Source of the DNA: Alphaproteobacteria bacterium
GTDB lineage: Bacteria; Pseudomonadota; Alphaproteobacteria; GCA-2731375
Assembly (NCBI GenBank): GCA_965232515.1
Contig: CBDDPY010000002.1
Location: 7,232,001-7,296,000 of the forward strand
Direction of reading: 5' to 3'
DNA length: 64,000 nt
Shown: in pieces, positions 1 through 64,000 of the stretch
Numbering within the stretch: the first letter of the stretch is position 1
How the letters are laid out: every line of letters starts with the position of its first letter
Translations under genes and position numbers: made by a program
Notes under the pieces: generated by a model
What the model was told of the DNA's origin: nothing
What the model saw: only the letters and a program-made list of their open reading frames with translations
Database searches by the model: none

Positions 1-1
1 G

Positions 2-454
2 GCGGACTACGGCTCCGCAGAGCGCTGCGCCGGCATCCGCTTCGTGGCCGAGGACGCCGAGCTGGCCGATCTGGACGACGACAGGAATTTCGTCACCGAA
101 ATGCGCGCCGGCGCCGACCGCATGATCGGCCGCATCGCGCGCGAGATGGCGGCGGCGGTGGAAGAAGACGGCGCGGATACGATCCTGCTGGGCTGCACCT
201 GCATGGCGCCGATCGCCGGCCGGCTGGCTGCGCTGACCGACGTGCCGGTGATCAATCCGCTGAACGCCGGCTACAAGCTGACCGAGACGATGCTGGCGCT
301 CGGCCTGACGCAGAGCCCGGCCGCGTTCCGTTCCTCGGCCGACCGGCAGGCGCAGTTCGCGGCCATGGTATCGGCCGCAGCGCCGCTGATGCAGGGCATC
401 GCCGCCGACTGCGAACCCTGCAGCGTGGTGCGGCTCGACGCGGCCGGAGACTGA
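2..454 (+). CDS. Asp/Glu/hydantoin racemase family protein (5'-truncated by window edge)
   Basis: Frame is open from position 2. DGADTILLGCTCM and VPVINP match the C-terminal catalytic-Cys region of hydantoin/allantoin racemases. Confidence 0.75.
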   Translation, partial: ADYGSAERCAGIRFVAEDAELADLDDDRNFVTEMRAGADRMIGRIAREMAAAVEEDGADTILLGCTCMAPIAGRLAALTDVPVINPLNAGYKLTETMLALGLTQSPAAFRSSADRQAQFAAMVSAAAPLMQGIAADCEPCSVVRLDAAGD

Positions 455-494
455 GTCCGCGGGCAATCCGTCCCCCGACAATTCAGGTTGGCGA

Positions 495-1703
495 TCAGGT
501 CGATTGCAGCTCGGCACGGAGGCGACGGCCGATGAGTTCGGGCTCGCCGTCGTTCAGGCAGACCGGTCCGATCAGCAACGTGCCGTCATACATCTGCGCG
601 GGATCGACGTGAATGCTCGGCCTGCCGTCCTGCAGCCGAAGCACCAGATCGACGGCGGTCGTGCCGGCCGCGGCTTCGTCAAGATGCAACGCCAACATCG
701 GCACAGGGTCGCGCTGCGGATCGTCCTGCAGCTCGATCTCGACATGGTTCAGGCCGGCCAGGCCGTCCGCCGTTTCGCGCAGCAGGCCGCGCCAACGCCG
801 ATAGCGCGCTTCGGCGTCTTCGGACACGAACAGTTGCAGCGCCGTCAGCAGGCCGACGATCTCCTCGCGGCCGACCTTGCATGGCCGGCCGATGCCGTGC
901 TGAGGCGCACCCACCAACCTTGACTTGTCGATCAGGCCCGGCGGCGGCGACCACTGCTCGAAATAGATGTCCATATCCAGATGCTGCAGCGCGGCCGCCA
1001 TGATCAGATCGCGCCGCCCACAGAGAATGCCGGATGCCTGCGGTCCGCGAATGGCCTTGCCGCCGCTGAAGGCGACGAGATCGGCGCCGGCGGCGATGAA
1101 GCGGCGCAGGTTTTCGACCGGCGGCAGCTGCGCCGCGGCGTCGACCAGCACCGGCACGCCGGCGGCGTGCGCCACGGCGACGACCTGCTCCAGCGCCGGC
1201 CGCGACTGTGGGGTCGCGACGTAGTGCACGGCCGCCGTGCGCTCGTTGATGGCGTCGGCGATTTCCCAGGCCTCGGCATCGCGCACGCCGGCGCCGCTGT
1301 AGCGGTCGGCAATGCCGACCTCGATCAGCCGCACGCCCGCGGCGCGCACGGCGTGGTCGTAGAAGTTTCGCTGGCTGCGCACCATCACCACCTCGTTCCG
1401 CATACCGCTGGTGTCGGGCAGGCGGTTCATCCGGCCGGGATCCAGCCCGGTGACGCAGGCGGCGGTGCCGAGCAGCAGACCGGCGGCGGCGCCGGAGGTG
1501 ACATAGCCTGCCTCCGCGCCGGTGACCTCCGCGATGATCTCGCTGGCGCGGGCCTGCAGCTCGGCGATGTCGACACAGTGCTGCGCCGCTTCCTGCATGG
1601 CGACCGTCACCTCCGGCGGCAGGGTCGCGCCGCTCAGGCGCGTCGACGGTCCCTTGGCGTTGATGATGGTGCGTACGCCAAGCCGCTCGAAGACATTCGT
1701 CAT
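495..1703 (-). CDS. SelA-like / DgaE-like PLP-dependent enzyme (ammonia-lyase/transferase family)
   Basis: GVRTIINAKG, VTSGAAAGL, VLVDAAAQLPP and PLP-lysine motif FSGGKAIRGPQ. Start moved to ATG 1703, which follows a GGGGAG RBS. Confidence 0.8.
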   Translation of the reverse strand: MTNVFERLGVRTIINAKGPSTRLSGATLPPEVTVAMQEAAQHCVDIAELQARASEIIAEVTGAEAGYVTSGAAAGLLLGTAACVTGLDPGRMNRLPDTSGMRNEVVMVRSQRNFYDHAVRAAGVRLIEVGIADRYSGAGVRDAEAWEIADAINERTAAVHYVATPQSRPALEQVVAVAHAAGVPVLVDAAAQLPPVENLRRFIAAGADLVAFSGGKAIRGPQASGILCGRRDLIMAAALQHLDMDIYFEQWSPPPGLIDKSRLVGAPQHGIGRPCKVGREEIVGLLTALQLFVSEDAEARYRRWRGLLRETADGLAGLNHVEIELQDDPQRDPVPMLALHLDEAAAGTTAVDLVLRLQDGRPSIHVDPAQMYDGTLLIGPVCLNDGEPELIGRRLRAELQST

Positions 1704-1825
1704 GACGGTCTCCCCCTTCTTCATGTCCTGCTTGCCAAGGATATGACGCGTCGAAAAATCGCAAAAGCGGGCCGTCGCCCCTGTGATAGCGTTGACCGAC
1801 GTCGAACGCGGGGGAGGCACTGATC

Positions 1826-3103
1826 ATGGCCACGGATGGAGAGACGACGAACATCCTCGAACGGATCTCGGATGAACGGGTGCTGGAGCTCGAGCAGGCG
1901 CTGATCCGTATTCCCAGCTCGACCTTCGAGGAACAGGAGATAGCCGACTTTCTGGCGAACTGGATGTCCGACATCGGCCTCGATGTCGAGATGATGCAGG
2001 TGGAGAACCCGAAGGCGCCAGGCAATTTCAGCCGCCAGCCGGTCGGCCGGCTAATCGGTACCGGCGGTGGCACCAGCCTGATGTTGAACGGTCACATGGA
2101 CCCGGGCGTCGAGATGAGCGGCTGGTCCGTCGATCCCTATGGCGCCAAGTTCGAGGACGGTTGGGTCTGGGGCATGGGCGCGCACGACGACAAGGGTGGC
2201 GTCGCGGCGATGATCTGCGCCGTCGAGGCGATCATCGGATCAGGGGCGCGGCTCAGCGGCGACGTGCTGGTCTGTCCGGTGGTCGCGCACAAATACGGCG
2301 GCGCCGGCACGCGGGCGCTGCTGGACGCCGGCGTCACGGCCGACCTCTGCATCAACATGGAGCATTCCAACAACTCCATCGCCAATGTCTGCGTCGGCAT
2401 CGTCATGGCCGAGATCAAGACCACGGCGCCCGAGCTGTTCTTCCGGTTCAGCGAAGAGGCGCGGGCGGCCTACATGAATCCCGTCGAGCAGCAGTGCGAG
2501 ATCATCCGGCGGCTGGGCAACAGCCTGGTGCCGATCGCGCCCGGCGGTTGGCTGAGTTTCACGCCGCATCCAGATCTGCCGGACTTTCCCATGCACACGG
2601 TGGATACGATCCACAAGGAGCACTACTACCAGCCGAACCATACCGGCATGTCGAGCCGCGACTGCGTGATGTTGTTCCAGCTTCGCACGGTGCCGGGCCA
2701 GACGTTAGAGACCGTCGAGGCGGACCTCTTGCGGCTGCTTGACGGCATCAAGGTCGAGCACCCGGCTTTCAACTACGAACTGACGATCCCGGCGCCCGGC
2801 ACGGAGAACGGCTGGTTTCAGGATCCGATGGAGGTCGCGAAGGACCATCCGCTGGTGACGCACCTCGCCGACGGCCACCGGCTCGCCGCCGGCGCCGAGC
2901 CGGAGGTCGGCGGCATTGGCCGTATCGGCAATGTCGGCGACGGCAACATCACGGCTGCGGCCGGCATCCCCAGCCTGCAATACGGTCCCGGCGACATCCG
3001 CATCTACAAGGAATGGCCGACGCCGGACGAACGCGTGCTGCTGAGCGACCTGGTCATCGCCGCGAAAGCCGTGGCGCATGCCACCTACGCCATTTGCCGT
3101 TAG
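1826..3103 (+). CDS. M20 family (ArgE/DapE-like) metallo-amidohydrolase with atypical active site
   Basis: LMLNGHMD, GMGAHDDKGG and YGPG motifs, GGAGG RBS. The canonical EE motif reads AHK. Confidence 0.8.
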   Translation: MATDGETTNILERISDERVLELEQALIRIPSSTFEEQEIADFLANWMSDIGLDVEMMQVENPKAPGNFSRQPVGRLIGTGGGTSLMLNGHMDPGVEMSGWSVDPYGAKFEDGWVWGMGAHDDKGGVAAMICAVEAIIGSGARLSGDVLVCPVVAHKYGGAGTRALLDAGVTADLCINMEHSNNSIANVCVGIVMAEIKTTAPELFFRFSEEARAAYMNPVEQQCEIIRRLGNSLVPIAPGGWLSFTPHPDLPDFPMHTVDTIHKEHYYQPNHTGMSSRDCVMLFQLRTVPGQTLETVEADLLRLLDGIKVEHPAFNYELTIPAPGTENGWFQDPMEVAKDHPLVTHLADGHRLAAGAEPEVGGIGRIGNVGDGNITAAAGIPSLQYGPGDIRIYKEWPTPDERVLLSDLVIAAKAVAHATYAICR

Positions 3104-4386
3104 CGCGCGAAGGTCTCGGGCATCCAGAGGGCGATGTCGGGGAAGGCGATCAGCAGGACGATCATGGCCATCAGCGCGATGACGAACGGCGCCGCGCCGA
3201 TCATCACGTCGTGCAGCTGGCCGCGGCCGCGCACGCCCTGCACGACATAGAGGTTGACGCCAACCGGCGGGGTGATCAGCGCCGTCTCGATCAGCAGCAT
3301 CATCAGCACGCCGAACCAGACCGGATCGAAGCCGAGCGCGATGATCACGGGCGTGATGATCGGGATCGTCGCGATCATCATCGACAGCGTTTCCATGAAC
3401 ATGCCGAGCACGAGATAGAACAGCACCACGACGATCAGCGTGCCCATGGGCGTCAGGCCGATGTCGGTGACGAAGGCGTTGACTTGGGCGGCGAGGCCGA
3501 TTGAGCTGATCACGAAGTTGAGGAAATAGGCGCCGAGCAGGATGGCCATGATCATGGCCGTGCTGCGCATGGTGCCCTCGAGCGCGTCGCGCATCATGCT
3601 CCAGGTCAACCGCCGCCGCCAGGCCGCGAGCCCGAGCGCGATGATCACGCCCAACGCGGCGGATTCGGTCGGCGTGGCCAGACCGCCGTAGATCGAACCG
3701 ATCACCACCACGAAGATGACGAACGGCGGGAACAGGTCCGGAACGCTGGCCCAGCGCTGCGCCCAGTTCGTTTCGATCTTGCGGCCGCCCCAGACCGGTC
3801 GGGCGATGCAGCCGATAATCACCGTCAGCATGAACAGGCCGGCCAGTATCAGCCCCGGGATCATGCCGGCAAGATAGAGCTGCGGGATCGAGGTCTCGGT
3901 CAGCACGCCGTAGACGATCATGTTAATCGACGGCGGAATCAGGATGCCGAGCGTGCCGCCCGCAGCGACGGTGCCGACGAACAGGCGTTCGTTGTAGCCG
4001 TGCTTCTCGATCTCGCCCATGGCCACGGTGCCGATGGTGGCCGCCGTGGCGACGCTCGATCCTGACACGGCCGAGAACAAGGTGCAGGTGCCGATGTTGG
4101 AATGCATCAGGCCGCCCGGCAGCCAGGACATCCAATGCATCATCGCCGCATACATGCGCTCGGCGATACCGGAGCGCAGCAGGATCTCGCCGAGCAGGAT
4201 ATAGAGGGGCACGGCCACCAGAATGACGTCGTTCGAGACCGCCCAGGAGAACTCGCCGATCGCCAGATAGAGCGGCAGGAAGGAATAGGTTTGGTCGAGC
4301 ACCAGGCCGACGATGCCGAGTACGGCAGCGACCGGGATGCTGATGGCCAGCAGGCCGAGCAGGACCGCGACGGTGACACCGATCAT
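3100..4386 (-). CDS. TRAP transporter large permease (DctM-like)
   Basis: SGSSVATAATIG, GGTLGILIPPS, TPTESAA and ITPPVGVNLYV. Start at ATG 4386 overlaps the stop of the small permease (ATGA). Confidence 0.92.
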   Translation of the reverse strand: MIGVTVAVLLGLLAISIPVAAVLGIVGLVLDQTYSFLPLYLAIGEFSWAVSNDVILVAVPLYILLGEILLRSGIAERMYAAMMHWMSWLPGGLMHSNIGTCTLFSAVSGSSVATAATIGTVAMGEIEKHGYNERLFVGTVAAGGTLGILIPPSINMIVYGVLTETSIPQLYLAGMIPGLILAGLFMLTVIIGCIARPVWGGRKIETNWAQRWASVPDLFPPFVIFVVVIGSIYGGLATPTESAALGVIIALGLAAWRRRLTWSMMRDALEGTMRSTAMIMAILLGAYFLNFVISSIGLAAQVNAFVTDIGLTPMGTLIVVVLFYLVLGMFMETLSMMIATIPIITPVIIALGFDPVWFGVLMMLLIETALITPPVGVNLYVVQGVRGRGQLHDVMIGAAPFVIALMAMIVLLIAFPDIALWMPETFAR

Positions 4387-4985
4387 GACGGCGCCCCCGG
4401 GCCGGCGTCGCCGCGCCGGGCCAGTTCCTCCAGCTCCTGCTCGATCTCCTGCGCCACGGTGCGCGAGCCGATCAGGCGCTGCACGCCACGGCTGTCGCCC
4501 GTGACCAGCGCGATCAGGGCGCGGGCGAGCAGCAGCAGCGCCACGGCCATGAACATGATCAGGCCCAGGACCCAGAGGGATTGCGGGATTACCAGCGGAG
4601 TCGCGAGCGGCGACATGGTGCGGGCGCTGAGCTCCAGCGACTTCGCGAAGACGCCGTAGCCGAACCAGGTGACGAGCGCCATGAATCCAGTCAGGGCCAT
4701 GAGGCCGAGCACGTCGAGCAGGGCGCAAATCCGGGTCGGCAGCACGACATAGAGCGAGTCGATGCGGACATGCGCCCGGTCGAGCAGCGCGAAGGCGAAG
4801 GACCAGGCGCTGCCGATGGCGAGCGCAAAGCCGGAGAGCTCGTCGGCGCCGCCGATGGACAGGCTGAAGGCCTTCCGGATCACCACCTCGACCCCGATGA
4901 TCAAGGCGGCAATGACAAGCAATCCGCCGCCGAACCAGGTGCCGGCGCGGGCGATTTTGCGGGCGAAGGCGATCAGGTCATCCAT
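4383..4985 (-). CDS. TRAP transporter small permease (DctQ-like)
   Basis: Four TM segments, GADELSG and HVRID motif. Lies between the dctP-like and dctM-like genes. Confidence 0.9.
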   Translation of the reverse strand: MDDLIAFARKIARAGTWFGGGLLVIAALIIGVEVVIRKAFSLSIGGADELSGFALAIGSAWSFAFALLDRAHVRIDSLYVVLPTRICALLDVLGLMALTGFMALVTWFGYGVFAKSLELSARTMSPLATPLVIPQSLWVLGLIMFMAVALLLLARALIALVTGDSRGVQRLIGSRTVAQEIEQELEELARRGDAGPGAPS

Positions 4986-5011
4986 GGCTTCGTATTGTCG
5001 GGATAATCAAA

Positions 5012-5111
5012 CACCCCTCCCAACCCTCCCCCTGTATGGGAGAGGGCTATGACGTGTCGCATGCACGACCCGATTCCCTCTCCCTTCGGGGGAAGGGTTG
5101 GGGAGGGGGTG
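5012..5111. repeat. RIME/REP-like palindromic intergenic element
   Basis: CACCCCTCCCAACCCTCCCCC-tgtat-GGGAGAGGG ... CCCTCTCCC-ttcg-GGGGAAGGGTTGGGGAGGGGGTG, nested inverted repeats. A related element lies at 38382-38508. Confidence 0.75.
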
Positions 5112-5125
5112 ACAAAGCATCAGGC

Positions 5126-5162
5126 TTGGGCGGCCATCGCCGGATCGACGACGCCCGCCCAA
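5126..5162 (-). terminator. Stem-loop just downstream of the dctP-like stop (mRNA-stabilising or terminator hairpin)
   Basis: TTGGGCGG ... CCGCCCAA inverted repeat 10 nt after the stop codon. No clear U-tract. Confidence 0.35.
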
Positions 5163-5172
5163 CGCGATGACA

Positions 5173-6228
5173 TCAAAGCTTGCCGAGCGGGATCTCCATG
5201 CCGACGACCTGGCCGATCATGTCGTTCCACTCCGCGGCGCAGTCCTTGCCGCAGCGCTTGCCCCAGTTCACCAGCACGACGTCCTGCATCAGCTTCTTGT
5301 GCAGTTCCTTGTCCGGATCGCTGACCGGTACGATGGTCATGTCGGCCTTCTTGCCGAGCGTGCAGGGGTCCTTGCCGGTGTTGCAATTGTCGGCCTCGCC
5401 GGCGGACTGGGCGACGGTCGCCCACATATTGTCTTCCAGTTTGGCGAAGGCCTTCTCGAAGAACGCCTGCACTTCCGGCGGGAACCGCTTCCAGGAATCG
5501 AGGTTCACGGCCTGGAAGTTGATCGACCAGCCGAGATACATCGGATAGATGTGCGTCGTGACCTCGGGCCAGCCGGCCGAGTTGCCGCTGGTCGTGCCGG
5601 TCACGGCGCAGTCGACGACGCCGCGTTGCAGCGCCGGCACCACCTCGCCGAATGCCATGCTGATCGACGTGCCGCCGATCGCCTCGACGAAATCGGTCAT
5701 GGTCTTGTTGAAGACGCGGATCTTGCGGCCCTGCAGATCGGCCACGCCGCCGACCTGATCACGGCACCAGAAGACCTGCGGCGGGTTGGCGCCCAAGGCC
5801 AGCAGCTTGGCGTTGAACTTCTTCTCCATGGCCCGCGACATGGCCGGCTTCCAGGCATTGCAGACCTTGCGCGCCATCTCGATGTCGAGCGCCAGGCCGG
5901 CGAGGTCGCAACCCTCGAACGTCGGGTCGTCGCCCGCCATCTTGCTGATGTCGCTGACGCCGAAGTCGGTGACGCCGAGCTGGGTCAGGCGCAGGACCTG
6001 GAAGTCCTTCACGCCCATGACATCCTGGTGGTTGTAGTCGGCCGTGACCTGACCGCCGGACATTTCCGGCACGATCTTGCCCCAGAATTCCTGCTCGACC
6101 TTGGCGACGTGTGCGACGGTGCTGTAGTTGCCGATCACCTTGACGTGGGTCTTCGGCAGATCGGCAGCCGTCGCCGCCAGCGGCAGCGCGATGGCCGCCG
6201 CGGTCACGCTCATCAGTAATGTCCGCAT
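5173..6228 (-). CDS. TRAP transporter substrate-binding protein (DctP-like)
   Basis: Signal peptide, DLQGRKIRV and FGEVVPALQRGVVD motifs. Confidence 0.92.
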   Translation of the reverse strand: MRTLLMSVTAAAIALPLAATAADLPKTHVKVIGNYSTVAHVAKVEQEFWGKIVPEMSGGQVTADYNHQDVMGVKDFQVLRLTQLGVTDFGVSDISKMAGDDPTFEGCDLAGLALDIEMARKVCNAWKPAMSRAMEKKFNAKLLALGANPPQVFWCRDQVGGVADLQGRKIRVFNKTMTDFVEAIGGTSISMAFGEVVPALQRGVVDCAVTGTTSGNSAGWPEVTTHIYPMYLGWSINFQAVNLDSWKRFPPEVQAFFEKAFAKLEDNMWATVAQSAGEADNCNTGKDPCTLGKKADMTIVPVSDPDKELHKKLMQDVVLVNWGKRCGKDCAAEWNDMIGQVVGMEIPLGKL

Positions 6229-6568
6229 GTTCTTATTCCCCTGTTGACCGCTCGCCCGTTGATCGGGCGCGAACGATTATTACGACACCGGCGGTAACGG
6301 CGTCGGGATCGGGACCGGACCCGATAGACCGCCGGGCGGGAAGGGCGGTGAGCGTTGGAAGATCAAGCCGGCCGGCGCGCATCCGTCGGTGCCTTGAGGT
6401 GCGTCGCCAGGCGGTCGGTTAACGCTCAATCAGGTCAAGCCTGCTTCCCTACCAGTTGCCGGCAGTCATCGCCGCTGGGTCCAAGTGTAAGTCGAAAACC
6501 TGGAGCGGCGAAGTCCAATTAATGGGCAACTGTTGCTCGAATATTCGGCAGGCCGGAATGCAGTTTTT

Positions 6569-8659
6569 CTATGCCAAGGTGATGAGAATGTTGCCGTAAT
6601 CGTCCAATGTCGCGGTCGCGCCGGGCGGAATGATGCAAGTCGCGTCATATTCTTCGACGATGCACGGCCCTTCTCGAGAGGTCGTCAACGCGGAACGCGG
6701 CAAGACCGGGGCGTCGAGCCAGCCGGCATTCGGTCCGAAATAGACCCGCCGATCCGGCGACGCCGCATGCTCGGCCGCTGCGATCGAGCGCACGCTGTCC
6801 GGCACCCGGGATTTCTCCGACACGCCGCGGCCGACGACTTGAACGTTGACGAGCTCGACCGGCTCTTCCGGACCGGCGCGATGGCCGTAGGTGCGCTCGT
6901 GCTCCTGCCCGAAGGCCTCGTCGAGGTCGGCGATGGCGGCGGCGTCGAGCCGTCCGGCCGGCGCCGGCACGGTCAGCTCAAACGTCTGGCCCTGGTAGTG
7001 CATGTTCGCGGTCCGTGCGATCTGCATCTGTCCGTCGGCGAATCCGTCGGTCGCCAACTGCGCGCGCGCCGATTCCTCCAGCTCGCTCCAGACATCGTTG
7101 ATCTCTTCCAGATCGATGCCGCGCAGCAGGCGGCGGAAGGTGCGCGAATAGTGGTGCTCGACATCCGCATAGACCAGGCCGAAGGACGAGAACACGCCGG
7201 GCGACGGCGGGATGACGATGCGCTTCATGTGCAGCGCCTCGGCCATGGCGGCGGCGAACACCGGACCGTTGCCGCCGAAGGCGAACAGCGCGTAGCCGCG
7301 CGGGTCGCGGCCGCGCTCGGTCGAGACCGCCTTGATGGCGCGGATCATGTTGGAGACGGCGATCTGGTGCGCGCCGTAGGCCGCGTGCTCGAGCGGGATG
7401 TCGAGCGGCTTGGCGACGGTCTCGGCGAAGATCGTGCGCGCCCGTTCGGCGTTGAGCTTGAGCGCGCCGCCGACGAGATAGTCCGGATTGATGTAGCCAA
7501 GGATGACGTTGGCGTCGGTGACCGTCGGCTCGGTGCCGCCGATGTCGTAGCAGAGCGGCCCCGGCTCGGCGCCGGCGCTCTGTGGGCCGATCTGCAGCGA
7601 GCCGCCGGCATCGATCCAGACGATGGAGCCGCCGCCGGCGCCGACCTCGGCGAGGTCAATGGCCGGCACTTTCAATGTGTAGCCGGCGCCGGTCAGCAGG
7701 CGCGAGCCCATCATGATACCGCCGCCGACCTGGTATTCCAGCGAGCGGGTGACCTCGCCGCCCTCGACCAGCGAGGCCTTGGCCGTTGTGCCGCCCATGT
7801 CGAAGGTGATGATGTCGGGCATCGACAGCGAGCGGGCGAGCGCCTGGGCGCCGATGACGCCGCCGGCCGGACCCGACTCGATGATGTTCATGGGCTTGGC
7901 GATGGCGTCGGCATCCGTCGTCAGGCCGCCGTTCGACTGCATCAGCAGCAGCGGCGCCTTGACCTCGGACTCATCCAGGTTCTTGCGCAGCGCCTTCAAG
8001 TATGTCGCCACCACCGGCATGACATAGGTGTTGATCACGGTGGTCGAGGTGCGGTCGTATTCCTTGATCTCCGGCAACACGTCGAAGCTGATGCAGTGCG
8101 GCAGGCCGGGCGCGCGGCGCTCGATGACCTCCTTGATCATCTGCTCGTGCACCGGGTTGGCGAACGCGTTCAGCAGGCAGACGGCGATGGCCTCGACGTC
8201 TTCTTCCAGCAGCCGATCGACCGCGGCCTCGGCGTCGGCCGGGTCCATCGGCGTCAACACCTCGCCCTTGGTGTTGACGCGCTCGTCGACGGTGCGGCGT
8301 AGGTAGCGCTCGACCAGCGTCGGCGGCTTCTGCCAGGCGATGTCGTAGAGCCGCGGCATGCGCAGCGTGCGGATCTCCAGCACGTCGCGGAAGCCCTTCG
8401 AGGTGATGAGGCCGGTGCGCGCGCCCTTCAGCTCCAGGATCGCGTTCGAGGCCACCGTGGTGCCGTGCAGGACTTCCTCGACGTTGCCGCCGTTCAGGTT
8501 CTGCTCGTCGAAGACCTGGGCCAGGCCGTCGACGATGGCGCGGGCGTAGTTGTCGACGCTGGAAGAGACCTTCTTGACGATGGTGTTGCCGGCTGCGTCC
8601 AGGAAGACGATGTCCGTGAACGTGCCACCGATGTCGATGCCGACGCGATACTTGGTCAT
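6569..8659 (-). CDS. Hydantoinase/5-oxoprolinase subunit A (HyuA-like, ATP-binding)
   Basis: GIDIGGTFTD, HGTTVASN, ESGPAGG, DMGGTT, GAGGGSI, SAGAEPGP and AFGGNG. Confidence 0.93.
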   Translation of the reverse strand: MTKYRVGIDIGGTFTDIVFLDAAGNTIVKKVSSSVDNYARAIVDGLAQVFDEQNLNGGNVEEVLHGTTVASNAILELKGARTGLITSKGFRDVLEIRTLRMPRLYDIAWQKPPTLVERYLRRTVDERVNTKGEVLTPMDPADAEAAVDRLLEEDVEAIAVCLLNAFANPVHEQMIKEVIERRAPGLPHCISFDVLPEIKEYDRTSTTVINTYVMPVVATYLKALRKNLDESEVKAPLLLMQSNGGLTTDADAIAKPMNIIESGPAGGVIGAQALARSLSMPDIITFDMGGTTAKASLVEGGEVTRSLEYQVGGGIMMGSRLLTGAGYTLKVPAIDLAEVGAGGGSIVWIDAGGSLQIGPQSAGAEPGPLCYDIGGTEPTVTDANVILGYINPDYLVGGALKLNAERARTIFAETVAKPLDIPLEHAAYGAHQIAVSNMIRAIKAVSTERGRDPRGYALFAFGGNGPVFAAAMAEALHMKRIVIPPSPGVFSSFGLVYADVEHHYSRTFRRLLRGIDLEEINDVWSELEESARAQLATDGFADGQMQIARTANMHYQGQTFELTVPAPAGRLDAAAIADLDEAFGQEHERTYGHRAGPEEPVELVNVQVVGRGVSEKSRVPDSVRSIAAAEHAASPDRRVYFGPNAGWLDAPVLPRSALTTSREGPCIVEEYDATCIIPPGATATLDDYGNILITLA

Positions 8660-8671
8660 GACCGTCGCCCG

Positions 8672-10465
8672 CTATTCGGCCACGCGCGGGCGCGCCGGGG
8701 AATCTTCCCAGAGCACCTTCGGCGTTTCGGTCCAGCCACGGGCCTCGCGGATTTCGGCCCGGCGCCTGTCGGTCGCGGCTTCGTCGTAGGTCCAGGTTTC
8801 GGGATCGACGATGACGCCGTAGTCGTCGGCGGCCGCGGCCAAGCTAATCATCTCGTTGCGCACGTCCCGGACCACGGCCTCGGGCGCACGCTCCAGCGGA
8901 TCGCCCCAGCCGCCGGCGCCGGCGACCTCGTGCCGAAACACGTCGCCGCGCTTGATGTTCATGGTCAGCTTGGCGGTCATCAGCCGGTTTTCGTCTTGCG
9001 GATTGAGGTAATTCCAGGACGGCTTGCCCGGCTGTCCGCCATAAAGGCCATAGGGGCGGAAGTCGCGGCGGTCGGACCGCACCTGCAGCACCGCTTCTTC
9101 TTCCAGGAAACGATAGTCGCGGCGATAGGGCGTGCCGCCGCGGAACTTGCCGGCGCCCGCCTTGTCCGGCACGAACTCGTAAGAGAGGATCTCGATCGGG
9201 TGCTCGGCCTCGGTGATTTCGACCGAGGTCGAGGCCATGTTGGCGAACATGTTGGAGTTGCCGTCAAGGCCGTCGGCGAACGGCCTGCCGCCCCAGGTGC
9301 CGCAGGTGAAGTCCACGTAGATGAACGGCGTGCGGTCGGCGTGATAGCCGCCGATCGAGATGCCGGTGTTGCCGCCGTCGGACGCGGCATAGACCTTGTC
9401 CGGCACCATCATGGCCAACGCCCCGAAGCAGCAGTCGACCATGCGGAAGCCGGTGAGGCCGCGCGCCGCGCAGGCGCCGGGCAACACCATGTTGGCGATG
9501 GTGCCGGGCGGCGCCGTCACCTCGATGGCGCGGAACACGCCCTCGTTGTTGGGGATGCCCGGCGGCAGCACTGAGCGGATGGCGCAATAGGTCGCGGCCT
9601 TGGTGAACGACAGCGTGTTGTTGATCGCGCCCTTGACCTGCGGCGCGCTGCCGGTCCAGTCGGCGGTCATGCTGTCGCCCTTCTTGGTCAGCTTGACGAA
9701 CAGCCGGATGGGTTTGCCGAAATCGATGCCGTCGTCGTCGATCCAATCCTCGAAGCTGAACTCGCCGTCGGGCAGGTCGCTGATCGCCGCCCGTGTCAGG
9801 CGCTCGGCATAGTCGATGACCTCCTGCATGTAGTCCTCGACCACCTCGCGGCCGTAGTGCGCCACCAGCTCGAGGAACTGGCGTTCGGCGATGTGGCAGG
9901 CCGCGAGCTGGGCGCGCAGGTCGCCGAAGACCTTGACCGGCACGCGCACGTTCTTCTCGATCAGCGCCCAGAGCGTCTCGTTGCGCTTGCCGGCGTCGTA
10001 CATCTTCAACGGCGGGATGCGCAGGCCTTCCTGATAGATCTCGGTCGAGTCGGATGCGTTCGAGCCGGCGACGCGGCCGCCAACGTCGGTGTGGTGGCAG
10101 ATCGTCGCGGCGAAGGCGATGCGGCGGTCGCCGTCGTAGATCGGCTTGAACACGAAGATGTCGGGCAGGTGCATGCCGCCGTCGAACGGGTCGTTCATAA
10201 TGAAGATATCGCCCGGGACCATGTCGTCGCGGAAGTGTTCCATGGTCGCGGCGAGCGCCGTCGGGATCGAGCCGAGATGGCCCGGCAGCGTCAGGCCCTG
10301 GGCCACCAGCTTGCCGTCGGCGTCGGCGAACGCCGTCGAGAAGTCCATGTTGTCCTTCAGCACGCCGGAATAGGTCGTGCGTGTGATGGTCAGCGCCATC
10401 TCGTCGGCGATCGAGAAGATCGCGTTCTTGAACAGCTCGAATTCGATCGGGTCGCGTTGCGCCAT
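8672..10465 (-). CDS. Hydantoinase/5-oxoprolinase subunit B (HyuB-like)
   Basis: DFSTA, NDPFDGGMHLPD, HHTDVGG, EGLRIPP, GAGKFRGG and GAGGWGDP. Confidence 0.93.
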   Translation of the reverse strand: MAQRDPIEFELFKNAIFSIADEMALTITRTTYSGVLKDNMDFSTAFADADGKLVAQGLTLPGHLGSIPTALAATMEHFRDDMVPGDIFIMNDPFDGGMHLPDIFVFKPIYDGDRRIAFAATICHHTDVGGRVAGSNASDSTEIYQEGLRIPPLKMYDAGKRNETLWALIEKNVRVPVKVFGDLRAQLAACHIAERQFLELVAHYGREVVEDYMQEVIDYAERLTRAAISDLPDGEFSFEDWIDDDGIDFGKPIRLFVKLTKKGDSMTADWTGSAPQVKGAINNTLSFTKAATYCAIRSVLPPGIPNNEGVFRAIEVTAPPGTIANMVLPGACAARGLTGFRMVDCCFGALAMMVPDKVYAASDGGNTGISIGGYHADRTPFIYVDFTCGTWGGRPFADGLDGNSNMFANMASTSVEITEAEHPIEILSYEFVPDKAGAGKFRGGTPYRRDYRFLEEEAVLQVRSDRRDFRPYGLYGGQPGKPSWNYLNPQDENRLMTAKLTMNIKRGDVFRHEVAGAGGWGDPLERAPEAVVRDVRNEMISLAAAADDYGVIVDPETWTYDEAATDRRRAEIREARGWTETPKVLWEDSPARPRVAE

Positions 10466-10529
10466 GAGACTGCCTGTTATATGCCGCGCCGTCGGCGCCG
10501 CTTATTAAACCGCGTTCTAAACGGAATGG

Positions 10530-10545
10530 TGCAAAAACAATGCCA
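10530..10545 (-). promoter_or_regulatory. Sigma54 (-24/-12) promoter candidate for hyuB-hyuA
   Basis: Minus strand reads TGGCATTGTTTTTGCA: GG-N10-GC, matching TGGCAC-N5-TTGCW at all but one position, 65 nt upstream of the ATG at 10465. Confidence 0.65.
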
Positions 10546-10577
10546 TTGACGGTGCGGCGTTGCCAACCGTTGGCGTG

Positions 10578-11657
10578 TCAGGCGGTCTGCGGTGTCGACA
10601 TGGCTGGCATGCGGATGCGGGCCTCCGAGGCCGCGTCGAAGAAGAAGGCGTGCCCGGTATCGAAGGCGACGCCGACTGGTGTGCCGATAGCCTGCTCGTA
10701 GTTCTTGTCCATCTTCACGACGACGAACTGCTCGCCGATGCGGCAGGTGACCAGCGTGTGGTCGCCGGTCAGTTCCGTCGCGTAGATCTCGGCGTCGATC
10801 TGACCCTGACCCGGCGCGACCGTCCGGCAGTCCTCGGGCCGGACGCCCATCACGGCGGCGCCGGGACTGACGCTCGCTGGCGTGTTGACGCTGAAGCCGG
10901 CGCCGGCGAACTCGCCGTTCTGCATGGCGCCGTTGAGGAAATTCATCGGCGGTGAGCCGACGAAGCCGGCGACGAACAGGTTTTCCGGATCGTTGTAGAT
11001 CTCGCGCGGCGTGCCGAGCTGCTGGATGCGGCCCTGGTTCAGGATGGCGACGCGGTGGGCGAGCGTCATCGCCTCGATCTGGTCGTGGGTCACGTAGACC
11101 GTGGTGACGCCGAGTTCGTGCTGCATGTGCTTCAACTCCGAGCGCATATGCACGCGCAGCTTGGCGTCCAGGTTCGACAGCGGCTCGTCCATCAGAAAGG
11201 CGGCCGGCCGGCGCACCATGGCCCGGGCCAGCGCCACGCGCTGACGCTGACCGCCCGAGAGCTGCCGGGGGTAGCGGTCGAGCAGCTCGTCGAGCTGCAC
11301 CTGCCGCGCCACCTCGCGCACGGCCTGGTCGCGCTCGGCCGCCGGCGTTTTGCGCAGCACCAGCGGGTAGGCGATGTTCTGTTCGACCGTCTTGTGCGGA
11401 TAGAGCGCGTAGCTCTGAAACACCATCGCGACATCGCGGTATTTCGGCAGCACGTCGGTGACGTCGCGCTCGCCGATGAAGATGCGGCCATCGGTCGCCG
11501 CCTCCAGGCCGGCGATCATGCGCAGGGCCGTCGTCTTGCCGCAGCCGGACGGACCCAGCAGAACCAGGAACTCGCCATGCTCGACAGTCATGCTGAGCTC
11601 GTGCAGCACCTGGACGGCGCCAAAGGACTTCGAGAGCCGGTCGAGCCTGATCTGCAT
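10578..11657 (-). CDS. CUT1 (MalK-like) ABC transporter ATP-binding protein
   Basis: GPSGCGKTT, VFQSYALYPH, LSGGQRQRVA, DEPLSNLDAKLR and VYVTHDQ. Confidence 0.95.
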   Translation of the reverse strand: MQIRLDRLSKSFGAVQVLHELSMTVEHGEFLVLLGPSGCGKTTALRMIAGLEAATDGRIFIGERDVTDVLPKYRDVAMVFQSYALYPHKTVEQNIAYPLVLRKTPAAERDQAVREVARQVQLDELLDRYPRQLSGGQRQRVALARAMVRRPAAFLMDEPLSNLDAKLRVHMRSELKHMQHELGVTTVYVTHDQIEAMTLAHRVAILNQGRIQQLGTPREIYNDPENLFVAGFVGSPPMNFLNGAMQNGEFAGAGFSVNTPASVSPGAAVMGVRPEDCRTVAPGQGQIDAEIYATELTGDHTLVTCRIGEQFVVVKMDKNYEQAIGTPVGVAFDTGHAFFFDAASEARIRMPAMSTPQTA

Positions 11658-11664
11658 GGCGCGT

Positions 11665-12723
11665 TCAGCCCTTCACCGCGCCGATCAGCAGGCCGCGGGC
11701 GATGAACTTCTGCAGCGCCATGGCGACCGCGATGACGGGCAGGATCATGATCACGATCAGCACCGACATGTACCACCATTGCGGCCCGCGCGTGGCGTTC
11801 TGCGCCGAGACCAGGAGCGGCATGGTCTGCGCGTCGACGGTCGAGAGAAACAGCGCCAGCAGGTATTCGTTCCAGGCCAGCACCAGCACCAGCAGCGACG
11901 TCGCGGCCAGGCCAGGCTTCGCCAGCGGCAGCACGACATCGAAGAAGATCCGGTAGCGCGACGCGCCGTCGATCTGCGCGCTCTCCTCGAGGTCGGTCGG
12001 GATCGAGGCGAAGAAGTCGTACATCAGCCAGACGACGATCGGCAGGTTCACGGTCATATAGGTCAGGATCAGCGCCAGGTGCGTATCCAGCAGGCCGAGC
12101 TGCTGGAACATCACGTAGATCGGGATCGCGGCCACGACCGGCGGCAGGATGCGCTGCGAGATGATCCAGAACAGGATATCGCCGTTGCCGACGCTACGCT
12201 TGAAGCGGCTGGTGAGCGCCCGGACCAGGAACACGAAAACGGCGACGCCGGTCACGGCGGCCAGCTGCCAGGGCACGCCGAAGGCGATGACCGCGACGAC
12301 AACGGCGGCGAGCGCGACGATGAACAGCCCGACCGTGCCGAGCTTCGGCCGGTAGTCGATGCGGGCCAGCGCGTAGGCCGCCATGCTGCCGACCACGACG
12401 GCCAGCGCCGTGCTGGCGCCGGCGATGATCACCGAGTTCAGGTAGGGGCGGAAGGTATCGCGTCCGATCTCGACGAAGATGTAATGCCAGGCGTGCGGCG
12501 ACGGCGCGAAGTCGACGAACGGCAGGTAGTTTGGTCCGTCGGCCACATGTATCGGCAGCTTCAGCGAGGTCACCAGCAGCCAGTAGAACGGGAACAGCAC
12601 CACGAAGGTCCAGAACAGCAGGCCGGCATAGATCAGCACGCGTGTGGCCAACGCCTGCTGGCCGAGGCGCTTCGGCTCGAACAGGCGCGACATCAGGGAT
12701 TGCTGAGGCACAAAGCCGGTCAT
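11665..12723 (-). CDS. Carbohydrate ABC permease (MalG-like)
   Basis: EESAQIDGAS EAA loop, AWNEYL and multiple TM segments. Confidence 0.9.
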   Translation of the reverse strand: MTGFVPQQSLMSRLFEPKRLGQQALATRVLIYAGLLFWTFVVLFPFYWLLVTSLKLPIHVADGPNYLPFVDFAPSPHAWHYIFVEIGRDTFRPYLNSVIIAGASTALAVVVGSMAAYALARIDYRPKLGTVGLFIVALAAVVVAVIAFGVPWQLAAVTGVAVFVFLVRALTSRFKRSVGNGDILFWIISQRILPPVVAAIPIYVMFQQLGLLDTHLALILTYMTVNLPIVVWLMYDFFASIPTDLEESAQIDGASRYRIFFDVVLPLAKPGLAATSLLVLVLAWNEYLLALFLSTVDAQTMPLLVSAQNATRGPQWWYMSVLIVIMILPVIAVAMALQKFIARGLLIGAVKG

Positions 12724-13826
12724 CGCCCGCGCTCTCGGTATCTGAGGACGACCAGATTGAAGAACGACACGCAGAGGATGACCGCCATGAACAGCAGCAT
12801 GTAGGAGACGGCGGCCGAGCCGCCGAGATTAAGCGTGCGCCAGGCGATGAAGGCGTGCAGCGTCATCGACTCCGTGGCGATGCCGGGCCCGCCGTTCGTC
12901 AGCACGTTGGGCAGGTCGATGATCTTGAACGCTTCGATCACCCGGATCAGCATCACCGTCGCCGCCACCGGCGCGATCGACGGCCAGGTCACGTCGCGGA
13001 AGACCCGCCAGGGGCCGGCGCCGTCCAGTTCCGCCGCCTCGACCTGGTCGCGGGGCTGGTTCTCGACCGCCGCCAGCATGACGATGAAAATGAAGGGGAT
13101 CCACTGCCAGGAATCGCCGATCACGACGACGAGCCGCGCCGACCAGGCATCCGCCGCCCAGGCGAAATCGCCGAGGCCGAAAGCGGCCCAGACCGGCGCG
13201 AACGGCCCTTTGGTCATGTCGGCCAGCATGCGGAAGGTGTAGGCGATGCCGACCGGCGTCACCATCAGCGGCAGGAAGAACACGACCCGGAAGAACGTCC
13301 GGCCAACGACGGGCTGGGCGCACAACAGCGCTAGCCCGAGGCCGATCAGGAACTGCGTCGCGCAGCCGGCGATGACGTAGAACAGCGTCACCATGAGCGA
13401 GCCAAGCGCGCCGCCGGGGGCAAGCGTGACGCTGGCCAAGGTCACCAAGGCGAATGCCAGCGCCATGAAGATCAGCCGGCCGATCAGGCCGACGGCGCTG
13501 GCGCCGCCGCGCCGCAGATAGCGCCAGAGCCAGTAGCCGAAGGCGAGCAATAGACCGCCGAGCAATAGCCAGTGCGGGACCCCCATGGCGGCGAACTTGC
13601 CGAGGAAGTGATACTGCTCGCTGCCGAACAGCAGCTTCTCGTAGTTGCGGAAGCCGATGTAGCGCAGCTCGAAACCGCCGCGCACGAACTTGAAGCGGCT
13701 GAGCGACAGATAGGCCGAGACCAGCAACGGAAAGATCGAGAAGGTCAGGATGATCAGGACCGTGGGCATGAGGAACACCCAGCGGGCCTGCCGGTCGAGC
13801 CATTCCGATCTGGTGCCGTTTGTCAT
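12720..13826 (-). CDS. Carbohydrate ABC permease (MalF-like)
   Basis: GFRNY, DSWQWIPF, EAAELDGA and TNGGPG. Confidence 0.9.
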   Translation of the reverse strand: MTNGTRSEWLDRQARWVFLMPTVLIILTFSIFPLLVSAYLSLSRFKFVRGGFELRYIGFRNYEKLLFGSEQYHFLGKFAAMGVPHWLLLGGLLLAFGYWLWRYLRRGGASAVGLIGRLIFMALAFALVTLASVTLAPGGALGSLMVTLFYVIAGCATQFLIGLGLALLCAQPVVGRTFFRVVFFLPLMVTPVGIAYTFRMLADMTKGPFAPVWAAFGLGDFAWAADAWSARLVVVIGDSWQWIPFIFIVMLAAVENQPRDQVEAAELDGAGPWRVFRDVTWPSIAPVAATVMLIRVIEAFKIIDLPNVLTNGGPGIATESMTLHAFIAWRTLNLGGSAAVSYMLLFMAVILCVSFFNLVVLRYRERGR

Positions 13827-13843
13827 GGCGCGGGGAAGGCGGC

Positions 13844-13871
13844 CGCGCCGGGGCCGATCGGCGCCGGCGCG
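13844..13871 (-). terminator. GC-rich hairpin between the binding-protein gene and the permease gene
   Basis: CGCGCCGG-g-GCCGATCGGC-g-CCGGCGCG inverted repeat, in the usual post-SBP position. Confidence 0.35.
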
Positions 13872-13895
13872 ATGCCGCTATTCATCGCGTTACCG

Positions 13896-15380
13896 TTACT
13901 GACCGAGCGTTGCCTTATAGGCCGCGAGCTGATCCTCGAGCCCCAGCTCGTCGTTCAGCTCGCTCCAGCCTTCCTCGATGGTCTGCATGGCCTCGGCGAT
14001 CGACAGCTCGCCCGCCAGCAGGCGCGCGATGGCCGTGTCCAGAACCACCTGCTGATAGCGCTGGTTCTGCGGGATGCGCAGATCCAGCATCATGTTCGGG
14101 CTGGCGAGGCTGGCGCCGATGGCGCCGAGATAGTTCTCGGCTGCCTTCTGGCTCATGCCGGCCTTGGTCCAGTTCGACAGGCCCTCGAATTGCGACAGCC
14201 GGTAAGGATTGAAGCCGGTCTTGCCGATGGTCACGTCGCTGTTGGACTGGCTCGGCTGGCTCATATACGAGAAGAAGGCGTAGGCCGCGTCCTTGACCTT
14301 GGCGTCGGCCGCGGAGTTGACCCCGCCGGACCAGCCGCCGAAGGCCGCGAACGGCGCCCGGTTGACGCCGTTGACGGCGTGCGGGCAGACCTTGGCGTCG
14401 CAGGCGACGAGCTTGCCGCTCGCCCGGTCCAGCACCTGGCGCGAGCCGGGCAGCATGGTGGCGCCGACCTTGTCGATCACCTTCGAGCTGGCCGGGTCGA
14501 TGGCGAGCGTGCCGATGTCGCCCCAGTCGACGGTCAGCATGCACTGGCCGCTGGTGAACAGGCCGCGGGTGTCGCCCACGTCGAGGTTGATCTCGTCGGG
14601 CGGGCCGAAGGCCGTCGTCTTCACATAGACATCCAGCGCGGCGGCGAAGCCCTCGTTGTTGATGAGCGGCCGCATGTCCGATGTATCGAAGAAGGCGCCC
14701 TGGCCGGTGCCCTGGGCCTGCAGGAAGCCGCCGGCGATCGACAGGATCGCCCAGTAGGCCTGCGCATTGCGTTTTTTCGAGATGCAGGAACCGTAGTCGG
14801 CCTTGCCGTCGCCGTTCATATCCATGCCGTGCGCGGCCTCGGCGAGCGCCAGATAGTCGTCCCAGGTCTCCGGCGGCGCCTTGCCCAGCTTGTCGAGCAC
14901 GTCGGTGCGGTAGTAGACCATCTGAAAATCACCGTCCAAGGTGATCATGTAGGTCCGGCCCTTGTACTGCTGGCTGAACTCGCGGAAGAACGGCGCGATG
15001 TCGTCCACTTTCAGATCGGCGTCGGCGGCGACCCGGTCGGTCAGGTCCTCCAGATAGCCCGGCTCGACATAGTCGACCATCCATTGCGGGGCGAACACCG
15101 CGGCATCGATGCTGTTGGTGCCGGCGGCCCAATCGGTCAGCAGTTTGTTGTAAAGGTCCGAAAACGGCACGGTGACGACGTTGATCTTGGCGCCGGTCAG
15201 CGCCTCGAAGTCCGGCGCGCGGCGCTGAAGCGGCTCGGCGATCTGCGGACCTGTGAAGGTCATCACGTTGACGGTCACGCCGTCAAAGGGCTTGTCCGCC
15301 GCGGCCGTGGAGACGATGCCGGCGACGGCCAGCAGCGATCCCGCCAACATGGCGATCGTTAAACGAATTGGCTTCGACAT
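13896..15380 (-). CDS. CUT1 ABC transporter substrate-binding protein
   Basis: Signal peptide, FEALTGAKINV, YYRTDV and PETWDDY, with a GGGAGG RBS. Confidence 0.9.
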   Translation of the reverse strand: MSKPIRLTIAMLAGSLLAVAGIVSTAAADKPFDGVTVNVMTFTGPQIAEPLQRRAPDFEALTGAKINVVTVPFSDLYNKLLTDWAAGTNSIDAAVFAPQWMVDYVEPGYLEDLTDRVAADADLKVDDIAPFFREFSQQYKGRTYMITLDGDFQMVYYRTDVLDKLGKAPPETWDDYLALAEAAHGMDMNGDGKADYGSCISKKRNAQAYWAILSIAGGFLQAQGTGQGAFFDTSDMRPLINNEGFAAALDVYVKTTAFGPPDEINLDVGDTRGLFTSGQCMLTVDWGDIGTLAIDPASSKVIDKVGATMLPGSRQVLDRASGKLVACDAKVCPHAVNGVNRAPFAAFGGWSGGVNSAADAKVKDAAYAFFSYMSQPSQSNSDVTIGKTGFNPYRLSQFEGLSNWTKAGMSQKAAENYLGAIGASLASPNMMLDLRIPQNQRYQQVVLDTAIARLLAGELSIAEAMQTIEEGWSELNDELGLEDQLAAYKATLGQ

Positions 15381-15491
15381 GTCTTAACCTCCCCTGGATC
15401 AAGTTCTCTTCTTTTCGCCGTGTTTCCAGCGTTGGGCAAAGCGTAGCCGGCTTTCGCGGCCGTGTCTTCGTGGACCTATCTTTTGATTGCG

Positions 15492-16124
15492 CTACTTCGT
15501 GCCGTACATGCGGTCGCCGGCATCCCCCAGGCCGGGCACGATATAGCCGTGATCGTTCAGCCGGTCGTCGATGGCGGCCGTGAAGATCGGCACGTCGGCA
15601 TGCGCCTCTTGGAAGGTCTGCAAACCTTCGGGCGCGGCCAGCAGGCAGACGAACCGCAGATTCTGGGCGCCGTGGTCCTTCAGACGCGAGACGGCGGCGA
15701 CGGCGGAATTGCCGGTCGCCAGCATCGGATCGACGACGATCAGCAGCCGGTCGTCGAGCGCGCCCGGCACCTTGAAATAGTACTCCACCGGTACCAGCGT
15801 CTCGGGGTCGCGATAGAGGCCGACATGGCCGACGCGCGCGTTCGGCACCAAGTCCAGCATGCCATCCAGCAGGCCGATGCCGGCGCGCAGGATGGCGACG
15901 AAACAAAGCTTCTTGCCCTCCAGCACCGGCGCCTTGATCGTCGCCAGCGGCGTCTCGATCTCTTCCTCCGTCATCGGCAGGTTGCGCGTCGCCTCGTAGG
16001 CCAGCAGCAGGCTGGTCTCGCGCAGCAATTGCCGGAACAGCGCCGTCGGCGTGTCGTTGCGTCGCATGGCGGTCAGCTTGTGGCGGATGAGCGGATGGTC
16101 GACCACGGTGATGTTGTCGGGCAC
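15492..16124 (-). CDS. upp: Uracil phosphoribosyltransferase
   Basis: [25 protein letters not shown] (PRPP motif) and [12 protein letters not shown]. Confidence 0.95.
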
Positions 16125-16213
16125 GGCAGGGTCCTTTCGGATCGCTGAGACAATTCAGCGGCATAGACTGCCTGCAAACGTCCGGCGTTGAAAGATGCCG
16201 TGAAAAGCGGCCT

Positions 16214-17455
16214 CTAAAAGACCGTGCCGTCGCTCGATAACGTGATCGGCGGCTCCCCGCCGGCGCGCCGTTCGCGGGCCAGCCGGCGGCCGGCGCTCCA
16301 GGTGCCGCCTTGCAGCACCTTGGGCAGGGGCAGGGCGGTTGTGTCGAGGCCGAGACGGTCGCGCACGGCGTCCGCCACGCGGTCCAGCAGCACGACGGTT
16401 AATGCCCGCCATTCAACGATGATGTCTGAGCCAGCCTCGTGCGGCTCGTTCAGCACAGCGTCGTGCTTTGGCGCCAACAGACCGGTATCCACCATCAGCC
16501 CGCCGTTGCGGTACTCGGCGAGGCCGGTCAGCGCATCGAGGTCGGTGACCGCGATGCCGGCATCTTCGAGCGGCTCGACCAGCGAGTAGGTCAGCCATTG
16601 CGACAGCTTGTGCAGGGGCACCAGGCCGGCGGCCGGGCCGTCGCCGCCGATCTTCGGATGCGGCCAGACGTCGCCCAGATTGACCCCGTCGAGCCGAATG
16701 CGCCCGGGCCAGATCGGCTCCAGGCCCTGCAATACCGCGGCCAGGATCGCGGCCGCCGGCAGGCGACCGTTCTCTGCCTGTCCGGCGAGACGGTCGAACA
16801 GGTTGCCGATGCGCGGCGCCTCGGCGCCGAAGATCTCCGGGCTCCGTTGTAGCGCCGCGCCGAGTCCCTGCATCAACGCCGCCCGGCCCGGCAGGCCGAC
16901 GAGCGGATTGTCATCGCGGACCTGAAAAGCCGTCACGAGCGCCGCTTCGTTGAAGCTCTGGAGCGCCGCCGCGTCCGCCCGCAGCGGTGCGTCTGGCTGG
17001 CTGGAGAAGCCGCCGGCGACAAACAAATCGAAACTGGCGACCGCCAGGCCCTCGGAGCGCTGATAGCTGTTGCCCGTCGCCGCTTCGTTGTAGCGCCAGA
17101 CCGCACCGGCGCCGGCGTCGAGCAGCACGCTGGTGACCGCCAGGTCGATGCGGATACGGGCCAACTCCTCGACGCTCGTGCCGCCAAGGCTCGCCGTCAG
17201 CTGCCGCCAGCGATCGATACCGTCGAGATCGAAGTGCCGCCAACGGCTGTGGTAGGGGATGTCGAGCGTCGGATAGTCGGCCCGGATGACTTCGACCACC
17301 TTGTCCGCGGCGACGCTGAGCCGCGACGCGTCGATGGCGAAGTGATCGAGCGCGCCGGCTTCGGCCAGCGCCAGCATCTCGCCGCAGCGCTGCCGGATCG
17401 CCACCGGCGACCGTAGCCAGGCAACGGCGTCGTTCGGTTTGTTCCCGGTCGTCAC
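16214..17455 (-). CDS. URC4/urg3 family protein (DUF1688)
   Basis: IPYHSRWRHF, SVLLDAGAG, RSEGLAVAS, HKLSQWLTYSL, LAEYRNGG, EWRALTV, LQGGTW and C-terminal SDGTVF. Confidence 0.88.
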   Translation of the reverse strand: MTTGNKPNDAVAWLRSPVAIRQRCGEMLALAEAGALDHFAIDASRLSVAADKVVEVIRADYPTLDIPYHSRWRHFDLDGIDRWRQLTASLGGTSVEELARIRIDLAVTSVLLDAGAGAVWRYNEAATGNSYQRSEGLAVASFDLFVAGGFSSQPDAPLRADAAALQSFNEAALVTAFQVRDDNPLVGLPGRAALMQGLGAALQRSPEIFGAEAPRIGNLFDRLAGQAENGRLPAAAILAAVLQGLEPIWPGRIRLDGVNLGDVWPHPKIGGDGPAAGLVPLHKLSQWLTYSLVEPLEDAGIAVTDLDALTGLAEYRNGGLMVDTGLLAPKHDAVLNEPHEAGSDIIVEWRALTVVLLDRVADAVRDRLGLDTTALPLPKVLQGGTWSAGRRLARERRAGGEPPITLSSDGTVF

Positions 17456-17474
17456 GTGGCCACGATAGGCTGAC

Positions 17475-18740
<1,266 letters not shown>

Positions 18741-18969
18741 GGTCCTGCACCTGAACAACTCGGAAACGGAGTCGGGTAGAATACATCAAGTCGTGCGCCG
18801 AACACCCTGAAATCTGTAGGTGTTCGGGCGCTGCGGCAGCGGCACCTGCCCGGCGCCAGCTTCGCTGTTTTTGGCTAACAAATTATGACTGTCCGCAGGC
18901 ATTGGTTGCCGGCCGCATCCGCCTTACCATCCGGCGGCCGAGTCGGAACCGGAGAGCCAGCAAATCGCA

Positions 18970-21900
18970 ATGCGCAAGCAACGTTCGAGAATCCTGACCT
19001 GGTTCAGTCGCTTTGTTGGAGCGCTGTGGCTTGCTGTCGCCGTTGGTCAATCCGCGCCGGCACAGGTAGAAGTCGAAAAACCCCTGGAGTTGCAAGCGCT
19101 TCTGCTGTTGAGCCAATCCAAGTTCGCTGACGCCGAGGCTGTGATCCAGAATCTGTTGGCGCGTCAGACGGCACGGCTCGGCGCGGACGCCGCGCCGCTT
19201 GCAAAGACCCTGAACATGCTCGGCGTGACCCAGCGACGGTTGGGCAATAACAAGGCAGCGCTCGGCGTCCTTGAGCGAGCGCTGCAAATCCGCGAGCGGA
19301 ATTTGCCGCCCATCCATCCGGATCTCGCGGTGACGCTGACCAACCTGGGCGCGGTCTACAAGGATCTCAATCGGCCGGCGGATGCCGAGGCGGCCTATGT
19401 CAGGGCGTTGGCAATCCGCGACGACGCGGCGAACCCCGACCCGAAGCAGCTGGGGCTGATCCTGAACGAGCTCGGCCTGACCCTGTTCCGCCAGGGCAAG
19501 TTCGACGCGGCGGAAGCGCGCCAGCGACGAGCCTTGGCGCTGCGCGAGGCGGCGCTCGGTCCGGCGCACAAAGATGTCGCCGCGAGCCGCAACAACCTTG
19601 CCGCGACGCTGACCGAGCAGGGCCGGTTCGACGAGGCCGAGGCGCTGTTGACGGCCTCGGTCGAGGCGATGGAGGCATCCTTTGGCCCGACACATCCGAC
19701 GCTGGTCGCGCCGCTGAACAATCTCGGCAACCTCTATATGGAGCGCGGGCTGCTGGCCCAGGCCGAGCCGTTCTACACGCGCACCGGCGGCATCGTGCGC
19801 GACAGCTTCGGCACCGATCATCCGATCCATGCGAGCTATCAGATCGGTCTCGCCGGCGTGTTCGGCGAATATGCTCGGATCGAGGACGCGGCGCAGATGT
19901 ACCGCGAGGCCATCGGCACCTATGAGCGCGTGTTGGGGCCGGACAGCCTGCAGGTCGCCGGGGCGATCAACAACTTCGCGACGACCTATATCTCCCACGG
20001 GCGCTATGACGAGGCGCAGCCGCTGCTCGAGCGGGCGCGCGAGATCTACGAGATGACGCTCGGCCCAGATCATCCGGATGTCAGCTTTCCGCTGGCCAAT
20101 CTGGGCTTCATCCGCAGCGAGCAGCAGGAATATGGCGCGGCGGATTTCTTCTATGGCAAGGCGCTGGAGATCCGCGAGGCGGCATACGGTCCGGCGCATC
20201 CGCAGGTCGCCGGCGCGCTGCGCGATCTCGGCCTTAACGCGCTTGAGCAGGACGACCTGGCGACCGCCGAGGACTATCTGACCCGCGCGCGGTCGGTGTT
20301 CGAGGCGACGGTCGGCACGGACTCGCCGCTGCTGTCGACGACCGTGCTGGGGCTTGGCCGGTTGCGGGCGGCGCAGGGGCGGTTCGAAGAGGCCGAGCGC
20401 CTGTTCGAGCGCGCGCTGGACCTGACCCGGGAGACGTTCGGTGACGACCATCCCAGTTTCGCCCACGCATTGTCGCGCATGGCCGAGGCCTATGTCGCGC
20501 AAGGCCAACTGGATATCGGTCTGCGCGCGGCGCGTGCGGCAACCGAGGTGATGCGTGGCCGCGCCGACCGCATGCGCAGCAGCCGCTCGCGCGCGGCGCA
20601 GAACGAGCTGACCGCCGCGCGCGATCTGTTCGCGACGCATGTGGCGGCAATCGCCGATCGGTTGCCGGGTGCCGACGATGATGCGACGGCGCTGATCGCC
20701 GAAGCTTTCCAGGTGGCGCAGCTGGCGCGGGCCAGCAAGGCCTCCACGGCCGTGGCGGCGATGGCGGCGCGGTTCGCCGCCGGCGATGACGCGCTTGCCC
20801 GGGCGGTCCGCGAACGCCAGGACACGCTCGCCTTCTGGCGCAATGTCGATCGCCGCCTCATCGACGCCTTGAGCCGGGAAGGCGTCGAGCGCGATCTGGC
20901 GCTGGAGAGGCGGTTGCGGGAGCGGCGCGATGCGCTGTTGGCCGAGTTGACGGCGCGGGATCGCGCGCTGGCGACAGAGTTTCCGTCCTATGTCGAACTT
21001 ACCGGCGCGGAGCCGCTCGATCCGGCCGGCGTGCAGGCGCTGCTCGGTCCGGACGAGGCGTTGATGGGCCTGTTCGTCACGCCGGATGCGACCCATGTCT
21101 GGATCGTGCGCCGGCAGGGGGTGTTCATGTTCCGCGCCGAGATCGACGAAGCCGAGATCGTCGAGTTGGTGGCGGCGATCCGCGAGACCGTCGATCCCTT
21201 CGAGGTCGCGCGGACGGGCGTGCTGCCGACGTTTGCCGTTAAGGAGGCGCATACGCTCTATCGTCGGATCTTCGCGCCGGCGGAAGCGGAGCTGTCGGGC
21301 ATTCGCCACCTCTTCGTGGTGCCGGACGGCGCGCTGCAAAGCCTGCCGCTGGGCGTTCTGATAACCGAACCGCCGGATAAATCGGTGGGCGGTCTGGCGG
21401 ACTATCGCGATCTTGCCTGGCTGGCCACGCGCCGGGCGACCACGGTGCTGCCGTCGGTCGCCTCGCTGCGCGCGCTGCGGCGCTTCGTCCAGCGTTCGCA
21501 AGCAAAGCGGCCATTCATCGGCTACGGCGATCCGACCCTCTCCGGCGATGCCGGTTCGACGCGGGGCATCGAGGTTCGGGCGCTGTTCACGCGGGGCGGC
21601 TACGCCAATGTCGACGTGCTGCGTCAACTGAGCCCGCTGCCCGATACCGCCGACGAGCTGCGGGCACTGGCCCAGACCATGGGCGCGGCGGAGGGCGCCT
21701 TGCGGCTGGGCGCGGCGGCGACGGAATCGTCCGTGCGCAGCGATTCGCTGGCCGACTACCGCATCATCGCCTTCGCCACCCATGGACTGGCGGCCGGCGA
21801 TTTCGAAGACGTATCGGAACCCGCCCTGGTGTTGACGCCGCCGGCGGAAGCGAGCCTGGCCGACGACGGCCTGCTGACGGCAAGCGAGATCACGCAGCTT

Positions 21901-22239
21901 CCGCTCGATGCGGACTGGGTCATCCTGTCGGCCTGCAACACGGCGGCGCCCGACGGCACACCCGGCGCCGAAGGCCTGTCGGGATTGGCCAAAGCGTTTT
22001 TCTTTGCCGGCACGCGGTCGCTTTTGGTGTCGCATTGGCCGGTCGCGTCGGACGCCACGCGGGAGCTGACGACGACGATGCTTTCGGAAGCGATGGGGGA
22101 CGAGTCCGTCGGCAGGGCCGAGGCGTTGCGGCGGTCGATCCTGCGGCTGATGTCGCTGGAAACGCGGCCGGAATATGCCCACCCGTTGTTCTGGGCGCCG
22201 TTCGTCGTTGTGGGCGAGGGCGGTGTCGCCTCGGGCTAG
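18970..22239 (+). CDS. Secreted TPR-repeat CHAT-domain (caspase-like, clan CD) protein
   Basis: Signal-like N-terminus, about 10 kinesin-light-chain-type TPRs (GP-HP-VA--LNNL), VVPDGAL, catalytic ATHG and LSACNT, SHWPV and HPLFWAPF. Confidence 0.9.
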   Translation: MRKQRSRILTWFSRFVGALWLAVAVGQSAPAQVEVEKPLELQALLLLSQSKFADAEAVIQNLLARQTARLGADAAPLAKTLNMLGVTQRRLGNNKAALGVLERALQIRERNLPPIHPDLAVTLTNLGAVYKDLNRPADAEAAYVRALAIRDDAANPDPKQLGLILNELGLTLFRQGKFDAAEARQRRALALREAALGPAHKDVAASRNNLAATLTEQGRFDEAEALLTASVEAMEASFGPTHPTLVAPLNNLGNLYMERGLLAQAEPFYTRTGGIVRDSFGTDHPIHASYQIGLAGVFGEYARIEDAAQMYREAIGTYERVLGPDSLQVAGAINNFATTYISHGRYDEAQPLLERAREIYEMTLGPDHPDVSFPLANLGFIRSEQQEYGAADFFYGKALEIREAAYGPAHPQVAGALRDLGLNALEQDDLATAEDYLTRARSVFEATVGTDSPLLSTTVLGLGRLRAAQGRFEEAERLFERALDLTRETFGDDHPSFAHALSRMAEAYVAQGQLDIGLRAARAATEVMRGRADRMRSSRSRAAQNELTAARDLFATHVAAIADRLPGADDDATALIAEAFQVAQLARASKASTAVAAMAARFAAGDDALARAVRERQDTLAFWRNVDRRLIDALSREGVERDLALERRLRERRDALLAELTARDRALATEFPSYVELTGAEPLDPAGVQALLGPDEALMGLFVTPDATHVWIVRRQGVFMFRAEIDEAEIVELVAAIRETVDPFEVARTGVLPTFAVKEAHTLYRRIFAPAEAELSGIRHLFVVPDGALQSLPLGVLITEPPDKSVGGLADYRDLAWLATRRATTVLPSVASLRALRRFVQRSQAKRPFIGYGDPTLSGDAGSTRGIEVRALFTRGGYANVDVLRQLSPLPDTADELRALAQTMGAAEGALRLGAAATESSVRSDSLADYRIIAFATHGLAAGDFEDVSEPALVLTPPAEASLADDGLLTASEITQLPLDADWVILSACNTAAPDGTPGAEGLSGLAKAFFFAGTRSLLVSHWPVASDATRELTTTMLSEAMGDESVGRAEALRRSILRLMSLETRPEYAHPLFWAPFVVVGEGGVASG

Positions 22240-22243
22240 TCGT

Positions 22244-25200
22244 CTACTGCCAGGGCGAGCGATTGAAATCCCTGAGCCCGGGATACGCCGTGTCGGCGCC
22301 GGACAGCGGTTCGACCAGGCGATAGTCCCGGCTGAACTGGGCGGCCGACGTCGCGGCGAGGCCTGGATCTTCGCTTCGACCGCCATCGGTTGGCGAGGTC
22401 GACGCATATAGGGCGGTGATGCGGATCGTGGCCTCGGCGTCATCAGCCGGTTCACCGGCGCTCGCCGCCGTGGCGCGATCGCCGTCGCCGGTCTCGGTAT
22501 CTTCGTCGTCTTCGTTGTTGGCGGCGCCGGAGGCGCCGCTGGCGGGCTCGATTGCCGCTGCCTCCTGCGGCGACAGCTCCTGATCCGGATTGCGGTCGGG
22601 CGTACCGAAGCTGTCGGCGATCTGCACCGGCCCTGGCGCGGTATCGCCGGCCGCGAAGCCGCTGCCGCCTTCACGCACCTCGGTGCCGCTGCGCGCGGCG
22701 ACGACAATGGTTCCACCGCCGCCGGTGCCGCCCGGCTGGGCGACAACCGTGGTGCCGGAGTCCTCGGCTTGCTTGGCAAGCGCGATCAGGGCGCGCGCCT
22801 CTTCGACCGAGAGGCCGAGTTGCGCCGCCAGATCCTGCTCGCTGCTGATCGTGATCGGCACCGGCACGATGTCCCTGCCACCGAAACCGAAGTCGGCCTG
22901 GGGTTCGGGCGGCGTGGTGATGGTGGTGCGGGTGATGACGAAGTTTTCGAGGTTCAGGATGTCGATGCCGTTGAAGAAAAACGGTCCGCGCAGCGAGTCG
23001 TCGTTGATCAGAAAGATGTCGATCAGGCGCGCGCCGCCGATGCCGCTGTCGCCGCCGACGCTGCCCTTGAGGTCGGCGGTGCTGGTGCCGGACACCCGCA
23101 GGCTCTGCGTGGTGACCGAGGCGTTGATGTCCTGAGTGGTGATCAATTCGCTGACGCCGCCGGCGGCCACGGTCGCGGTGATGCCACTGCCCCCGGTCAG
23201 CGTCACTTTACCCGTAGCATTGACCTCGGCATTGATGCGCTCGGATGAATTGAGGCTGACCTGGCTCAGATTTGGATCCGCGCCGGTGCTGTCGTAACGG
23301 CCGATGATATTGCCGCCGCTGACGGTCAACCCCGTGGTCGCCGTCGCATTGACATCGATGTCGCCGGTCATGTCGATCAGGATGCTGCTGGCCGACTGCA
23401 GATCGCCATCGAGGTCGGCCGCGCCGCGGATGCTGATGCCGCCGGTCGCGTCGAGGCCGCTACTTGCGCCGCGGCCGAGCGAGATCCGCCGGCTCGCCGT
23501 CAGGCTCGTGCCGGTGACGCTGGCGCCCTGGTTGAACAGGATGTCGCGGGCGCTAAAGACGCCGATGAACGGCCGCGTGCCACTGCCGACCGCGCCATTG
23601 AAGATAACGTCGTTGCCGCCGGCCACCGTCGACAGCGACGCAGGGCCGTCAACGGCGCCATTGAAGACGACGGGCCCCTGCGTCACTTGCAGTGACGCCG
23701 TGTTCAACAGGCTGACATCGCCATTGAAGGTGACGCCGCCGCCGGTGGCGAATGCCAGGCTGCCGCCGGCCGCATCGAACAGGATGGGGCCGGCGAAGCT
23801 GGAGTCGGTGTCGCCGGCCTGCAGGGTGACATCGTCTCGGAAGCGCACGGCGCCCGAAGCGGTGATGCCGGAGCGCGCGAAGAGCTGGCCGTTGAAGACG
23901 GTTTCGCCCTGGGACCGCAGGTCGAGCGCCGCGCCGGCGCCGGTGCCGATCTGCACCAGGAATGTGTCGCCACCGGAAACGAAGCGGCCGACATCGGCGT
24001 TGAACACCGTATCGGCGGTGCCGGAATCGATGGTCACGTTCTGGATGCCCTGCAGCACGCCGTTGACGACGATCTGGTCGTTCGATGTCGCGATGGTCGC
24101 CGGCCCGAGCAGCACGGTGATGCGGTCCTCGGCGCCGCTGCCGAGCGTCAGCGGGCCGTTTGCCGTCAACGCGGCGTCCAGCAGTCGGACATCGCCGGCG
24201 AACGAAACGCCGGCAGTGCCGCTGTCCAGCGACCGGGTGCCGGCAAGGTTGACCGGCCCGGCAAAAGCGATGACGTCGTTGCTGGTGGTGATGTCCGACG
24301 CGAGCGACGTGGTGCCGCCGCCATCCTGATGGAAAGCGCCGTCGAGGTTCAGGTCGGCGACGATCGACAGGTCGCCGGTATTGCCGATACGAACACCGCC
24401 GCCATTGCTGGTCGTCACGCCGGCATTGATGTCGAAGGCGTTGCCGGCAAGGTCGATGCCGGCGGCGCCGCTGGTGTTCAAGGTGCCGGCGAAGGTCGTC
24501 GTGCCGCTGCCGGCGGCCTGGCGCAGGCTGCCGGCCGTCACGGCGTTCAAGTTCACGTCGCGGGCGCTGTTGATGGTCAGCGCGCCGAGCCGGGCGATGC
24601 CGCCGGCCGCGGCCTGGAGGGCGATATCTCCCGCGCCCGCCGTCAGGGCGAGGTTCTGACCGCCGTCGAGCGTGTCGGCGAACGTGATGTCGCCGCCGCT
24701 GCTGTTCAGCGCCGCGGCGCTGGTCAACGAAACAGCGCTGGCGAAGCTGATGGCGTCGCCTGTGGTGGCGATATTGCCGGCAAGCGACACGCCGCCGGCG
24801 CCGTCCTGTGCGAACGCGCCGTCCAGATCGAGATCGGTCGCGGGGCCGAAGCTGAGCGTGCCCGCATTGGTGATGCGCATACCGCCGCCGTTGCTTGCCG
24901 TGACACCGACGTTGATAGCGAAGGCATTGCCGTCGAGATCGACGCCGCTGCCCGTGTTTGTGTTGAGCGCGCCGTTGAAGGTGGTGGTGCCACTGCCAGC
25001 GACCTGCCGCAGGCTGGCCGCCCGGACGGACGTCGTGCTGACATTGCGGGCACTGTTGATCGTGACCGCGCCCACGCGGTTGCTGCCGCCGACCGCCGAC
25101 TGGAACGTGATGTCGCCGCCGCCCGCCGTCAGCGCGATGTTGCGGTTGCCGTTCAGCGTATTCGCGAAATCGATATCGCCGCCGCCTGTGCTGAGCGCGA

Positions 25201-27934
25201 CATTGCCGGTAAGCGTAACCGGTCCGGCAAAGCCGATGGCATCGCCGGTTGTCGTAATGTCGCCGGCGAGCGACACCGCGCCGGTGCCGTCCTGCGCGAA
25301 GGCGCCGTCGAGGTTGAGATCGGCGGCTGCGCCGAGGCTCAGATTGCCGCTGTTGGTGATGCGGATGCCGCCATCGTTGCTGGTTGACGCGCCGGCAGTG
25401 AGAGCGAAGGCATTGCCGTCGAGATCGATGCCGGCGCTGCCGTTGGTGTTGAGCGCGCCGTCGAATCTTGTCGTGCCGCTCCCCGCGACCTGGCGCAGGC
25501 TCGCCGCCCGGATCGAGGTTGAGGTGACGTCGCGGGCGCTATTGACCGTCAGCGCCGCCAACCGGCTATTGCCGCCAGCGGCGGCTTGGAAGTCGATGTC
25601 GCCGCTGCCGGCTGTCAGCGCCAGGTTTTGACCGCCGTCGAGCGTGCCGGCGAAGGTAATGTTGCCGCCGCCGCTACCGGTGTCGAGCGCAACATTGCCC
25701 GTCAGTGTCACGGGACCGGTAAAGCTTATGGCGTCGCCCGTCGTTGTGATGTCGCCAGCCAGCGAGACGGCGCCGGCGGCGGTCTGGGCGAAGGCGCCAT
25801 CCAGATTCAGGTCGGCCGCCGCCGCGATGGTCAGGTTGCCACTGTTGGCGATGCGAACGCCGCCGCCATTGCCGGTGCTGATGCCCGCGTTAAGCGCGAA
25901 GGCATTGCCGGTGAGGTTGACGCCGGCCCCGGTATTGGTGTTCAGCGCGCCGTTGAATGTCGTGGTGCCACTGCCTGCGACCTGACGCAGGCTGGTCGCC
26001 GTGATCGCGTTGGCCGTGACATTGCGGGCGCTGTCGATCCGCAGCGCGTCCAAGCGGCTGCTGCTGCCGACCGTGCCTTGCAGGGCGATATCGCCGCCGC
26101 CGGCCGCCAGCGTCAGATCCTGGCCGCCATTCAGCGTGCCGGCAAAGGTGATGTCGCCGCCGTCGCTGGCGATCGTCACGTTGTCGTTCAACGTGGCCGG
26201 GCCGCTCACCGTCACGTCGGCATTCGATGTGGTGATGTCGGCGCCCAATGCGATGCTGCCGCTGCCGCCGTTCACATCGAGCGCGACGGCGCCGCCGGAC
26301 TGGTTGCCGCCCGCCGTGTCGAGCGCGGCATTGACGGCGATCGAGCCGTTCGCCTGGGTTGTGCCGGGGTCGTTGGCGCTGAGCGTGATGTCGCCCCCGC
26401 GCGTGGTGATGCCGGCGTTGACCGTGATATTACGGCCGGCCTGCGCCGTCAGGCCGGCGCCGTTGGTCGTCAAGTTGACGGCGTCGTCGATGGTGATGTC
26501 CTCGGTCGCCTGCAGCACGACGCTCGCCATCACCGCGTCCAGCGTCGCGGGCGCAATCACCAGCGCCGCGTCGGGATCGTCGCCAAAGGCGTCGACATCG
26601 CCGGCCGCGGCCGCACCGCCAGCCTTGACGGTGATGTTGCGCGGGTCGAGCAGCAGCGTGCCGGCCGCGCCAGCCGGCGCGCTGGCATCGACCGCACCGG
26701 CGAATTGCAGGCGTTCCTTACCGGAGACCTCGACGAAGCCGCCGTCGCCGCCGGCCGCGCCGCCCCGGGCGCTGACGGTGCCGCGGAACCGCGTGGTGTC
26801 GTCGGCCCAGATCACGACATCGCCACCATGGCCGGCGTCGAGCGCGTCGGCTTCGATCCGGGCGGTGGCCGCGATCAACGTGGTCTCGGCCTGCCGATCC
26901 GGTCCCTGCCCGTGCAGGTCGCCGCCGATCTTGACGCTTCCGCCGCCGGCCCGGCCCGAGGCCAGCACAACCGTGTCGTCGGCGAGCGAAACCCGCCGGC
27001 CGCGGACCTCGACCCGGCCACCCGTGGTGCCGGCGGCCTGGCCCGAGACGTCGAGCCGGCCCGCGACGCGCGTCTCGCCGTTGCCGCCGCGCAGGCGGAT
27101 CACGCCATTGCTGCTGGCGACGCTGCGGGCCTCGATCACACCGGTCATGTTGATGGCCTGGTCGAAGGCCGATTTCACGGCCTCAGCGCTCAACGTCACC
27201 ACGCCGCCGTCGGCGGCGATCAACCCGTCGTTGACGATGCGCGCGCCGTCACCGCCGGACGGCGCCTCGGTCAGCATCACTTCGACCAGGCTGTCGCCGT
27301 AGGGATCGAGGGTGAAGGCCTCACCCGAGGCCAGCGTCACGCGGCCGAGGCGCGCGCGGATCTGACCGGTATTGGCGACCCAGGGCGCCACCATCGCCAC
27401 CAGTCCGTGATCGGCGACGGTGATCTCGCCCTCGTTGCGGACAATCGCGTCGGGTTGCCCCGGCAGGTCGAACACGAACCGACCGGCCATGGCGTCCGAA
27501 TTGCGGATATCGGCGGTGGAGGCGACCAGGCCGGCGACGTCGATCCGGGCGCTGGGACTGAAGATGACGCCGTGCGGATTGATCAGCATGACCGTGCCGT
27601 TTGCCGTCAACCGGCCGTGGATCTGCGACGCGCCGCCGGCCGTGACACGGTTGAGGGCGACGGCGCTGCTGGAGGGTTGGGCGAAGTTGGTGTGCTCGTC
27701 GGCGCCGATATCGAAGGACCGCCAGTCGATGACCGCGCGCGGCGTATGCTGGATCACGTCGAGACGCTTCGGCCCGGTCTCGACAATGGTCGCGCTGCCG
27801 CCGACGACCTGGCCGCCCTGCGGATTGGCGAGCGCTGTCGTCGACAACAGGAAGCCGACCAGCGACACCGTCAGCGCTTTACGCCGGAGCAGTGTGTGCG
27901 ATCCACCAGCAAATGACGTCGGTCGTATTAACAA
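22244..27934 (-). CDS. Two-partner secretion TpsA, filamentous haemagglutinin-like exoprotein
   Basis: ANPQGGQVVGG, IDWRSFDIG, LNRV, LINPHGV TPS domain; GGFVEVSG and GTLLLDP; beta-helical G/T/A/N-rich repeats. Confidence 0.92.
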   Translation of the reverse strand: MLIRPTSFAGGSHTLLRRKALTVSLVGFLLSTTALANPQGGQVVGGSATIVETGPKRLDVIQHTPRAVIDWRSFDIGADEHTNFAQPSSSAVALNRVTAGGASQIHGRLTANGTVMLINPHGVIFSPSARIDVAGLVASTADIRNSDAMAGRFVFDLPGQPDAIVRNEGEITVADHGLVAMVAPWVANTGQIRARLGRVTLASGEAFTLDPYGDSLVEVMLTEAPSGGDGARIVNDGLIAADGGVVTLSAEAVKSAFDQAINMTGVIEARSVASSNGVIRLRGGNGETRVAGRLDVSGQAAGTTGGRVEVRGRRVSLADDTVVLASGRAGGGSVKIGGDLHGQGPDRQAETTLIAATARIEADALDAGHGGDVVIWADDTTRFRGTVSARGGAAGGDGGFVEVSGKERLQFAGAVDASAPAGAAGTLLLDPRNITVKAGGAAAAGDVDAFGDDPDAALVIAPATLDAVMASVVLQATEDITIDDAVNLTTNGAGLTAQAGRNITVNAGITTRGGDITLSANDPGTTQANGSIAVNAALDTAGGNQSGGAVALDVNGGSGSIALGADITTSNADVTVSGPATLNDNVTIASDGGDITFAGTLNGGQDLTLAAGGGDIALQGTVGSSSRLDALRIDSARNVTANAITATSLRQVAGSGTTTFNGALNTNTGAGVNLTGNAFALNAGISTGNGGGVRIANSGNLTIAAAADLNLDGAFAQTAAGAVSLAGDITTTGDAISFTGPVTLTGNVALDTGSGGGNITFAGTLDGGQNLALTAGSGDIDFQAAAGGNSRLAALTVNSARDVTSTSIRAASLRQVAGSGTTRFDGALNTNGSAGIDLDGNAFALTAGASTSNDGGIRITNSGNLSLGAAADLNLDGAFAQDGTGAVSLAGDITTTGDAIGFAGPVTLTGNVALSTGGGDIDFANTLNGNRNIALTAGGGDITFQSAVGGSNRVGAVTINSARNVSTTSVRAASLRQVAGSGTTTFNGALNTNTGSGVDLDGNAFAINVGVTASNGGGMRITNAGTLSFGPATDLDLDGAFAQDGAGGVSLAGNIATTGDAISFASAVSLTSAAALNSSGGDITFADTLDGGQNLALTAGAGDIALQAAAGGIARLGALTINSARDVNLNAVTAGSLRQAAGSGTTTFAGTLNTSGAAGIDLAGNAFDINAGVTTSNGGGVRIGNTGDLSIVADLNLDGAFHQDGGGTTSLASDITTSNDVIAFAGPVNLAGTRSLDSGTAGVSFAGDVRLLDAALTANGPLTLGSGAEDRITVLLGPATIATSNDQIVVNGVLQGIQNVTIDSGTADTVFNADVGRFVSGGDTFLVQIGTGAGAALDLRSQGETVFNGQLFARSGITASGAVRFRDDVTLQAGDTDSSFAGPILFDAAGGSLAFATGGGVTFNGDVSLLNTASLQVTQGPVVFNGAVDGPASLSTVAGGNDVIFNGAVGSGTRPFIGVFSARDILFNQGASVTGTSLTASRRISLGRGASSGLDATGGISIRGAADLDGDLQSASSILIDMTGDIDVNATATTGLTVSGGNIIGRYDSTGADPNLSQVSLNSSERINAEVNATGKVTLTGGSGITATVAAGGVSELITTQDINASVTTQSLRVSGTSTADLKGSVGGDSGIGGARLIDIFLINDDSLRGPFFFNGIDILNLENFVITRTTITTPPEPQADFGFGGRDIVPVPITISSEQDLAAQLGLSVEEARALIALAKQAEDSGTTVVAQPGGTGGGGTIVVAARSGTEVREGGSGFAAGDTAPGPVQIADSFGTPDRNPDQELSPQEAAAIEPASGASGAANNEDDEDTETGDGDRATAASAGEPADDAEATIRITALYASTSPTDGGRSEDPGLAATSAAQFSRDYRLVEPLSGADTAYPGLRDFNRSPWQ
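24200..26170 (-). repeat. Four tandem ~162-164 aa repeats within TpsA
   Basis: The motif SLRQ(V/A)AGSGTT recurs with GCAGGCT anchors at 24529, 25015, 25501 and 25993 (spacing 486, 486, 492 nt). Outer boundaries are approximate. Confidence 0.85.
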
Positions 27935-28140
27935 TGTTTGACGATGCCCGAACTATTGATGGCCGGACGATAGCAGAGTGCGCTGGATTTGAAACGAACT
28001 TTCAACGAAATTCACCCATTTACCGGACAAATTTACCGTAATTACTTCAGGTATTTGTCGCAATTTGGTGAACTGGTAAATGAGATCGGCGCGATGCGCT
28101 GTGACGCCTGAACAATTCGGTCGATTTTCCGACCCTGATG

Positions 28141-29856
28141 TCAGAAAAAGGCGCTCACCGAGACGAACAGCCGGAAGCCCCGTTCACGGTCGTCGCGGTC
28201 GGTGGTTGGCACGCGGGTCAGCGGCCGGGTCAGCTCGATATAGCCGGTCAGCGTCTCGGCGATCGTGGCGCGCGCGCCGAAGCCGGCCGATGCCGCGCTC
28301 TCCTTGACCTGCTTTGGGAATTCGTTGCGCTGCCAGACCGCGCCGATGTCGTAGAAGGCGTAGATCTGCAGGTTCTGCGCGAAATCGGGCGGCGCGGGCT
28401 CGTAGCGCAGCTCCAGCGATCCCGCCAGGCCGTGCGCGCCGAGGATTTCCGAGCTGTCGTAGCCGCGGCCGAAGCTTTCGCCGCCGAAGCCGAATTCCTC
28501 GGACGAGAGCAGCCGGTCGAAGGCGTATTGCCCGCGGCCGGCGGCCTGCAGCGACCAGCCGCGCTGCAGGAACTGAACCCGCGACACGTCGGCCGTGACT
28601 TTCGTGTAGTCGTTGCGGCCGCCTTGGCGGCTGGTCGCCTCGGCATTCGCCGACCGCGCGCCCAGGATGTCCAGACCCCGGCTGAGCTCGGCGCTGGCCC
28701 GGTTGACGCCGAAGAACCGATCGATGCCGTCGTAATCGAGGGCGATGCGCAGGCTGCGGATGCGGTCCTTCGAGATCTGCTCCTGCAGCACGTCTGTTTT
28801 GGAGTTCAGCATATCGAGGCCGGCGCGCAGCCGCAGATTCTGCCGGCGCGAGCGGATGAACGGGTAGCTCAGACCCAGGCGGTAGGTCTCGGACCGGCCC
28901 TCGACCTCCAGCACGTCCAGCGTCGAGCCGGGACGGCTGGTCAGGCGCCCGGCGGACAGCGACAGCGACAGGCCCTCGGCGCCGAGCGGCAGCGATGACG
29001 ACAGTGAGTAAAAGCGGGTCTCGTCGACACCGGGCGTGACCGCGACCTGCGCGCCCAGGGTCTCGTACCAGCCGAACGGCGAATTCAGCGTCGCCGCTGT
29101 CTGCATCTGCTCGGGGCCGTTGAAGCGCGTGCCCCGGTTGTCGCCCTGGACGAAGGCGCCGACGAAATCGTGGCCGACCAGCAGAACCAGATCGGACGCG
29201 CCCGGCACGTCCGGCGAGGGGCGGATCACCGATCGCAGCGCCAGGCCCGGCAGGTCCTGCATCAGCAAGAGATAACGCTCCAGTACGGCGGCCTGCAACG
29301 GACGGCTGGCGACGATCTTTTCGGCATAGGCCTGCAGGATCGCGGCGCGACCACCGAAATCGCCACTCAGCAGCAGCCGGTCGATATAGCCTTCGATGAC
29401 CTGAATGGTGACCGCGCCGCCGACGATGTCCTGCGGCGGCACGATCGCACGGCTCAGGATGTAGCCGTCGCTGCGGTAGCGGACGCTGATCTGATTGGCG
29501 ATGTCGTAGAGTCGGGCGAGCGAGATCTCGCGCCCGAGATCGGCGGCCCAGATCGACTGCAGATCGCCCGGATCGTAGACGGTGGCGCCACGCAGTCGGA
29601 CCTGGTCGAGCACGAAGCGCACGTCCTGGAATTCGGACGGCGCCTCTTCCAGCGGTGTCGTCGGCAGGGCCGGCGGCGGCGCGGCCGGGGGCGCCGGCGG
29701 CTCGAAACGCTGCTGCAGGCGGCCGGGATCGACGCTGCCGGGAAGCTGCTGCGCCATCGCGTCGCCGACGATCAGCAACAGCGACGACAACGCCAGGGTC
29801 AGGCCACCTGCCAGCCGTGAAACCCGTTTACGTCGCTGATACCTGCCGCCTGACAT
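28141..29856 (-). CDS. ShlB/FhaC/HecB family TpsB outer-membrane transporter
   Basis: POTRA motifs YRSDGYILSRAIVPPQ and VIEGYI, LERYLLL, DNRG, GRGYD, FYDIGAV, and terminal Phe. Confidence 0.92.
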   Translation of the reverse strand: MSGGRYQRRKRVSRLAGGLTLALSSLLLIVGDAMAQQLPGSVDPGRLQQRFEPPAPPAAPPPALPTTPLEEAPSEFQDVRFVLDQVRLRGATVYDPGDLQSIWAADLGREISLARLYDIANQISVRYRSDGYILSRAIVPPQDIVGGAVTIQVIEGYIDRLLLSGDFGGRAAILQAYAEKIVASRPLQAAVLERYLLLMQDLPGLALRSVIRPSPDVPGASDLVLLVGHDFVGAFVQGDNRGTRFNGPEQMQTAATLNSPFGWYETLGAQVAVTPGVDETRFYSLSSSLPLGAEGLSLSLSAGRLTSRPGSTLDVLEVEGRSETYRLGLSYPFIRSRRQNLRLRAGLDMLNSKTDVLQEQISKDRIRSLRIALDYDGIDRFFGVNRASAELSRGLDILGARSANAEATSRQGGRNDYTKVTADVSRVQFLQRGWSLQAAGRGQYAFDRLLSSEEFGFGGESFGRGYDSSEILGAHGLAGSLELRYEPAPPDFAQNLQIYAFYDIGAVWQRNEFPKQVKESAASAGFGARATIAETLTGYIELTRPLTRVPTTDRDDRERGFRLFVSVSAFF

Positions 29857-29952
29857 GACCCCGCCAGAATCACTCCGGGCGGAGGGTACATCCGACGGTG
29901 CCGCTGGTCGATACGTCGATGTGAATGGCCGCTGTTGCCGCGGCGCTGTGAA

Positions 29953-30855
29953 TTAGAGGGCGATACGCAATCCCGGCACGGTCGGGCGGCGCGCGGACGC
30001 GCGCGCTTCCAGCGCCGCGATCAGGTCGCGCAGGAATTTGCGTTCCAGGCTCTGTCGCATGTCGTCGGTGCCGTCGATGACCATGACGAACGCGCCGGGG
30101 CCGCCGGCCACGGAGCTTTCGAAGAAGCCGGCAACATCGCGGCGGTTGCCGAAAACGACGCCGTTGATGGTGTAGCCGGCGCTGAGCGCGCGGTCGCGGG
30201 CTTGCAGCGGCTGCGCGCCGGCATTGTCGGTGCCGTCGCTGCAGATGTTGATCACCGTGTGCGTCGCGGTCAGCGGCGCCGTTGCCGCCAGGCTGGTGCC
30301 GAACTCGATCGCCATCGAGATGTCGGTGCGCGCGTCCGCGAACGGAATCGGAAAGCTTCTGATGGCCCCGTCGTCCTGGCTGCTTTCATAGCCGCTGCGG
30401 TCGATGCGGGGGACGGCGGCAATGGCCTCGGAAACGCGTTTCGCATCCGCGACCGAGGCGATCGTCGTCCAGGGCACGACGACCTCGTAGCGGTTGTCGC
30501 TCGACCAGGTGTAGACGACGAAGCCGACGCGGCCGAAATAGCCCTGTTGCAGCAGCCTCAGGAAGTCGGGATGCATGACGGCGCGCGACAGGCCGGTGAG
30601 CTGCAGCCACTCGTCGTGCCGCGAGATCGAGCCGGATACATCGATTGCCGTGATCAGATTGACATCGGTGCGGCGGCCGGCGTTTTCCGGCGCCCAAAGG
30701 CTGATGGCGTCCGTCGTCGGCGCGACCCGGGTCGCGGCGGTCGCCTGGTAGGCGGAAATCGCAACCAGCGCCGTGGCAAAAATGAAGATCGCGATGACAT
30801 CAGCGGCGGCGGCGCCACGTCGGCCGATGGCCGTCAGTCGGTCGAGCAAGGTCAT
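29953..30855 (-). CDS. DUF1194 family vWA-like protein
   Basis: AIDVSGSI MIDAS motif, VVPWT, TDISMAI, DGTDNAG, TINGV and GGPGAFV. Confidence 0.8.
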   Translation of the reverse strand: MTLLDRLTAIGRRGAAAADVIAIFIFATALVAISAYQATAATRVAPTTDAISLWAPENAGRRTDVNLITAIDVSGSISRHDEWLQLTGLSRAVMHPDFLRLLQQGYFGRVGFVVYTWSSDNRYEVVVPWTTIASVADAKRVSEAIAAVPRIDRSGYESSQDDGAIRSFPIPFADARTDISMAIEFGTSLAATAPLTATHTVINICSDGTDNAGAQPLQARDRALSAGYTINGVVFGNRRDVAGFFESSVAGGPGAFVMVIDGTDDMRQSLERKFLRDLIAALEARASARRPTVPGLRIAL

Positions 30856-30985
30856 GCTGAGCGTCTCCGATGTTGCATGACGGCAAGCATCGGAGACGCG
30901 TGTTTCCGGGGAATGTCCCGGATTGTTTCAGTGGTTTCTGCGCTTCGGCCGGGTCTGGATCAGTCCGGCCCAGATTCTGACCGTG

Positions 30986-31477
30986 TCAGCGGGCCTGCAA
31001 TTGCAGCCCGGCGATGCCGGCGGCGATGTTGATGCCCTTGATGCCCTCGACGCTGAGCGGCTGTAGCGCGATCGAACGCCCGGATCCGCCGAGCAGCGCA
31101 TTCGCGCCGACACCGAAACCGGCCGCCACGTCGGCGGCGATTCCGGCGAACTTGCCGGACAGCGCGCCCGGACCGATGTCCGATGACGGGGCGATAACGG
31201 CCCAGAGGATGACGCCGCTGGACTGATAGCCGATGTCGATGCCGTATTGCGTGATGTTGCCGCGATACTTGTCCTCGCGGCCGCCCGCGTCGGGCACATA
31301 GGTGCATTCAACGTCCCGCGACGACCCGAAAATGAAGCTCAGGTTGCCTTCCACGTCACAGCGCAGAAAGCCGGCCCGAACGCCTTTGTCCTGTGCGACC
31401 GCGAAGTCCGCCATCAGCAGGCAAAATCCAAAAAGTGCGGCGGTGGCGGCAATTAGCCGGCTTGGCGCATGTGTCAT
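30986..31477 (-). CDS. DUF992 family exported protein
   Basis: Signal peptide, GFLRC, IFGSS-DVEC, GIDIG, GVGANALLGG and IALQPLSVEG. Confidence 0.85.
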   Translation of the reverse strand: MTHAPSRLIAATAALFGFCLLMADFAVAQDKGVRAGFLRCDVEGNLSFIFGSSRDVECTYVPDAGGREDKYRGNITQYGIDIGYQSSGVILWAVIAPSSDIGPGALSGKFAGIAADVAAGFGVGANALLGGSGRSIALQPLSVEGIKGINIAAGIAGLQLQAR

Positions 31478-31577
31478 GTCAACACTCCTTCATTTTTTCG
31501 ACGCTCCGGCGGCGACGCGCGCGGCGAACGGCGGCGGTCAGCCGTCAGATTTTGCATCCGGGGTTTCGATGCGCGAG

Positions 31578-31943
31578 CTAGCCGGCGGTTACACTGATCT
31601 CGTCGACTTTGCCGGCATAGAAAGCGAGGTGGTCTTTGATCTCGGCAACGGCGGGAAACGGCGCCTCATAGCTCCAGACCGCGTTGTCCGCCGTCTTGCC
31701 GTCCACATCGATGGTCCAATAGGCGGCGTCGCCCTTGTAGGGGCAATGAGTCGAATGCTCGGTGCGCTTCAGCGCGCTCATATCGACATCGCCGCGGGGA
31801 ATGTAATGGACGATGGGGTAGCTGGCCTCTTTCATACTCTGCGCCTCGACCGTGTCGGCGATCACCTTGCCGTTGAAGGACACGGTCACGCGCGCGCTGC
31901 TGGCGTCGATGCTGATGGGATGGTCGGGCCCTGGGATCTTCAT
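31578..31943 (-). CDS. DUF427 family protein
   Basis: MKIPGPDHPI, EASYP, YIPR-DV, THCPYKGDA and AVWSYE-P. Confidence 0.88.
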   Translation of the reverse strand: MKIPGPDHPISIDASSARVTVSFNGKVIADTVEAQSMKEASYPIVHYIPRGDVDMSALKRTEHSTHCPYKGDAAYWTIDVDGKTADNAVWSYEAPFPAVAEIKDHLAFYAGKVDEISVTAG

Positions 31944-32152
31944 CGTCTCCCCCTGCTGCTGTCCGTTGAAGTGTGGCGCAAACGGTCTTGACCATGATGA
32001 CCGAGCGTGAGGCCTGGCGCTACCCGCCGGCGCGCACTATGTCGCAGCATGTGGTGGTTCGGTCGCGCCGCCACAAGGCGTAGTATGACCCATGCGGCGC
32101 AACGCCGATCGCCGCCACGGGCAGACGAACGACCACCGATGGGAGCTTCCGC

Positions 32153-32821
32153 ATGATCTCGCACATACCGCACATCCTGAATGCGGACTTGGTGGCGCAG
32201 GTGCGGCAGCTGCTGCTCGCCGGCACCTTCGAGGACGGCCGCTACACGGCTACCGGCCGCGCGGCCGAGGTGAAAAAAAACATGCAGCTCGGCAACGATC
32301 CCCAGACCCGAAAGGCGGTCGACGAGATCGTCACGCGGGCGGTTATGAACAATCCGCGTTTCGCCGAGCTGGCTTTTCCCAAGGGCATGGTGCCGCCGAC
32401 CTATAATCGCTACGACGTCGGCATGACCTATGGCGATCACGTGGACGCGCCGTTTCTCAACAACGGCCGGATGCGCGCCGACCTTTCGATGACCATCTTT
32501 CTGACCGACCCGGCGACCTATGATGGCGGCGATCTGGTCATTCGCGACGGCCTGGGCGAGACCCGCATCAAGTACGACGCCGGCGACGCCGTGCTTTATC
32601 CCACCACCAGCCTGCATCACGTGAGTCCCGTAACCCGGGGGTCGCGGTTGTCGGCCGTGACCTGGATTCAGAGCTACGTACCGGACGCGCACCGGCGGCG
32701 GACGCTGATCGAGTTCAACGAGGTGAAGAATTACTTCGACGAGCAGGCGACCGACGCGCCCGCCGCCGATACGCTGCGCAACGCGCTCTCCAATCTGACC
32801 CGGATGTGGTGGCAGACCTGA
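32153..32821 (+). CDS. PKHD-type Fe(II)/2-oxoglutarate dioxygenase (PiuC/YbiX-like)
   Basis: FEDGR-TA, VKKNMQ, HVD facial-triad motif, RADLSMTIFL, YDGG, LHHVSPVTRG-R and WIQS. Confidence 0.9.
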   Translation: MISHIPHILNADLVAQVRQLLLAGTFEDGRYTATGRAAEVKKNMQLGNDPQTRKAVDEIVTRAVMNNPRFAELAFPKGMVPPTYNRYDVGMTYGDHVDAPFLNNGRMRADLSMTIFLTDPATYDGGDLVIRDGLGETRIKYDAGDAVLYPTTSLHHVSPVTRGSRLSAVTWIQSYVPDAHRRRTLIEFNEVKNYFDEQATDAPAADTLRNALSNLTRMWWQT

Positions 32822-32901
32822 CGTCCGGAAGCGCAGGCAAAGCGGAAGAAGACCAGGGCGCGCGTCGGCTGAACGGCGGGATCGGCAACCTCGCGGCCGT
32901 T

Positions 32902-34146
32902 CTACGAGCGGTCGCCGTCCGTTGGCGTCCGCTTCAGCAGCCAGCGTAGCAGGATCGGGGTAAGCAAGGTGGTCGCGACGGCCATCAGAACGAGCGACGA
33001 GAACAAGTGATCCGCGATGCCGTCTTTGCCTTCGGTCTGCGCGAACAAGCCCGCTTTCAGTGCAACGCTGAGGATGATCAGCTCGAACGCGCCCCGGGCG
33101 CTCATCCCGATGCCGATCACACCGGCTTCCCGGCGATCGCGATAGGCGAGATAGGCCGGCAGGCCGGCGCCAAGACACTTTCCGGCGATGGCCGTCACGA
33201 TCAACAGGACAATGAACAGCGGCGCGGCGGCGACCGCGCGCAGATCGACCTGCAGCCCGATCGAGGCGAAGAACAGCGGCCCCAGCACGCCGCCGGTGAT
33301 AGCGGTGACCAGCAGCTTCATCTCCAGATGCACGGCCGCGCCGACCCGGGAGGACTCGAAGAACAAACCGGCCATGAAAGCGCCGAGAATCCAGTGCAGG
33401 CCCAGCACCTCGGCCAGCAGGCCGTAGAACAGGGCGACGGCGACCAGAAAGCTGAACTCGACGGCCGCCGCCTGCATCAGGCGGATGCGCCTGCCGATGC
33501 GCGGATAAACATGCACGCCAAGCAGCATGGTCACGCCAAAGAACGCCATGGCTTTCACGACGATCCATCCGAGCGCCACCGCCGACGGCAGCGCGCCGGT
33601 CTTCAGCACGGCGGCCAGGATAGCGAACAGCAGGATGCTGAAGACGTCGTCGAACAGGGCGGCGGCGACGACGATCTGTCCTGGCCGCTGCTGCAGCAGA
33701 CCGAACTCCATCAGGACCTTCACGGTCGCCGGAATGGCCGTAATCGACAGCGCCAGCGCCACCAGCATGGACAGCGCGGGCCTGGCCGCGATATCCGGCA
33801 GGAAGGCCCAGGCCAGCGCGAAGCCGAAGACCATCGGCACGGCCATGCCGCCGAGCGCGATGCCGAAACCAGCGGCGGCGTGCTTCGCCAGGCTCTTCGG
33901 CTGCAGCTCGATACCGGCGAGCAGGACCAGGAAGAAAATGCCGATCTCGGCAAGCTGCGCCAGCGCCGCGCTGTCCGGCAGCCGGCCAATGACCGGCAGC
34001 GTCGATCCAAACATGGCGATCAGGCCGGCGAGAAAGATCCCGGCCAGCATCTCGCCGACCGACGCCGTCTGCCCCAACCGCTCGGCCGCCTCGCCGAACA
34101 GCCTCGCGATCACCAGCAACGCCAAGATGTCGACGAAGATGTCCAT
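32902..34146 (-). CDS. Cation:proton antiporter (CPA2 family)
   Basis: About 12 TM segments, VGEMLAG, ALFDD, FFASIG, GK, GMSARG. ATG at 34146. Confidence 0.9.
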   Translation of the reverse strand: MDIFVDILALLVIARLFGEAAERLGQTASVGEMLAGIFLAGLIAMFGSTLPVIGRLPDSAALAQLAEIGIFFLVLLAGIELQPKSLAKHAAAGFGIALGGMAVPMVFGFALAWAFLPDIAARPALSMLVALALSITAIPATVKVLMEFGLLQQRPGQIVVAAALFDDVFSILLFAILAAVLKTGALPSAVALGWIVVKAMAFFGVTMLLGVHVYPRIGRRIRLMQAAAVEFSFLVAVALFYGLLAEVLGLHWILGAFMAGLFFESSRVGAAVHLEMKLLVTAITGGVLGPLFFASIGLQVDLRAVAAAPLFIVLLIVTAIAGKCLGAGLPAYLAYRDRREAGVIGIGMSARGAFELIILSVALKAGLFAQTEGKDGIADHLFSSLVLMAVATTLLTPILLRWLLKRTPTDGDRS

Positions 34147-34446
34147 CAAGCAGGTTCCGGCCGAGAGACAGAACCTTCGCTCTTACGAAAGCGGTCGAAA
34201 GTGATCCTTGATCTACATCAGCGGTGATGCCGGGGGCGGGTCGCTCGCGTCGGCCGCGGGGCAGGCCGGGCACCCGGCGGTTGCGCGAAACCCCAAACTG
34301 CACGAACATTACGTACGCCACCACTCGCAATAAGAAAACGGTGGCCTTGCCGACACGAGTAGCATTGCGCGGCCGTGTCCGATCTGTTTGCCGACGGCGC
34401 GCCGCTGTGATGTTTCGGGGTAACGGGAACACAGGGGAAGCGTGAC

Positions 34447-35571
34447 ATGACGAACAAGCGGAATTTGTGGTTGATGACGACGGCGATGGCGGTCGGACTG
34501 ACCTTCGGCGCGCAGGCCAAGGACACGGGCTACATCTTCGTCAGTAGTGAAAAAGACAATGCGATCAGCGTGCTGGACGGCAAATCTTATGAGCTGGTCA
34601 AGAAGATCGGCACGGCGGCACGGCCGCGGCATCTGCAGTTCAATCCCGACCGGACGCTGATCTATGTCGCCGCCGGCGACGGCAGCGCCATTGACGTCAT
34701 CGACGTCGGCAAGCTGGAACTTGTCGACCGGATCGGCGAGATCGACGACCCGGAACTGTTCGATCTCAGCCCCGACGGCAAGATCATGTACATCTCACTC
34801 GAAGATGACGCCAAGCTCGGCATTCTCGATCTCGAAACCTATTTCGCCGAACGCGAGGAAAAGCCTGAGCTGACGGTCGCCGCGCCGAGCGAGGACGACG
34901 ATGACGATGATGATGATGACGATGACGACGATGACGACGACGAGGAAGCCCGGGAAGACGACGACGACGATGACGAGATGCTGCCCGGCATGAAGACCGT
35001 CGAGGTCGGCGGCGAGCCGGAAGGCGTTCTGGCCAATCCCGACGGCAAGACCGTCTATGTGACATCCGAAGTCGCCAACATCGTGCACGTCGTCGACACC
35101 GAGGCGCTCGAAATCACCAAGAACGTCGTCGTCGGCAACCGGCCGCGCCGCTTTGTGATGACGCCGGACGGCAACGAGCTCTGGGTGTCCAATGAACTGA
35201 GCGGATCGGTCAGCATCCTGGATGCGAAAACCTACGACATCCTCGATACGATCAGCTTCCTGCCGCGCGGTTTCCGGCCCGAGGAAGTGACGCCGGTCGG
35301 CGTCACGATGACGGACGACGGCAGTACCGCCATCGTCGGCCTCGGCCGCGCCAACCACGTGGCCTTCGTCGACACCGCCAGCCGCAAGATCGAGGACTAT
35401 GTCCTGGTCGGCGAGCGGGCCTGGAACACGACCTTCAATCGGGACAACTCGCTGCTGTTCGTGACCAACGGGCTCAGCGACGACATCTCGATCATCGACG
35501 TCGCGTCCCGCAAGGTGATCAAGTCCGTACCGGTCGGCCGCGTGCCTCATACGGTCCTGATCGACGACTAG
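34447..35571 (+). CDS. PQQ-catabolism-associated YVTN beta-propeller protein (PedA2-like) with poly-Asp insertion
   Basis: Signal peptide, FVSSEKDN, ARPR, DPELF, EPEG, YVTSE, GRANHVA, VTNGLSDD and PVGRVP. Heads the ABC operon. Confidence 0.85.
   Translation: MTNKRNLWLMTTAMAVGLTFGAQAKDTGYIFVSSEKDNAISVLDGKSYELVKKIGTAARPRHLQFNPDRTLIYVAAGDGSAIDVIDVGKLELVDRIGEIDDPELFDLSPDGKIMYISLEDDAKLGILDLETYFAEREEKPELTVAAPSEDDDDDDDDDDDDDDDDEEAREDDDDDDEMLPGMKTVEVGGEPEGVLANPDGKTVYVTSEVANIVHVVDTEALEITKNVVVGNRPRRFVMTPDGNELWVSNELSGSVSILDAKTYDILDTISFLPRGFRPEEVTPVGVTMTDDGSTAIVGLGRANHVAFVDTASRKIEDYVLVGERAWNTTFNRDNSLLFVTNGLSDDISIIDVASRKVIKSVPVGRVPHTVLIDD
34891..34977 (+). repeat. Acidic low-complexity tract E-D16-EEARE-D6-E, encoded by mixed GAC/GAT codons
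   Basis: Read directly from the sequence: 27 of 29 residues are acidic, in frame. Confidence 0.95.
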
Positions 35572-35577
35572 ACCGCC

Positions 35578-36749
35578 ATGGGGCGATTGTTGGTCTGGCT
35601 GCTCAGCGCCGTTCTGGCGCTGGGCGCCGCGGCGCCGGTGGTGGCAGAAGACTTCACCATCGGCTATCTGCAACTGAGCAAGGATCCGCGCTACAGCAAA
35701 AAGCGGACCTTCGCCCGGCTGCTGCTGCAGCCCCTGGGCAGGCCTTATACGGGCGCGCGGGTTGCGATCGATGAGGTGAAATTCCACGGCGCGGCCGTCG
35801 GCGTCACCTTCAAGGTCAAGCGGCACAAGGGCAAGGGCTCGCTGGGCCTGCTGGAGGGCGTGGATAAGCTTCACGCCGACGGCGTGCGCTTTTTCGTGGT
35901 CGATGCGCCGGCAGATGTCCTGAGCGAGCTGGCCGGGGCAACCAAGGGCCGCGATCTCCTGCTGTTCAACGTCTCGGCGCGCGAGGACCGTCTACGCCAG
36001 GACCAGTGCCAGGCGCACCTCCTGCACGTCATCCCGAGCTACGCCATGCTGACGGACGCGCTGGTCCAATACCTGATCACGCGGAAGTGGCGCGAGATCC
36101 TGGTGCTGGAGGGCAAATCCGACGACGACAAGCAGTTCGCCGCGGCTTTCGCCCGCTCGGCCAAGCTCTACGGTGCCGAAGTCGTCGAGAGCCGGCCGTT
36201 CGTGCTCAGCAACGACCCGCGCCAGCGCGATCAGAACAACATCACGCTGCTGACAACAGGCGCCGACTATGACGTGGTTTTCGTCGCCGATACCGACGGC
36301 GAGTTCGCGCGCGATGTGCCCTATCAGACGGCGCGGCCGCGGCCGGTCGTGGGTAGCGAAGGCCTGGGTGCGGCGGCTTGGCACTGGGCCTGGGAACGGC
36401 ACGGTGCGCCGCAGCTTGAAAACCGCTTCCAGGACAAGGCCAAGCGGCCCATGCGCGACATCGACTGGGCGGCCTGGATGGCCGTGAAGGCGGTGGCGGA
36501 GGCGGTTCAGCGCACCGAGAGCAAGGACTTCGCCGTTCTGCGCGACTATCTGCGCGGGCCCGATCTTGTGCTCGACGGCTTCAAGGGCAACCGGCTCAAC
36601 TTCCGGCCCTGGAACAACCAGCTGCGCCAGCCGATCCTGCTGGTGACGCATAATTGGGTGGTCGAGCGCGCGCCCATGAAAGGCTTCTTGCATCAGACCA
36701 ACAACATGGACACCCTGGGCTTCAACGAGACGAACAGTGGCTGCCGGTT

Positions 36750-36753
<4 letters not shown>
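35578..36753 (+). CDS. ABC substrate-binding protein, PQQ-dependent alcohol dehydrogenase system (PedA1/LutA-like)
   Basis: LRQDQC, HVIPSYAMLTDALVQYL--RKW, DYDVVFVAD-DGEF, PRPVVGSEGL, WERHGAPQL--RF and FRPWNNQLRQP. Confidence 0.85.
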
Positions 36754-37498
<745 letters not shown>

Positions 37499-37502
<4 letters not shown>

Positions 37503-38311
37503 GCCCGATGCACTATCTCCGTTGTTTCGCCGGTATCGCTTTGCGCGAGGCGCTGCGCTTCCTGCATCAGCGCGAGCGCTTCATCGCCGCCTTGGTGCGG
37601 CCGCTGGTCTGGCTGGTCGTGTTCGCCGCCGGCTTCCGCAACGTGCTCGGCGTCTCGATCATCCCGCCGTACGAGACCTACATCCTCTACGAGGTCTATA
37701 TCGTGCCGGGCCTGATCGGCATGATTCAGCTTTTCAACGGCATGCAGAGCTCGCTGTCCATGGTCTACGACCGCGAGATGGGCAGCATGCGCACGCTGCT
37801 GGTCAGTCCGCTGCCGCGCTGGTATCTGCTGGTGGCGAAGCTGCTGGCCGGCACCATCGTCTCGATCCTGCAGGTCTATGCCTTCCTGATCATCGCCGCG
37901 GCTTTCGGCGTCGAGGTGCCGTGGCTCGGCTTTCTGACCGTGCTGCCGGCATTGATTCTGACCGGCCTGATGCTGGGCGCGCTCGGTCTCTTGCTGTCGT
38001 CGCTGATCAAGCAGCTCGAGAATTTCGCCGGGATCATGAACTTCGTGATCTTCCCGATGTTCTTCCTGTCGTCGGCGCTCTATCCGCTCTGGCGCATGCG
38101 GGAGTCGAGCGATCTGCTGTACATGATCTGCGCCGCCAACCCGTTCACGCACGCCGTCGAAACCATCCGCTTCGCGCTCTACGGCCAGGTCAATCTCGAG
38201 ATGCTGTTCTATACCTTGATCACGCTCCTGGTGTTCGTCGGCGCCGCGATCTACGGCTACAACCCCGCCCGCGGCATGCTCAGCCGCAAGGCCGGCGCCG
38301 GCGGCGGTTGA
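37499..38311 (+). CDS. ABC-2-type permease, PQQ-ADH system (PedC/LutF-like)
   Basis: RFLHQRERF--ALVRPLVWL, PPYETYI-YE-YIVPGL, SSLSMVYDREMGSMR and QLENFAG-MNFVIFP. Confidence 0.9.
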
Positions 38312-38381
38312 GGCGCGCGTTGTGAACTGTCTTGGATAGCGCGCTCAGATATAAACGACTGGATTGGCGGAACTGCTTTTT

Positions 38382-38508
38382 GCCCTCACCCCAACCCTCT
38401 CCCGCAAGCGGGAGAGGGGGCCGCTGTCGCTGCGGTTTTGCATCCCCTCTCCCGCTTGCGGGAGAGGGAGGGACCCACGCGACGCCAGTCGCGTGGGAGG
38501 GTGAGGGC
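38382..38508. repeat. RIME/REP-like palindromic element between convergent operons
   Basis: GCCCTCACCCCAACCCTCTCCCGC-aa-GCGGGAGAGGG ... CCCTCTCCCGC-tt-GCGGGAGAGGG ... GGGTGAGGGC. Confidence 0.85.
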
Positions 38509-38562
38509 GACAAGAGTCAAAACGTCGGCGGCTTTGAGCTGGGACCGCCTTTATTGCTCCCG

Positions 38563-39318
38563 TCACGACGTCAGGATCTGCGCCAGTTCGGGGCCGTGGT
38601 CGGTGAGCAGTTGCGCGCGGATGGCGTCGACCTCGGCGTCGCCGCGGCGGGGGCGCGGCAGGTCGATGGGTATGTCGGCGATGACATGCGCCGGGCCGGC
38701 CGACAGAAAAACGATGCGGTCGGCGAGGTGGATCGCCTCGCGCAGGTCGTGGGTGACGAACAACACCGTGGTGGGACGCAGCGACCAGATTTCGATCAGC
38801 AGCCGGCGCAGGCGTTCGGCCGTCGGCGCGTCGAGCGACGCAAAGGGCTCGTCCATCAGCAGCAGGTCGGGCTCGACCACGAAGGCGCGGGCGAGGGCCA
38901 CCCGGCGCGCCAGGCCCAGCGAGAGCTGGCCAGGAAAGGCGTTGCGATGGCTGTCCAACCCCATGGCCGACAGCAGCGACCCGATCCGCCCGTTCGCGGC
39001 GGCCGCGTCGTCGATCGCCAATCGGATGTTCTCCTCGACCGTGCGCCAGGGCAGCAGGCGCGGGTCCTGGAAGACGTAGCCGATCACGGGCGTTGTCCGC
39101 CCCTCGGCCGTCGGCAGGTCGACCTTGCCGTCGAAATCGGCATCCAGGCCGGCGACGATGTTCAGGACCGTGGTCTTGCCACAGCCCGACGGCCCGAACA
39201 GGCAGACGAACTCGCCGGCCCGGCCCGACAGCCGCAGGTCCTGCAACGCGACGCGCGGCTGATCGCCGCCGGCGGCGCGATAGCACTTCCGACGCACGTC
39301 GATAGCGATCTGGTTCAT
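38563..39318 (-). CDS. NitT/TauT-family ABC ATP-binding protein
   Basis: GPSGCGKTT, VFQDPRLLPWRTV, LSLGLARRVALARA, DEPF and VTHD. ATG overlaps the permease stop. Confidence 0.9.
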   Translation of the reverse strand: MNQIAIDVRRKCYRAAGGDQPRVALQDLRLSGRAGEFVCLFGPSGCGKTTVLNIVAGLDADFDGKVDLPTAEGRTTPVIGYVFQDPRLLPWRTVEENIRLAIDDAAAANGRIGSLLSAMGLDSHRNAFPGQLSLGLARRVALARAFVVEPDLLLMDEPFASLDAPTAERLRRLLIEIWSLRPTTVLFVTHDLREAIHLADRIVFLSAGPAHVIADIPIDLPRPRRGDAEVDAIRAQLLTDHGPELAQILTS

Positions 39319-40085
39319 GGCCGCCATCGGCTTACCCGGCGTTCCAGGGGTTGCATCATGCCAAACTCGATGACCTGCATGATGGCGACGAAAGCGAGCG
39401 TGTAGGCCAGGATCCGGGTCACGTCGAAGAGCTGGAAATAGACCTGAAGCTGGAAGCCGACGCCGCTGCTGCGTCCTAACAGCTCGACCACCAGCACGAT
39501 CTTCCAGATCAGCGCCAAGCCGGAGCGGGCGGCCGCCACCAGGAACGGGTAGAGCTGCGGCAGCACCACATGCCGCAACGTTCGCGTCCGGCCGAAGCGG
39601 TAGATCGTCGCCATCTCCTGATAGCCCGGGTCCAGAGCGCGGGCGCCCTCGCGGACGACGACGACCACGGTCGGGATCTTGTTGATCGCCACGGCGCCGA
39701 TGGCCGCCGCCTCGATCAGGCCGAACCAGACATAGGCCAGGATGATGGTGACGAGCGCCGGGATGTTCAGCAGCAGGATCAACCAACTGTCGAAGAACAG
39801 GTTGAAGCGAGCGAGGCGGCCCATGACGATGCCGATGGCCGTGCCGATGACCATGGCGATCAGGAAGGCGGCCGCGACGCGGGCCAGCGTGACGCCGAGA
39901 TGGAACAGCATCTCGCCGTGCTCGATTTCCTCGACCAGGACCTCGATGACGGACATCGGCGTCGGCAACAGCCGGCTGCCGGCCAATACGGCGGCGAGAT
40001 ACCAGAGCGCGAACAGCGCGGTGATCGACGCCAACGTAAACAGCGTCCGGTGACGGTCCTCCTGCGATCTGTCAGGAGCCGGCAT
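39315..40085 (-). CDS. NitT/TauT-family ABC permease
   Basis: LPTP, TLARV, LLNIPALV, EGARALD and WKIVLVVELLGRSSGVG. Confidence 0.9.
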   Translation of the reverse strand: MPAPDRSQEDRHRTLFTLASITALFALWYLAAVLAGSRLLPTPMSVIEVLVEEIEHGEMLFHLGVTLARVAAAFLIAMVIGTAIGIVMGRLARFNLFFDSWLILLLNIPALVTIILAYVWFGLIEAAAIGAVAINKIPTVVVVVREGARALDPGYQEMATIYRFGRTRTLRHVVLPQLYPFLVAAARSGLALIWKIVLVVELLGRSSGVGFQLQVYFQLFDVTRILAYTLAFVAIMQVIEFGMMQPLERRVSRWRP

Positions 40086-41061
40086 CCGGCCAGAAGGTGC
40101 CCGGCTGCAGGGTCGAGGTATCGCCGACCAGCTTGGCGCCGCCGGCCGCGGCCAGGATCTCGAACAGCCGGGCGGCGTCCTGCCATTGCGGTTCGCCCCA
40201 GGCCGTCGGAATACCCTCGACGTAACCGGCCCGAAGCGCGGCCCCGGTCTTGTCGTCCGGCGCCTTCATCAGCGGCGCGATGCGCTGCCATTCGTCGTCG
40301 GAGTGGCGCAGGATGGCCTTGGCGCCACGCACGGCCGTGAGGAAGCCCCGCACCGCTTCCGGGTTGGCCTTGGCCCAGGACTCGCGGAAGGTGTAGCCCA
40401 GCATGGGCACGTCGCCGCCGGTACCGAGTTGGCGCGCCACCTCGGTGACGCCGACAACGCGTTTGTGGCCTTGCGCCTCCAGCCGTGCCGCGTAGTGCCA
40501 GAATGTCAGAACGGCATCGAGCTCGCCGTTGGCGACGAGCTCGCTCAGCAGCGGCGGCGCGCCGAAGACCGGCTCCACCTCGGCCTTCAGATCCATGCCG
40601 TGCTTGGAGGCGGCCAGCGCCTGCAGCAGCAGCCAGCTCTTGTCGAGCGGCCCGCCGGCGATGCCGAGCCGCTTGCCGCGCAGGCCGGGAATATCGTCGA
40701 TGCCGGCGGCCTTCGCGGCGACCAGCGCGCCGAGCGCGGTGGAGTAGGGCGTGAAGGTGAAGTCCGCACCCTCGCTGCGTTGCCGCGAGACCCAGATCCA
40801 GTCCATGACGATGACATCGACGGCGTCGGCCTGCAACGCCACCTTGGTGGCCTGCGGGCTGGCGAGACCGGTGATGTCGACCTCGATGCCCTGCTTGGCG
40901 TCGATGCCGTGGTGCTTCAGGACATCGAGCTCCCAGTTCACGGTGCCGAACTTCAGGACGCCGACGCGGATCACGGCCGGATCGGCGGCGCGCGCGGCCG
41001 GCATCCACGTCAAAAGGACGACAGCAACCAGCAGGGCGAGATGAACGATCGGCCGCTGCAT
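40072..41061 (-). CDS. NitT/TauT-family ABC substrate-binding protein, possible PQQ-binding (PqqT-like)
   Basis: Signal peptide from ATG 41061 (alternative 41073), VLKFGTVNWEL, DWIWVSRQR, GGPLDKSW and FGAPPLL. Directly follows pqqE. Confidence 0.75.
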   Translation of the reverse strand: MQRPIVHLALLVAVVLLTWMPAARAADPAVIRVGVLKFGTVNWELDVLKHHGIDAKQGIEVDITGLASPQATKVALQADAVDVIVMDWIWVSRQRSEGADFTFTPYSTALGALVAAKAAGIDDIPGLRGKRLGIAGGPLDKSWLLLQALAASKHGMDLKAEVEPVFGAPPLLSELVANGELDAVLTFWHYAARLEAQGHKRVVGVTEVARQLGTGGDVPMLGYTFRESWAKANPEAVRGFLTAVRGAKAILRHSDDEWQRIAPLMKAPDDKTGAALRAGYVEGIPTAWGEPQWQDAARLFEILAAAGGAKLVGDTSTLQPGTFWPDAGS

Positions 41062-41074
41062 GGCGGTCCGCATG

Positions 41075-42166
41075 TCAGGCGTTGCCGTAGCGCCGGTAGA
41101 TAAATGCCGGCGCCTCGCTGGCGGACTCGGTACGTGCCAACTCGAAGATTTGTGGATGAAGCGGCGATTTCGCGCAGGCCGGATCGGTGTTGCCGGCATC
41201 GCCCGTCAGCGCCAGGGCCTGGCAGCGGCAGCCGCCCCAGTCGATCTCGCGCTGGTCGCAGCTTTTGCAAGGCTCGGGCATCCAGTCGGTGCCGCGGAAC
41301 CGCTGGAAGGCCGCGGAGTCTTGCCAGATCTCATTGAGCGGGCGATCGCGCACGGAATCGAAATCCAGTTCCGGTATGCTTTCCGCCGCGTGGCAGGGCA
41401 GCACCTTGCCGGCCGGCGAGACGTTCAGGAACCGCCGTCCCCAGCCGCCCATGCAGGCCTTCGGCCGCCGGGCATAGTAATCCGGCACGACATAGTCGAT
41501 CACCAGGACGCCGGTCAGCCGTTCGCGCGCCGCGTCGACGATTTCGGTCGCGCGCTCGATCTGCGCCAGCGTGGGGATGAAGGCGGCGCGGTTCTTGAGC
41601 GCCCAGCCGTAATACTGCACATGCGCGACCTCGAGCCGCGCGGCGTTCAGCGTGACGGCGAGATCGATCATCGTATCCAGCCGGTCAAGGTTCTGGCGGT
41701 GCACGACGGCGTTGATGGTGAGCGGCAGCCCCGCCGCGCGCACCAGCCGCGCGACGTCCATCTTACGCTGATGGCCGCCCTTGTAGCCGCCGATGCGTTC
41801 GGCCGTTTCTGTCTCGCTGTCCTGGATGCTGAGCTGCACGTGGTCGAGCCCGGCCGCGTCGAGCGCGGCGATACGGGCTTCGTCCAGCAATACGCCCGAG
41901 GTGATGAGATTGCTGTAGAGACCGGCGTCAGCGGCGTGCTGAACCAGGTCCGGCAGGTCCGGCCGCGCTGTCGGTTCGCCCCCCGAGAAGTGGATCTGCA
42001 GCACGCCCATGTCGGCGGCTTCGTCCATGACGCGGCGCCACTCGTCCGTCGTCAATTCGCCGCTGCGCTGCACGAGCTCCAGCGGATTGGAGCAATAGGG
42101 GCATTGCAGCGGACAGCGGTGGGTCAGTTCGGCCAGCAGGGCGAGTGGCGGATCCGGTCCGGTCAT
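41075..42166 (-). CDS. pqqE: PQQ biosynthesis radical SAM enzyme
   Basis: [37 protein letters not shown] and SPASM cysteines. Confidence 0.97.
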
Positions 42167-42447
42167 GCCTCGACCACTCCCTTGTCCGCCAGGTCCTGCA
42201 GCATGGCCAGCACGTCCTTGGCGATGGTCTCGCGCGGCGCTTCGAAGGTCGCCACCAGGTCGTCGATGATGGCGGCGACGCTGTCGCCCTTGCAGCGCTG
42301 CAGGACCTCGACGGCGATGTCGTCCGGCATCAGCACGCGTTCGGGCGCCAGGATGACCCAGCAGTCGCGCGCCTTGTCGAACCGCATCTTGCAGTGGCGC
42401 GGCAGCCGCGGCACGGAGTCTTCGCCGATGACCAGACGGTCGGCCAT
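42163..42447 (-). CDS. pqqD: PQQ biosynthesis peptide chaperone
   Basis: [18 protein letters not shown] and [13 protein letters not shown]. Lies between pqqC and pqqE. Confidence 0.93.
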
Positions 42448-42450
42448 GGC

Positions 42451-43194
42451 CTAGCGGTCCGTCGCCGGGTCGGGCACGAAAGCGCCCGGCGGGATATGGC
42501 CGGGCTCGACATAGGCGTAGTGAAGGGCGTCAAGCTGCGACCAGAGCACGCCGCACTTGAAGCGCAATGCATCGCAGACCGCCTTGCGCAGTTCCGGCGT
42601 GGTTGCGTGCTCCTTCACATGGTTTAACGCGAAATCGGCGTCCCGCGGCGCCTGGTGCAGGCGCTTGTCGAAATAGGCCAGCGTCTCCTGGCTGACGAAG
42701 TCGTAGTTCGCGAGCATACCGGCGACCCGCGTGGCGATGGTCGACGGCGCGAACATCTCGGTCAGCGACGAGGCGATGGCTTCCAGGATCGAACGGTCGC
42801 GCACGTAATGGATATAGGCCTCGACGGCAAACCGCGTGCCCGGCAGCAGGCCGTCGGTCGAGATCACATATGACCGGTCGAGCCCGAGGCCGTCGGTCAG
42901 CTTGAGCCAGCGTTCGATGCCGCCGGCGTCGGCGTTTTCGCCGTCATGATCCAGGATGCGCTGGCGCCAGATCCGCCTGAGCGCCGGATCGTCGAGCCGG
43001 GCCAGCAGGGTCGCGTCCTTGATCGGGATGCAAGCCTGGTAGTAGTAGCGGTTCAGCGCCCAGGCCTGGACTTGCGCCTTGCTCAGCTCGCCGGCGTTCA
43101 GAAGCTGGTGAAACGGATGCTTGTTGTGGTAGCGCTCGTCGCCGATCGCCCGCAGTTCCCGTTCCAGGTCGTCCGGTGTGGCAAGTGCGTTCAC
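42451..43194 (-). CDS. pqqC: PQQ synthase
   Basis: [38 protein letters not shown] and [11 protein letters not shown] start overlaps the pqqB stop. Confidence 0.96.
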
Positions 43195-44120
43195 AGCTCG
43201 ATCTCCATGCCGTCGCGGGCGACCTCCCAGCCGGCCGCCTCGACCTCGGCGCGTTCCGGGCTGTCGTCGACGATGACCGGGTTGGTGTTGTTGATATGGA
43301 TGAACATGCGTCGCGCCACATCGAGGCCGTCGAAGGCCGCGATCGAGCCGTCCGGTCCGGACATGCTCATATGTCCCATGCGTTGGCCGGTCTTCACGCC
43401 AACGCCGCCGGCGACCATCTCGTCGTCGGTCCATAATGTGCCGTCGAACATCACCAGCGGCGCGCCCTTGAGCCGTTCCGCCAGCTCGGGCGTCATCGCC
43501 GCGCAGCCCGGAATGTGAAAGAAGTGCGCGTCGCTGTTGCGTTCCGAGACGCGCAAGCCGACGGTGTCCTCCGCCTGGGTGCCGAAATTTGCGCCGGCAT
43601 CCGGGTTTTCGAGATAGAGCGCGACCTTGCCGGGCACGGCGAAGGCTTCGACCGACAGACCGATGTCGTCGCCGTCGCGCGTCGTCAGCGCAAACGGCTG
43701 GTCGAGCGCGAAATCCCGGCGCGCCACGAAATCCGGGTTGAGGACGTTGAAAATCGAGTTTTCCGCCAAGGTCTGAAGCACCCGTCTGCTGCCATAGAGC
43801 GCCAACGGCTGGCTCTCGCGCAGATTCAACAGTCCGGCGACGTGGTCGACATCGCCGTTCGTCAGCACCACGCCAGCGATGGGGCTATGGCGTTTGCCCG
43901 TCTTCGGGTGAAGCTGCCGATTGTCGGCAATCTGCTGCCGCAGGTCCGGGGATGCGTTGAACAGGCACCAGCGCTCGCCGTCGGCGCTCACCGCGATCGA
44001 CGATTGTGTCTGCGGCCGCGCGTTCGGATCTCCGCCGCGCGACCGCTGACAGTTGTCGCTGTTCGTGTTCCACTGCGGAAAGCCGCCGCCCGCCGCAGCG
44101 CCAAGTACAACTATATGCAT
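43191..44120 (-). CDS. pqqB: PQQ biosynthesis protein B
   Basis: VLGAAAGGGFPQWN, TQSSIAVS, NASPDLRQQ, DHVAGLL-LRE, MGHM and IHINNTNP. Confidence 0.96.
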   Translation of the reverse strand: MHIVVLGAAAGGGFPQWNTNSDNCQRSRGGDPNARPQTQSSIAVSADGERWCLFNASPDLRQQIADNRQLHPKTGKRHSPIAGVVLTNGDVDHVAGLLNLRESQPLALYGSRRVLQTLAENSIFNVLNPDFVARRDFALDQPFALTTRDGDDIGLSVEAFAVPGKVALYLENPDAGANFGTQAEDTVGLRVSERNSDAHFFHIPGCAAMTPELAERLKGAPLVMFDGTLWTDDEMVAGGVGVKTGQRMGHMSMSGPDGSIAAFDGLDVARRMFIHINNTNPVIVDDSPERAEVEAAGWEVARDGMEIEL

Positions 44121-44170
44121 CGCAACGTCCCGGACGTTGCGTTACCGGCCAGAGGCCGGAAATCGGAGTT

Positions 44171-44248
44171 TCAGTACTCCGCGCAGGCGTAGCAGTTGAT
44201 CTCGCAGCCTACGGCGATCTCGACGATCTTCGGTGTTGCCCACTTCAT
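44171..44248 (-). CDS. pqqA: PQQ precursor peptide, 25 aa MKWATPKIVEIAVGCEINCYACAEY (absent from ORF track)
   Basis: Translated by hand. E-x-x-x-Y core (EINCY), GGGAG RBS, immediately upstream of pqqB. Confidence 0.95.
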   Translation of the reverse strand: MKWATPKIVEIAVGCEINCYACAEY

Positions 44249-44440
44249 CGCGACTCCCTCCAGTCCTTCGTTGGTTGCCCCCGGGCTTATGCAATCGCGC
44301 CGAACATTCCGTCAAACCGCAATTTGCGCTCTACTGCACCCCTTGCGCCGACTACAGACGACACTTAGCCATGAAGAGCATAGTGACAAGGGATCGTCCG
44401 CTCAAGTCTCTATCGCCCCGTGATTGGGCATTCCGATCAC

Positions 44441-44469
44441 CCGTCACACACATGTCACATAGATGTCTG
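44441..44469 (+). promoter_or_regulatory. Three 11-bp-period direct repeats, OmpR/PhoB-box-like
   Basis: CCGTCAC-acac-ATGTCAC-atag-ATGTCTG in the divergent pqqA / dehydrogenase intergenic region. Confidence 0.4.
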
Positions 44470-44778
44470 GCGGCGATTTGGCTTCGCGCTGGAAATGATC
44501 CGCCCCCCGCGCCATACTGTTCCGGTACGGCAGAGGGCATTGCGTTGGGGGTCGGGGCGTCTGCACCGGTCGACGCAAATAGTACGTACAGGCATCGATC
44601 GGTATCAGGCCGTCCGGCAGTGTTTGTCCTGTCAGCACCCATGCGCGGTGTCCGCTGCGTTGTTGGCAGCAAATGCACGTCTGTAAAGGAGTTGCACTTA
44701 AGACCATAGAGACCAGTACGCAGCGTATGGAAGTCGCGCCTACTCAAAACCAAGCAATCAAATTGGGGAGGGAAGTCG

Positions 44779-46569
44779 ATGAAGCGTGTTCCTAAAAGCA
44801 GCGTAACCCGGCGGCATATGTTGGCCGCCTCCGCGGTCGCGGCACTCGCCGCGGGCGCAATCTCCGTGCCGACCGCGCTGGCGGATTCTTCGGCCGACAA
44901 CATCAAAAACTGTCCGCCGAGCGATTGGTGCGCCTATCACCGCAGCACGGACAAGGCTTGGCGGCATAGCCCGCTCGACCAGATCAATACCGGAAACGTG
45001 AAGGACCTGAAGCCGGCCTGGATGTTCATGCCGGGCAACGGCCAGATGGGCATGCAGGCGACGCCGTTGGTGGTCGGCGGCACCATGTATGTCTCGACGA
45101 CGCCGTCCTCGGTCTGGGCGCTCGACGCCAAGACCGGCGCCCGCAAATGGGCGTTTCAGCCGGATATGGACGAGGCCGTGGTGTCGCGGTCGTTCTTCGC
45201 CCACACCCGTGGCCTGACCGTCGGCGACGGCCGGGTCTATATGGGCACGGCGGACGGTCGCCTGATCGCGCTGAACGAAGATTCCGGCGAAGTGATCTGG
45301 GACAAGCAGCTGGTCGACTCGCAGAAAGACACTGCCGGCTTCAGCGGCGCCGGCACGTTCGTCAGCTCCGACCTGCTGGTCATCGGCCAGAACGGCGGCG
45401 AGTATCCGGTCGAAGGGCGGATCTTCGGCGTCGATCCGAAAAGCGGCGATGTCAAGTGGACGTTCTATACGACCGGCCGCGGCGACGAGCGGGCGCTGGC
45501 CACCTGGGGCGGCGATTCCTGGAAGTATGGCGGCGGCGGCTCCTGGCAGCCCGGCACCGTCGACTACGAGAACAACCAGATCCTGATCGGCACCGGTAAT
45601 CCCAATCCGGACTATGACTTCTGCGGCGCCGAATGCATGGACGCCAACGCCAAGGCACACCGGCCCGGCACCAACCTCTACACCTCGTCGACGATCGCGC
45701 TCGATCTCGATACCGGCAAGCTGAACTGGTACTTCCAGGAAGCGCCGAGCGATCCCTACGACTACGACTCGGCAGTCGGCGAATATGTGATGATCGAGGG
45801 CGAGGACGGCCGCAAGCTGGTGCTGCACCCCGGCAAGAACGGCTTCAACCACGTTCACGACCGCAAGACCGGTCAGCCGATCAACGTCTATCCCGCCCAG
45901 AAGTCGCAGAACTGGACCACCGGCTTCAACCTCGAGACCGGCCAGTGGGAGAACATGCTCTGGCCGAAAGCCGGAGAGAAGACGTTGGTCTGCCCGGCGA
46001 TCGACGGCGGCCATAGCTGGAACGCGGGCGCCTACAGCCCCGATACCGGGCTGCAATACCGCGTCGTCAACGAGTGGTGCATGTACCTCGTCGTGAACCC
46101 GGAGGAAGGTGGCACGGCCACGGCCGGCACCGAAACCCGCGTCACCGATCCTTTCGCGCAAGTCTTCATGGCGGCCGAATGGGAAGGCACCGATCCGCCC
46201 GGCGACACCACGCACGGTCGGCTCGTGGCGCGCGATCCGGTCTCCGGCGACATCGCCTGGGAGAAGCGGTACGACATCATTCCGCACTCCGCCCTGCTGT
46301 CGACCGGCGGCGGCCTTGTCTTCAACGGCACCTATGACGGGTTCCTGGAGGCGCTGGACGCCAAGACGGGCGACGTGCTGTGGCGCTTCAACAACGGCAC
46401 CGGCCACAATGGCGGCATCGTGTCGTACGAGGTTGACGGCAAGCAGTATGTCGCGGCGGCGGTTGGCCACGGCTCGTATGTGGGCCGGGCGTTGGCCGAC
46501 CACTACCACAAGGACAAGCTGATTGGTTATCAGGAGAGCGCGGCGATCGTCGTGTTCGCGCTCGACTAG
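44779..46569 (+). CDS. PQQ-dependent dehydrogenase (methanol/ethanol superfamily), divergent clade, probable lanthanide type, Tat signal
   Basis: SPLDQINTGNVKDL, QATPLV, GGEY, GTGNP, DYD, GKNGF, CP--DGG-SW and GKQYVA. N-terminal TRRHML. Confidence 0.9.
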   Translation: MKRVPKSSVTRRHMLAASAVAALAAGAISVPTALADSSADNIKNCPPSDWCAYHRSTDKAWRHSPLDQINTGNVKDLKPAWMFMPGNGQMGMQATPLVVGGTMYVSTTPSSVWALDAKTGARKWAFQPDMDEAVVSRSFFAHTRGLTVGDGRVYMGTADGRLIALNEDSGEVIWDKQLVDSQKDTAGFSGAGTFVSSDLLVIGQNGGEYPVEGRIFGVDPKSGDVKWTFYTTGRGDERALATWGGDSWKYGGGGSWQPGTVDYENNQILIGTGNPNPDYDFCGAECMDANAKAHRPGTNLYTSSTIALDLDTGKLNWYFQEAPSDPYDYDSAVGEYVMIEGEDGRKLVLHPGKNGFNHVHDRKTGQPINVYPAQKSQNWTTGFNLETGQWENMLWPKAGEKTLVCPAIDGGHSWNAGAYSPDTGLQYRVVNEWCMYLVVNPEEGGTATAGTETRVTDPFAQVFMAAEWEGTDPPGDTTHGRLVARDPVSGDIAWEKRYDIIPHSALLSTGGGLVFNGTYDGFLEALDAKTGDVLWRFNNGTGHNGGIVSYEVDGKQYVAAAVGHGSYVGRALADHYHKDKLIGYQESAAIVVFALD

Positions 46570-46581
46570 CTGACGTGAAGC

Positions 46582-46621
46582 CGGCCGGGGCAGGCGGCGT
46601 GTAGCCGTCCTGCGCCGGCCG
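46582..46621 (+). terminator. GC-rich hairpin between the dehydrogenase and cytochrome genes
   Basis: CGGCCGG-g-GCAGG-CGGC-gtgta-GCCG-t-CCTGC-g-CCGGCCG. No U-tract, so more likely stabilising. Confidence 0.4.
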
Positions 46622-46645
46622 AGCTGTCGTTGATCATTTGTCAGT

Positions 46646-47086
46646 GTGGGAGAAGTGTTCGTGACGTCGACAACGCGACGCCGCGGCTGGACATATGCCG
46701 CGGCCTTGATCATTGGTTTGCTTGTCGCGCCTGCTTGGCTGGCGGGCTCGGCGCAGGCCGGTGAAAGCTCCGCCTATCCGGACGTGAATCCGATGTCCGG
46801 CGACAAGGACGCCATCCACGAAGGCGGCAAGCTTTATTCGAAATGGTGCCGGCAGTGCCATGGCCGCAAGGCCGACGGCGTGTCGCAGCGGTTCGGAAAA
46901 TACTCGGGCGATCTGCGCAAGTTCTGGCGCGGCTACCCCGAATTCGTCGTGATCGTGCTGAACGGCCGGCCGAAAAAGAAGATGCCGCCGTGGGGCGGCG
47001 TGCTGGACGAGGACGAGATCGCCCAGATCGCCGCTTATCTGGAAACGCTGGCGATCGAGGGTGCCAACTGGAAACGGATGAGGTGA
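46646..47086 (+). CDS. Periplasmic class I cytochrome c (c550/PedF/XoxG-like electron acceptor)
   Basis: Signal peptide, NP--GD--AI--G--LY, WCRQCHG heme motif and KMPPWGG axial Met. Start uncertain (46646 or 46661). Confidence 0.9.
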   Translation: MGEVFVTSTTRRRGWTYAAALIIGLLVAPAWLAGSAQAGESSAYPDVNPMSGDKDAIHEGGKLYSKWCRQCHGRKADGVSQRFGKYSGDLRKFWRGYPEFVVIVLNGRPKKKMPPWGGVLDEDEIAQIAAYLETLAIEGANWKRMR

Positions 47087-47091
47087 CGGCA

Positions 47092-47484
47092 ATGCGAACG
47101 ATAATCATGGCGCTCATCGCGTTCCTGGCGGCCGGCGTCGCCAACGCGGCCGAACCCTATACGCTGGCGGAGGGGACCTGGGTCTGCCAGTCCGAAGAAG
47201 CCTATGACGACGCCATCGCCGAGGTGAAGCAGCGCCAGGGCAAGAACCTGGGCGAGTTGCAGCGGCGATTGAAAGAGCAGGGCTACTGCACCTACATGGA
47301 CGACGACGCGCTGGAGGACCTGATGGCGCCGTTCGTGCAGGTGCTGGAGGAGAACGGCGACAAGGTCAAGGTCACCTTCATCGTCGAGTACTACAAGCGC
47401 ATCGCCATGCTGCACCGCAAGTTCGCGCGCATCCAGTACACGGGCTGGACCGAGAAAACCAATCTGCGGGACTATTATCGGTAA
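47092..47484 (+). CDS. Small exported hypothetical protein (130 aa)
   Basis: ATG 47092 after a GAGG RBS, signal peptide MRTIIMALIAFLAAGVANA, typical codon usage, co-oriented in the operon. Confidence 0.8.
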   Translation: MRTIIMALIAFLAAGVANAAEPYTLAEGTWVCQSEEAYDDAIAEVKQRQGKNLGELQRRLKEQGYCTYMDDDALEDLMAPFVQVLEENGDKVKVTFIVEYYKRIAMLHRKFARIQYTGWTEKTNLRDYYR

Positions 47485-47514
47485 CGTTCCCATCCGCGTA
47501 CCGGAGCAGCGCCG

Positions 47515-49329
47515 ATGACTTCAATTCGACGAACCCGATGGCTCACTGTTGCAGTCGGGTTGGCGTTGGCCATCGGCATGCGAGCGCAGGCGGCGACCGA
47601 TGCCTGGATCGGCGATCTGACGCCGATCTCCGCCGGCGACTGGAGCGACGACGCGGCGGCGCACCTCCTGGAGCGCGCCGGCTTCGGCGGCACGCCGAAA
47701 GAGATCCAGGCATTCGCCCGGCTGACGCCCGTCCAGGCGGTCGATCGTCTGGTGAACTTCGCCGCCGTCGAGAACGACCATCTGCCGCCGTTCGAACATT
47801 CCGGCGTGCACGATCCCGGTCTCGAGCCGTTCCCACCCAGCCGGCCGGCGACGACGCGGCTTGCGCGCGAGACCGGCGAGGCGCTGGGCGTGAAAGTGAA
47901 GCCGTCGGGCAACCGCCGCCTGCAGCCCGTCGTCAACCGCTTCTTCTATTGGCTGCGCGCCAGCCACCTCGAGACCAACCGGGTCGCCTATTGGTGGGCG
48001 AACCGCATGCTGGCGACGCACCGGCCGCTGCAGGAGAAGATGGCGCTGTTCTGGCACGGCCATTTCGCCGTCAGCGAAACCAAGGTGCGCGACTATCGCA
48101 AGATGCTGCGGCAGCTCGAGCTGTTCCATCGTCTCGGCGCCGGCAACTTCCGCGATCTGATGATCGGCGTCGCTCAGGACCCGGGAATGCTGTCGTTCCT
48201 CGACGCCGGCGTGAACATCAAGGGCTCGCCGAACGAGAACTTCGCCCGCGAGATCATGGAGCTGTTCACCATGGGCGTCGGCAACTACGCCGAAGCCGAC
48301 ATCCGCGAGGCGGCGCGCGCCTTCACCGGCTGGAATTATGCCGATCTCGATTTCATCGTGAACGACGACCAGCACGATCGCGGCGACAAGGTCTTCCTGG
48401 GCGAGACCGGCGACTTCGACGGCGTCGAGATCATCGACATCATCCTGCGCCAGCCGGTGACGGCCGATTATCTCGCCGGCAAGATCTATCGATACTTCGT
48501 GCGCGAAGACCTGTCGCCGGAACTGCAAGCCAAGCTCGGCGACGTGCTGCGGGACAACGGCTACGAGATCGCGCCGCTGCTGCGCACGATATTCCTGTCG
48601 CGCGATTTCCACAGCCCGGCCTCGGTGGCGAGCCACATCAAGAGCCCGGTCGAGCTGTTGATCTCCACCTACCGCAAGCTGGAGCTCGACGTGGTGCCGG
48701 GCGTGCCGGACTTCAACGAGGCCACGGCGGCGCTCGGTCAGCATCTGTTGCGGCCGCCGACCGTCGCTGGTTGGGCCCAGGGCCGAAGCTGGATCACGCC
48801 GGGGTTGCTGCTGGCGCGCGGCAATACGGCCTACGCCATCCTGTTTCCCGACATCAACTTCGTGCCGCACGACCGCTATCCGCGCGACCCGCTGATCCGG
48901 GCGGTGTCCGACAAGATCGCCCGCGGTTACGACATCAGCACCGCCACCAAGCCGGACACCGGCGGCGAGATGGCGATGTCGAACGTGATGGCGGACCGGG
49001 ACGAAGACTTCAATACGCGCTATGGCAGCTACAAGGGCTGGCAGATGGCGGTACAGAAAGTGATCCCGATCGCGCGGCACACCGCTGATGTCGATCTGCG
49101 TGGCATGGTGCTGACGGCCGAGTTGCAAACGACGACAGAGGTGGTCAATGCGTTCCTGCGGCGCTTCCTGCGGGCGCCGGTCGAGCCGGCGGCGCGCGAT
49201 GCCATGATCGCGTTCCTGGATGACGAGCTCGGCACGTCCGATATCGTCGCGGCGGAGAGCTATCTGGAAGAACCGCTGCGCAAGCTGCTGCACCTGATCA
49301 TGAGCACGCCCGAGTACCAGTTGGGCTAG
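47515..49329 (+). CDS. DUF1800 family protein
   Basis: AAHLLERAGFG, LQEKMALFWHGHF, PNENFAREIMELFTMG, EAARAFTGW, KSPVE, PPTVAGW and PEYQL. Confidence 0.9.
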   Translation: MTSIRRTRWLTVAVGLALAIGMRAQAATDAWIGDLTPISAGDWSDDAAAHLLERAGFGGTPKEIQAFARLTPVQAVDRLVNFAAVENDHLPPFEHSGVHDPGLEPFPPSRPATTRLARETGEALGVKVKPSGNRRLQPVVNRFFYWLRASHLETNRVAYWWANRMLATHRPLQEKMALFWHGHFAVSETKVRDYRKMLRQLELFHRLGAGNFRDLMIGVAQDPGMLSFLDAGVNIKGSPNENFAREIMELFTMGVGNYAEADIREAARAFTGWNYADLDFIVNDDQHDRGDKVFLGETGDFDGVEIIDIILRQPVTADYLAGKIYRYFVREDLSPELQAKLGDVLRDNGYEIAPLLRTIFLSRDFHSPASVASHIKSPVELLISTYRKLELDVVPGVPDFNEATAALGQHLLRPPTVAGWAQGRSWITPGLLLARGNTAYAILFPDINFVPHDRYPRDPLIRAVSDKIARGYDISTATKPDTGGEMAMSNVMADRDEDFNTRYGSYKGWQMAVQKVIPIARHTADVDLRGMVLTAELQTTTEVVNAFLRRFLRAPVEPAARDAMIAFLDDELGTSDIVAAESYLEEPLRKLLHLIMSTPEYQLG

Positions 49330-49355
49330 GGTGAGAAGAGAGGCGGAGAACAGGC

Positions 49356-50561
49356 ATGACCGACAACAGGTTCGGGCGCCGACAGATCCTGAAAGCTGGT
49401 GGGGCGGGCGCCCTCGTGGCGCTGTGTCCGCCGGCAATCGCGCAAGCTCTGGCCGCCGTCGCGCATCCCAATCGCATCCTTGTCGTGCTGGAGCTATCGG
49501 GCGGCAACGACGGCCTGAACACGCTGGTGCCGTACGGCGACGACGTCTACTACCGGCACCGGCCGACGATCGGCATCAAGGCGCAGCATCTGAGAAAGAT
49601 CGACGATCATTTCGGCTTCAGCGAGGGCATGGCCGGCTTCGAGCGGCTCTATAGGGACGGCCGGATGGCGGTCGTGCACGGCTGCGGCTACGCCGGTCCG
49701 TCGTTCTCGCACTTTACATCGATGGCCTATTGGCACACGGCGGCGCCCAACAGCGGCGCGGCGCACGGCTGGATCGGGCGGCTCGCCGATGCCATGCAAC
49801 CCGACGCGGCGCCGAACTTCATCGTCAACGTCGACGCGGTCGAGTCGCTGGCGGTGCGCAGCCGGCTGCATACGCCCGTCGTGTTCGACGAGCCGGACGC
49901 CTTTGCCCGCGACGGTTTTTTCGCCGAGCGCGATGTCTTCAACCGGCTGGTCGGCGACGCCAAGACCGGCAATGCCGGCCAACGCTATCTCCGCGCCGTT
50001 GCGCAAAGCGCGCGCGATGCCTCGCTCTTGGTGCGTGAGGCCTGGGCAGATTACCGTTCGCCGGTCGACTACGGTCTGGTGCCGGTCGACCTGCCGAAGA
50101 TCGCCGCGCTGATCGCGGCCGACCTGCCGACGCGGCTCTACTACACCTCGTTCCGCAACAACGCCTTCGACACGCATGTGCATCAGCCGAACCTGCACGC
50201 GCGACTGCTGACCTATGCATCCGATGCCGTTGCCGGCTTCATGCAGGACATGGAACGCATCGGCCGGGCCGACGATGTGGTCATGCTGGTGTTTTCCGAG
50301 TTCGGGCGGCGGGTGCCGGAGAACACCAATCTCGGCACCGATCACGGCACGGCCAACCTGATGTTCGTCGTCGGCAAGCCGGTGAAGGGCGGCCATTACG
50401 GCACGCCGTCCAGCCTGACCGAGCTCGACGACGGCGACAACCTGATCTTCACGACCGACTTCCGGCGGGTCTACGCCAGCGTGATCGAAGGCTGGCTCGG
50501 CTATCCCGACGCCGCCGATATCCTGAACGGCCGCTTCGACACGCTGCCCATGTTCGCGTGA
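49356..50561 (+). CDS. DUF1501 family protein, Tat signal
   Basis: GRRQILK, LVVLELSGGNDGLNT-VPY, SHF, GWIGR, FDTH, FSEFGRR--EN--GTDHG and DFRRVYA. Confidence 0.9.
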   Translation: MTDNRFGRRQILKAGGAGALVALCPPAIAQALAAVAHPNRILVVLELSGGNDGLNTLVPYGDDVYYRHRPTIGIKAQHLRKIDDHFGFSEGMAGFERLYRDGRMAVVHGCGYAGPSFSHFTSMAYWHTAAPNSGAAHGWIGRLADAMQPDAAPNFIVNVDAVESLAVRSRLHTPVVFDEPDAFARDGFFAERDVFNRLVGDAKTGNAGQRYLRAVAQSARDASLLVREAWADYRSPVDYGLVPVDLPKIAALIAADLPTRLYYTSFRNNAFDTHVHQPNLHARLLTYASDAVAGFMQDMERIGRADDVVMLVFSEFGRRVPENTNLGTDHGTANLMFVVGKPVKGGHYGTPSSLTELDDGDNLIFTTDFRRVYASVIEGWLGYPDAADILNGRFDTLPMFA

Positions 50562-50971
50562 TGCGGCGGGCGTTCGCCGGCCTGGTAGGGTTGACGCTGG
50601 CGGGACTGCCGTCCGCGTTTGCCGGCGATAAGACCATTCAGGGCGTGATCTCCGTCCGGCAGGATCTGGCGAGGCATCTCGGGCCGGACCATCGCCTCGC
50701 CATCAAAATCTACCATCCCGGCGACGGCATCGAGCTCGACACCAAGTACCAGATCCTGCCGACCTTCAAGCTACCGCTCGAATTTCGGATCGGGCCCGCC
50801 ATCGACATGAGCGGCCGGACCAAATGGTCGGCTTATGTGGTCGAGGTGTTCACGGACACCGACGGCGACCTGCTGTCGGTCGGTCCGGGTGAATTGCTGG
50901 CGAGAACGGCGGAACCGGTACCCCTGGGCACGGTCGACCTCGGGATCGAACTGAATACCTTGCGCGACTGA
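50558..50971 (+). CDS. Exported protein resembling the stand-alone C-terminal domain of CcmI/CycH
   Basis: Signal peptide; pattern G-ISV---LA, LPLEFRI--A-DM, V---DTDGD---PGEL. Similarity judged by eye. Confidence 0.55.
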   Translation: MMRRAFAGLVGLTLAGLPSAFAGDKTIQGVISVRQDLARHLGPDHRLAIKIYHPGDGIELDTKYQILPTFKLPLEFRIGPAIDMSGRTKWSAYVVEVFTDTDGDLLSVGPGELLARTAEPVPLGTVDLGIELNTLRD

Positions 50972-50977
50972 CGGGCG

Positions 50978-52339
50978 TCAGACGCCGGATGTCGGGCGGC
51001 TGTAGGTGCAGGCGGCGCCGAAATCCGGACCGTCGACATCGATGAAGCCGTAAGCAACGGCCTCGGGATCGCGGGCCGGCTGGGCCCGGCGCAGAAGAGC
51101 CGCTTTCAACTGCGGCGCCCACCAGTTGGGATGTTTCGCCAGCAGGCAGGCGGCCAGCGCCGTGATCCGCGCCGTCGCGTAGCTCGACCCCGAAGCCCGG
51201 TCGATCCGGCCGAAGAAATCGATAACCGGAATGTTCTCGCCCGGCGTCATCACGTCGACGATGCCGGCGCCCCAGTTGGCGGCGCTGGCCAGCGCGCCAT
51301 CGGCGGTGGCCGAGGTGACCGTCACCATGTTGTCGAGCGGCAACGCGGCCGGATAGACCGGATTGCGGCGGATATCGCGGCCGTCGTTGCCGGCGGCGAC
51401 GATGAACAGCATCTCCGGGTGCTGCCGGGCGATGCGATAGAACGGCAACCATTCCTCGCGGTCGTCGCTGACCAGCGAAAGGTTGACCAGGCGCACGCCG
51501 TTCGTCGCGGCGTCCTGGATCAGCGCCCCCATGCGACGCATGTCGGGACGGGGATAGCGGTAAGGCAACAGCCGCACGACCGGCGCTTCGGCCAGCAGCA
51601 CGCTCGCCGTCTTGGTGCCGTGCCGGGCCGGGAAGAAGGCCGAACGCACGGGGTGCGCGTCGAACGGCCGTTCGTCCAGGTCCCAGTAATCGTAACCCAG
51701 CACCCGGTTGTCGGCGCCGCGCGCCAGGCGGCGGCGGATCTGCGGCAGCAGATAGTTGATCCCGGTATCGACCAGCGCGACGGGCACGCCGCCCGGATCG
51801 CGGCCTACAGGCACCGGCGGGTTCAGCGCCTCGCGCGCGCCCGTCGGCTCCAGTCCATTGTCGAGGTCCTCGATCCAGCCGGGGTTTCCGTCGTCGTCGT
51901 AGTGCAGCCGCCGGGCGGTTTCGATGTGGCAGTCCGCATCCGTCATGGCGAGCAGGGTCGGCCGGTCGCCGTCGGCGCTGTTGTATTGCGCGCTGACCCG
52001 GCGAAGCTGACCGTTTGCCGCCAGCCGTTCGACCGTCAGGGTGCCGCCGGGAACCTGGAAGCGACGCCGCCAGCCCATCATGCTCATGCGGACCTGCCGG
52101 CCCATGGGCCGGGCGTTCGGCAGGCGCCGCGACATGGCCTGCAATTGCGCGTGCGTGCGGACGTTGCAGGCCAGGCTGACGGCGGCGCGCAGCAGCGACG
52201 CCGCTTCGATATTGGCCTGCGCGGGATGGCTGGTGATCGTCATGGCGACGACCAGACCGGCGGCGAATGGCAGGATGTTCGATTTAAGCTTCAAAATGCG
52301 ACACGTTTCCGCGCGGTGCGCATGATCTGCTGGCGACAA
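50978..52339 (-). CDS. S8 (subtilisin-like) serine peptidase with unknown N-terminal domain
   Basis: VDTG (Asp), HGT (His), AAGNDG oxyanion Asn, YPAA and SGSSYATA (Ser). Start uncertain. Confidence 0.8.
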   Translation of the reverse strand: MSPADHAHRAETCRILKLKSNILPFAAGLVVAMTITSHPAQANIEAASLLRAAVSLACNVRTHAQLQAMSRRLPNARPMGRQVRMSMMGWRRRFQVPGGTLTVERLAANGQLRRVSAQYNSADGDRPTLLAMTDADCHIETARRLHYDDDGNPGWIEDLDNGLEPTGAREALNPPVPVGRDPGGVPVALVDTGINYLLPQIRRRLARGADNRVLGYDYWDLDERPFDAHPVRSAFFPARHGTKTASVLLAEAPVVRLLPYRYPRPDMRRMGALIQDAATNGVRLVNLSLVSDDREEWLPFYRIARQHPEMLFIVAAGNDGRDIRRNPVYPAALPLDNMVTVTSATADGALASAANWGAGIVDVMTPGENIPVIDFFGRIDRASGSSYATARITALAACLLAKHPNWWAPQLKAALLRRAQPARDPEAVAYGFIDVDGPDFGAACTYSRPTSGV

Positions 52340-52364
52340 TGCCGCCGATCATTGCCGCCGATGG

Positions 52365-53198
52365 TTACCAAATCCTTTCCACCCGCGCATCCCGCATCCG
52401 GGCGTTCCGCCATTGCTGACGCTGGTTCCGGGCCGCCCGCGCCCGCTGACGCAGGATTTCGACCATGCGTTCGGCGTCTTCCGGGCTGATTTCCTGCGGC
52501 GTGGCGGCCTGTTGCGTCTGGACGTTGTTCTCGGTCTTGATGCTGTTGTTCGGCGCCTGCGAGGCTTCGCGGCCGGATGTGTCCTGCTGCTCGTCCTGTT
52601 CCGCGCCCGATTCGGCCGGGCGGTTGTACTGCGCTTCCTGATTGAAAGCCTGACCGATATTGGACGATGTCTTCTGATTGCGGGCGCGCGGGTTGGCCTG
52701 TGGCTGGACCTGCTGTCGCTCGATCTCGCGCAAGAGGCGCAGCGACATCTCGAGATTGTAGCGGGTGTCGGCGCGCTCGGGATCGAGCGCCAGGCTGCCG
52801 CGGTAGTAGGCCATTGCCGCGCGCGCCGGCGTCAATGCGTCCTGCAGCGTGTTCAACGCTTCCAGCGCTTGCTGATACTTCGCATTGCCGAGGTTGTAGC
52901 GCAACCGCGCCTCCAGCTCGGGCCCGGCCGTTTGCAGCGCCTTTTCATAGTGTGTCAGCGCCTCGGCATAGAGTTGACGCTGGTAATAGGCATCGCCCAG
53001 ATCGAAATGGATGGTGGCGTCATCCGGCTGCAATCGCAGCGCCGCTGCGTATTTCTCGGTCGCGGTCGCATAGTCGCCGGCCGCATAAAACGCGTTGCCC
53101 GCCGCGACCAGGTCATCGGCGGTCTCGTTGTTGGCGGCCAGAGCCGGGTTTGCCGCCAGCATCAGCAGCAATGAGAATGCATGGAGCCGAGATGTCAT
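52365..53198 (-). CDS. TPR protein, BatC-like
   Basis: Signal peptide, GNAFY / DLGDAYY / YNLGNAKY / YNLE TPRs, Q/N-rich linker and PEDAERMVE...W C-terminus. ATG 53198. Confidence 0.8.
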   Translation of the reverse strand: MTSRLHAFSLLLMLAANPALAANNETADDLVAAGNAFYAAGDYATATEKYAAALRLQPDDATIHFDLGDAYYQRQLYAEALTHYEKALQTAGPELEARLRYNLGNAKYQQALEALNTLQDALTPARAAMAYYRGSLALDPERADTRYNLEMSLRLLREIERQQVQPQANPRARNQKTSSNIGQAFNQEAQYNRPAESGAEQDEQQDTSGREASQAPNNSIKTENNVQTQQAATPQEISPEDAERMVEILRQRARAARNQRQQWRNARMRDARVERIW

Positions 53199-54217
53199 GG
53201 CTGGGCCTCTCGTCGGCCGCCGGCAGGCAGCAGCATGTCGGCGGCCAGCAGCAGGAGCGCGGCCAGCACGAACCATTGATAGCGGGCGATCGGCTGCTCG
53301 GAGCTGGCGGCGTCGATGCGCCGGCGCGGCTTCTGGGCGATCTGCGTTCGGTAAAGCTTGGCGAGCGATCCCGTCTCGCCGCCGGCGGCCACATAGGCGC
53401 CGTCCGTCAGCTGCGTCAGATTGCGCAACATGTCTTCCTGCAGGCGCGATGTGACGACCGCATCCTGGTGCTGCAGCAAGCGCCTTTCGCCATCGTCGTC
53501 CGAGATCGGAATCGTGGCGCCGTCGACCGGATCTCCGATACCGACCGCGTAGATGCTGACGCCGCCGGCGGCCGCGGCCTTGGCCGCTTCCGTCGGCAGG
53601 GTGTCGTGGTCCTCGCCGTCGGTGACCAGGATGACGTCGGTGAAACCTTCGGCCGGCGCGCCGAAGCCGTGCAGGCTTTGCCGTAGCGCGGCGCCGATGG
53701 CCGTGCCCTGAAGCGTCACGGTGCCGGTGCCGACCAGGTCGAGCCGTTCGCGGAAGAAGTCGTAGTCGAGCGTCAGCGGGCAATGCAGGCTGGCGCGGCC
53801 GGCAAAGGCGATCAGGCCGAGCCGGTGGCCGCCGTCTTCTGAGACGGCCATGACCAGCTCATCGACCAGCGCTTTCGCGCGTTCGAGGCGGTTCGGCGCG
53901 GCATCCTCGGCCAGCATGCTCAGTGAGACATCGAACACGACCAGCAGATCGCGTCCCTCCCGCGGCACGTCCTCGACGCCGCGCCCCCACTGCGGCTGCG
54001 TCAACGCGATGACGAGGAAGGCGACTGCCGCCAGCAGACAAGCCGCCTTCAACCATTGCCGCCGCCGATTCAGATCGACGACCAGACGCGCGGCCAGCGG
54101 CCTGCCGACGAGCGTTGCCAGCGCCGCGTGTTTGCGGCGAAAACCGTAGGCGTAGAGCGCCAGCAGCGCCGGCACGACGGCCAGCAGATAGATGAAATGA
54201 AAGGCCTCGAACTGCAT
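53195..54217 (-). CDS. vWA-domain membrane protein, BatB-like
   Basis: ALTQPQWG, DVSLSMLAED-APNRLERAK, CPLT-D, QGTAIG, TDGEDH and TDGAY. Confidence 0.88.
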   Translation of the reverse strand: MQFEAFHFIYLLAVVPALLALYAYGFRRKHAALATLVGRPLAARLVVDLNRRRQWLKAACLLAAVAFLVIALTQPQWGRGVEDVPREGRDLLVVFDVSLSMLAEDAAPNRLERAKALVDELVMAVSEDGGHRLGLIAFAGRASLHCPLTLDYDFFRERLDLVGTGTVTLQGTAIGAALRQSLHGFGAPAEGFTDVILVTDGEDHDTLPTEAAKAAAAGGVSIYAVGIGDPVDGATIPISDDDGERRLLQHQDAVVTSRLQEDMLRNLTQLTDGAYVAAGGETGSLAKLYRTQIAQKPRRRIDAASSEQPIARYQWFVLAALLLLAADMLLPAGGRREAQP

Positions 54218-54227
54218 GCCGTCGTAC

Positions 54228-55250
54228 CTATGGGACCGTTCTGAGACGCGTGTTGACCAGCGCGATCTCGAACAGCAGCAGGCCGAAGGCCGCCAGGACG
54301 AACACGGGAAAGCCCTCGACGTAACGCTGATAGTGATCGGCGACGTTGCGGGCCTTTTCCAGGCGGTCGATCTCGGCGTAGATCGCCCGCAGGGCGGCGC
54401 CGTCGGTGGCGCGGAAATAGCGGCCGCCGGTCAGCTCGGCGATCTGCGTCAGCGTATGCTCGTCGATATAGACCTGGGTCTGGCGCAACTCGGTGCCGCC
54501 GCCGCGGGCGCGCACCGGCATCAGCGCGGTGCCGCGACTGCCGGCGCCAATGGTGTAGAGCTTGATGCCGAGCGCCTGGGCAATCTGGGCGGCCTGCAAT
54601 GGCGCGGTGTCGCCGGCGTTGTTGCTGCCGTCGGTCAGCAGGATCAAAACCCGGCTCGACCCCGCGGCCCGGCGCAGCCGCTCGACGCCCATGACGATGG
54701 CGTCGCCGATCGCGGTGCCGTCCTCTTCCGGCAGCGGCACGATCGTGACCCGGTCGACCTGCGACAGCAGCGCCGTGTGATCGAGCGTGAGCGGGCTGAG
54801 CCCGTCGGCAAACCTAGCAAACGTCAGCAGCCCGATCAGGTCGCCGCCGCGGCCGGTCAGCGCATCGGCGTCGCCCTCGACGAAGTCGACGAAGGTCCGC
54901 TTCACCACTTCGAGCCGGTCGGTCTGGCGATTGTCCATGGTCAGGTCCAGCGCGCCCATGCTGCTGGAGATATCGACCGCCATGACGATGGCGATGCCCT
55001 CGGCGTGGACCTCGGTGGTTTCGAGTCCCCATTGCGGCCGCGCCAGCGCGATGACGCAGAGCGACAGCGCCAGCGCCCTGAACCAGGGCAGGCCGGCATG
55101 CAGCAGCGCCGTCGGCGTGCGCGCCAATTGCCGGAGGTCGCCCGTCGCCGAATAGCCGAGCGCCGCCGGCCGACGCCGGCGCGCGTGCAGATACAGCAGC
55201 ACCGGCACCAGCAGGAGCAACAGCAGCGCCCAGGGCTCGGCCAGTCTCAT
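54228..55250 (-). CDS. vWA-domain membrane protein, BatA-like
   Basis: ALARPQ, DISSSM-A-D, PLTLDH, DGTAIGDAI, LTDGSNNAG, TGGRYFRA and IY-EID-LE. ATG 55250. Confidence 0.9.
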   Translation of the reverse strand: MRLAEPWALLLLLLVPVLLYLHARRRRPAALGYSATGDLRQLARTPTALLHAGLPWFRALALSLCVIALARPQWGLETTEVHAEGIAIVMAVDISSSMGALDLTMDNRQTDRLEVVKRTFVDFVEGDADALTGRGGDLIGLLTFARFADGLSPLTLDHTALLSQVDRVTIVPLPEEDGTAIGDAIVMGVERLRRAAGSSRVLILLTDGSNNAGDTAPLQAAQIAQALGIKLYTIGAGSRGTALMPVRARGGGTELRQTQVYIDEHTLTQIAELTGGRYFRATDGAALRAIYAEIDRLEKARNVADHYQRYVEGFPVFVLAAFGLLLFEIALVNTRLRTVP

Positions 55251-56206
55251 GGCGTTTCCGGTTGCATTGATGGCTGGACGGTCACGTTCCGATCCGCCGT
55301 CGCTTCGACGAACGCCATCACCTCGCCGAGTGCGTGTCGCATATCCGGGCCTTGGGGCCGGTGCCGGCCGAACTTCACCCGATCGAAGTCCCGCAGCAGG
55401 ATGCCGATCCGCTCGGACCGTTGCGCCAGCGTCTCGCCGGCATGGCTCATGGCGGCGAGAGTCTCGTCGGTTGTCCGCCTTGGCGCCTCGAGGCCGAAAC
55501 GCCAGAGCACGTAGCGCCGGAGGATATCCGACAAGCGCACATAGAAGCGGTCGACCTGCGCCTGGTCGTTCGGATCCAGCGCGCGCAGCGCCGCGAGCGC
55601 CAGCTCGTGCGCCGGCTGCGCCTGCTGCCGCGGCGTCCACCGTCGGCGCCAGAACCACAGGCCGGTCAGCGCCAACAGCAAAGCGGCGCCGGCCAGCCAC
55701 CAGACCGGCGACAGCCGCATCGGTGTCGTCAGGGCGACGGGCGGCGCGACGTCACGCAGCGCGGTGATGGCGGCATCGGCCGGCACGAGCGTGATCACGT
55801 TCACTGGCACGGCCGTCGTCCGCAGCTCGCGCTGCCGCAGGCCGGCATCGCCTACCGTCTGCTGCACAACGGCGGTCAGCGGCGGGATCACCACTTCGCC
55901 CGCCTGTCGCGGCGCCAGCACATAGGCCTGCCGCCAAAGCTGCCGGCCGTCGTCCGTGGCGATGGGGGACGGCCGGTTCTCCGTGACGACCGAGAAGTGT
56001 TCCAGTTCGGCCGCGACATCTGGAAACGCGACCAGCGCCGCCGCCGGGGCCATGACGGTCAGCGTCATGCGCAGACGCTCGGCGACGCCCAGCTCCTGCC
56101 GGTCGACGGACACGGTCAATTCGGCGTCCTGCGCCCAAACGACGGCCGGCCATATGAGCAGTAGAATGAGCCACAGCATCGACAAGGTTCCGCGACGACC
56201 GGTCAT
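55247..56206 (-). CDS. Bat-operon membrane protein (BatD-like Ig domain plus DUF4381-like region)
   Basis: Signal peptide, SVDR-E--V-E--R-TLTV, LRDV-PP, TM helix, LSDILRRY, RTT-E and D-VKF. ATG 56206. Confidence 0.7.
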   Translation of the reverse strand: MTGRRGTLSMLWLILLLIWPAVVWAQDAELTVSVDRQELGVAERLRMTLTVMAPAAALVAFPDVAAELEHFSVVTENRPSPIATDDGRQLWRQAYVLAPRQAGEVVIPPLTAVVQQTVGDAGLRQRELRTTAVPVNVITLVPADAAITALRDVAPPVALTTPMRLSPVWWLAGAALLLALTGLWFWRRRWTPRQQAQPAHELALAALRALDPNDQAQVDRFYVRLSDILRRYVLWRFGLEAPRRTTDETLAAMSHAGETLAQRSERIGILLRDFDRVKFGRHRPQGPDMRHALGEVMAFVEATADRNVTVQPSMQPETP

Positions 56207-56214
56207 GACGGCGC

Positions 56215-57102
56215 CTACCGGCCTTCCCGCAGGCGCCGCTCGCGCTGATGGAAGAACTGCATCAGCGGGTGGATGTAAGGGGTATCGGTGCGCACATCGA
56301 TCATGTCGAGGCCCAGCGAGCGGAAGAAATGCCGCCGCTGCATGGCCGTGGCGCGCCGGCGTTCGGCATAGCGGCGGCGAACGGCGGCGCTGCCGGTGTC
56401 GAGCAGCACATCGGCGCCGGTCTCCAGATCCCGCAAGGTCACCAGGCCGGCATTCGGCAGCTCCCATTCCCGCGGATCGCTGATGCAGATCGGAATGACG
56501 TCATGGCGCTGACGCGCGATCCTGAGCGGTCGCTCGTAGTCTGATGTCAAAAAGTCCGAGATCAGAAAGCTGACCGACCGGCGTTTGCTGACCATGTCGA
56601 GATATTCCAGCGCCAGCCCGGCGTCGGTGCCGGTGTGCTGCGGCTCGAAATAGAGCAGCTCGCGGATCAGCCGCAGCGCGCGGTTCCGCCCTTTGCGCGG
56701 CGGCACGAATTTCTCGATCCGATCGGTGAACAGGATCAGCCCGACCTTGTCGTTATTGGCGATCGCGCTGAGCGCCAGCAGCGCGCAGAGTTCGACGGCG
56801 ACCTCATTCTTCGCCCGCTCTGCGCTGCCGAACCGCCCGGATGCGCTGAGATCGACCAGCAGCATGACGGTCAGCTCGCGTTCCTCGACATGCTTCTTCA
56901 CGAACGGCTGGCCCAGGCGCGCGGTCACGTTCCAGTCGATCGTGCGCACGTCGTCGCCGGGGCTGTACTCGCGGACCTCGGCGAATTCGATGCCGCGGCC
57001 CTTGAAGACGCTGTGGTACTCGCCGGCGAACATCCCGTCGACCAGGCGGCGCGTGCGGATATGGATCTGGCGGACCTGCTTGAAGACATCTGCCGGAAGC
57101 AT
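56215..57102 (-). CDS. DUF58 family (vWA-associated) protein
   Basis: GEYHSVFKGRGIEFAEVREY-PGDDVR-IDWNVTAR, EEREL, DLSAS and ISDF. Confidence 0.93.
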   Translation of the reverse strand: MLPADVFKQVRQIHIRTRRLVDGMFAGEYHSVFKGRGIEFAEVREYSPGDDVRTIDWNVTARLGQPFVKKHVEERELTVMLLVDLSASGRFGSAERAKNEVAVELCALLALSAIANNDKVGLILFTDRIEKFVPPRKGRNRALRLIRELLYFEPQHTGTDAGLALEYLDMVSKRRSVSFLISDFLTSDYERPLRIARQRHDVIPICISDPREWELPNAGLVTLRDLETGADVLLDTGSAAVRRRYAERRRATAMQRRHFFRSLGLDMIDVRTDTPYIHPLMQFFHQRERRLREGR

Positions 57103-57120
57103 GGCCGGGCGCGCCTCCGG

Positions 57121-58134
57121 CTAGGGCACGGGCAGGCCGTCGAAGATCTGCTGCAGAAGATCTTCGGCCGTCATGTCGGCCGCCTCCGCCTCGTAGGTAA
57201 TCAGCACGCGGTGACGCAGCACGTCCATGCCGATCGACTTCACATCCTGCGGCGTGACGTAGCCGCGCCCGCAAATGAAGGCATGCGCCTTCGCCGCCAG
57301 CGCCAGATAGATCGACGCCCGGGGCGAAGCGCCGAAATCGACATAGGCGCCGATGTCGAGGCCGTGCGCCGCCGGTTCGCGCGTCGCATGCACGACATCG
57401 ACAATGTAGTTCTTGATCTTGTCGTCGAGATAGATGCTGTCGACGGTTTGCCGCGCCGCCAGGATATCGGCCGTCGTCGTGACCGGGTCGGCCTTTTCCT
57501 GCGGCTGCGTCGTCGCCATGCGTTCCAGGATCTGCAATTCCTCGTCGCGGCTCGGATAAGAGATCTTCAGCTTCAGCATGAAGCGGTCGAGTTGGGCTTC
57601 GGGCAGCGGATAGGTGCCCTCGTGTTCCAGCGGGTTCTGCGTCGCCAGCACCAGGAAGGGGTGCGGCAGCGGGAAGCTCTCCTCGCCGATCGTCACCTGA
57701 CCTTCCTGCATGGCTTCCAGCAGCGCGCTCTGCACTTTCGCGGGCGCCCGGTTGATCTCGTCGGCCAGCACGATGTTGGCGAAAATCGGTCCCTTCCGGA
57801 CGCGGAACTCGCCCGACTGCGGCTGATAGATCAGCGTGCCGATCAGGTCGGCCGGCAGCAGGTCGGGGGTGAACTGCACGCGCTGGAAATCGGCTTGCAG
57901 CGCTTCCGACATTGCCGTCACGGCACGCGTCTTGGCCAGGCCCGGCACGCCCTCCAGCAGCACGTGGCCGTTCGCCAGCAGGCCGACCAGCAGGCGCTCC
58001 AGCAGGTAGTGCTGGCCGATGATGACCCGGCCCATCGCCGCCATCATGTCCTCGACGAACCGGCTTTGCCGTTCGACCTCCGCGTCGATCTCCTGCACGT
58101 CGCGCGGCGTCAACGGAAGTATCTCGCGCAACAA
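57121..58134 (-). CDS. MoxR family AAA+ ATPase
   Basis: LLEGVPGLAKT, QFTPDLLPAD, LADEINRAPAKVQSALLEAM, ATQNP-E-EGTYPLPEAQLDRF and GASPRA. Confidence 0.95.
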   Translation of the reverse strand: MLREILPLTPRDVQEIDAEVERQSRFVEDMMAAMGRVIIGQHYLLERLLVGLLANGHVLLEGVPGLAKTRAVTAMSEALQADFQRVQFTPDLLPADLIGTLIYQPQSGEFRVRKGPIFANIVLADEINRAPAKVQSALLEAMQEGQVTIGEESFPLPHPFLVLATQNPLEHEGTYPLPEAQLDRFMLKLKISYPSRDEELQILERMATTQPQEKADPVTTTADILAARQTVDSIYLDDKIKNYIVDVVHATREPAAHGLDIGAYVDFGASPRASIYLALAAKAHAFICGRGYVTPQDVKSIGMDVLRHRVLITYEAEAADMTAEDLLQQIFDGLPVP

Positions 58135-58505
58135 ACCGGCGACGGCTGACGGAGGCCTGTTGTGTCCAGGGTCAACACGTGCCGGTCGTCAAAAACTGTG
58201 GTTGCGCATGCGACAGCCGCCATCGGGAGATAAAGACCGGCCGAACGCCGATACATGGCCTGTCCATGATGTGCGTCAATTTTGACACGACGCTGGGCCG
58301 CAGACCACCACCTTGCAATGGAACCGGATGCCGGAGTCATTCGCTTTAGCGTCCCCAAGTAGCCGATGTGAGCGTTGCGAAAAAGTGGCCGTTTTGTGGC
58401 AGCGCTCACACCTGGCCCGCCGGATTGATCCCACATTATGACAAGCGGCCCGAGTGTATTGGTCGGGTTGGCGGACTTTGAAACGGCAAATGAGGGCAAT
58501 TCGAT

Positions 58506-59342
58506 ATGATTGACCGACTACGTCACCCGGATGAGGGCAAGTATTTCAAGCTGGCGGTCGTCGCCACGACACCGCTGCTGCTGATCGGTCTGGTGCTCGT
58601 CGCGGCGAGCATGGGCGGCCTGCTTCTGGCGGTCGCGCTGGTGCTGCCCATGTTGTGGCTGTCCATCAAGATGCTGGAGGCGCACTTCAAGGCCAATCTC
58701 GTCAAGGTCTCCGACCTGAACTTCCCCGAGGTCAAGGCGATCATCGACGAGGCGCGCGAGAAGTTGGACTATGAGCCCGACGTCGACGCTTATGTCAGGA
58801 GCGGCGACGCCAACATGTTCCTTTACAAGTTCTTCCGGACCAAGATGCTTGTCATCAACTCCGAGTTCATCGATGCGGCATCGCGCGACGAGCTGGTCTG
58901 GCTGGTCGGCCGCTTCATCGGCTCGTTGAAGGCCAAGCACGACCGGTTGACAGTGCTGTCGGCCTTGATCGGGATCTCCGAGAAGCTGGGCTTCCTGAAC
59001 CTACTGCTGTATCCGTACGAGCGGACCGTGGTTCATAGCGCCGACCAGATGGGCCTGTATCTGAGTGGCGATGTGAAAGCCGCGCTGACGGCGCTTAACC
59101 GCATGATCGTGGGCAAGGACCTGCACCGGCATGTCACGATCGAGGGTCTGCTGATGCAGAAGCGCGAGATCGACGGCCAGTTTCTGCCGAGCCTCGTGCG
59201 GCTGTTCTCGACGCATCCGCACATGGTCGATCGGCATGCCAACATGCTGCGGTTTGCCGCCGAGCATATGCCGGAGGCGCGCGCCGCCTACGATGCCGGC
59301 GTTACGACGAAACCGAAGCTGGTGTTCAAGGCCGCGGCCTGA
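58506..59342 (+). CDS. M48/HtpX-like membrane protein lacking HEXXH (pseudo-peptidase)
   Basis: Two N-terminal TM segments, VKVS---FPE, ANMF, DEL--LVG, SAD--G and FSTHP---R. The HEXXH position reads RFIGS. Confidence 0.65.
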   Translation: MIDRLRHPDEGKYFKLAVVATTPLLLIGLVLVAASMGGLLLAVALVLPMLWLSIKMLEAHFKANLVKVSDLNFPEVKAIIDEAREKLDYEPDVDAYVRSGDANMFLYKFFRTKMLVINSEFIDAASRDELVWLVGRFIGSLKAKHDRLTVLSALIGISEKLGFLNLLLYPYERTVVHSADQMGLYLSGDVKAALTALNRMIVGKDLHRHVTIEGLLMQKREIDGQFLPSLVRLFSTHPHMVDRHANMLRFAAEHMPEARAAYDAGVTTKPKLVFKAAA

Positions 59343-59412
59343 TCCCAGCGCGCTTTCCCGCCTTGATGCCGGACGGTCCGCCGTCCGGCATCGCCTGTTT
59401 GCCCGACCGCTC

Positions 59413-59436
59413 TATCAGGATATCGTAATATCAGAG
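59413..59436. promoter_or_regulatory. Palindromic operator candidate upstream of the second hydantoinase operon
   Basis: GATAT-cgta-ATATC (59419-59432) within TATC repeats at 8-bp period, about 40 nt before the ATG. Confidence 0.3.
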
Positions 59437-59471
59437 GGTTCGCGGCGTCGCCGCGGGGGCAGTGGGGAACA

Positions 59472-61517
59472 ATGGCGCAGCGGATTGGGGTCGATGTCGG
59501 CGGCACGTTCACCGACGTCGTGCGGCTGGATCTCGACACAGGCGCGCTCGCTTCGGCCAAGGTCGCGACGGACTATGGCGACGCCATCAACGGCATCCTC
59601 GCGGGCAAGGCGCTGGTCGACGACGGCGCGGTGTGCGAGGCGCTGCACCACGCGACCACGCTCGCGACCAACGCGCTCCTGCAGAACAAGCTGCCCAAGG
59701 CCGCGCTGCTGACCACGGCGGGCTTCCGCGACGTGCTGGATATCGGCCGCATCCAGCGTCCGGCCGAGGGGATCTACGACTTCAACATCGATACGCCGCA
59801 GCCGCTGGTGCCGCGCGCCCTGCGGCTGGAGGTTGCCGAGCGGATCGGCGCCGGCGGCGAGGTCGTGGCGCCGCTCGACGAGGCGGACCTGCGCAAGACC
59901 CTGCACGCGCTGCGGGCCGAGGCGGTCGAGGCCATCGCGGTCTGCGGCCTGTTCGCCTTCGTCAATCCGGCGCATGAGCAACGCATCGCCGAGATCGTCG
60001 CCGAGGACCTGCCCGGAGTCGCCGTATCGCTGTCGTCCATCGTTTCGCCCGAGATCCGCGAGTTCGAGCGCAGCTCGACCACGGTGATCGACGCCGTGCT
60101 GAAACCGCTGGTGTCGCCGTATCTCGCCGAGTTGCGGGACCGGGCGGCCACGGCCGGCGTCGGCAGCGTGCGCATCATGATGGCGTCAGGCGGCCTGACC
60201 TCGCCGGATCTCGCGGCCGGCAAGCCGGTCGCGGTGGTCAATTCCGGCCCGTCCGCCGGCGTGCTGGCGGCCGCCAATCTGGGCCGCGCCATCGGCCGCG
60301 ACGCGTCGATCACCATCGACATGGGCGGCACCAGCCTCGACATCGGCGTGGTCGAGCGCGGCCGGCCGGTGCAGCGCTACGAAGGCAAGATCGCCGGCTA
60401 TCCCATGCGCATGCCGATGATCGACGTGGCCGCGGTCGCCGCCGGCGGTGGGTCCATCGCCCAGGTCGACGATGTCGGCTATGTACAGGTCGCCCGCGAG
60501 TCGGCCGGCTCGGAGCCGGGACCGGCCTGCTACGGCCGCAGCGGTACGCGCCCGACCATCACCGATGCCGATGTCGTGCTCGGCCGGTTGGGCACCAGCC
60601 TCGGCGGCACCGGCGGCTTCGATCTGCAGCCGGATCGCGCCCGCCAGGCGCTGCAGACCGAGATCGCCGATCCGCTCGGTATCGATGCCGAAGAGGCGGC
60701 GACGGCCGTGCTCAGCATCATTCAGGCCCGCATGGTCAAGGCCGTCGCCGCCAACACGCTGGAGAAGGGGCTCGACGTGCGCGGGCTGCCGCTTGTCGTC
60801 TACGGCGGCGCCGGCCCGACCCACGGCGTCGAGCTGGCCGACGCCATGGGCATGGGGCAAGCGGTCATCCCCTATCTCGCCGGCAGCTTCTCGGCCATCG
60901 GCCTGGTGCTGTGCCCGCTGCGCTGGGACGTCTCGCGCATGCTGCTGCGGCCAACCGACGCGGTCGCGGGGTCGGATCTCGCCGGCATGTTGCGGGAGAT
61001 GAACGACGAGGCGCGCGCCAAGCTGGCGGCCACGGGCGCCGACATCGCCACGTTGTCGACGCACTGGCTGGCGCACATGCGTTACGCGGGGCAGTCCTAC
61101 GATCTGGCGGTCGATCTCGGACAACTGTTCGATGGCGATCTTGCTGAGAATATAATCAATGAGTTAATTGATTTATTTCATGTATTACATGAGAGGTTCT
61201 ATGCATACCGCAGCGAGGACGAGGTGGTGGAGATTGTCCAGCTCCGTCTGTCGGTGATCGGGCCGGAGACCGACTTTCCGCGGCCCGGGCGGCTGCCCGA
61301 GGAACCGCCTGCGTCCCTCGGCGAGCGCCGTGTATACTTCACGCAATCCGGCGGCTGGCGGGACGCGACGCTGTGGCATCGCCCCGACCTGCCGCCGGGC
61401 CACCGGATTCCCGGACCGGCGGTGGTCGAGGGCGAGGGCAGTGCCTGCCTCGTGCCGCCGGGCTGGCGGGCCGAGGTGGACGACTGGCTGAACCTAGTGG
61501 TGGCGCGAGAGGACTGA
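59472..61517 (+). CDS. Hydantoinase/5-oxoprolinase subunit A (second copy)
   Basis: GVDVGGTFTD, HATTLATN, SGPSAG, DMGGTS, AGGGSI, SAGSEPGP and YGGAG. Confidence 0.92.
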   Translation: MAQRIGVDVGGTFTDVVRLDLDTGALASAKVATDYGDAINGILAGKALVDDGAVCEALHHATTLATNALLQNKLPKAALLTTAGFRDVLDIGRIQRPAEGIYDFNIDTPQPLVPRALRLEVAERIGAGGEVVAPLDEADLRKTLHALRAEAVEAIAVCGLFAFVNPAHEQRIAEIVAEDLPGVAVSLSSIVSPEIREFERSSTTVIDAVLKPLVSPYLAELRDRAATAGVGSVRIMMASGGLTSPDLAAGKPVAVVNSGPSAGVLAAANLGRAIGRDASITIDMGGTSLDIGVVERGRPVQRYEGKIAGYPMRMPMIDVAAVAAGGGSIAQVDDVGYVQVARESAGSEPGPACYGRSGTRPTITDADVVLGRLGTSLGGTGGFDLQPDRARQALQTEIADPLGIDAEEAATAVLSIIQARMVKAVAANTLEKGLDVRGLPLVVYGGAGPTHGVELADAMGMGQAVIPYLAGSFSAIGLVLCPLRWDVSRMLLRPTDAVAGSDLAGMLREMNDEARAKLAATGADIATLSTHWLAHMRYAGQSYDLAVDLGQLFDGDLAENIINELIDLFHVLHERFYAYRSEDEVVEIVQLRLSVIGPETDFPRPGRLPEEPPASLGERRVYFTQSGGWRDATLWHRPDLPPGHRIPGPAVVEGEGSACLVPPGWRAEVDDWLNLVVARED

Positions 61518-61527
61518 GGCGACGACG

Positions 61528-63252
61528 ATGACCGAACCGACCGGCGACCTGCGGGCGAAGGTGCAGAGCCAGGTGATCCGCTACGCGCTCGAGCTGGTGG
61601 CCGAGGACATGGCGGCGACGCTCATGCGCACGGCGCGCTCGACCGTCATCAAGGAAGTCCAGGACCTGTCCTGCGCACTGTTCGACCGTGACGGCCGGGT
61701 CATCGTGCAGTCCAGCCACGCGCCCATGCTGCTGGCCGGCTCGACGCTGACCATGAACGAGGCGCTGAAGGTGCTCGCCGACCGGCCGTTGCAGGACGGC
61801 GACGTGATCATCGCCAACGATCCCTTCCGCGGCGGCCAGCACCTGATGGACGTGATGATGATCGCGCCGGTCTACGAGGCCGGCGATCTCGTCGGCTATG
61901 TCGGCTCGGTGGCGCACCATTCCGATCTCGGCGGGGCCTCGCCGGGCGGTGTCGCCGGCGGCCTGCGCGACATCTTTTCCGAAGGCCTGTGCTTTCCCTT
62001 CGTGCGGCTTTACATCGCCGGGCAGGAAAACCCCGATCTGTTCGCCATGATCGAGACCAATATCCGGGCGCCGCACAAGACGCTGGGCGACTTGCGGGCC
62101 CAGGCCTCGGCCTGCCTCACCGGCATCCGGCGCTATCGCGAGGTCATCGACCGCTTCGGCCTCTCAACGATCCGGCAGGCCGCCGAAATGCTGATCGCCG
62201 AAACCGAGGCTCGGCTGCGCAAGGGCGTCGAACGCCTGCCCGATGGCACATTCGTCGGCGAGGACGTGGTCGACGACGACGGCGTCAGCGATGCACCGAT
62301 CCCGATCCGGGTCGAAGTCACCAAGTCGGGCGGGCGGGTGACGGTCGACCTGACGGCATGCGGCGATCAGGTGCAGGGCAACGTCAACTGTCCGCTGGCG
62401 ACGACGCTGGCGGCGGTGCAGTACGGCTTCGTCGTCGCGCTCGACCGCCATGTCTGTCCCAACCAGGGCTGCTTCAACATCATCGAGATCGAGACCCGCA
62501 AGGGCTCGGTGGTCGATCCGCTGCGGCCGGCGGCGACGGCGGCGCGGACCAACGTTTCGTTGAAGGTGCAGGAGGCGACGCTGATGGCGCTGGCGCAGAT
62601 GCTGCCGGGCGAGATCATGGCGCCGAGCCACGCCCAGATCAGCCATGTCGCCTTTGTCGGCGACGATCCCGCGAGTGGCCGCACATTCGTCTACAACGAC
62701 ATCTTCGGCGGCGGCGCCGGCGCCCGGCCCAGCAAGGACGGCCGCGACGCCCAGGACACCCATCTCGCGCGCTTCATGAACACGCCGACCGAGATGATCG
62801 AGCATGAATATCCCGTGCGCTGCCACCAGTACACGCTGGTGCCGGATTCCGGCGGCGCCGGCCAGACCCGAGGCGCGCTCGGCGTCATGCGCGACGTCGA
62901 GGTGTTGATCGACAAGGCGCTGTTCTCGCGCTATGGCGACCGCCAGAAGTTCCCGGTCAAGGGCGCCGACGGCGGCGGCGAGGGCCGGCCCGGTCGTTTC
63001 GTGCTGAACCCGGACGGCGAGGCCCGGCCGTTAAAATCCAAAGGCGTCGACGAACTGCGGCGGGGTGATATCGTGCGCATCGTCACGCCGGGCGGCGGTG
63101 GCTACGGCCCGCCGGCGAAACGTCCGGTGGCGGCGGTCGCCGACGATCTTCACAACGGCAAGATCAGTGAGGATCATGTCCGCGACGCCTATGGCGCCGA
63201 GATGTTGGGTCGCGTGCGCGCTTACCTGGCGGGTGGCGTCGCCGCGGAGTGA
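61528..63252 (+). CDS. Hydantoinase/5-oxoprolinase subunit B (second copy)
   Basis: RTARS-VIKE--DLSC, NDPFRGGQHL-D, HHSDLGG, EGL, DSGGAG--RG and TPGGGGYG. Confidence 0.92.
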   Translation: MTEPTGDLRAKVQSQVIRYALELVAEDMAATLMRTARSTVIKEVQDLSCALFDRDGRVIVQSSHAPMLLAGSTLTMNEALKVLADRPLQDGDVIIANDPFRGGQHLMDVMMIAPVYEAGDLVGYVGSVAHHSDLGGASPGGVAGGLRDIFSEGLCFPFVRLYIAGQENPDLFAMIETNIRAPHKTLGDLRAQASACLTGIRRYREVIDRFGLSTIRQAAEMLIAETEARLRKGVERLPDGTFVGEDVVDDDGVSDAPIPIRVEVTKSGGRVTVDLTACGDQVQGNVNCPLATTLAAVQYGFVVALDRHVCPNQGCFNIIEIETRKGSVVDPLRPAATAARTNVSLKVQEATLMALAQMLPGEIMAPSHAQISHVAFVGDDPASGRTFVYNDIFGGGAGARPSKDGRDAQDTHLARFMNTPTEMIEHEYPVRCHQYTLVPDSGGAGQTRGALGVMRDVEVLIDKALFSRYGDRQKFPVKGADGGGEGRPGRFVLNPDGEARPLKSKGVDELRRGDIVRIVTPGGGGYGPPAKRPVAAVADDLHNGKISEDHVRDAYGAEMLGRVRAYLAGGVAAE

Positions 63253-63334
63253 CCGGCAACCGGGTTTAAGTTCAATCGTTTCATAAACGGCCGGCTGCAA
63301 CGCCGGCTACCGTCAGCAAAATGGGGAGTGTGAC

Positions 63335-64000
63335 ATGACTGCGAGACCAACGATCATCAGGCGCAAGCTGGCCGCGGCGACGGCGGGCGCGGCGCTGTTG
63401 CTGACCGGCATTTGCGGTGCCGGCGCCGCCATGGCCGAGGACACGGTGCGCGCCGTCGCGGCGTTTCCGAAATCCGTGCTCTTCACCCAGAGCTTCCTGC
63501 GCTATGTCGAGAAGGTGAATGCCGGCGGCAAGGGCATCGTGCAGATACAGTATGTCGGCGGGCCCGAGGTCATCAAAGGCCTCGACCAGGGCGAGGCCGT
63601 GCGGCGTGGCACGATCGACATGGCCTATGTGCCTGGCAGCTACTATCCCGGCATCGTGCCCGAGACCGACGCGCTGGTCGGCTCCAACATCACGCCGATG
63701 GAGCAGCGGGCGAACGGCGGCATCGATCTGTTCAACAAGGTGCATCAGGAAAAGCTGAACGCCTACTATCTCGGCCATATCGACGGTGGCGTGGTGTTCC
63801 ACATCTACACCATCGACAAGCCGAAGATGTCGGGCGGCAAGCTCGACTTGAGCGGCGTCAAGCTGCGCGGCGCGCCGATCTATCGCGAATTCTTCACCGA
63901 CTACCTCGGCGCCACCTACGTGCAGGTTCGCGTGCCGGAAGTCTACACGGCGCTGGAGCGCGGCACCGTGGATGGGCTCGGCTGGCCGATCGTCGCGCTG
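63335..64000 (+). CDS. TRAP substrate-binding protein (DctP-like), 3'-truncated, absent from ORF track
   Basis: Hand translation: MTARPTIIRRK...AFPKS...YVGGPEVI...G-IDM...GVKLRG...EVYTALERGTVDG. Frame stays open to the window end. Confidence 0.88.
   Translation, partial: MTARPTIIRRKLAAATAGAALLLTGICGAGAAMAEDTVRAVAAFPKSVLFTQSFLRYVEKVNAGGKGIVQIQYVGGPEVIKGLDQGEAVRRGTIDMAYVPGSYYPGIVPETDALVGSNITPMEQRANGGIDLFNKVHQEKLNAYYLGHIDGGVVFHIYTIDKPKMSGGKLDLSGVKLRGAPIYREFFTDYLGATYVQVRVPEVYTALERGTVDGLGWPIVAL

Follow-up and report, generated by a model that had tools for sequence, protein, structure and literature searches.

A PQQ-dependent dehydrogenase clade without the vicinal disulfide, its partner genes and its candidate lanthanide site

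Described quinoprotein systems and the present locus

PedH/ExaF ('PQQ-ADH type 2b') are soluble, periplasmic PQQ dehydrogenases with an eight-bladed fold and a Glu, Asn, Asp-x-Asp set of residues, served by a separately encoded small cytochrome c and found with a PedA1A2BC-type transporter in the neighbourhood. The XoxF/MxaFI systems (xoxFGJ, mxaFJGIRSACKLD) combine the dehydrogenase with a dedicated cytochrome c, a third periplasmic protein and a MoxR-DUF58-VWA array. According to a passage of PMC12276312, calcium insertion requires MxaR, S, A, C, K and L, and the catalytic action of methanol dehydrogenase depends critically on the vicinal disulfide. The extra Asp is treated as required for lanthanide coordination where 10.1101/2020.02.25.964783 and PMC11996626 take up the subject. 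In the type II quinohemoprotein ADHs (ADH IIB/IIG, qhEDH; 1kb0, 1yiq, 1kv9) the heme domain is fused to the dehydrogenase, the Cys-Cys is kept and the metal motif reads D-Y-T (Ca type).

The dehydrogenase treated here is encoded in a 64-kb window, by which we mean the whole stretch of DNA that was analysed (Table 1). It shares with PedH/ExaF all the traits listed above, but differs by an identity of 32-33%, by the lack of Cys-Cys, by a Lys in place of the PQQ-contacting Arg and by a CxxxC loop of 20 residues that follows the metal Asn; its gene cassette differs as well, with a CcoP/c6-like cytochrome, the two extra orphan genes 'small' and orf137, and its place in a separate deep lineage. The layout of the XoxF/MxaFI systems recurs at the locus, and the enzyme carries D-Y-D like XoxF. 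However, it is 27-30% identical to the solved XoxF and MxaF enzymes, again lacks Cys-Cys, and the third gene is neither MoxJ-like nor MxaI-like. With the quinohemoproteins it has in common the Lys of K-N-G (1kb0 alignment), and since the cytochrome resembles their C-terminal heme domain (1yiq, 31 bits), the dehydrogenase and the cytochrome together look like a split quinohemoprotein ADH. One paralogue of the same genome (par2) has Cys-Cys and D-Y-T, as the quinohemoproteins do.

Table 1. Features of the window around the dehydrogenase gene. Residue numbers refer to the dehydrogenase.
Feature	Position	Strand	Remarks
PedA-type transporter system	34447..38311	+	PedA2-like beta-propeller, PedA1-like binding protein, ABC ATPase, ABC-2 permease
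pqqABCDE operon	41075..44248	-	divergent from dehydrogenase, upstream
pqqE	41075-42166	-	
pqqD	42163-42447	-	
pqqC ORF	42451-43434	-	
pqqB	43191-44120	-	
pqqA	44171-44248	-	25 aa, E-x-x-x-Y
PQQ-dependent dehydrogenase	44779..46569	+	596 aa, ATG start; signal peptide about residues 1-35
TRRHML	residues 10-15		dehydrogenase
SFFAHTRG	residues 138-145		dehydrogenase
GGEY	residues 206-209		dehydrogenase
GNPNPDYDFCGAECMD	residues 273-288		dehydrogenase
DPYDYDSA	residues 325-332		dehydrogenase
GKNG	residues 352-355		dehydrogenase
Monoheme c-type cytochrome	46646..47086	+	146 aa, signal peptide, CRQCH heme motif, MPPW Met ligand region
'small'	47092..47484	+	130 aa, orphan periplasmic protein, 5 nt after cytochrome stop
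DUF1800 (47515-49329) and DUF1501 (49356-50561)	47515..50561	+	inserted into cassette
orf137	50558..50971	+	conserved periplasmic protein, no known family; DRLI..YHP..G.E.D.KY ... FTD.D.DVLS..GEL
Convergent array	50978..58134	-	MoxR-DUF58-VWA-TPR module, downstream of dehydrogenase
Subtilase S8	50978-52339	-	
TPR BatC-like	52365-53783	-	
BatB-like VWA	53195-54217	-	
BatA-like VWA	54228-55700	-	
orf140	55752-56174	-	
DUF58	56215-57102	-	
MoxR AAA	57121-58134	-	

The dehydrogenase and its predicted metal site

The third-position GC of the reading frame (0.86) fits the GC content of the window (66%), which speaks for a real gene, and a chance frame is argued against by the Pfam match to PF01011 (233.7 bits, cut-off 26.7, E 6e-69), by 4632 homologues scored at E<=0.001 and by the pLDDT of 92.3 of the AlphaFold2 model. 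This model (pTM 0.90) is an eight-bladed propeller, and in Foldseek it matched about 25 solved PQQ dehydrogenases with TM 0.80-0.87. An earlier note on this DNA, made from the sequence, had proposed a structural comparison with PedH, and PedH (6zcw/6zcv) came out as the best solved match of the predicted model (TM 0.82-0.87, rmsd 2.7-2.8, 32-33% identity). The protein is thus predicted to be a periplasmic PQQ dehydrogenase of the methanol/ethanol superfamily. The NCBIfam model TIGR03075 gave it 412.2 bits, under the curated cut-off of 480.05; four paralogues of the same genome pass this model (558-797 bits). The second-best NCBIfam model was the 'acido-empty-quinoprotein' family (310 bits, cut-off 650). 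Members of that family are thought to be without PQQ binding. No fused C-terminal heme domain was present, as the propeller extends to the last residue of the dehydrogenase (596) and the sequence contains no CxxCH.

All motifs quoted in the earlier note were found in the reading frame, and residue-by-residue alignment to PedH (6zcv/6zcw; 261 bits) confirmed that their positions are homologous. The metal Glu and Asn of PedH correspond to E208 and N274, its D-F-D to D328-Y-D330, its R-N-G to K353-N-G, and its C-C to S138-F139. The second Asp was said to occupy a lanthanide-type position, and in the alignment D330 indeed falls on the lanthanide Asp of PedH. By homology, the predicted ligands of metal and PQQ are E208, N274, D328, D330, R144, W256 and K353. 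Across 30 aligned sequences of the clade described below, the motifs vary little or not at all; E208, N274, D328 and D330 were invariant in 30/30 and in 24/24 clade sequences, R144 and W256, which both align to PedH, are invariant in the clade too, and W414 is also conserved. Three further residues, H142, H412 and H564, are clade-invariant histidines.

Several departures from the usual motifs had been taken as unusual, and they were compared with 57 neighbouring non-clade cluster representatives of the superfamily. The CxxxC loop held up as clade-specific: a 20-residue loop (residues 277-296, with C282 and C286) was seen in 24/24 clade sequences versus 0/57 others. The remaining features turned out to be common in the neighbouring superfamily. 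Cys-Cys occurs in none of the 24 clade sequences, versus 29 of the 57 representatives, and D-x-D in all 24 versus 52 of the 57; Lys replaces Arg in 24/57 and Tyr replaces Trp in 8/57 of the non-clade representatives. The clade sits within a deep methanol/ethanol dehydrogenase lineage that lost the vicinal disulfide. A remark in a passage of PMC8561711, that Cys-Cys is missing in 'groups 7, 8 and 9', apparently refers to that paper's own G7-G9 and was not usable for the Keltjens types.

The clade, its partner genes and the genome context

The distinctness proposed for the enzyme was borne out by the tree, where the clade was supported by an SH-aLRT of 100 on a stem of 0.49, with identities of 62-80% inside, 43-48% to the nearest group and at most 33% to solved enzymes. 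The tree consisted of 84 rows, with no named PedH or ExaF sequence among them. Placement in an already characterised clade was not found: the XoxF of this genome (par1) stood, with every representative that bears CC, on the opposite side of the 100-supported split, and PedH is 32-33% identical. The clade was represented by 58 genome loci (62-80% identity), and the best 120 of the 4632 homologues were 70-97% identical to the dehydrogenase. Its hosts comprise Rokubacteria, Tectimicrobiota/Entotheonella, Alpha-, Beta- and Gammaproteobacteria, SAR324 and others; wherever the clade turned up among the listed species-representative genomes, the organism was an uncultivated one. Small shares of sampled words matched coral, marine and algal metagenome runs, which we do not take as evidence of habitat.

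The nearest group, joined to the clade with an SH-aLRT of 95, is a Bradyrhizobium-type sister clade. Like the target clade it lacks Cys-Cys (RQTHSPYNRG), carries D-x-D (here D-F-D) and H-P-N-K-G-G, has an inserted loop after G-N-P and is followed by a CBB3-family cytochrome c. Unlike it, the sister clade is found in cultured Bradyrhizobium, its loop is without cysteines, and its third gene codes for a MoxJ-like binding protein and not for 'small', the identity between the two clades being 43-48%. The order there is ADH, cytochrome c (18/21 loci) and MoxJ-like SBP (16/21 loci), the latter with 66 bits to TIGR03871, below cut-off. Possibly the sister clade is one of Keltjens' PQQ-ADH types. Hydantoinase and TRAP genes, which lie upstream of the Bradyrhizobium gene and also elsewhere in the window, were considered as a substrate clue and rejected, because those loci came from closely related species and the copies in the window are 13-35 kb away.

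The clade travels as a cassette of dehydrogenase, cytochrome c, 'small' and often orf137. The cytochrome gene, here starting 77 nt downstream of the dehydrogenase, follows it in 52/56 clade loci (the four without it being L024, L048, L054 and L057) and 'small' was present in 48/52; what is new here is that these two are the clade's own partners. The cytochrome matched PF13442 with 50.7 bits, the CcoP heme domain with 54 bits and the cytochrome domain of the quinohemoprotein ADH 1yiq (residues 566-682) with 31 bits, and its scores with PedF (29.6, cut-off 122) and MoxG (25.4 bits) were both below cut-off. It is the probable electron acceptor of the dehydrogenase. The earlier note had suggested a probably larger substrate pocket and a different electron exit route; the acceptor encoded at the locus is of a conventional kind.

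'Small' occupies the operon slot of the sister clade's MoxJ-like protein. It has the invariant residues C32, C66 and G118-W-T120, and its predicted structure is a beta-barrel with two helices, weakly SH3b-like. No Pfam family matched it at E<=0.1, and in NCBIfam only GWxTD appeared (17.6 bits, cut-off 28). Searches against the PDB gave no Foldseek match at E<=0.001 and nothing below E 0.2 with the profile, and in a wide VIA-align search the top match had Z 5.6 and many SH3/SH3b entries lay at Z 3-5, which is too weak for assigning a fold family or a role. The ESM Atlas gave no named neighbour (Sap1 0.92 and SH3_3 0.86, both flagged as often chance). Complex prediction of dehydrogenase residues 36-596 with 'small' 20-130 scored 0.00, which is uninformative for or against.

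The second orphan gene, orf137, was found in 18/52 loci. In other genomes it comes immediately after 'small'; here a DUF1800/DUF1501 pair stands between them, an insertion present in this genome only and near the dehydrogenase in 0/58 clade loci. Orf137 had no Pfam match at E<=0.1, none in NCBIfam, and its profile gave nothing below E 0.2 in the PDB; a value of 0.88 to Ig_CycH clusters in the ESM Atlas is a lead only. Neither 'small' nor orf137 matched the MxaI or MoxJ of MxaFI-type methanol dehydrogenase at Pfam and NCBIfam cut-offs. Rfam, promoter and terminator scans of 43900-47700 yielded nothing useful.

The wider neighbourhood is less constant. A pqq operon was near the dehydrogenase in only 1/58 other clade loci, and the PedA-type transporter in 0/58. 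The latter, about 7 kb upstream of the dehydrogenase in the window, is of the 'PQQ-dependent alcohol dehydrogenase system' type, with its PedA2-like and PedA1-like members passing TIGR03866 (311.8 > 287.3) and TIGR03863 (461.9 > 413.6), respectively. At another place the genome also has a gene for a true XoxF (936 bits to 6oc5). Genes of the convergent array were recorded near the clade dehydrogenase for BatB in 13/39, BatA in 13/36, DUF58 in 10/33 and MoxR in 9/33 loci, so that the MoxR array lies within 8 kb (<=8 kb) in only about one third of loci. The same array type adjoins the paralogue par3, and two of the three MoxR loci in the genome adjoin PQQ dehydrogenase genes. Because the array is a widespread Bat-type operon, the linkage may partly reflect synteny among related Alphaproteobacteria.

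RNA-library contigs of related strains (X4, X9, X15) span the pqq operon, the dehydrogenase, the cytochrome and 'small'. In X9, pqqA was covered at a depth of 1351, pqqB-E at 28.8, the dehydrogenase at 27.6 and the region downstream at about 7.7; these contigs are assembled and come from relatives 90-98% identical, and libraries of this type may contain DNA. Nothing was found in raw poly-A reads (X21).

Metal, substrate and export route

In the reading that we consider probable, the dehydrogenase is a Sec-exported PQQ enzyme, its metal most likely a light lanthanide, with electrons going to the adjacent cytochrome c and with maturation assisted by the module. The periplasmic enzyme would draw its PQQ from the adjacent pqqABCDE operon and would hold the metal, a light lanthanide rather than calcium, with E208, N274, D328 and D330. 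An alcohol or aldehyde would be oxidised, and the electrons would pass to the monoheme cytochrome c and on to the respiratory chain. We infer that 'small' may serve as a maturation or docking factor, and that the MoxR-DUF58-VWA-TPR array may have the metal-loading role that MxaRSACKL play for methanol dehydrogenase. Counting against this reading are the loss of the vicinal disulfide, the TIGR03075 score under its cut-off with the 'acido-empty-quinoprotein' family in second place, the inconstant linkage of the pqq operon, transporter and MoxR array, and the four loci that lack the cytochrome.

The context for lanthanides is given by the XoxF of the same genome and by the PedA1A2BC-type transporter upstream. 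D-x-D alone would be no proof of lanthanide use; as it is carried by most neighbouring representatives, which belong to very different clades, it is a near-default state and a weak discriminator. A calcium-dependent PQQ dehydrogenase, in which the second Asp reflects the lineage and does not decide the metal, would agree with this frequency of D-x-D. It would also agree with the mixed metal motifs inside families once thought uniform, and with the limitation of biochemical lanthanide confirmation to XoxF clades and ADH type 2b, both according to passages of PMC11996626. However, an Asp stands at the same position in every solved lanthanide enzyme aligned (PedH), D330 is invariant in the clade, and the genome has both XoxF and a PedA-type transporter, so that we hold calcium to be possible but rather unlikely.

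The resemblance of the layout to xoxFGJ (dehydrogenase, cytochrome c, third periplasmic protein), with an MxaRS/ACKL-like array, could also suggest a methanol or formaldehyde dehydrogenase, acting as a functional analogue of XoxF for methylotrophy in uncultivated lineages. A small, ubiquitous substrate would also fit the extreme conservation across phyla. Against this, the clade branches apart from XoxF and MxaF in the tree, a canonical XoxF is already encoded in the same genome, the 64-kb window shows no linked genes for formaldehyde or C1 assimilation, and the nearest solved structure is an ethanol dehydrogenase; a role in methylotrophy is therefore unlikely in our view.

Tat export of an enzyme folded or cofactor-loaded in the cytoplasm, as the earlier note had it, is very improbable: although S-V-T-R-R-H-M-L-A is followed by a run of hydrophobic residues and by A-L-A as cleavage site, and TIGR02811 gave a weak match (E 0.0073), this only Tat-type model to match reached 16.6 bits versus a cut-off of 48.45, [ST]RRx## occurs in only 2 of 110 full-length orthologue N-termini (any RR in 33, RRx## in 5), and a 97% identical relative (P0002) reads TRW instead of TRR. 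The adjacent cytochrome c also carries RRR in its n-region, although maturation of c-type cytochromes follows Sec export. According to PMC12276312, it is the chaperone MxaJ that loads PQQ into MxaF of methanol dehydrogenase.

The Sec-exported, probably lanthanide-dependent enzyme can be placed in a wider picture, which we offer as speculation and doubt in its entirety. The clade would be a horizontally spread, self-contained periplasmic oxidation module built around a disulfide-less lanthanide-PQQ enzyme, in which the CxxxC loop and the three histidines rebuild the active-site lid. It would have a private CcoP-like cytochrome c and be matured by two protein families that lack known relatives: 'small' would replace MoxJ as the chaperone inserting PQQ, and orf137 would be an Ig-like helper. 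Such a module would be a second and independent way of assembling a quinoprotein, and its substrate would be neither methanol nor ethanol.

Lanthanide use has been shown biochemically only for XoxF clades and ExaF/PedH, and surveys predict many more such enzymes. The clade is a clean candidate for the lanthanide prediction, being conserved, without the disulfide ring and accompanied by compact, co-expressible partner genes. It bears on the value of the Asp motif as a predictor of the metal beyond the known clades, on how a quinoprotein functions without the Cys-Cys ring, and on the roles of two orphan accessory proteins.

Placement of the dehydrogenase and its clade

The motifs quoted in the earlier note were all found in the translated PQQ dehydrogenase (see table), whose ORF has a third-position GC of 0.86 against 66% GC for the window. 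The protein matched Pfam PF01011 with 233.7 bits. It differs from the standard methanol/ethanol family both in its score to NCBIfam TIGR03075 (412 bits, under the curated cut-off of 480) and in the absence of Cys-Cys. The nearest solved sequence was the lanthanide enzyme PedH (6zcv and 6zcw; 261 and 257 bits). In the alignment to PedH, S138-F139 fell on C-C, E208 on the metal Glu, N274 on the metal Asn, D328-Y-D330 on D-F-D and K353-N-G on R-N-G, so that the assigned motifs stand at homologous positions. The AlphaFold2 model, built with an 81-row alignment as input, had a pLDDT of 92.3 and a pTM of 0.90. In a Foldseek comparison the model matched PedH best (TM 0.82-0.87, rmsd 2.7-2.8, identity 32-33%), and XoxF, ExaA, MxaF and quinohemoproteins came next.

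Coordinates of the dehydrogenase, its motifs and other features
Feature	Position	Strand or placement	Remarks
PQQ dehydrogenase	44779-46569	+	ATG start, 596 codons
TRRHML	residues 10-15	dehydrogenase	
SFFAHTRG	residues 138-145	dehydrogenase	
GGEY	residues 206-209	dehydrogenase	
GNPNPDYDFCGAECMD	residues 273-288	dehydrogenase	
DPYDYDSA	residues 325-332	dehydrogenase	
GKNG	residues 352-355	dehydrogenase	
pqqA	44171-44248	divergent, upstream of dehydrogenase	25 aa; then pqqB, C, D, E
Monoheme cytochrome c	46646-47086	77 nt downstream of dehydrogenase	146 aa; CRQCH and MPPW
'small'	47092-47484	5 nt past cytochrome c	secreted, 130 aa
DUF1800/DUF1501 pair	47515-50561	between 'small' and orf137	
orf137	50558-50971	beyond DUF1800/DUF1501 pair	
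Subtilase, TPR BatC-like, two VWA, orf140, DUF58, MoxR ATPase		past orf137, opposite strand	in this order
TPS-domain exoprotein	22244-27934		1896 aa
ShlB/FhaC-type transporter	28141-29856		
Second MoxR array, L089 (G000:C2:1214000-1232000)	locus 5984-15393	minus	co-directional

With a word-indexed search, 4632 homologues came out at E<=0.001; the best 120 of them were 70-97% identical across 89-100% of the query and came nearly all from metagenomes. By exhaustive search, the nearest full-length 50%-identity representatives were the proteins P0123 (43%) and P0124 (41%), the remainder reaching at most 39%. A scan of species-representative genomes gave 312 relatives; analysis continued with the top 80, which represent 79 loci. 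Fifty-eight of these loci showed 62-80% identity and are referred to as clade loci; without exception they belong to MAGs or Candidatus genomes. Hosts comprised Rokubacteria, Entotheonella/Tectimicrobiota, Rhodospirillaceae and other Alphaproteobacteria, Burkholderiales, Gammaproteobacteria, SAR324 and Geminicoccaceae, as well as single bins of Chloroflexia, Acidimicrobiia and Jiangellaceae. The other 21 loci, at 43-48% identity, were for the most part from cultured Bradyrhizobium and represent the sister group, which lacks Cys-Cys and has D-F-D, K-G-G and a cysteine-free loop insertion.

The 84 rows of the maximum-likelihood tree were a chosen subset, made up of 14 sequences from the clade, 7 from the sister group, 6 same-genome paralogues and 57 representatives; the remaining matches were left out. 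SH-aLRT values were 100 for the clade (stem 0.49), 95 for the clade with its sister group, and 100 for a 25-row lineage containing both, which stood apart from XoxF, quinohemoproteins and every Cys-Cys-bearing row. The suggestion of a distinct clade is thus upheld, by this support and by the low identity to the nearest group, and the clade does not fall inside the confirmed lanthanide clades. One member, P0080, annotated as 698 aa, has a coiled-coil-like N-terminal extension of about 100 residues in place of the signal peptide; either its start codon was miscalled or the protein is fused or anchored.

Features of the clade and the choice of metal

Features were compared between 24 clade members and 57 full-length proteins representing the nearest clusters at 50% identity. 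All 24 members lack Cys-Cys (28/57 outside the clade), carry D-x-D (52/57), combine the two (25/57), and have Lys at the Arg position (24/57) and Tyr in place of the Trp that precedes the catalytic Asp (8/57). None of these features is special when taken singly. The CxxxC loop pointed out in the earlier note did prove clade-specific: after G-N-P, 24/24 members have a loop of 20 residues that contains the invariant cysteines C282 and C286, while the loop measured 8-17 residues and had no cysteine in all 57 representatives. In the predicted model both cysteines lie within a short helix, 283-287. H142, H412 and H564 were also invariant in the clade and variable in the others.

The extra Asp is regarded as necessary for lanthanide binding in 10.1101/2020.02.25.964783 and PMC11996626. 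The motif by itself is not news, since numerous PQQ dehydrogenase clades with D-x-D have been predicted in surveys before (PMC11996626; bioRxiv 10.64898/2026.07.10.737718). Against a lanthanide stand its near-default occurrence in the neighbouring superfamily and the statement in PMC11996626 that lanthanide use is confirmed only for XoxF clades and type 2b enzymes. In favour of a lanthanide are the invariance within the clade of D330, homologous to a lanthanide ligand, a true XoxF in the same genome (936 bits to M. extorquens XoxF, 6oc5), and a PedA-type transporter near the dehydrogenase. Judged from sequence, the balance is modestly in favour of a lanthanide enzyme.

This transporter, about 7 kb upstream, scored above the NCBIfam cut-offs for TIGR03866 (beta-propeller) and TIGR03863 (binding protein) and is of the PedA1A2BC type ("PQQ-dependent alcohol dehydrogenase system"). 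PedA1A2BC is reported to be required by P. putida for lanthanide-dependent growth (PMC6839425).

Gene neighbourhood and MoxR arrays

Linkage was counted by tblastn of the window proteins against the 58 clade loci from the best 80 of 312 relatives, with only loci having sufficient downstream DNA in the denominators. Cytochrome c was linked in 52/56 loci and 'small', an orphan periplasmic protein, in 48/52. Lower counts were obtained for orf137 (18/52), subtilase S8 (7/45), BatB (13/39), BatA (13/36), DUF58 (10/33) and MoxR (9/33), the MoxR-array linkage being limited to about a third of clade loci. The DUF1800/DUF1501 pair and the PedA-type transporter were found at none of the 58 loci, and pqq genes were close to the dehydrogenase in only one. 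From these counts the core unit is the dehydrogenase, cytochrome c and 'small'. Independent all-against-all clustering of loci repeated the pattern. Three of the four loci without the cytochrome (L048, L054 and L057) are second copies, in MAGs which carry the complete cassette too.

The cytochrome is a member of PF13442 (50.7 bits). In the PDB it came closest to CcoP heme domains (54 bits), quinohemoprotein ADH IIG matched more weakly through its own heme domain (31 bits), and the cytochrome's scores to PedF and MoxG models were far under cut-offs. 'Small' matched no Pfam family and no PDB sequence, and in NCBIfam GWxTD alone (17.6 bits, cut-off 28); a profile search gave just 40 homologous clusters, none named. 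Its predicted fold (pLDDT 88.5), a small beta-barrel plus a pair of helices, had no Foldseek match and, in a wide structural search, weak SH3/SH3b-like rows only (best Z 5.6). The sister clade has the order dehydrogenase, CBB3-family cytochrome c (18/21 loci) and family-3 binding protein (16/21), the latter with a MoxJ-like "quinoprotein dehydrogenase-associated" model as top NCBIfam match, under cut-off. By this order, 'small' holds the slot of a MoxJ-type protein in the nearest relatives. For the conserved ORF orf137, neither a Pfam or NCBIfam family nor a PDB relative was found, and the sole lead was a similarity to Ig_CycH clusters in the Atlas (score 0.88).

The Mxa set includes a MoxR ATPase (MxaR), a DUF58 protein (MxaS) and VWA proteins (MxaC and MxaL). 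In methanol dehydrogenase, Ca insertion requires MxaR, S, A, C, K and L jointly, and PQQ is put in by MxaJ (PMC12276312). Because the Mxa counterparts are needed for Ca insertion, we infer by analogy that the MoxR array may load metal into the dehydrogenase.

Of three MoxR homologues in the genome, one is in the window, and two of the three loci lie within ~12 kb of a PQQ dehydrogenase gene, which is unlikely by chance (~0.002, a rough estimate) with seven such genes per 7.39-Mb genome. The array at L089 runs MoxR, 300-aa ORF, orf140, VWA, VWA, TPR, 441-aa protein, Rieske protein, par3 and 163-aa ORF; the 300-aa ORF is DUF58-like by tblastn similarity to the window DUF58 protein only. The PQQ dehydrogenase par3 is without Cys-Cys, has D-W-D and scored 564 bits to TIGR03075; the Rieske iron-sulfur protein beside it suggests an unusual electron acceptor. 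Among the other paralogues, par2, 3 kb from XoxF, is a quinohemoprotein ADH (D-Y-T, C-terminal CAQCH), and par6 and par7 are divergent copies with D-W-D and without Cys-Cys.

Elsewhere in the window, pqqE is directly followed on its strand (38563-41199, minus) by genes for an ABC ATPase, a permease and a binding protein of the NMT1/THI5 type, in an arrangement that resembles one transcription unit with the pqq operon. The window also has two sets of hydantoinase/oxoprolinase A and B genes and TRAP transporter genes (3100-10465 and 59472-63252), and in Bradyrhizobium loci (L073-L088) the sister-clade dehydrogenase has genes of these kinds (HydA, HydB, DctP, DctQ and DctM) immediately upstream; this may be coincidence or a relic of an older gene neighbourhood. 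A two-partner secretion pair stands beside a 1089-aa TPR-CHAT protein (18970-29856).

Export, expression and relation to known systems

The Tat export proposed for the dehydrogenase is not supported. In the 110 orthologues whose N-terminus was complete, RR occurred in 33, RRx## in 5 and [ST]RRx## in 2, and most signal peptides were plain Sec-type. A 97%-identical relative reads TRW in place of TRR, and no Tat signal model reached its cut-off with the dehydrogenase. RRR is likewise found in the n-region of the adjacent c-type cytochrome.

Four of the public sequencing runs found to contain the locus were compared over window positions 41000-51000. Contigs of three RNA libraries from related strains (90-98% identity) covered the pqq operon, dehydrogenase, cytochrome and 'small', and raw poly-A reads of run X21 gave no match in this interval. 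Depth in run X9 was 1351 for pqqA, 28.8 for pqqB-E, 27.6 for the dehydrogenase and ~7.7 downstream, and this unevenness argues for RNA rather than DNA as the origin of the contigs. Being contigs of relatives, from libraries that can contain DNA, they lend weak support to expression of the locus. The pqqA depth in X9 came from a ~300-nt piece (44048-44349). In run X4, a 430-nt piece between pqqA and the dehydrogenase (44254-44682), with adapter sequence at its 44254 end, had a depth of 30 vs ~5-8 in adjoining bins. These peaks could stem from a pqqA transcript in high abundance together with a leader or a small RNA; an Rfam scan of 43900-47700 gave no match.

As in PedH/ExaF and XoxF, the dehydrogenase is predicted to be periplasmic, with PQQ, a metal and a cytochrome c acceptor, and the operon logic of its locus resembles xoxFGJ plus mxaRSACKL. 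It does not belong to the quinohemoproteins. No description of the clade, the CxxxC loop or the cassette was found in the literature searched, and the clade may have been drawn unnamed in published trees. The dehydrogenase represents a real and separate variant within a familiar type of enzyme, and the conserved accessory set of its clade is of interest.
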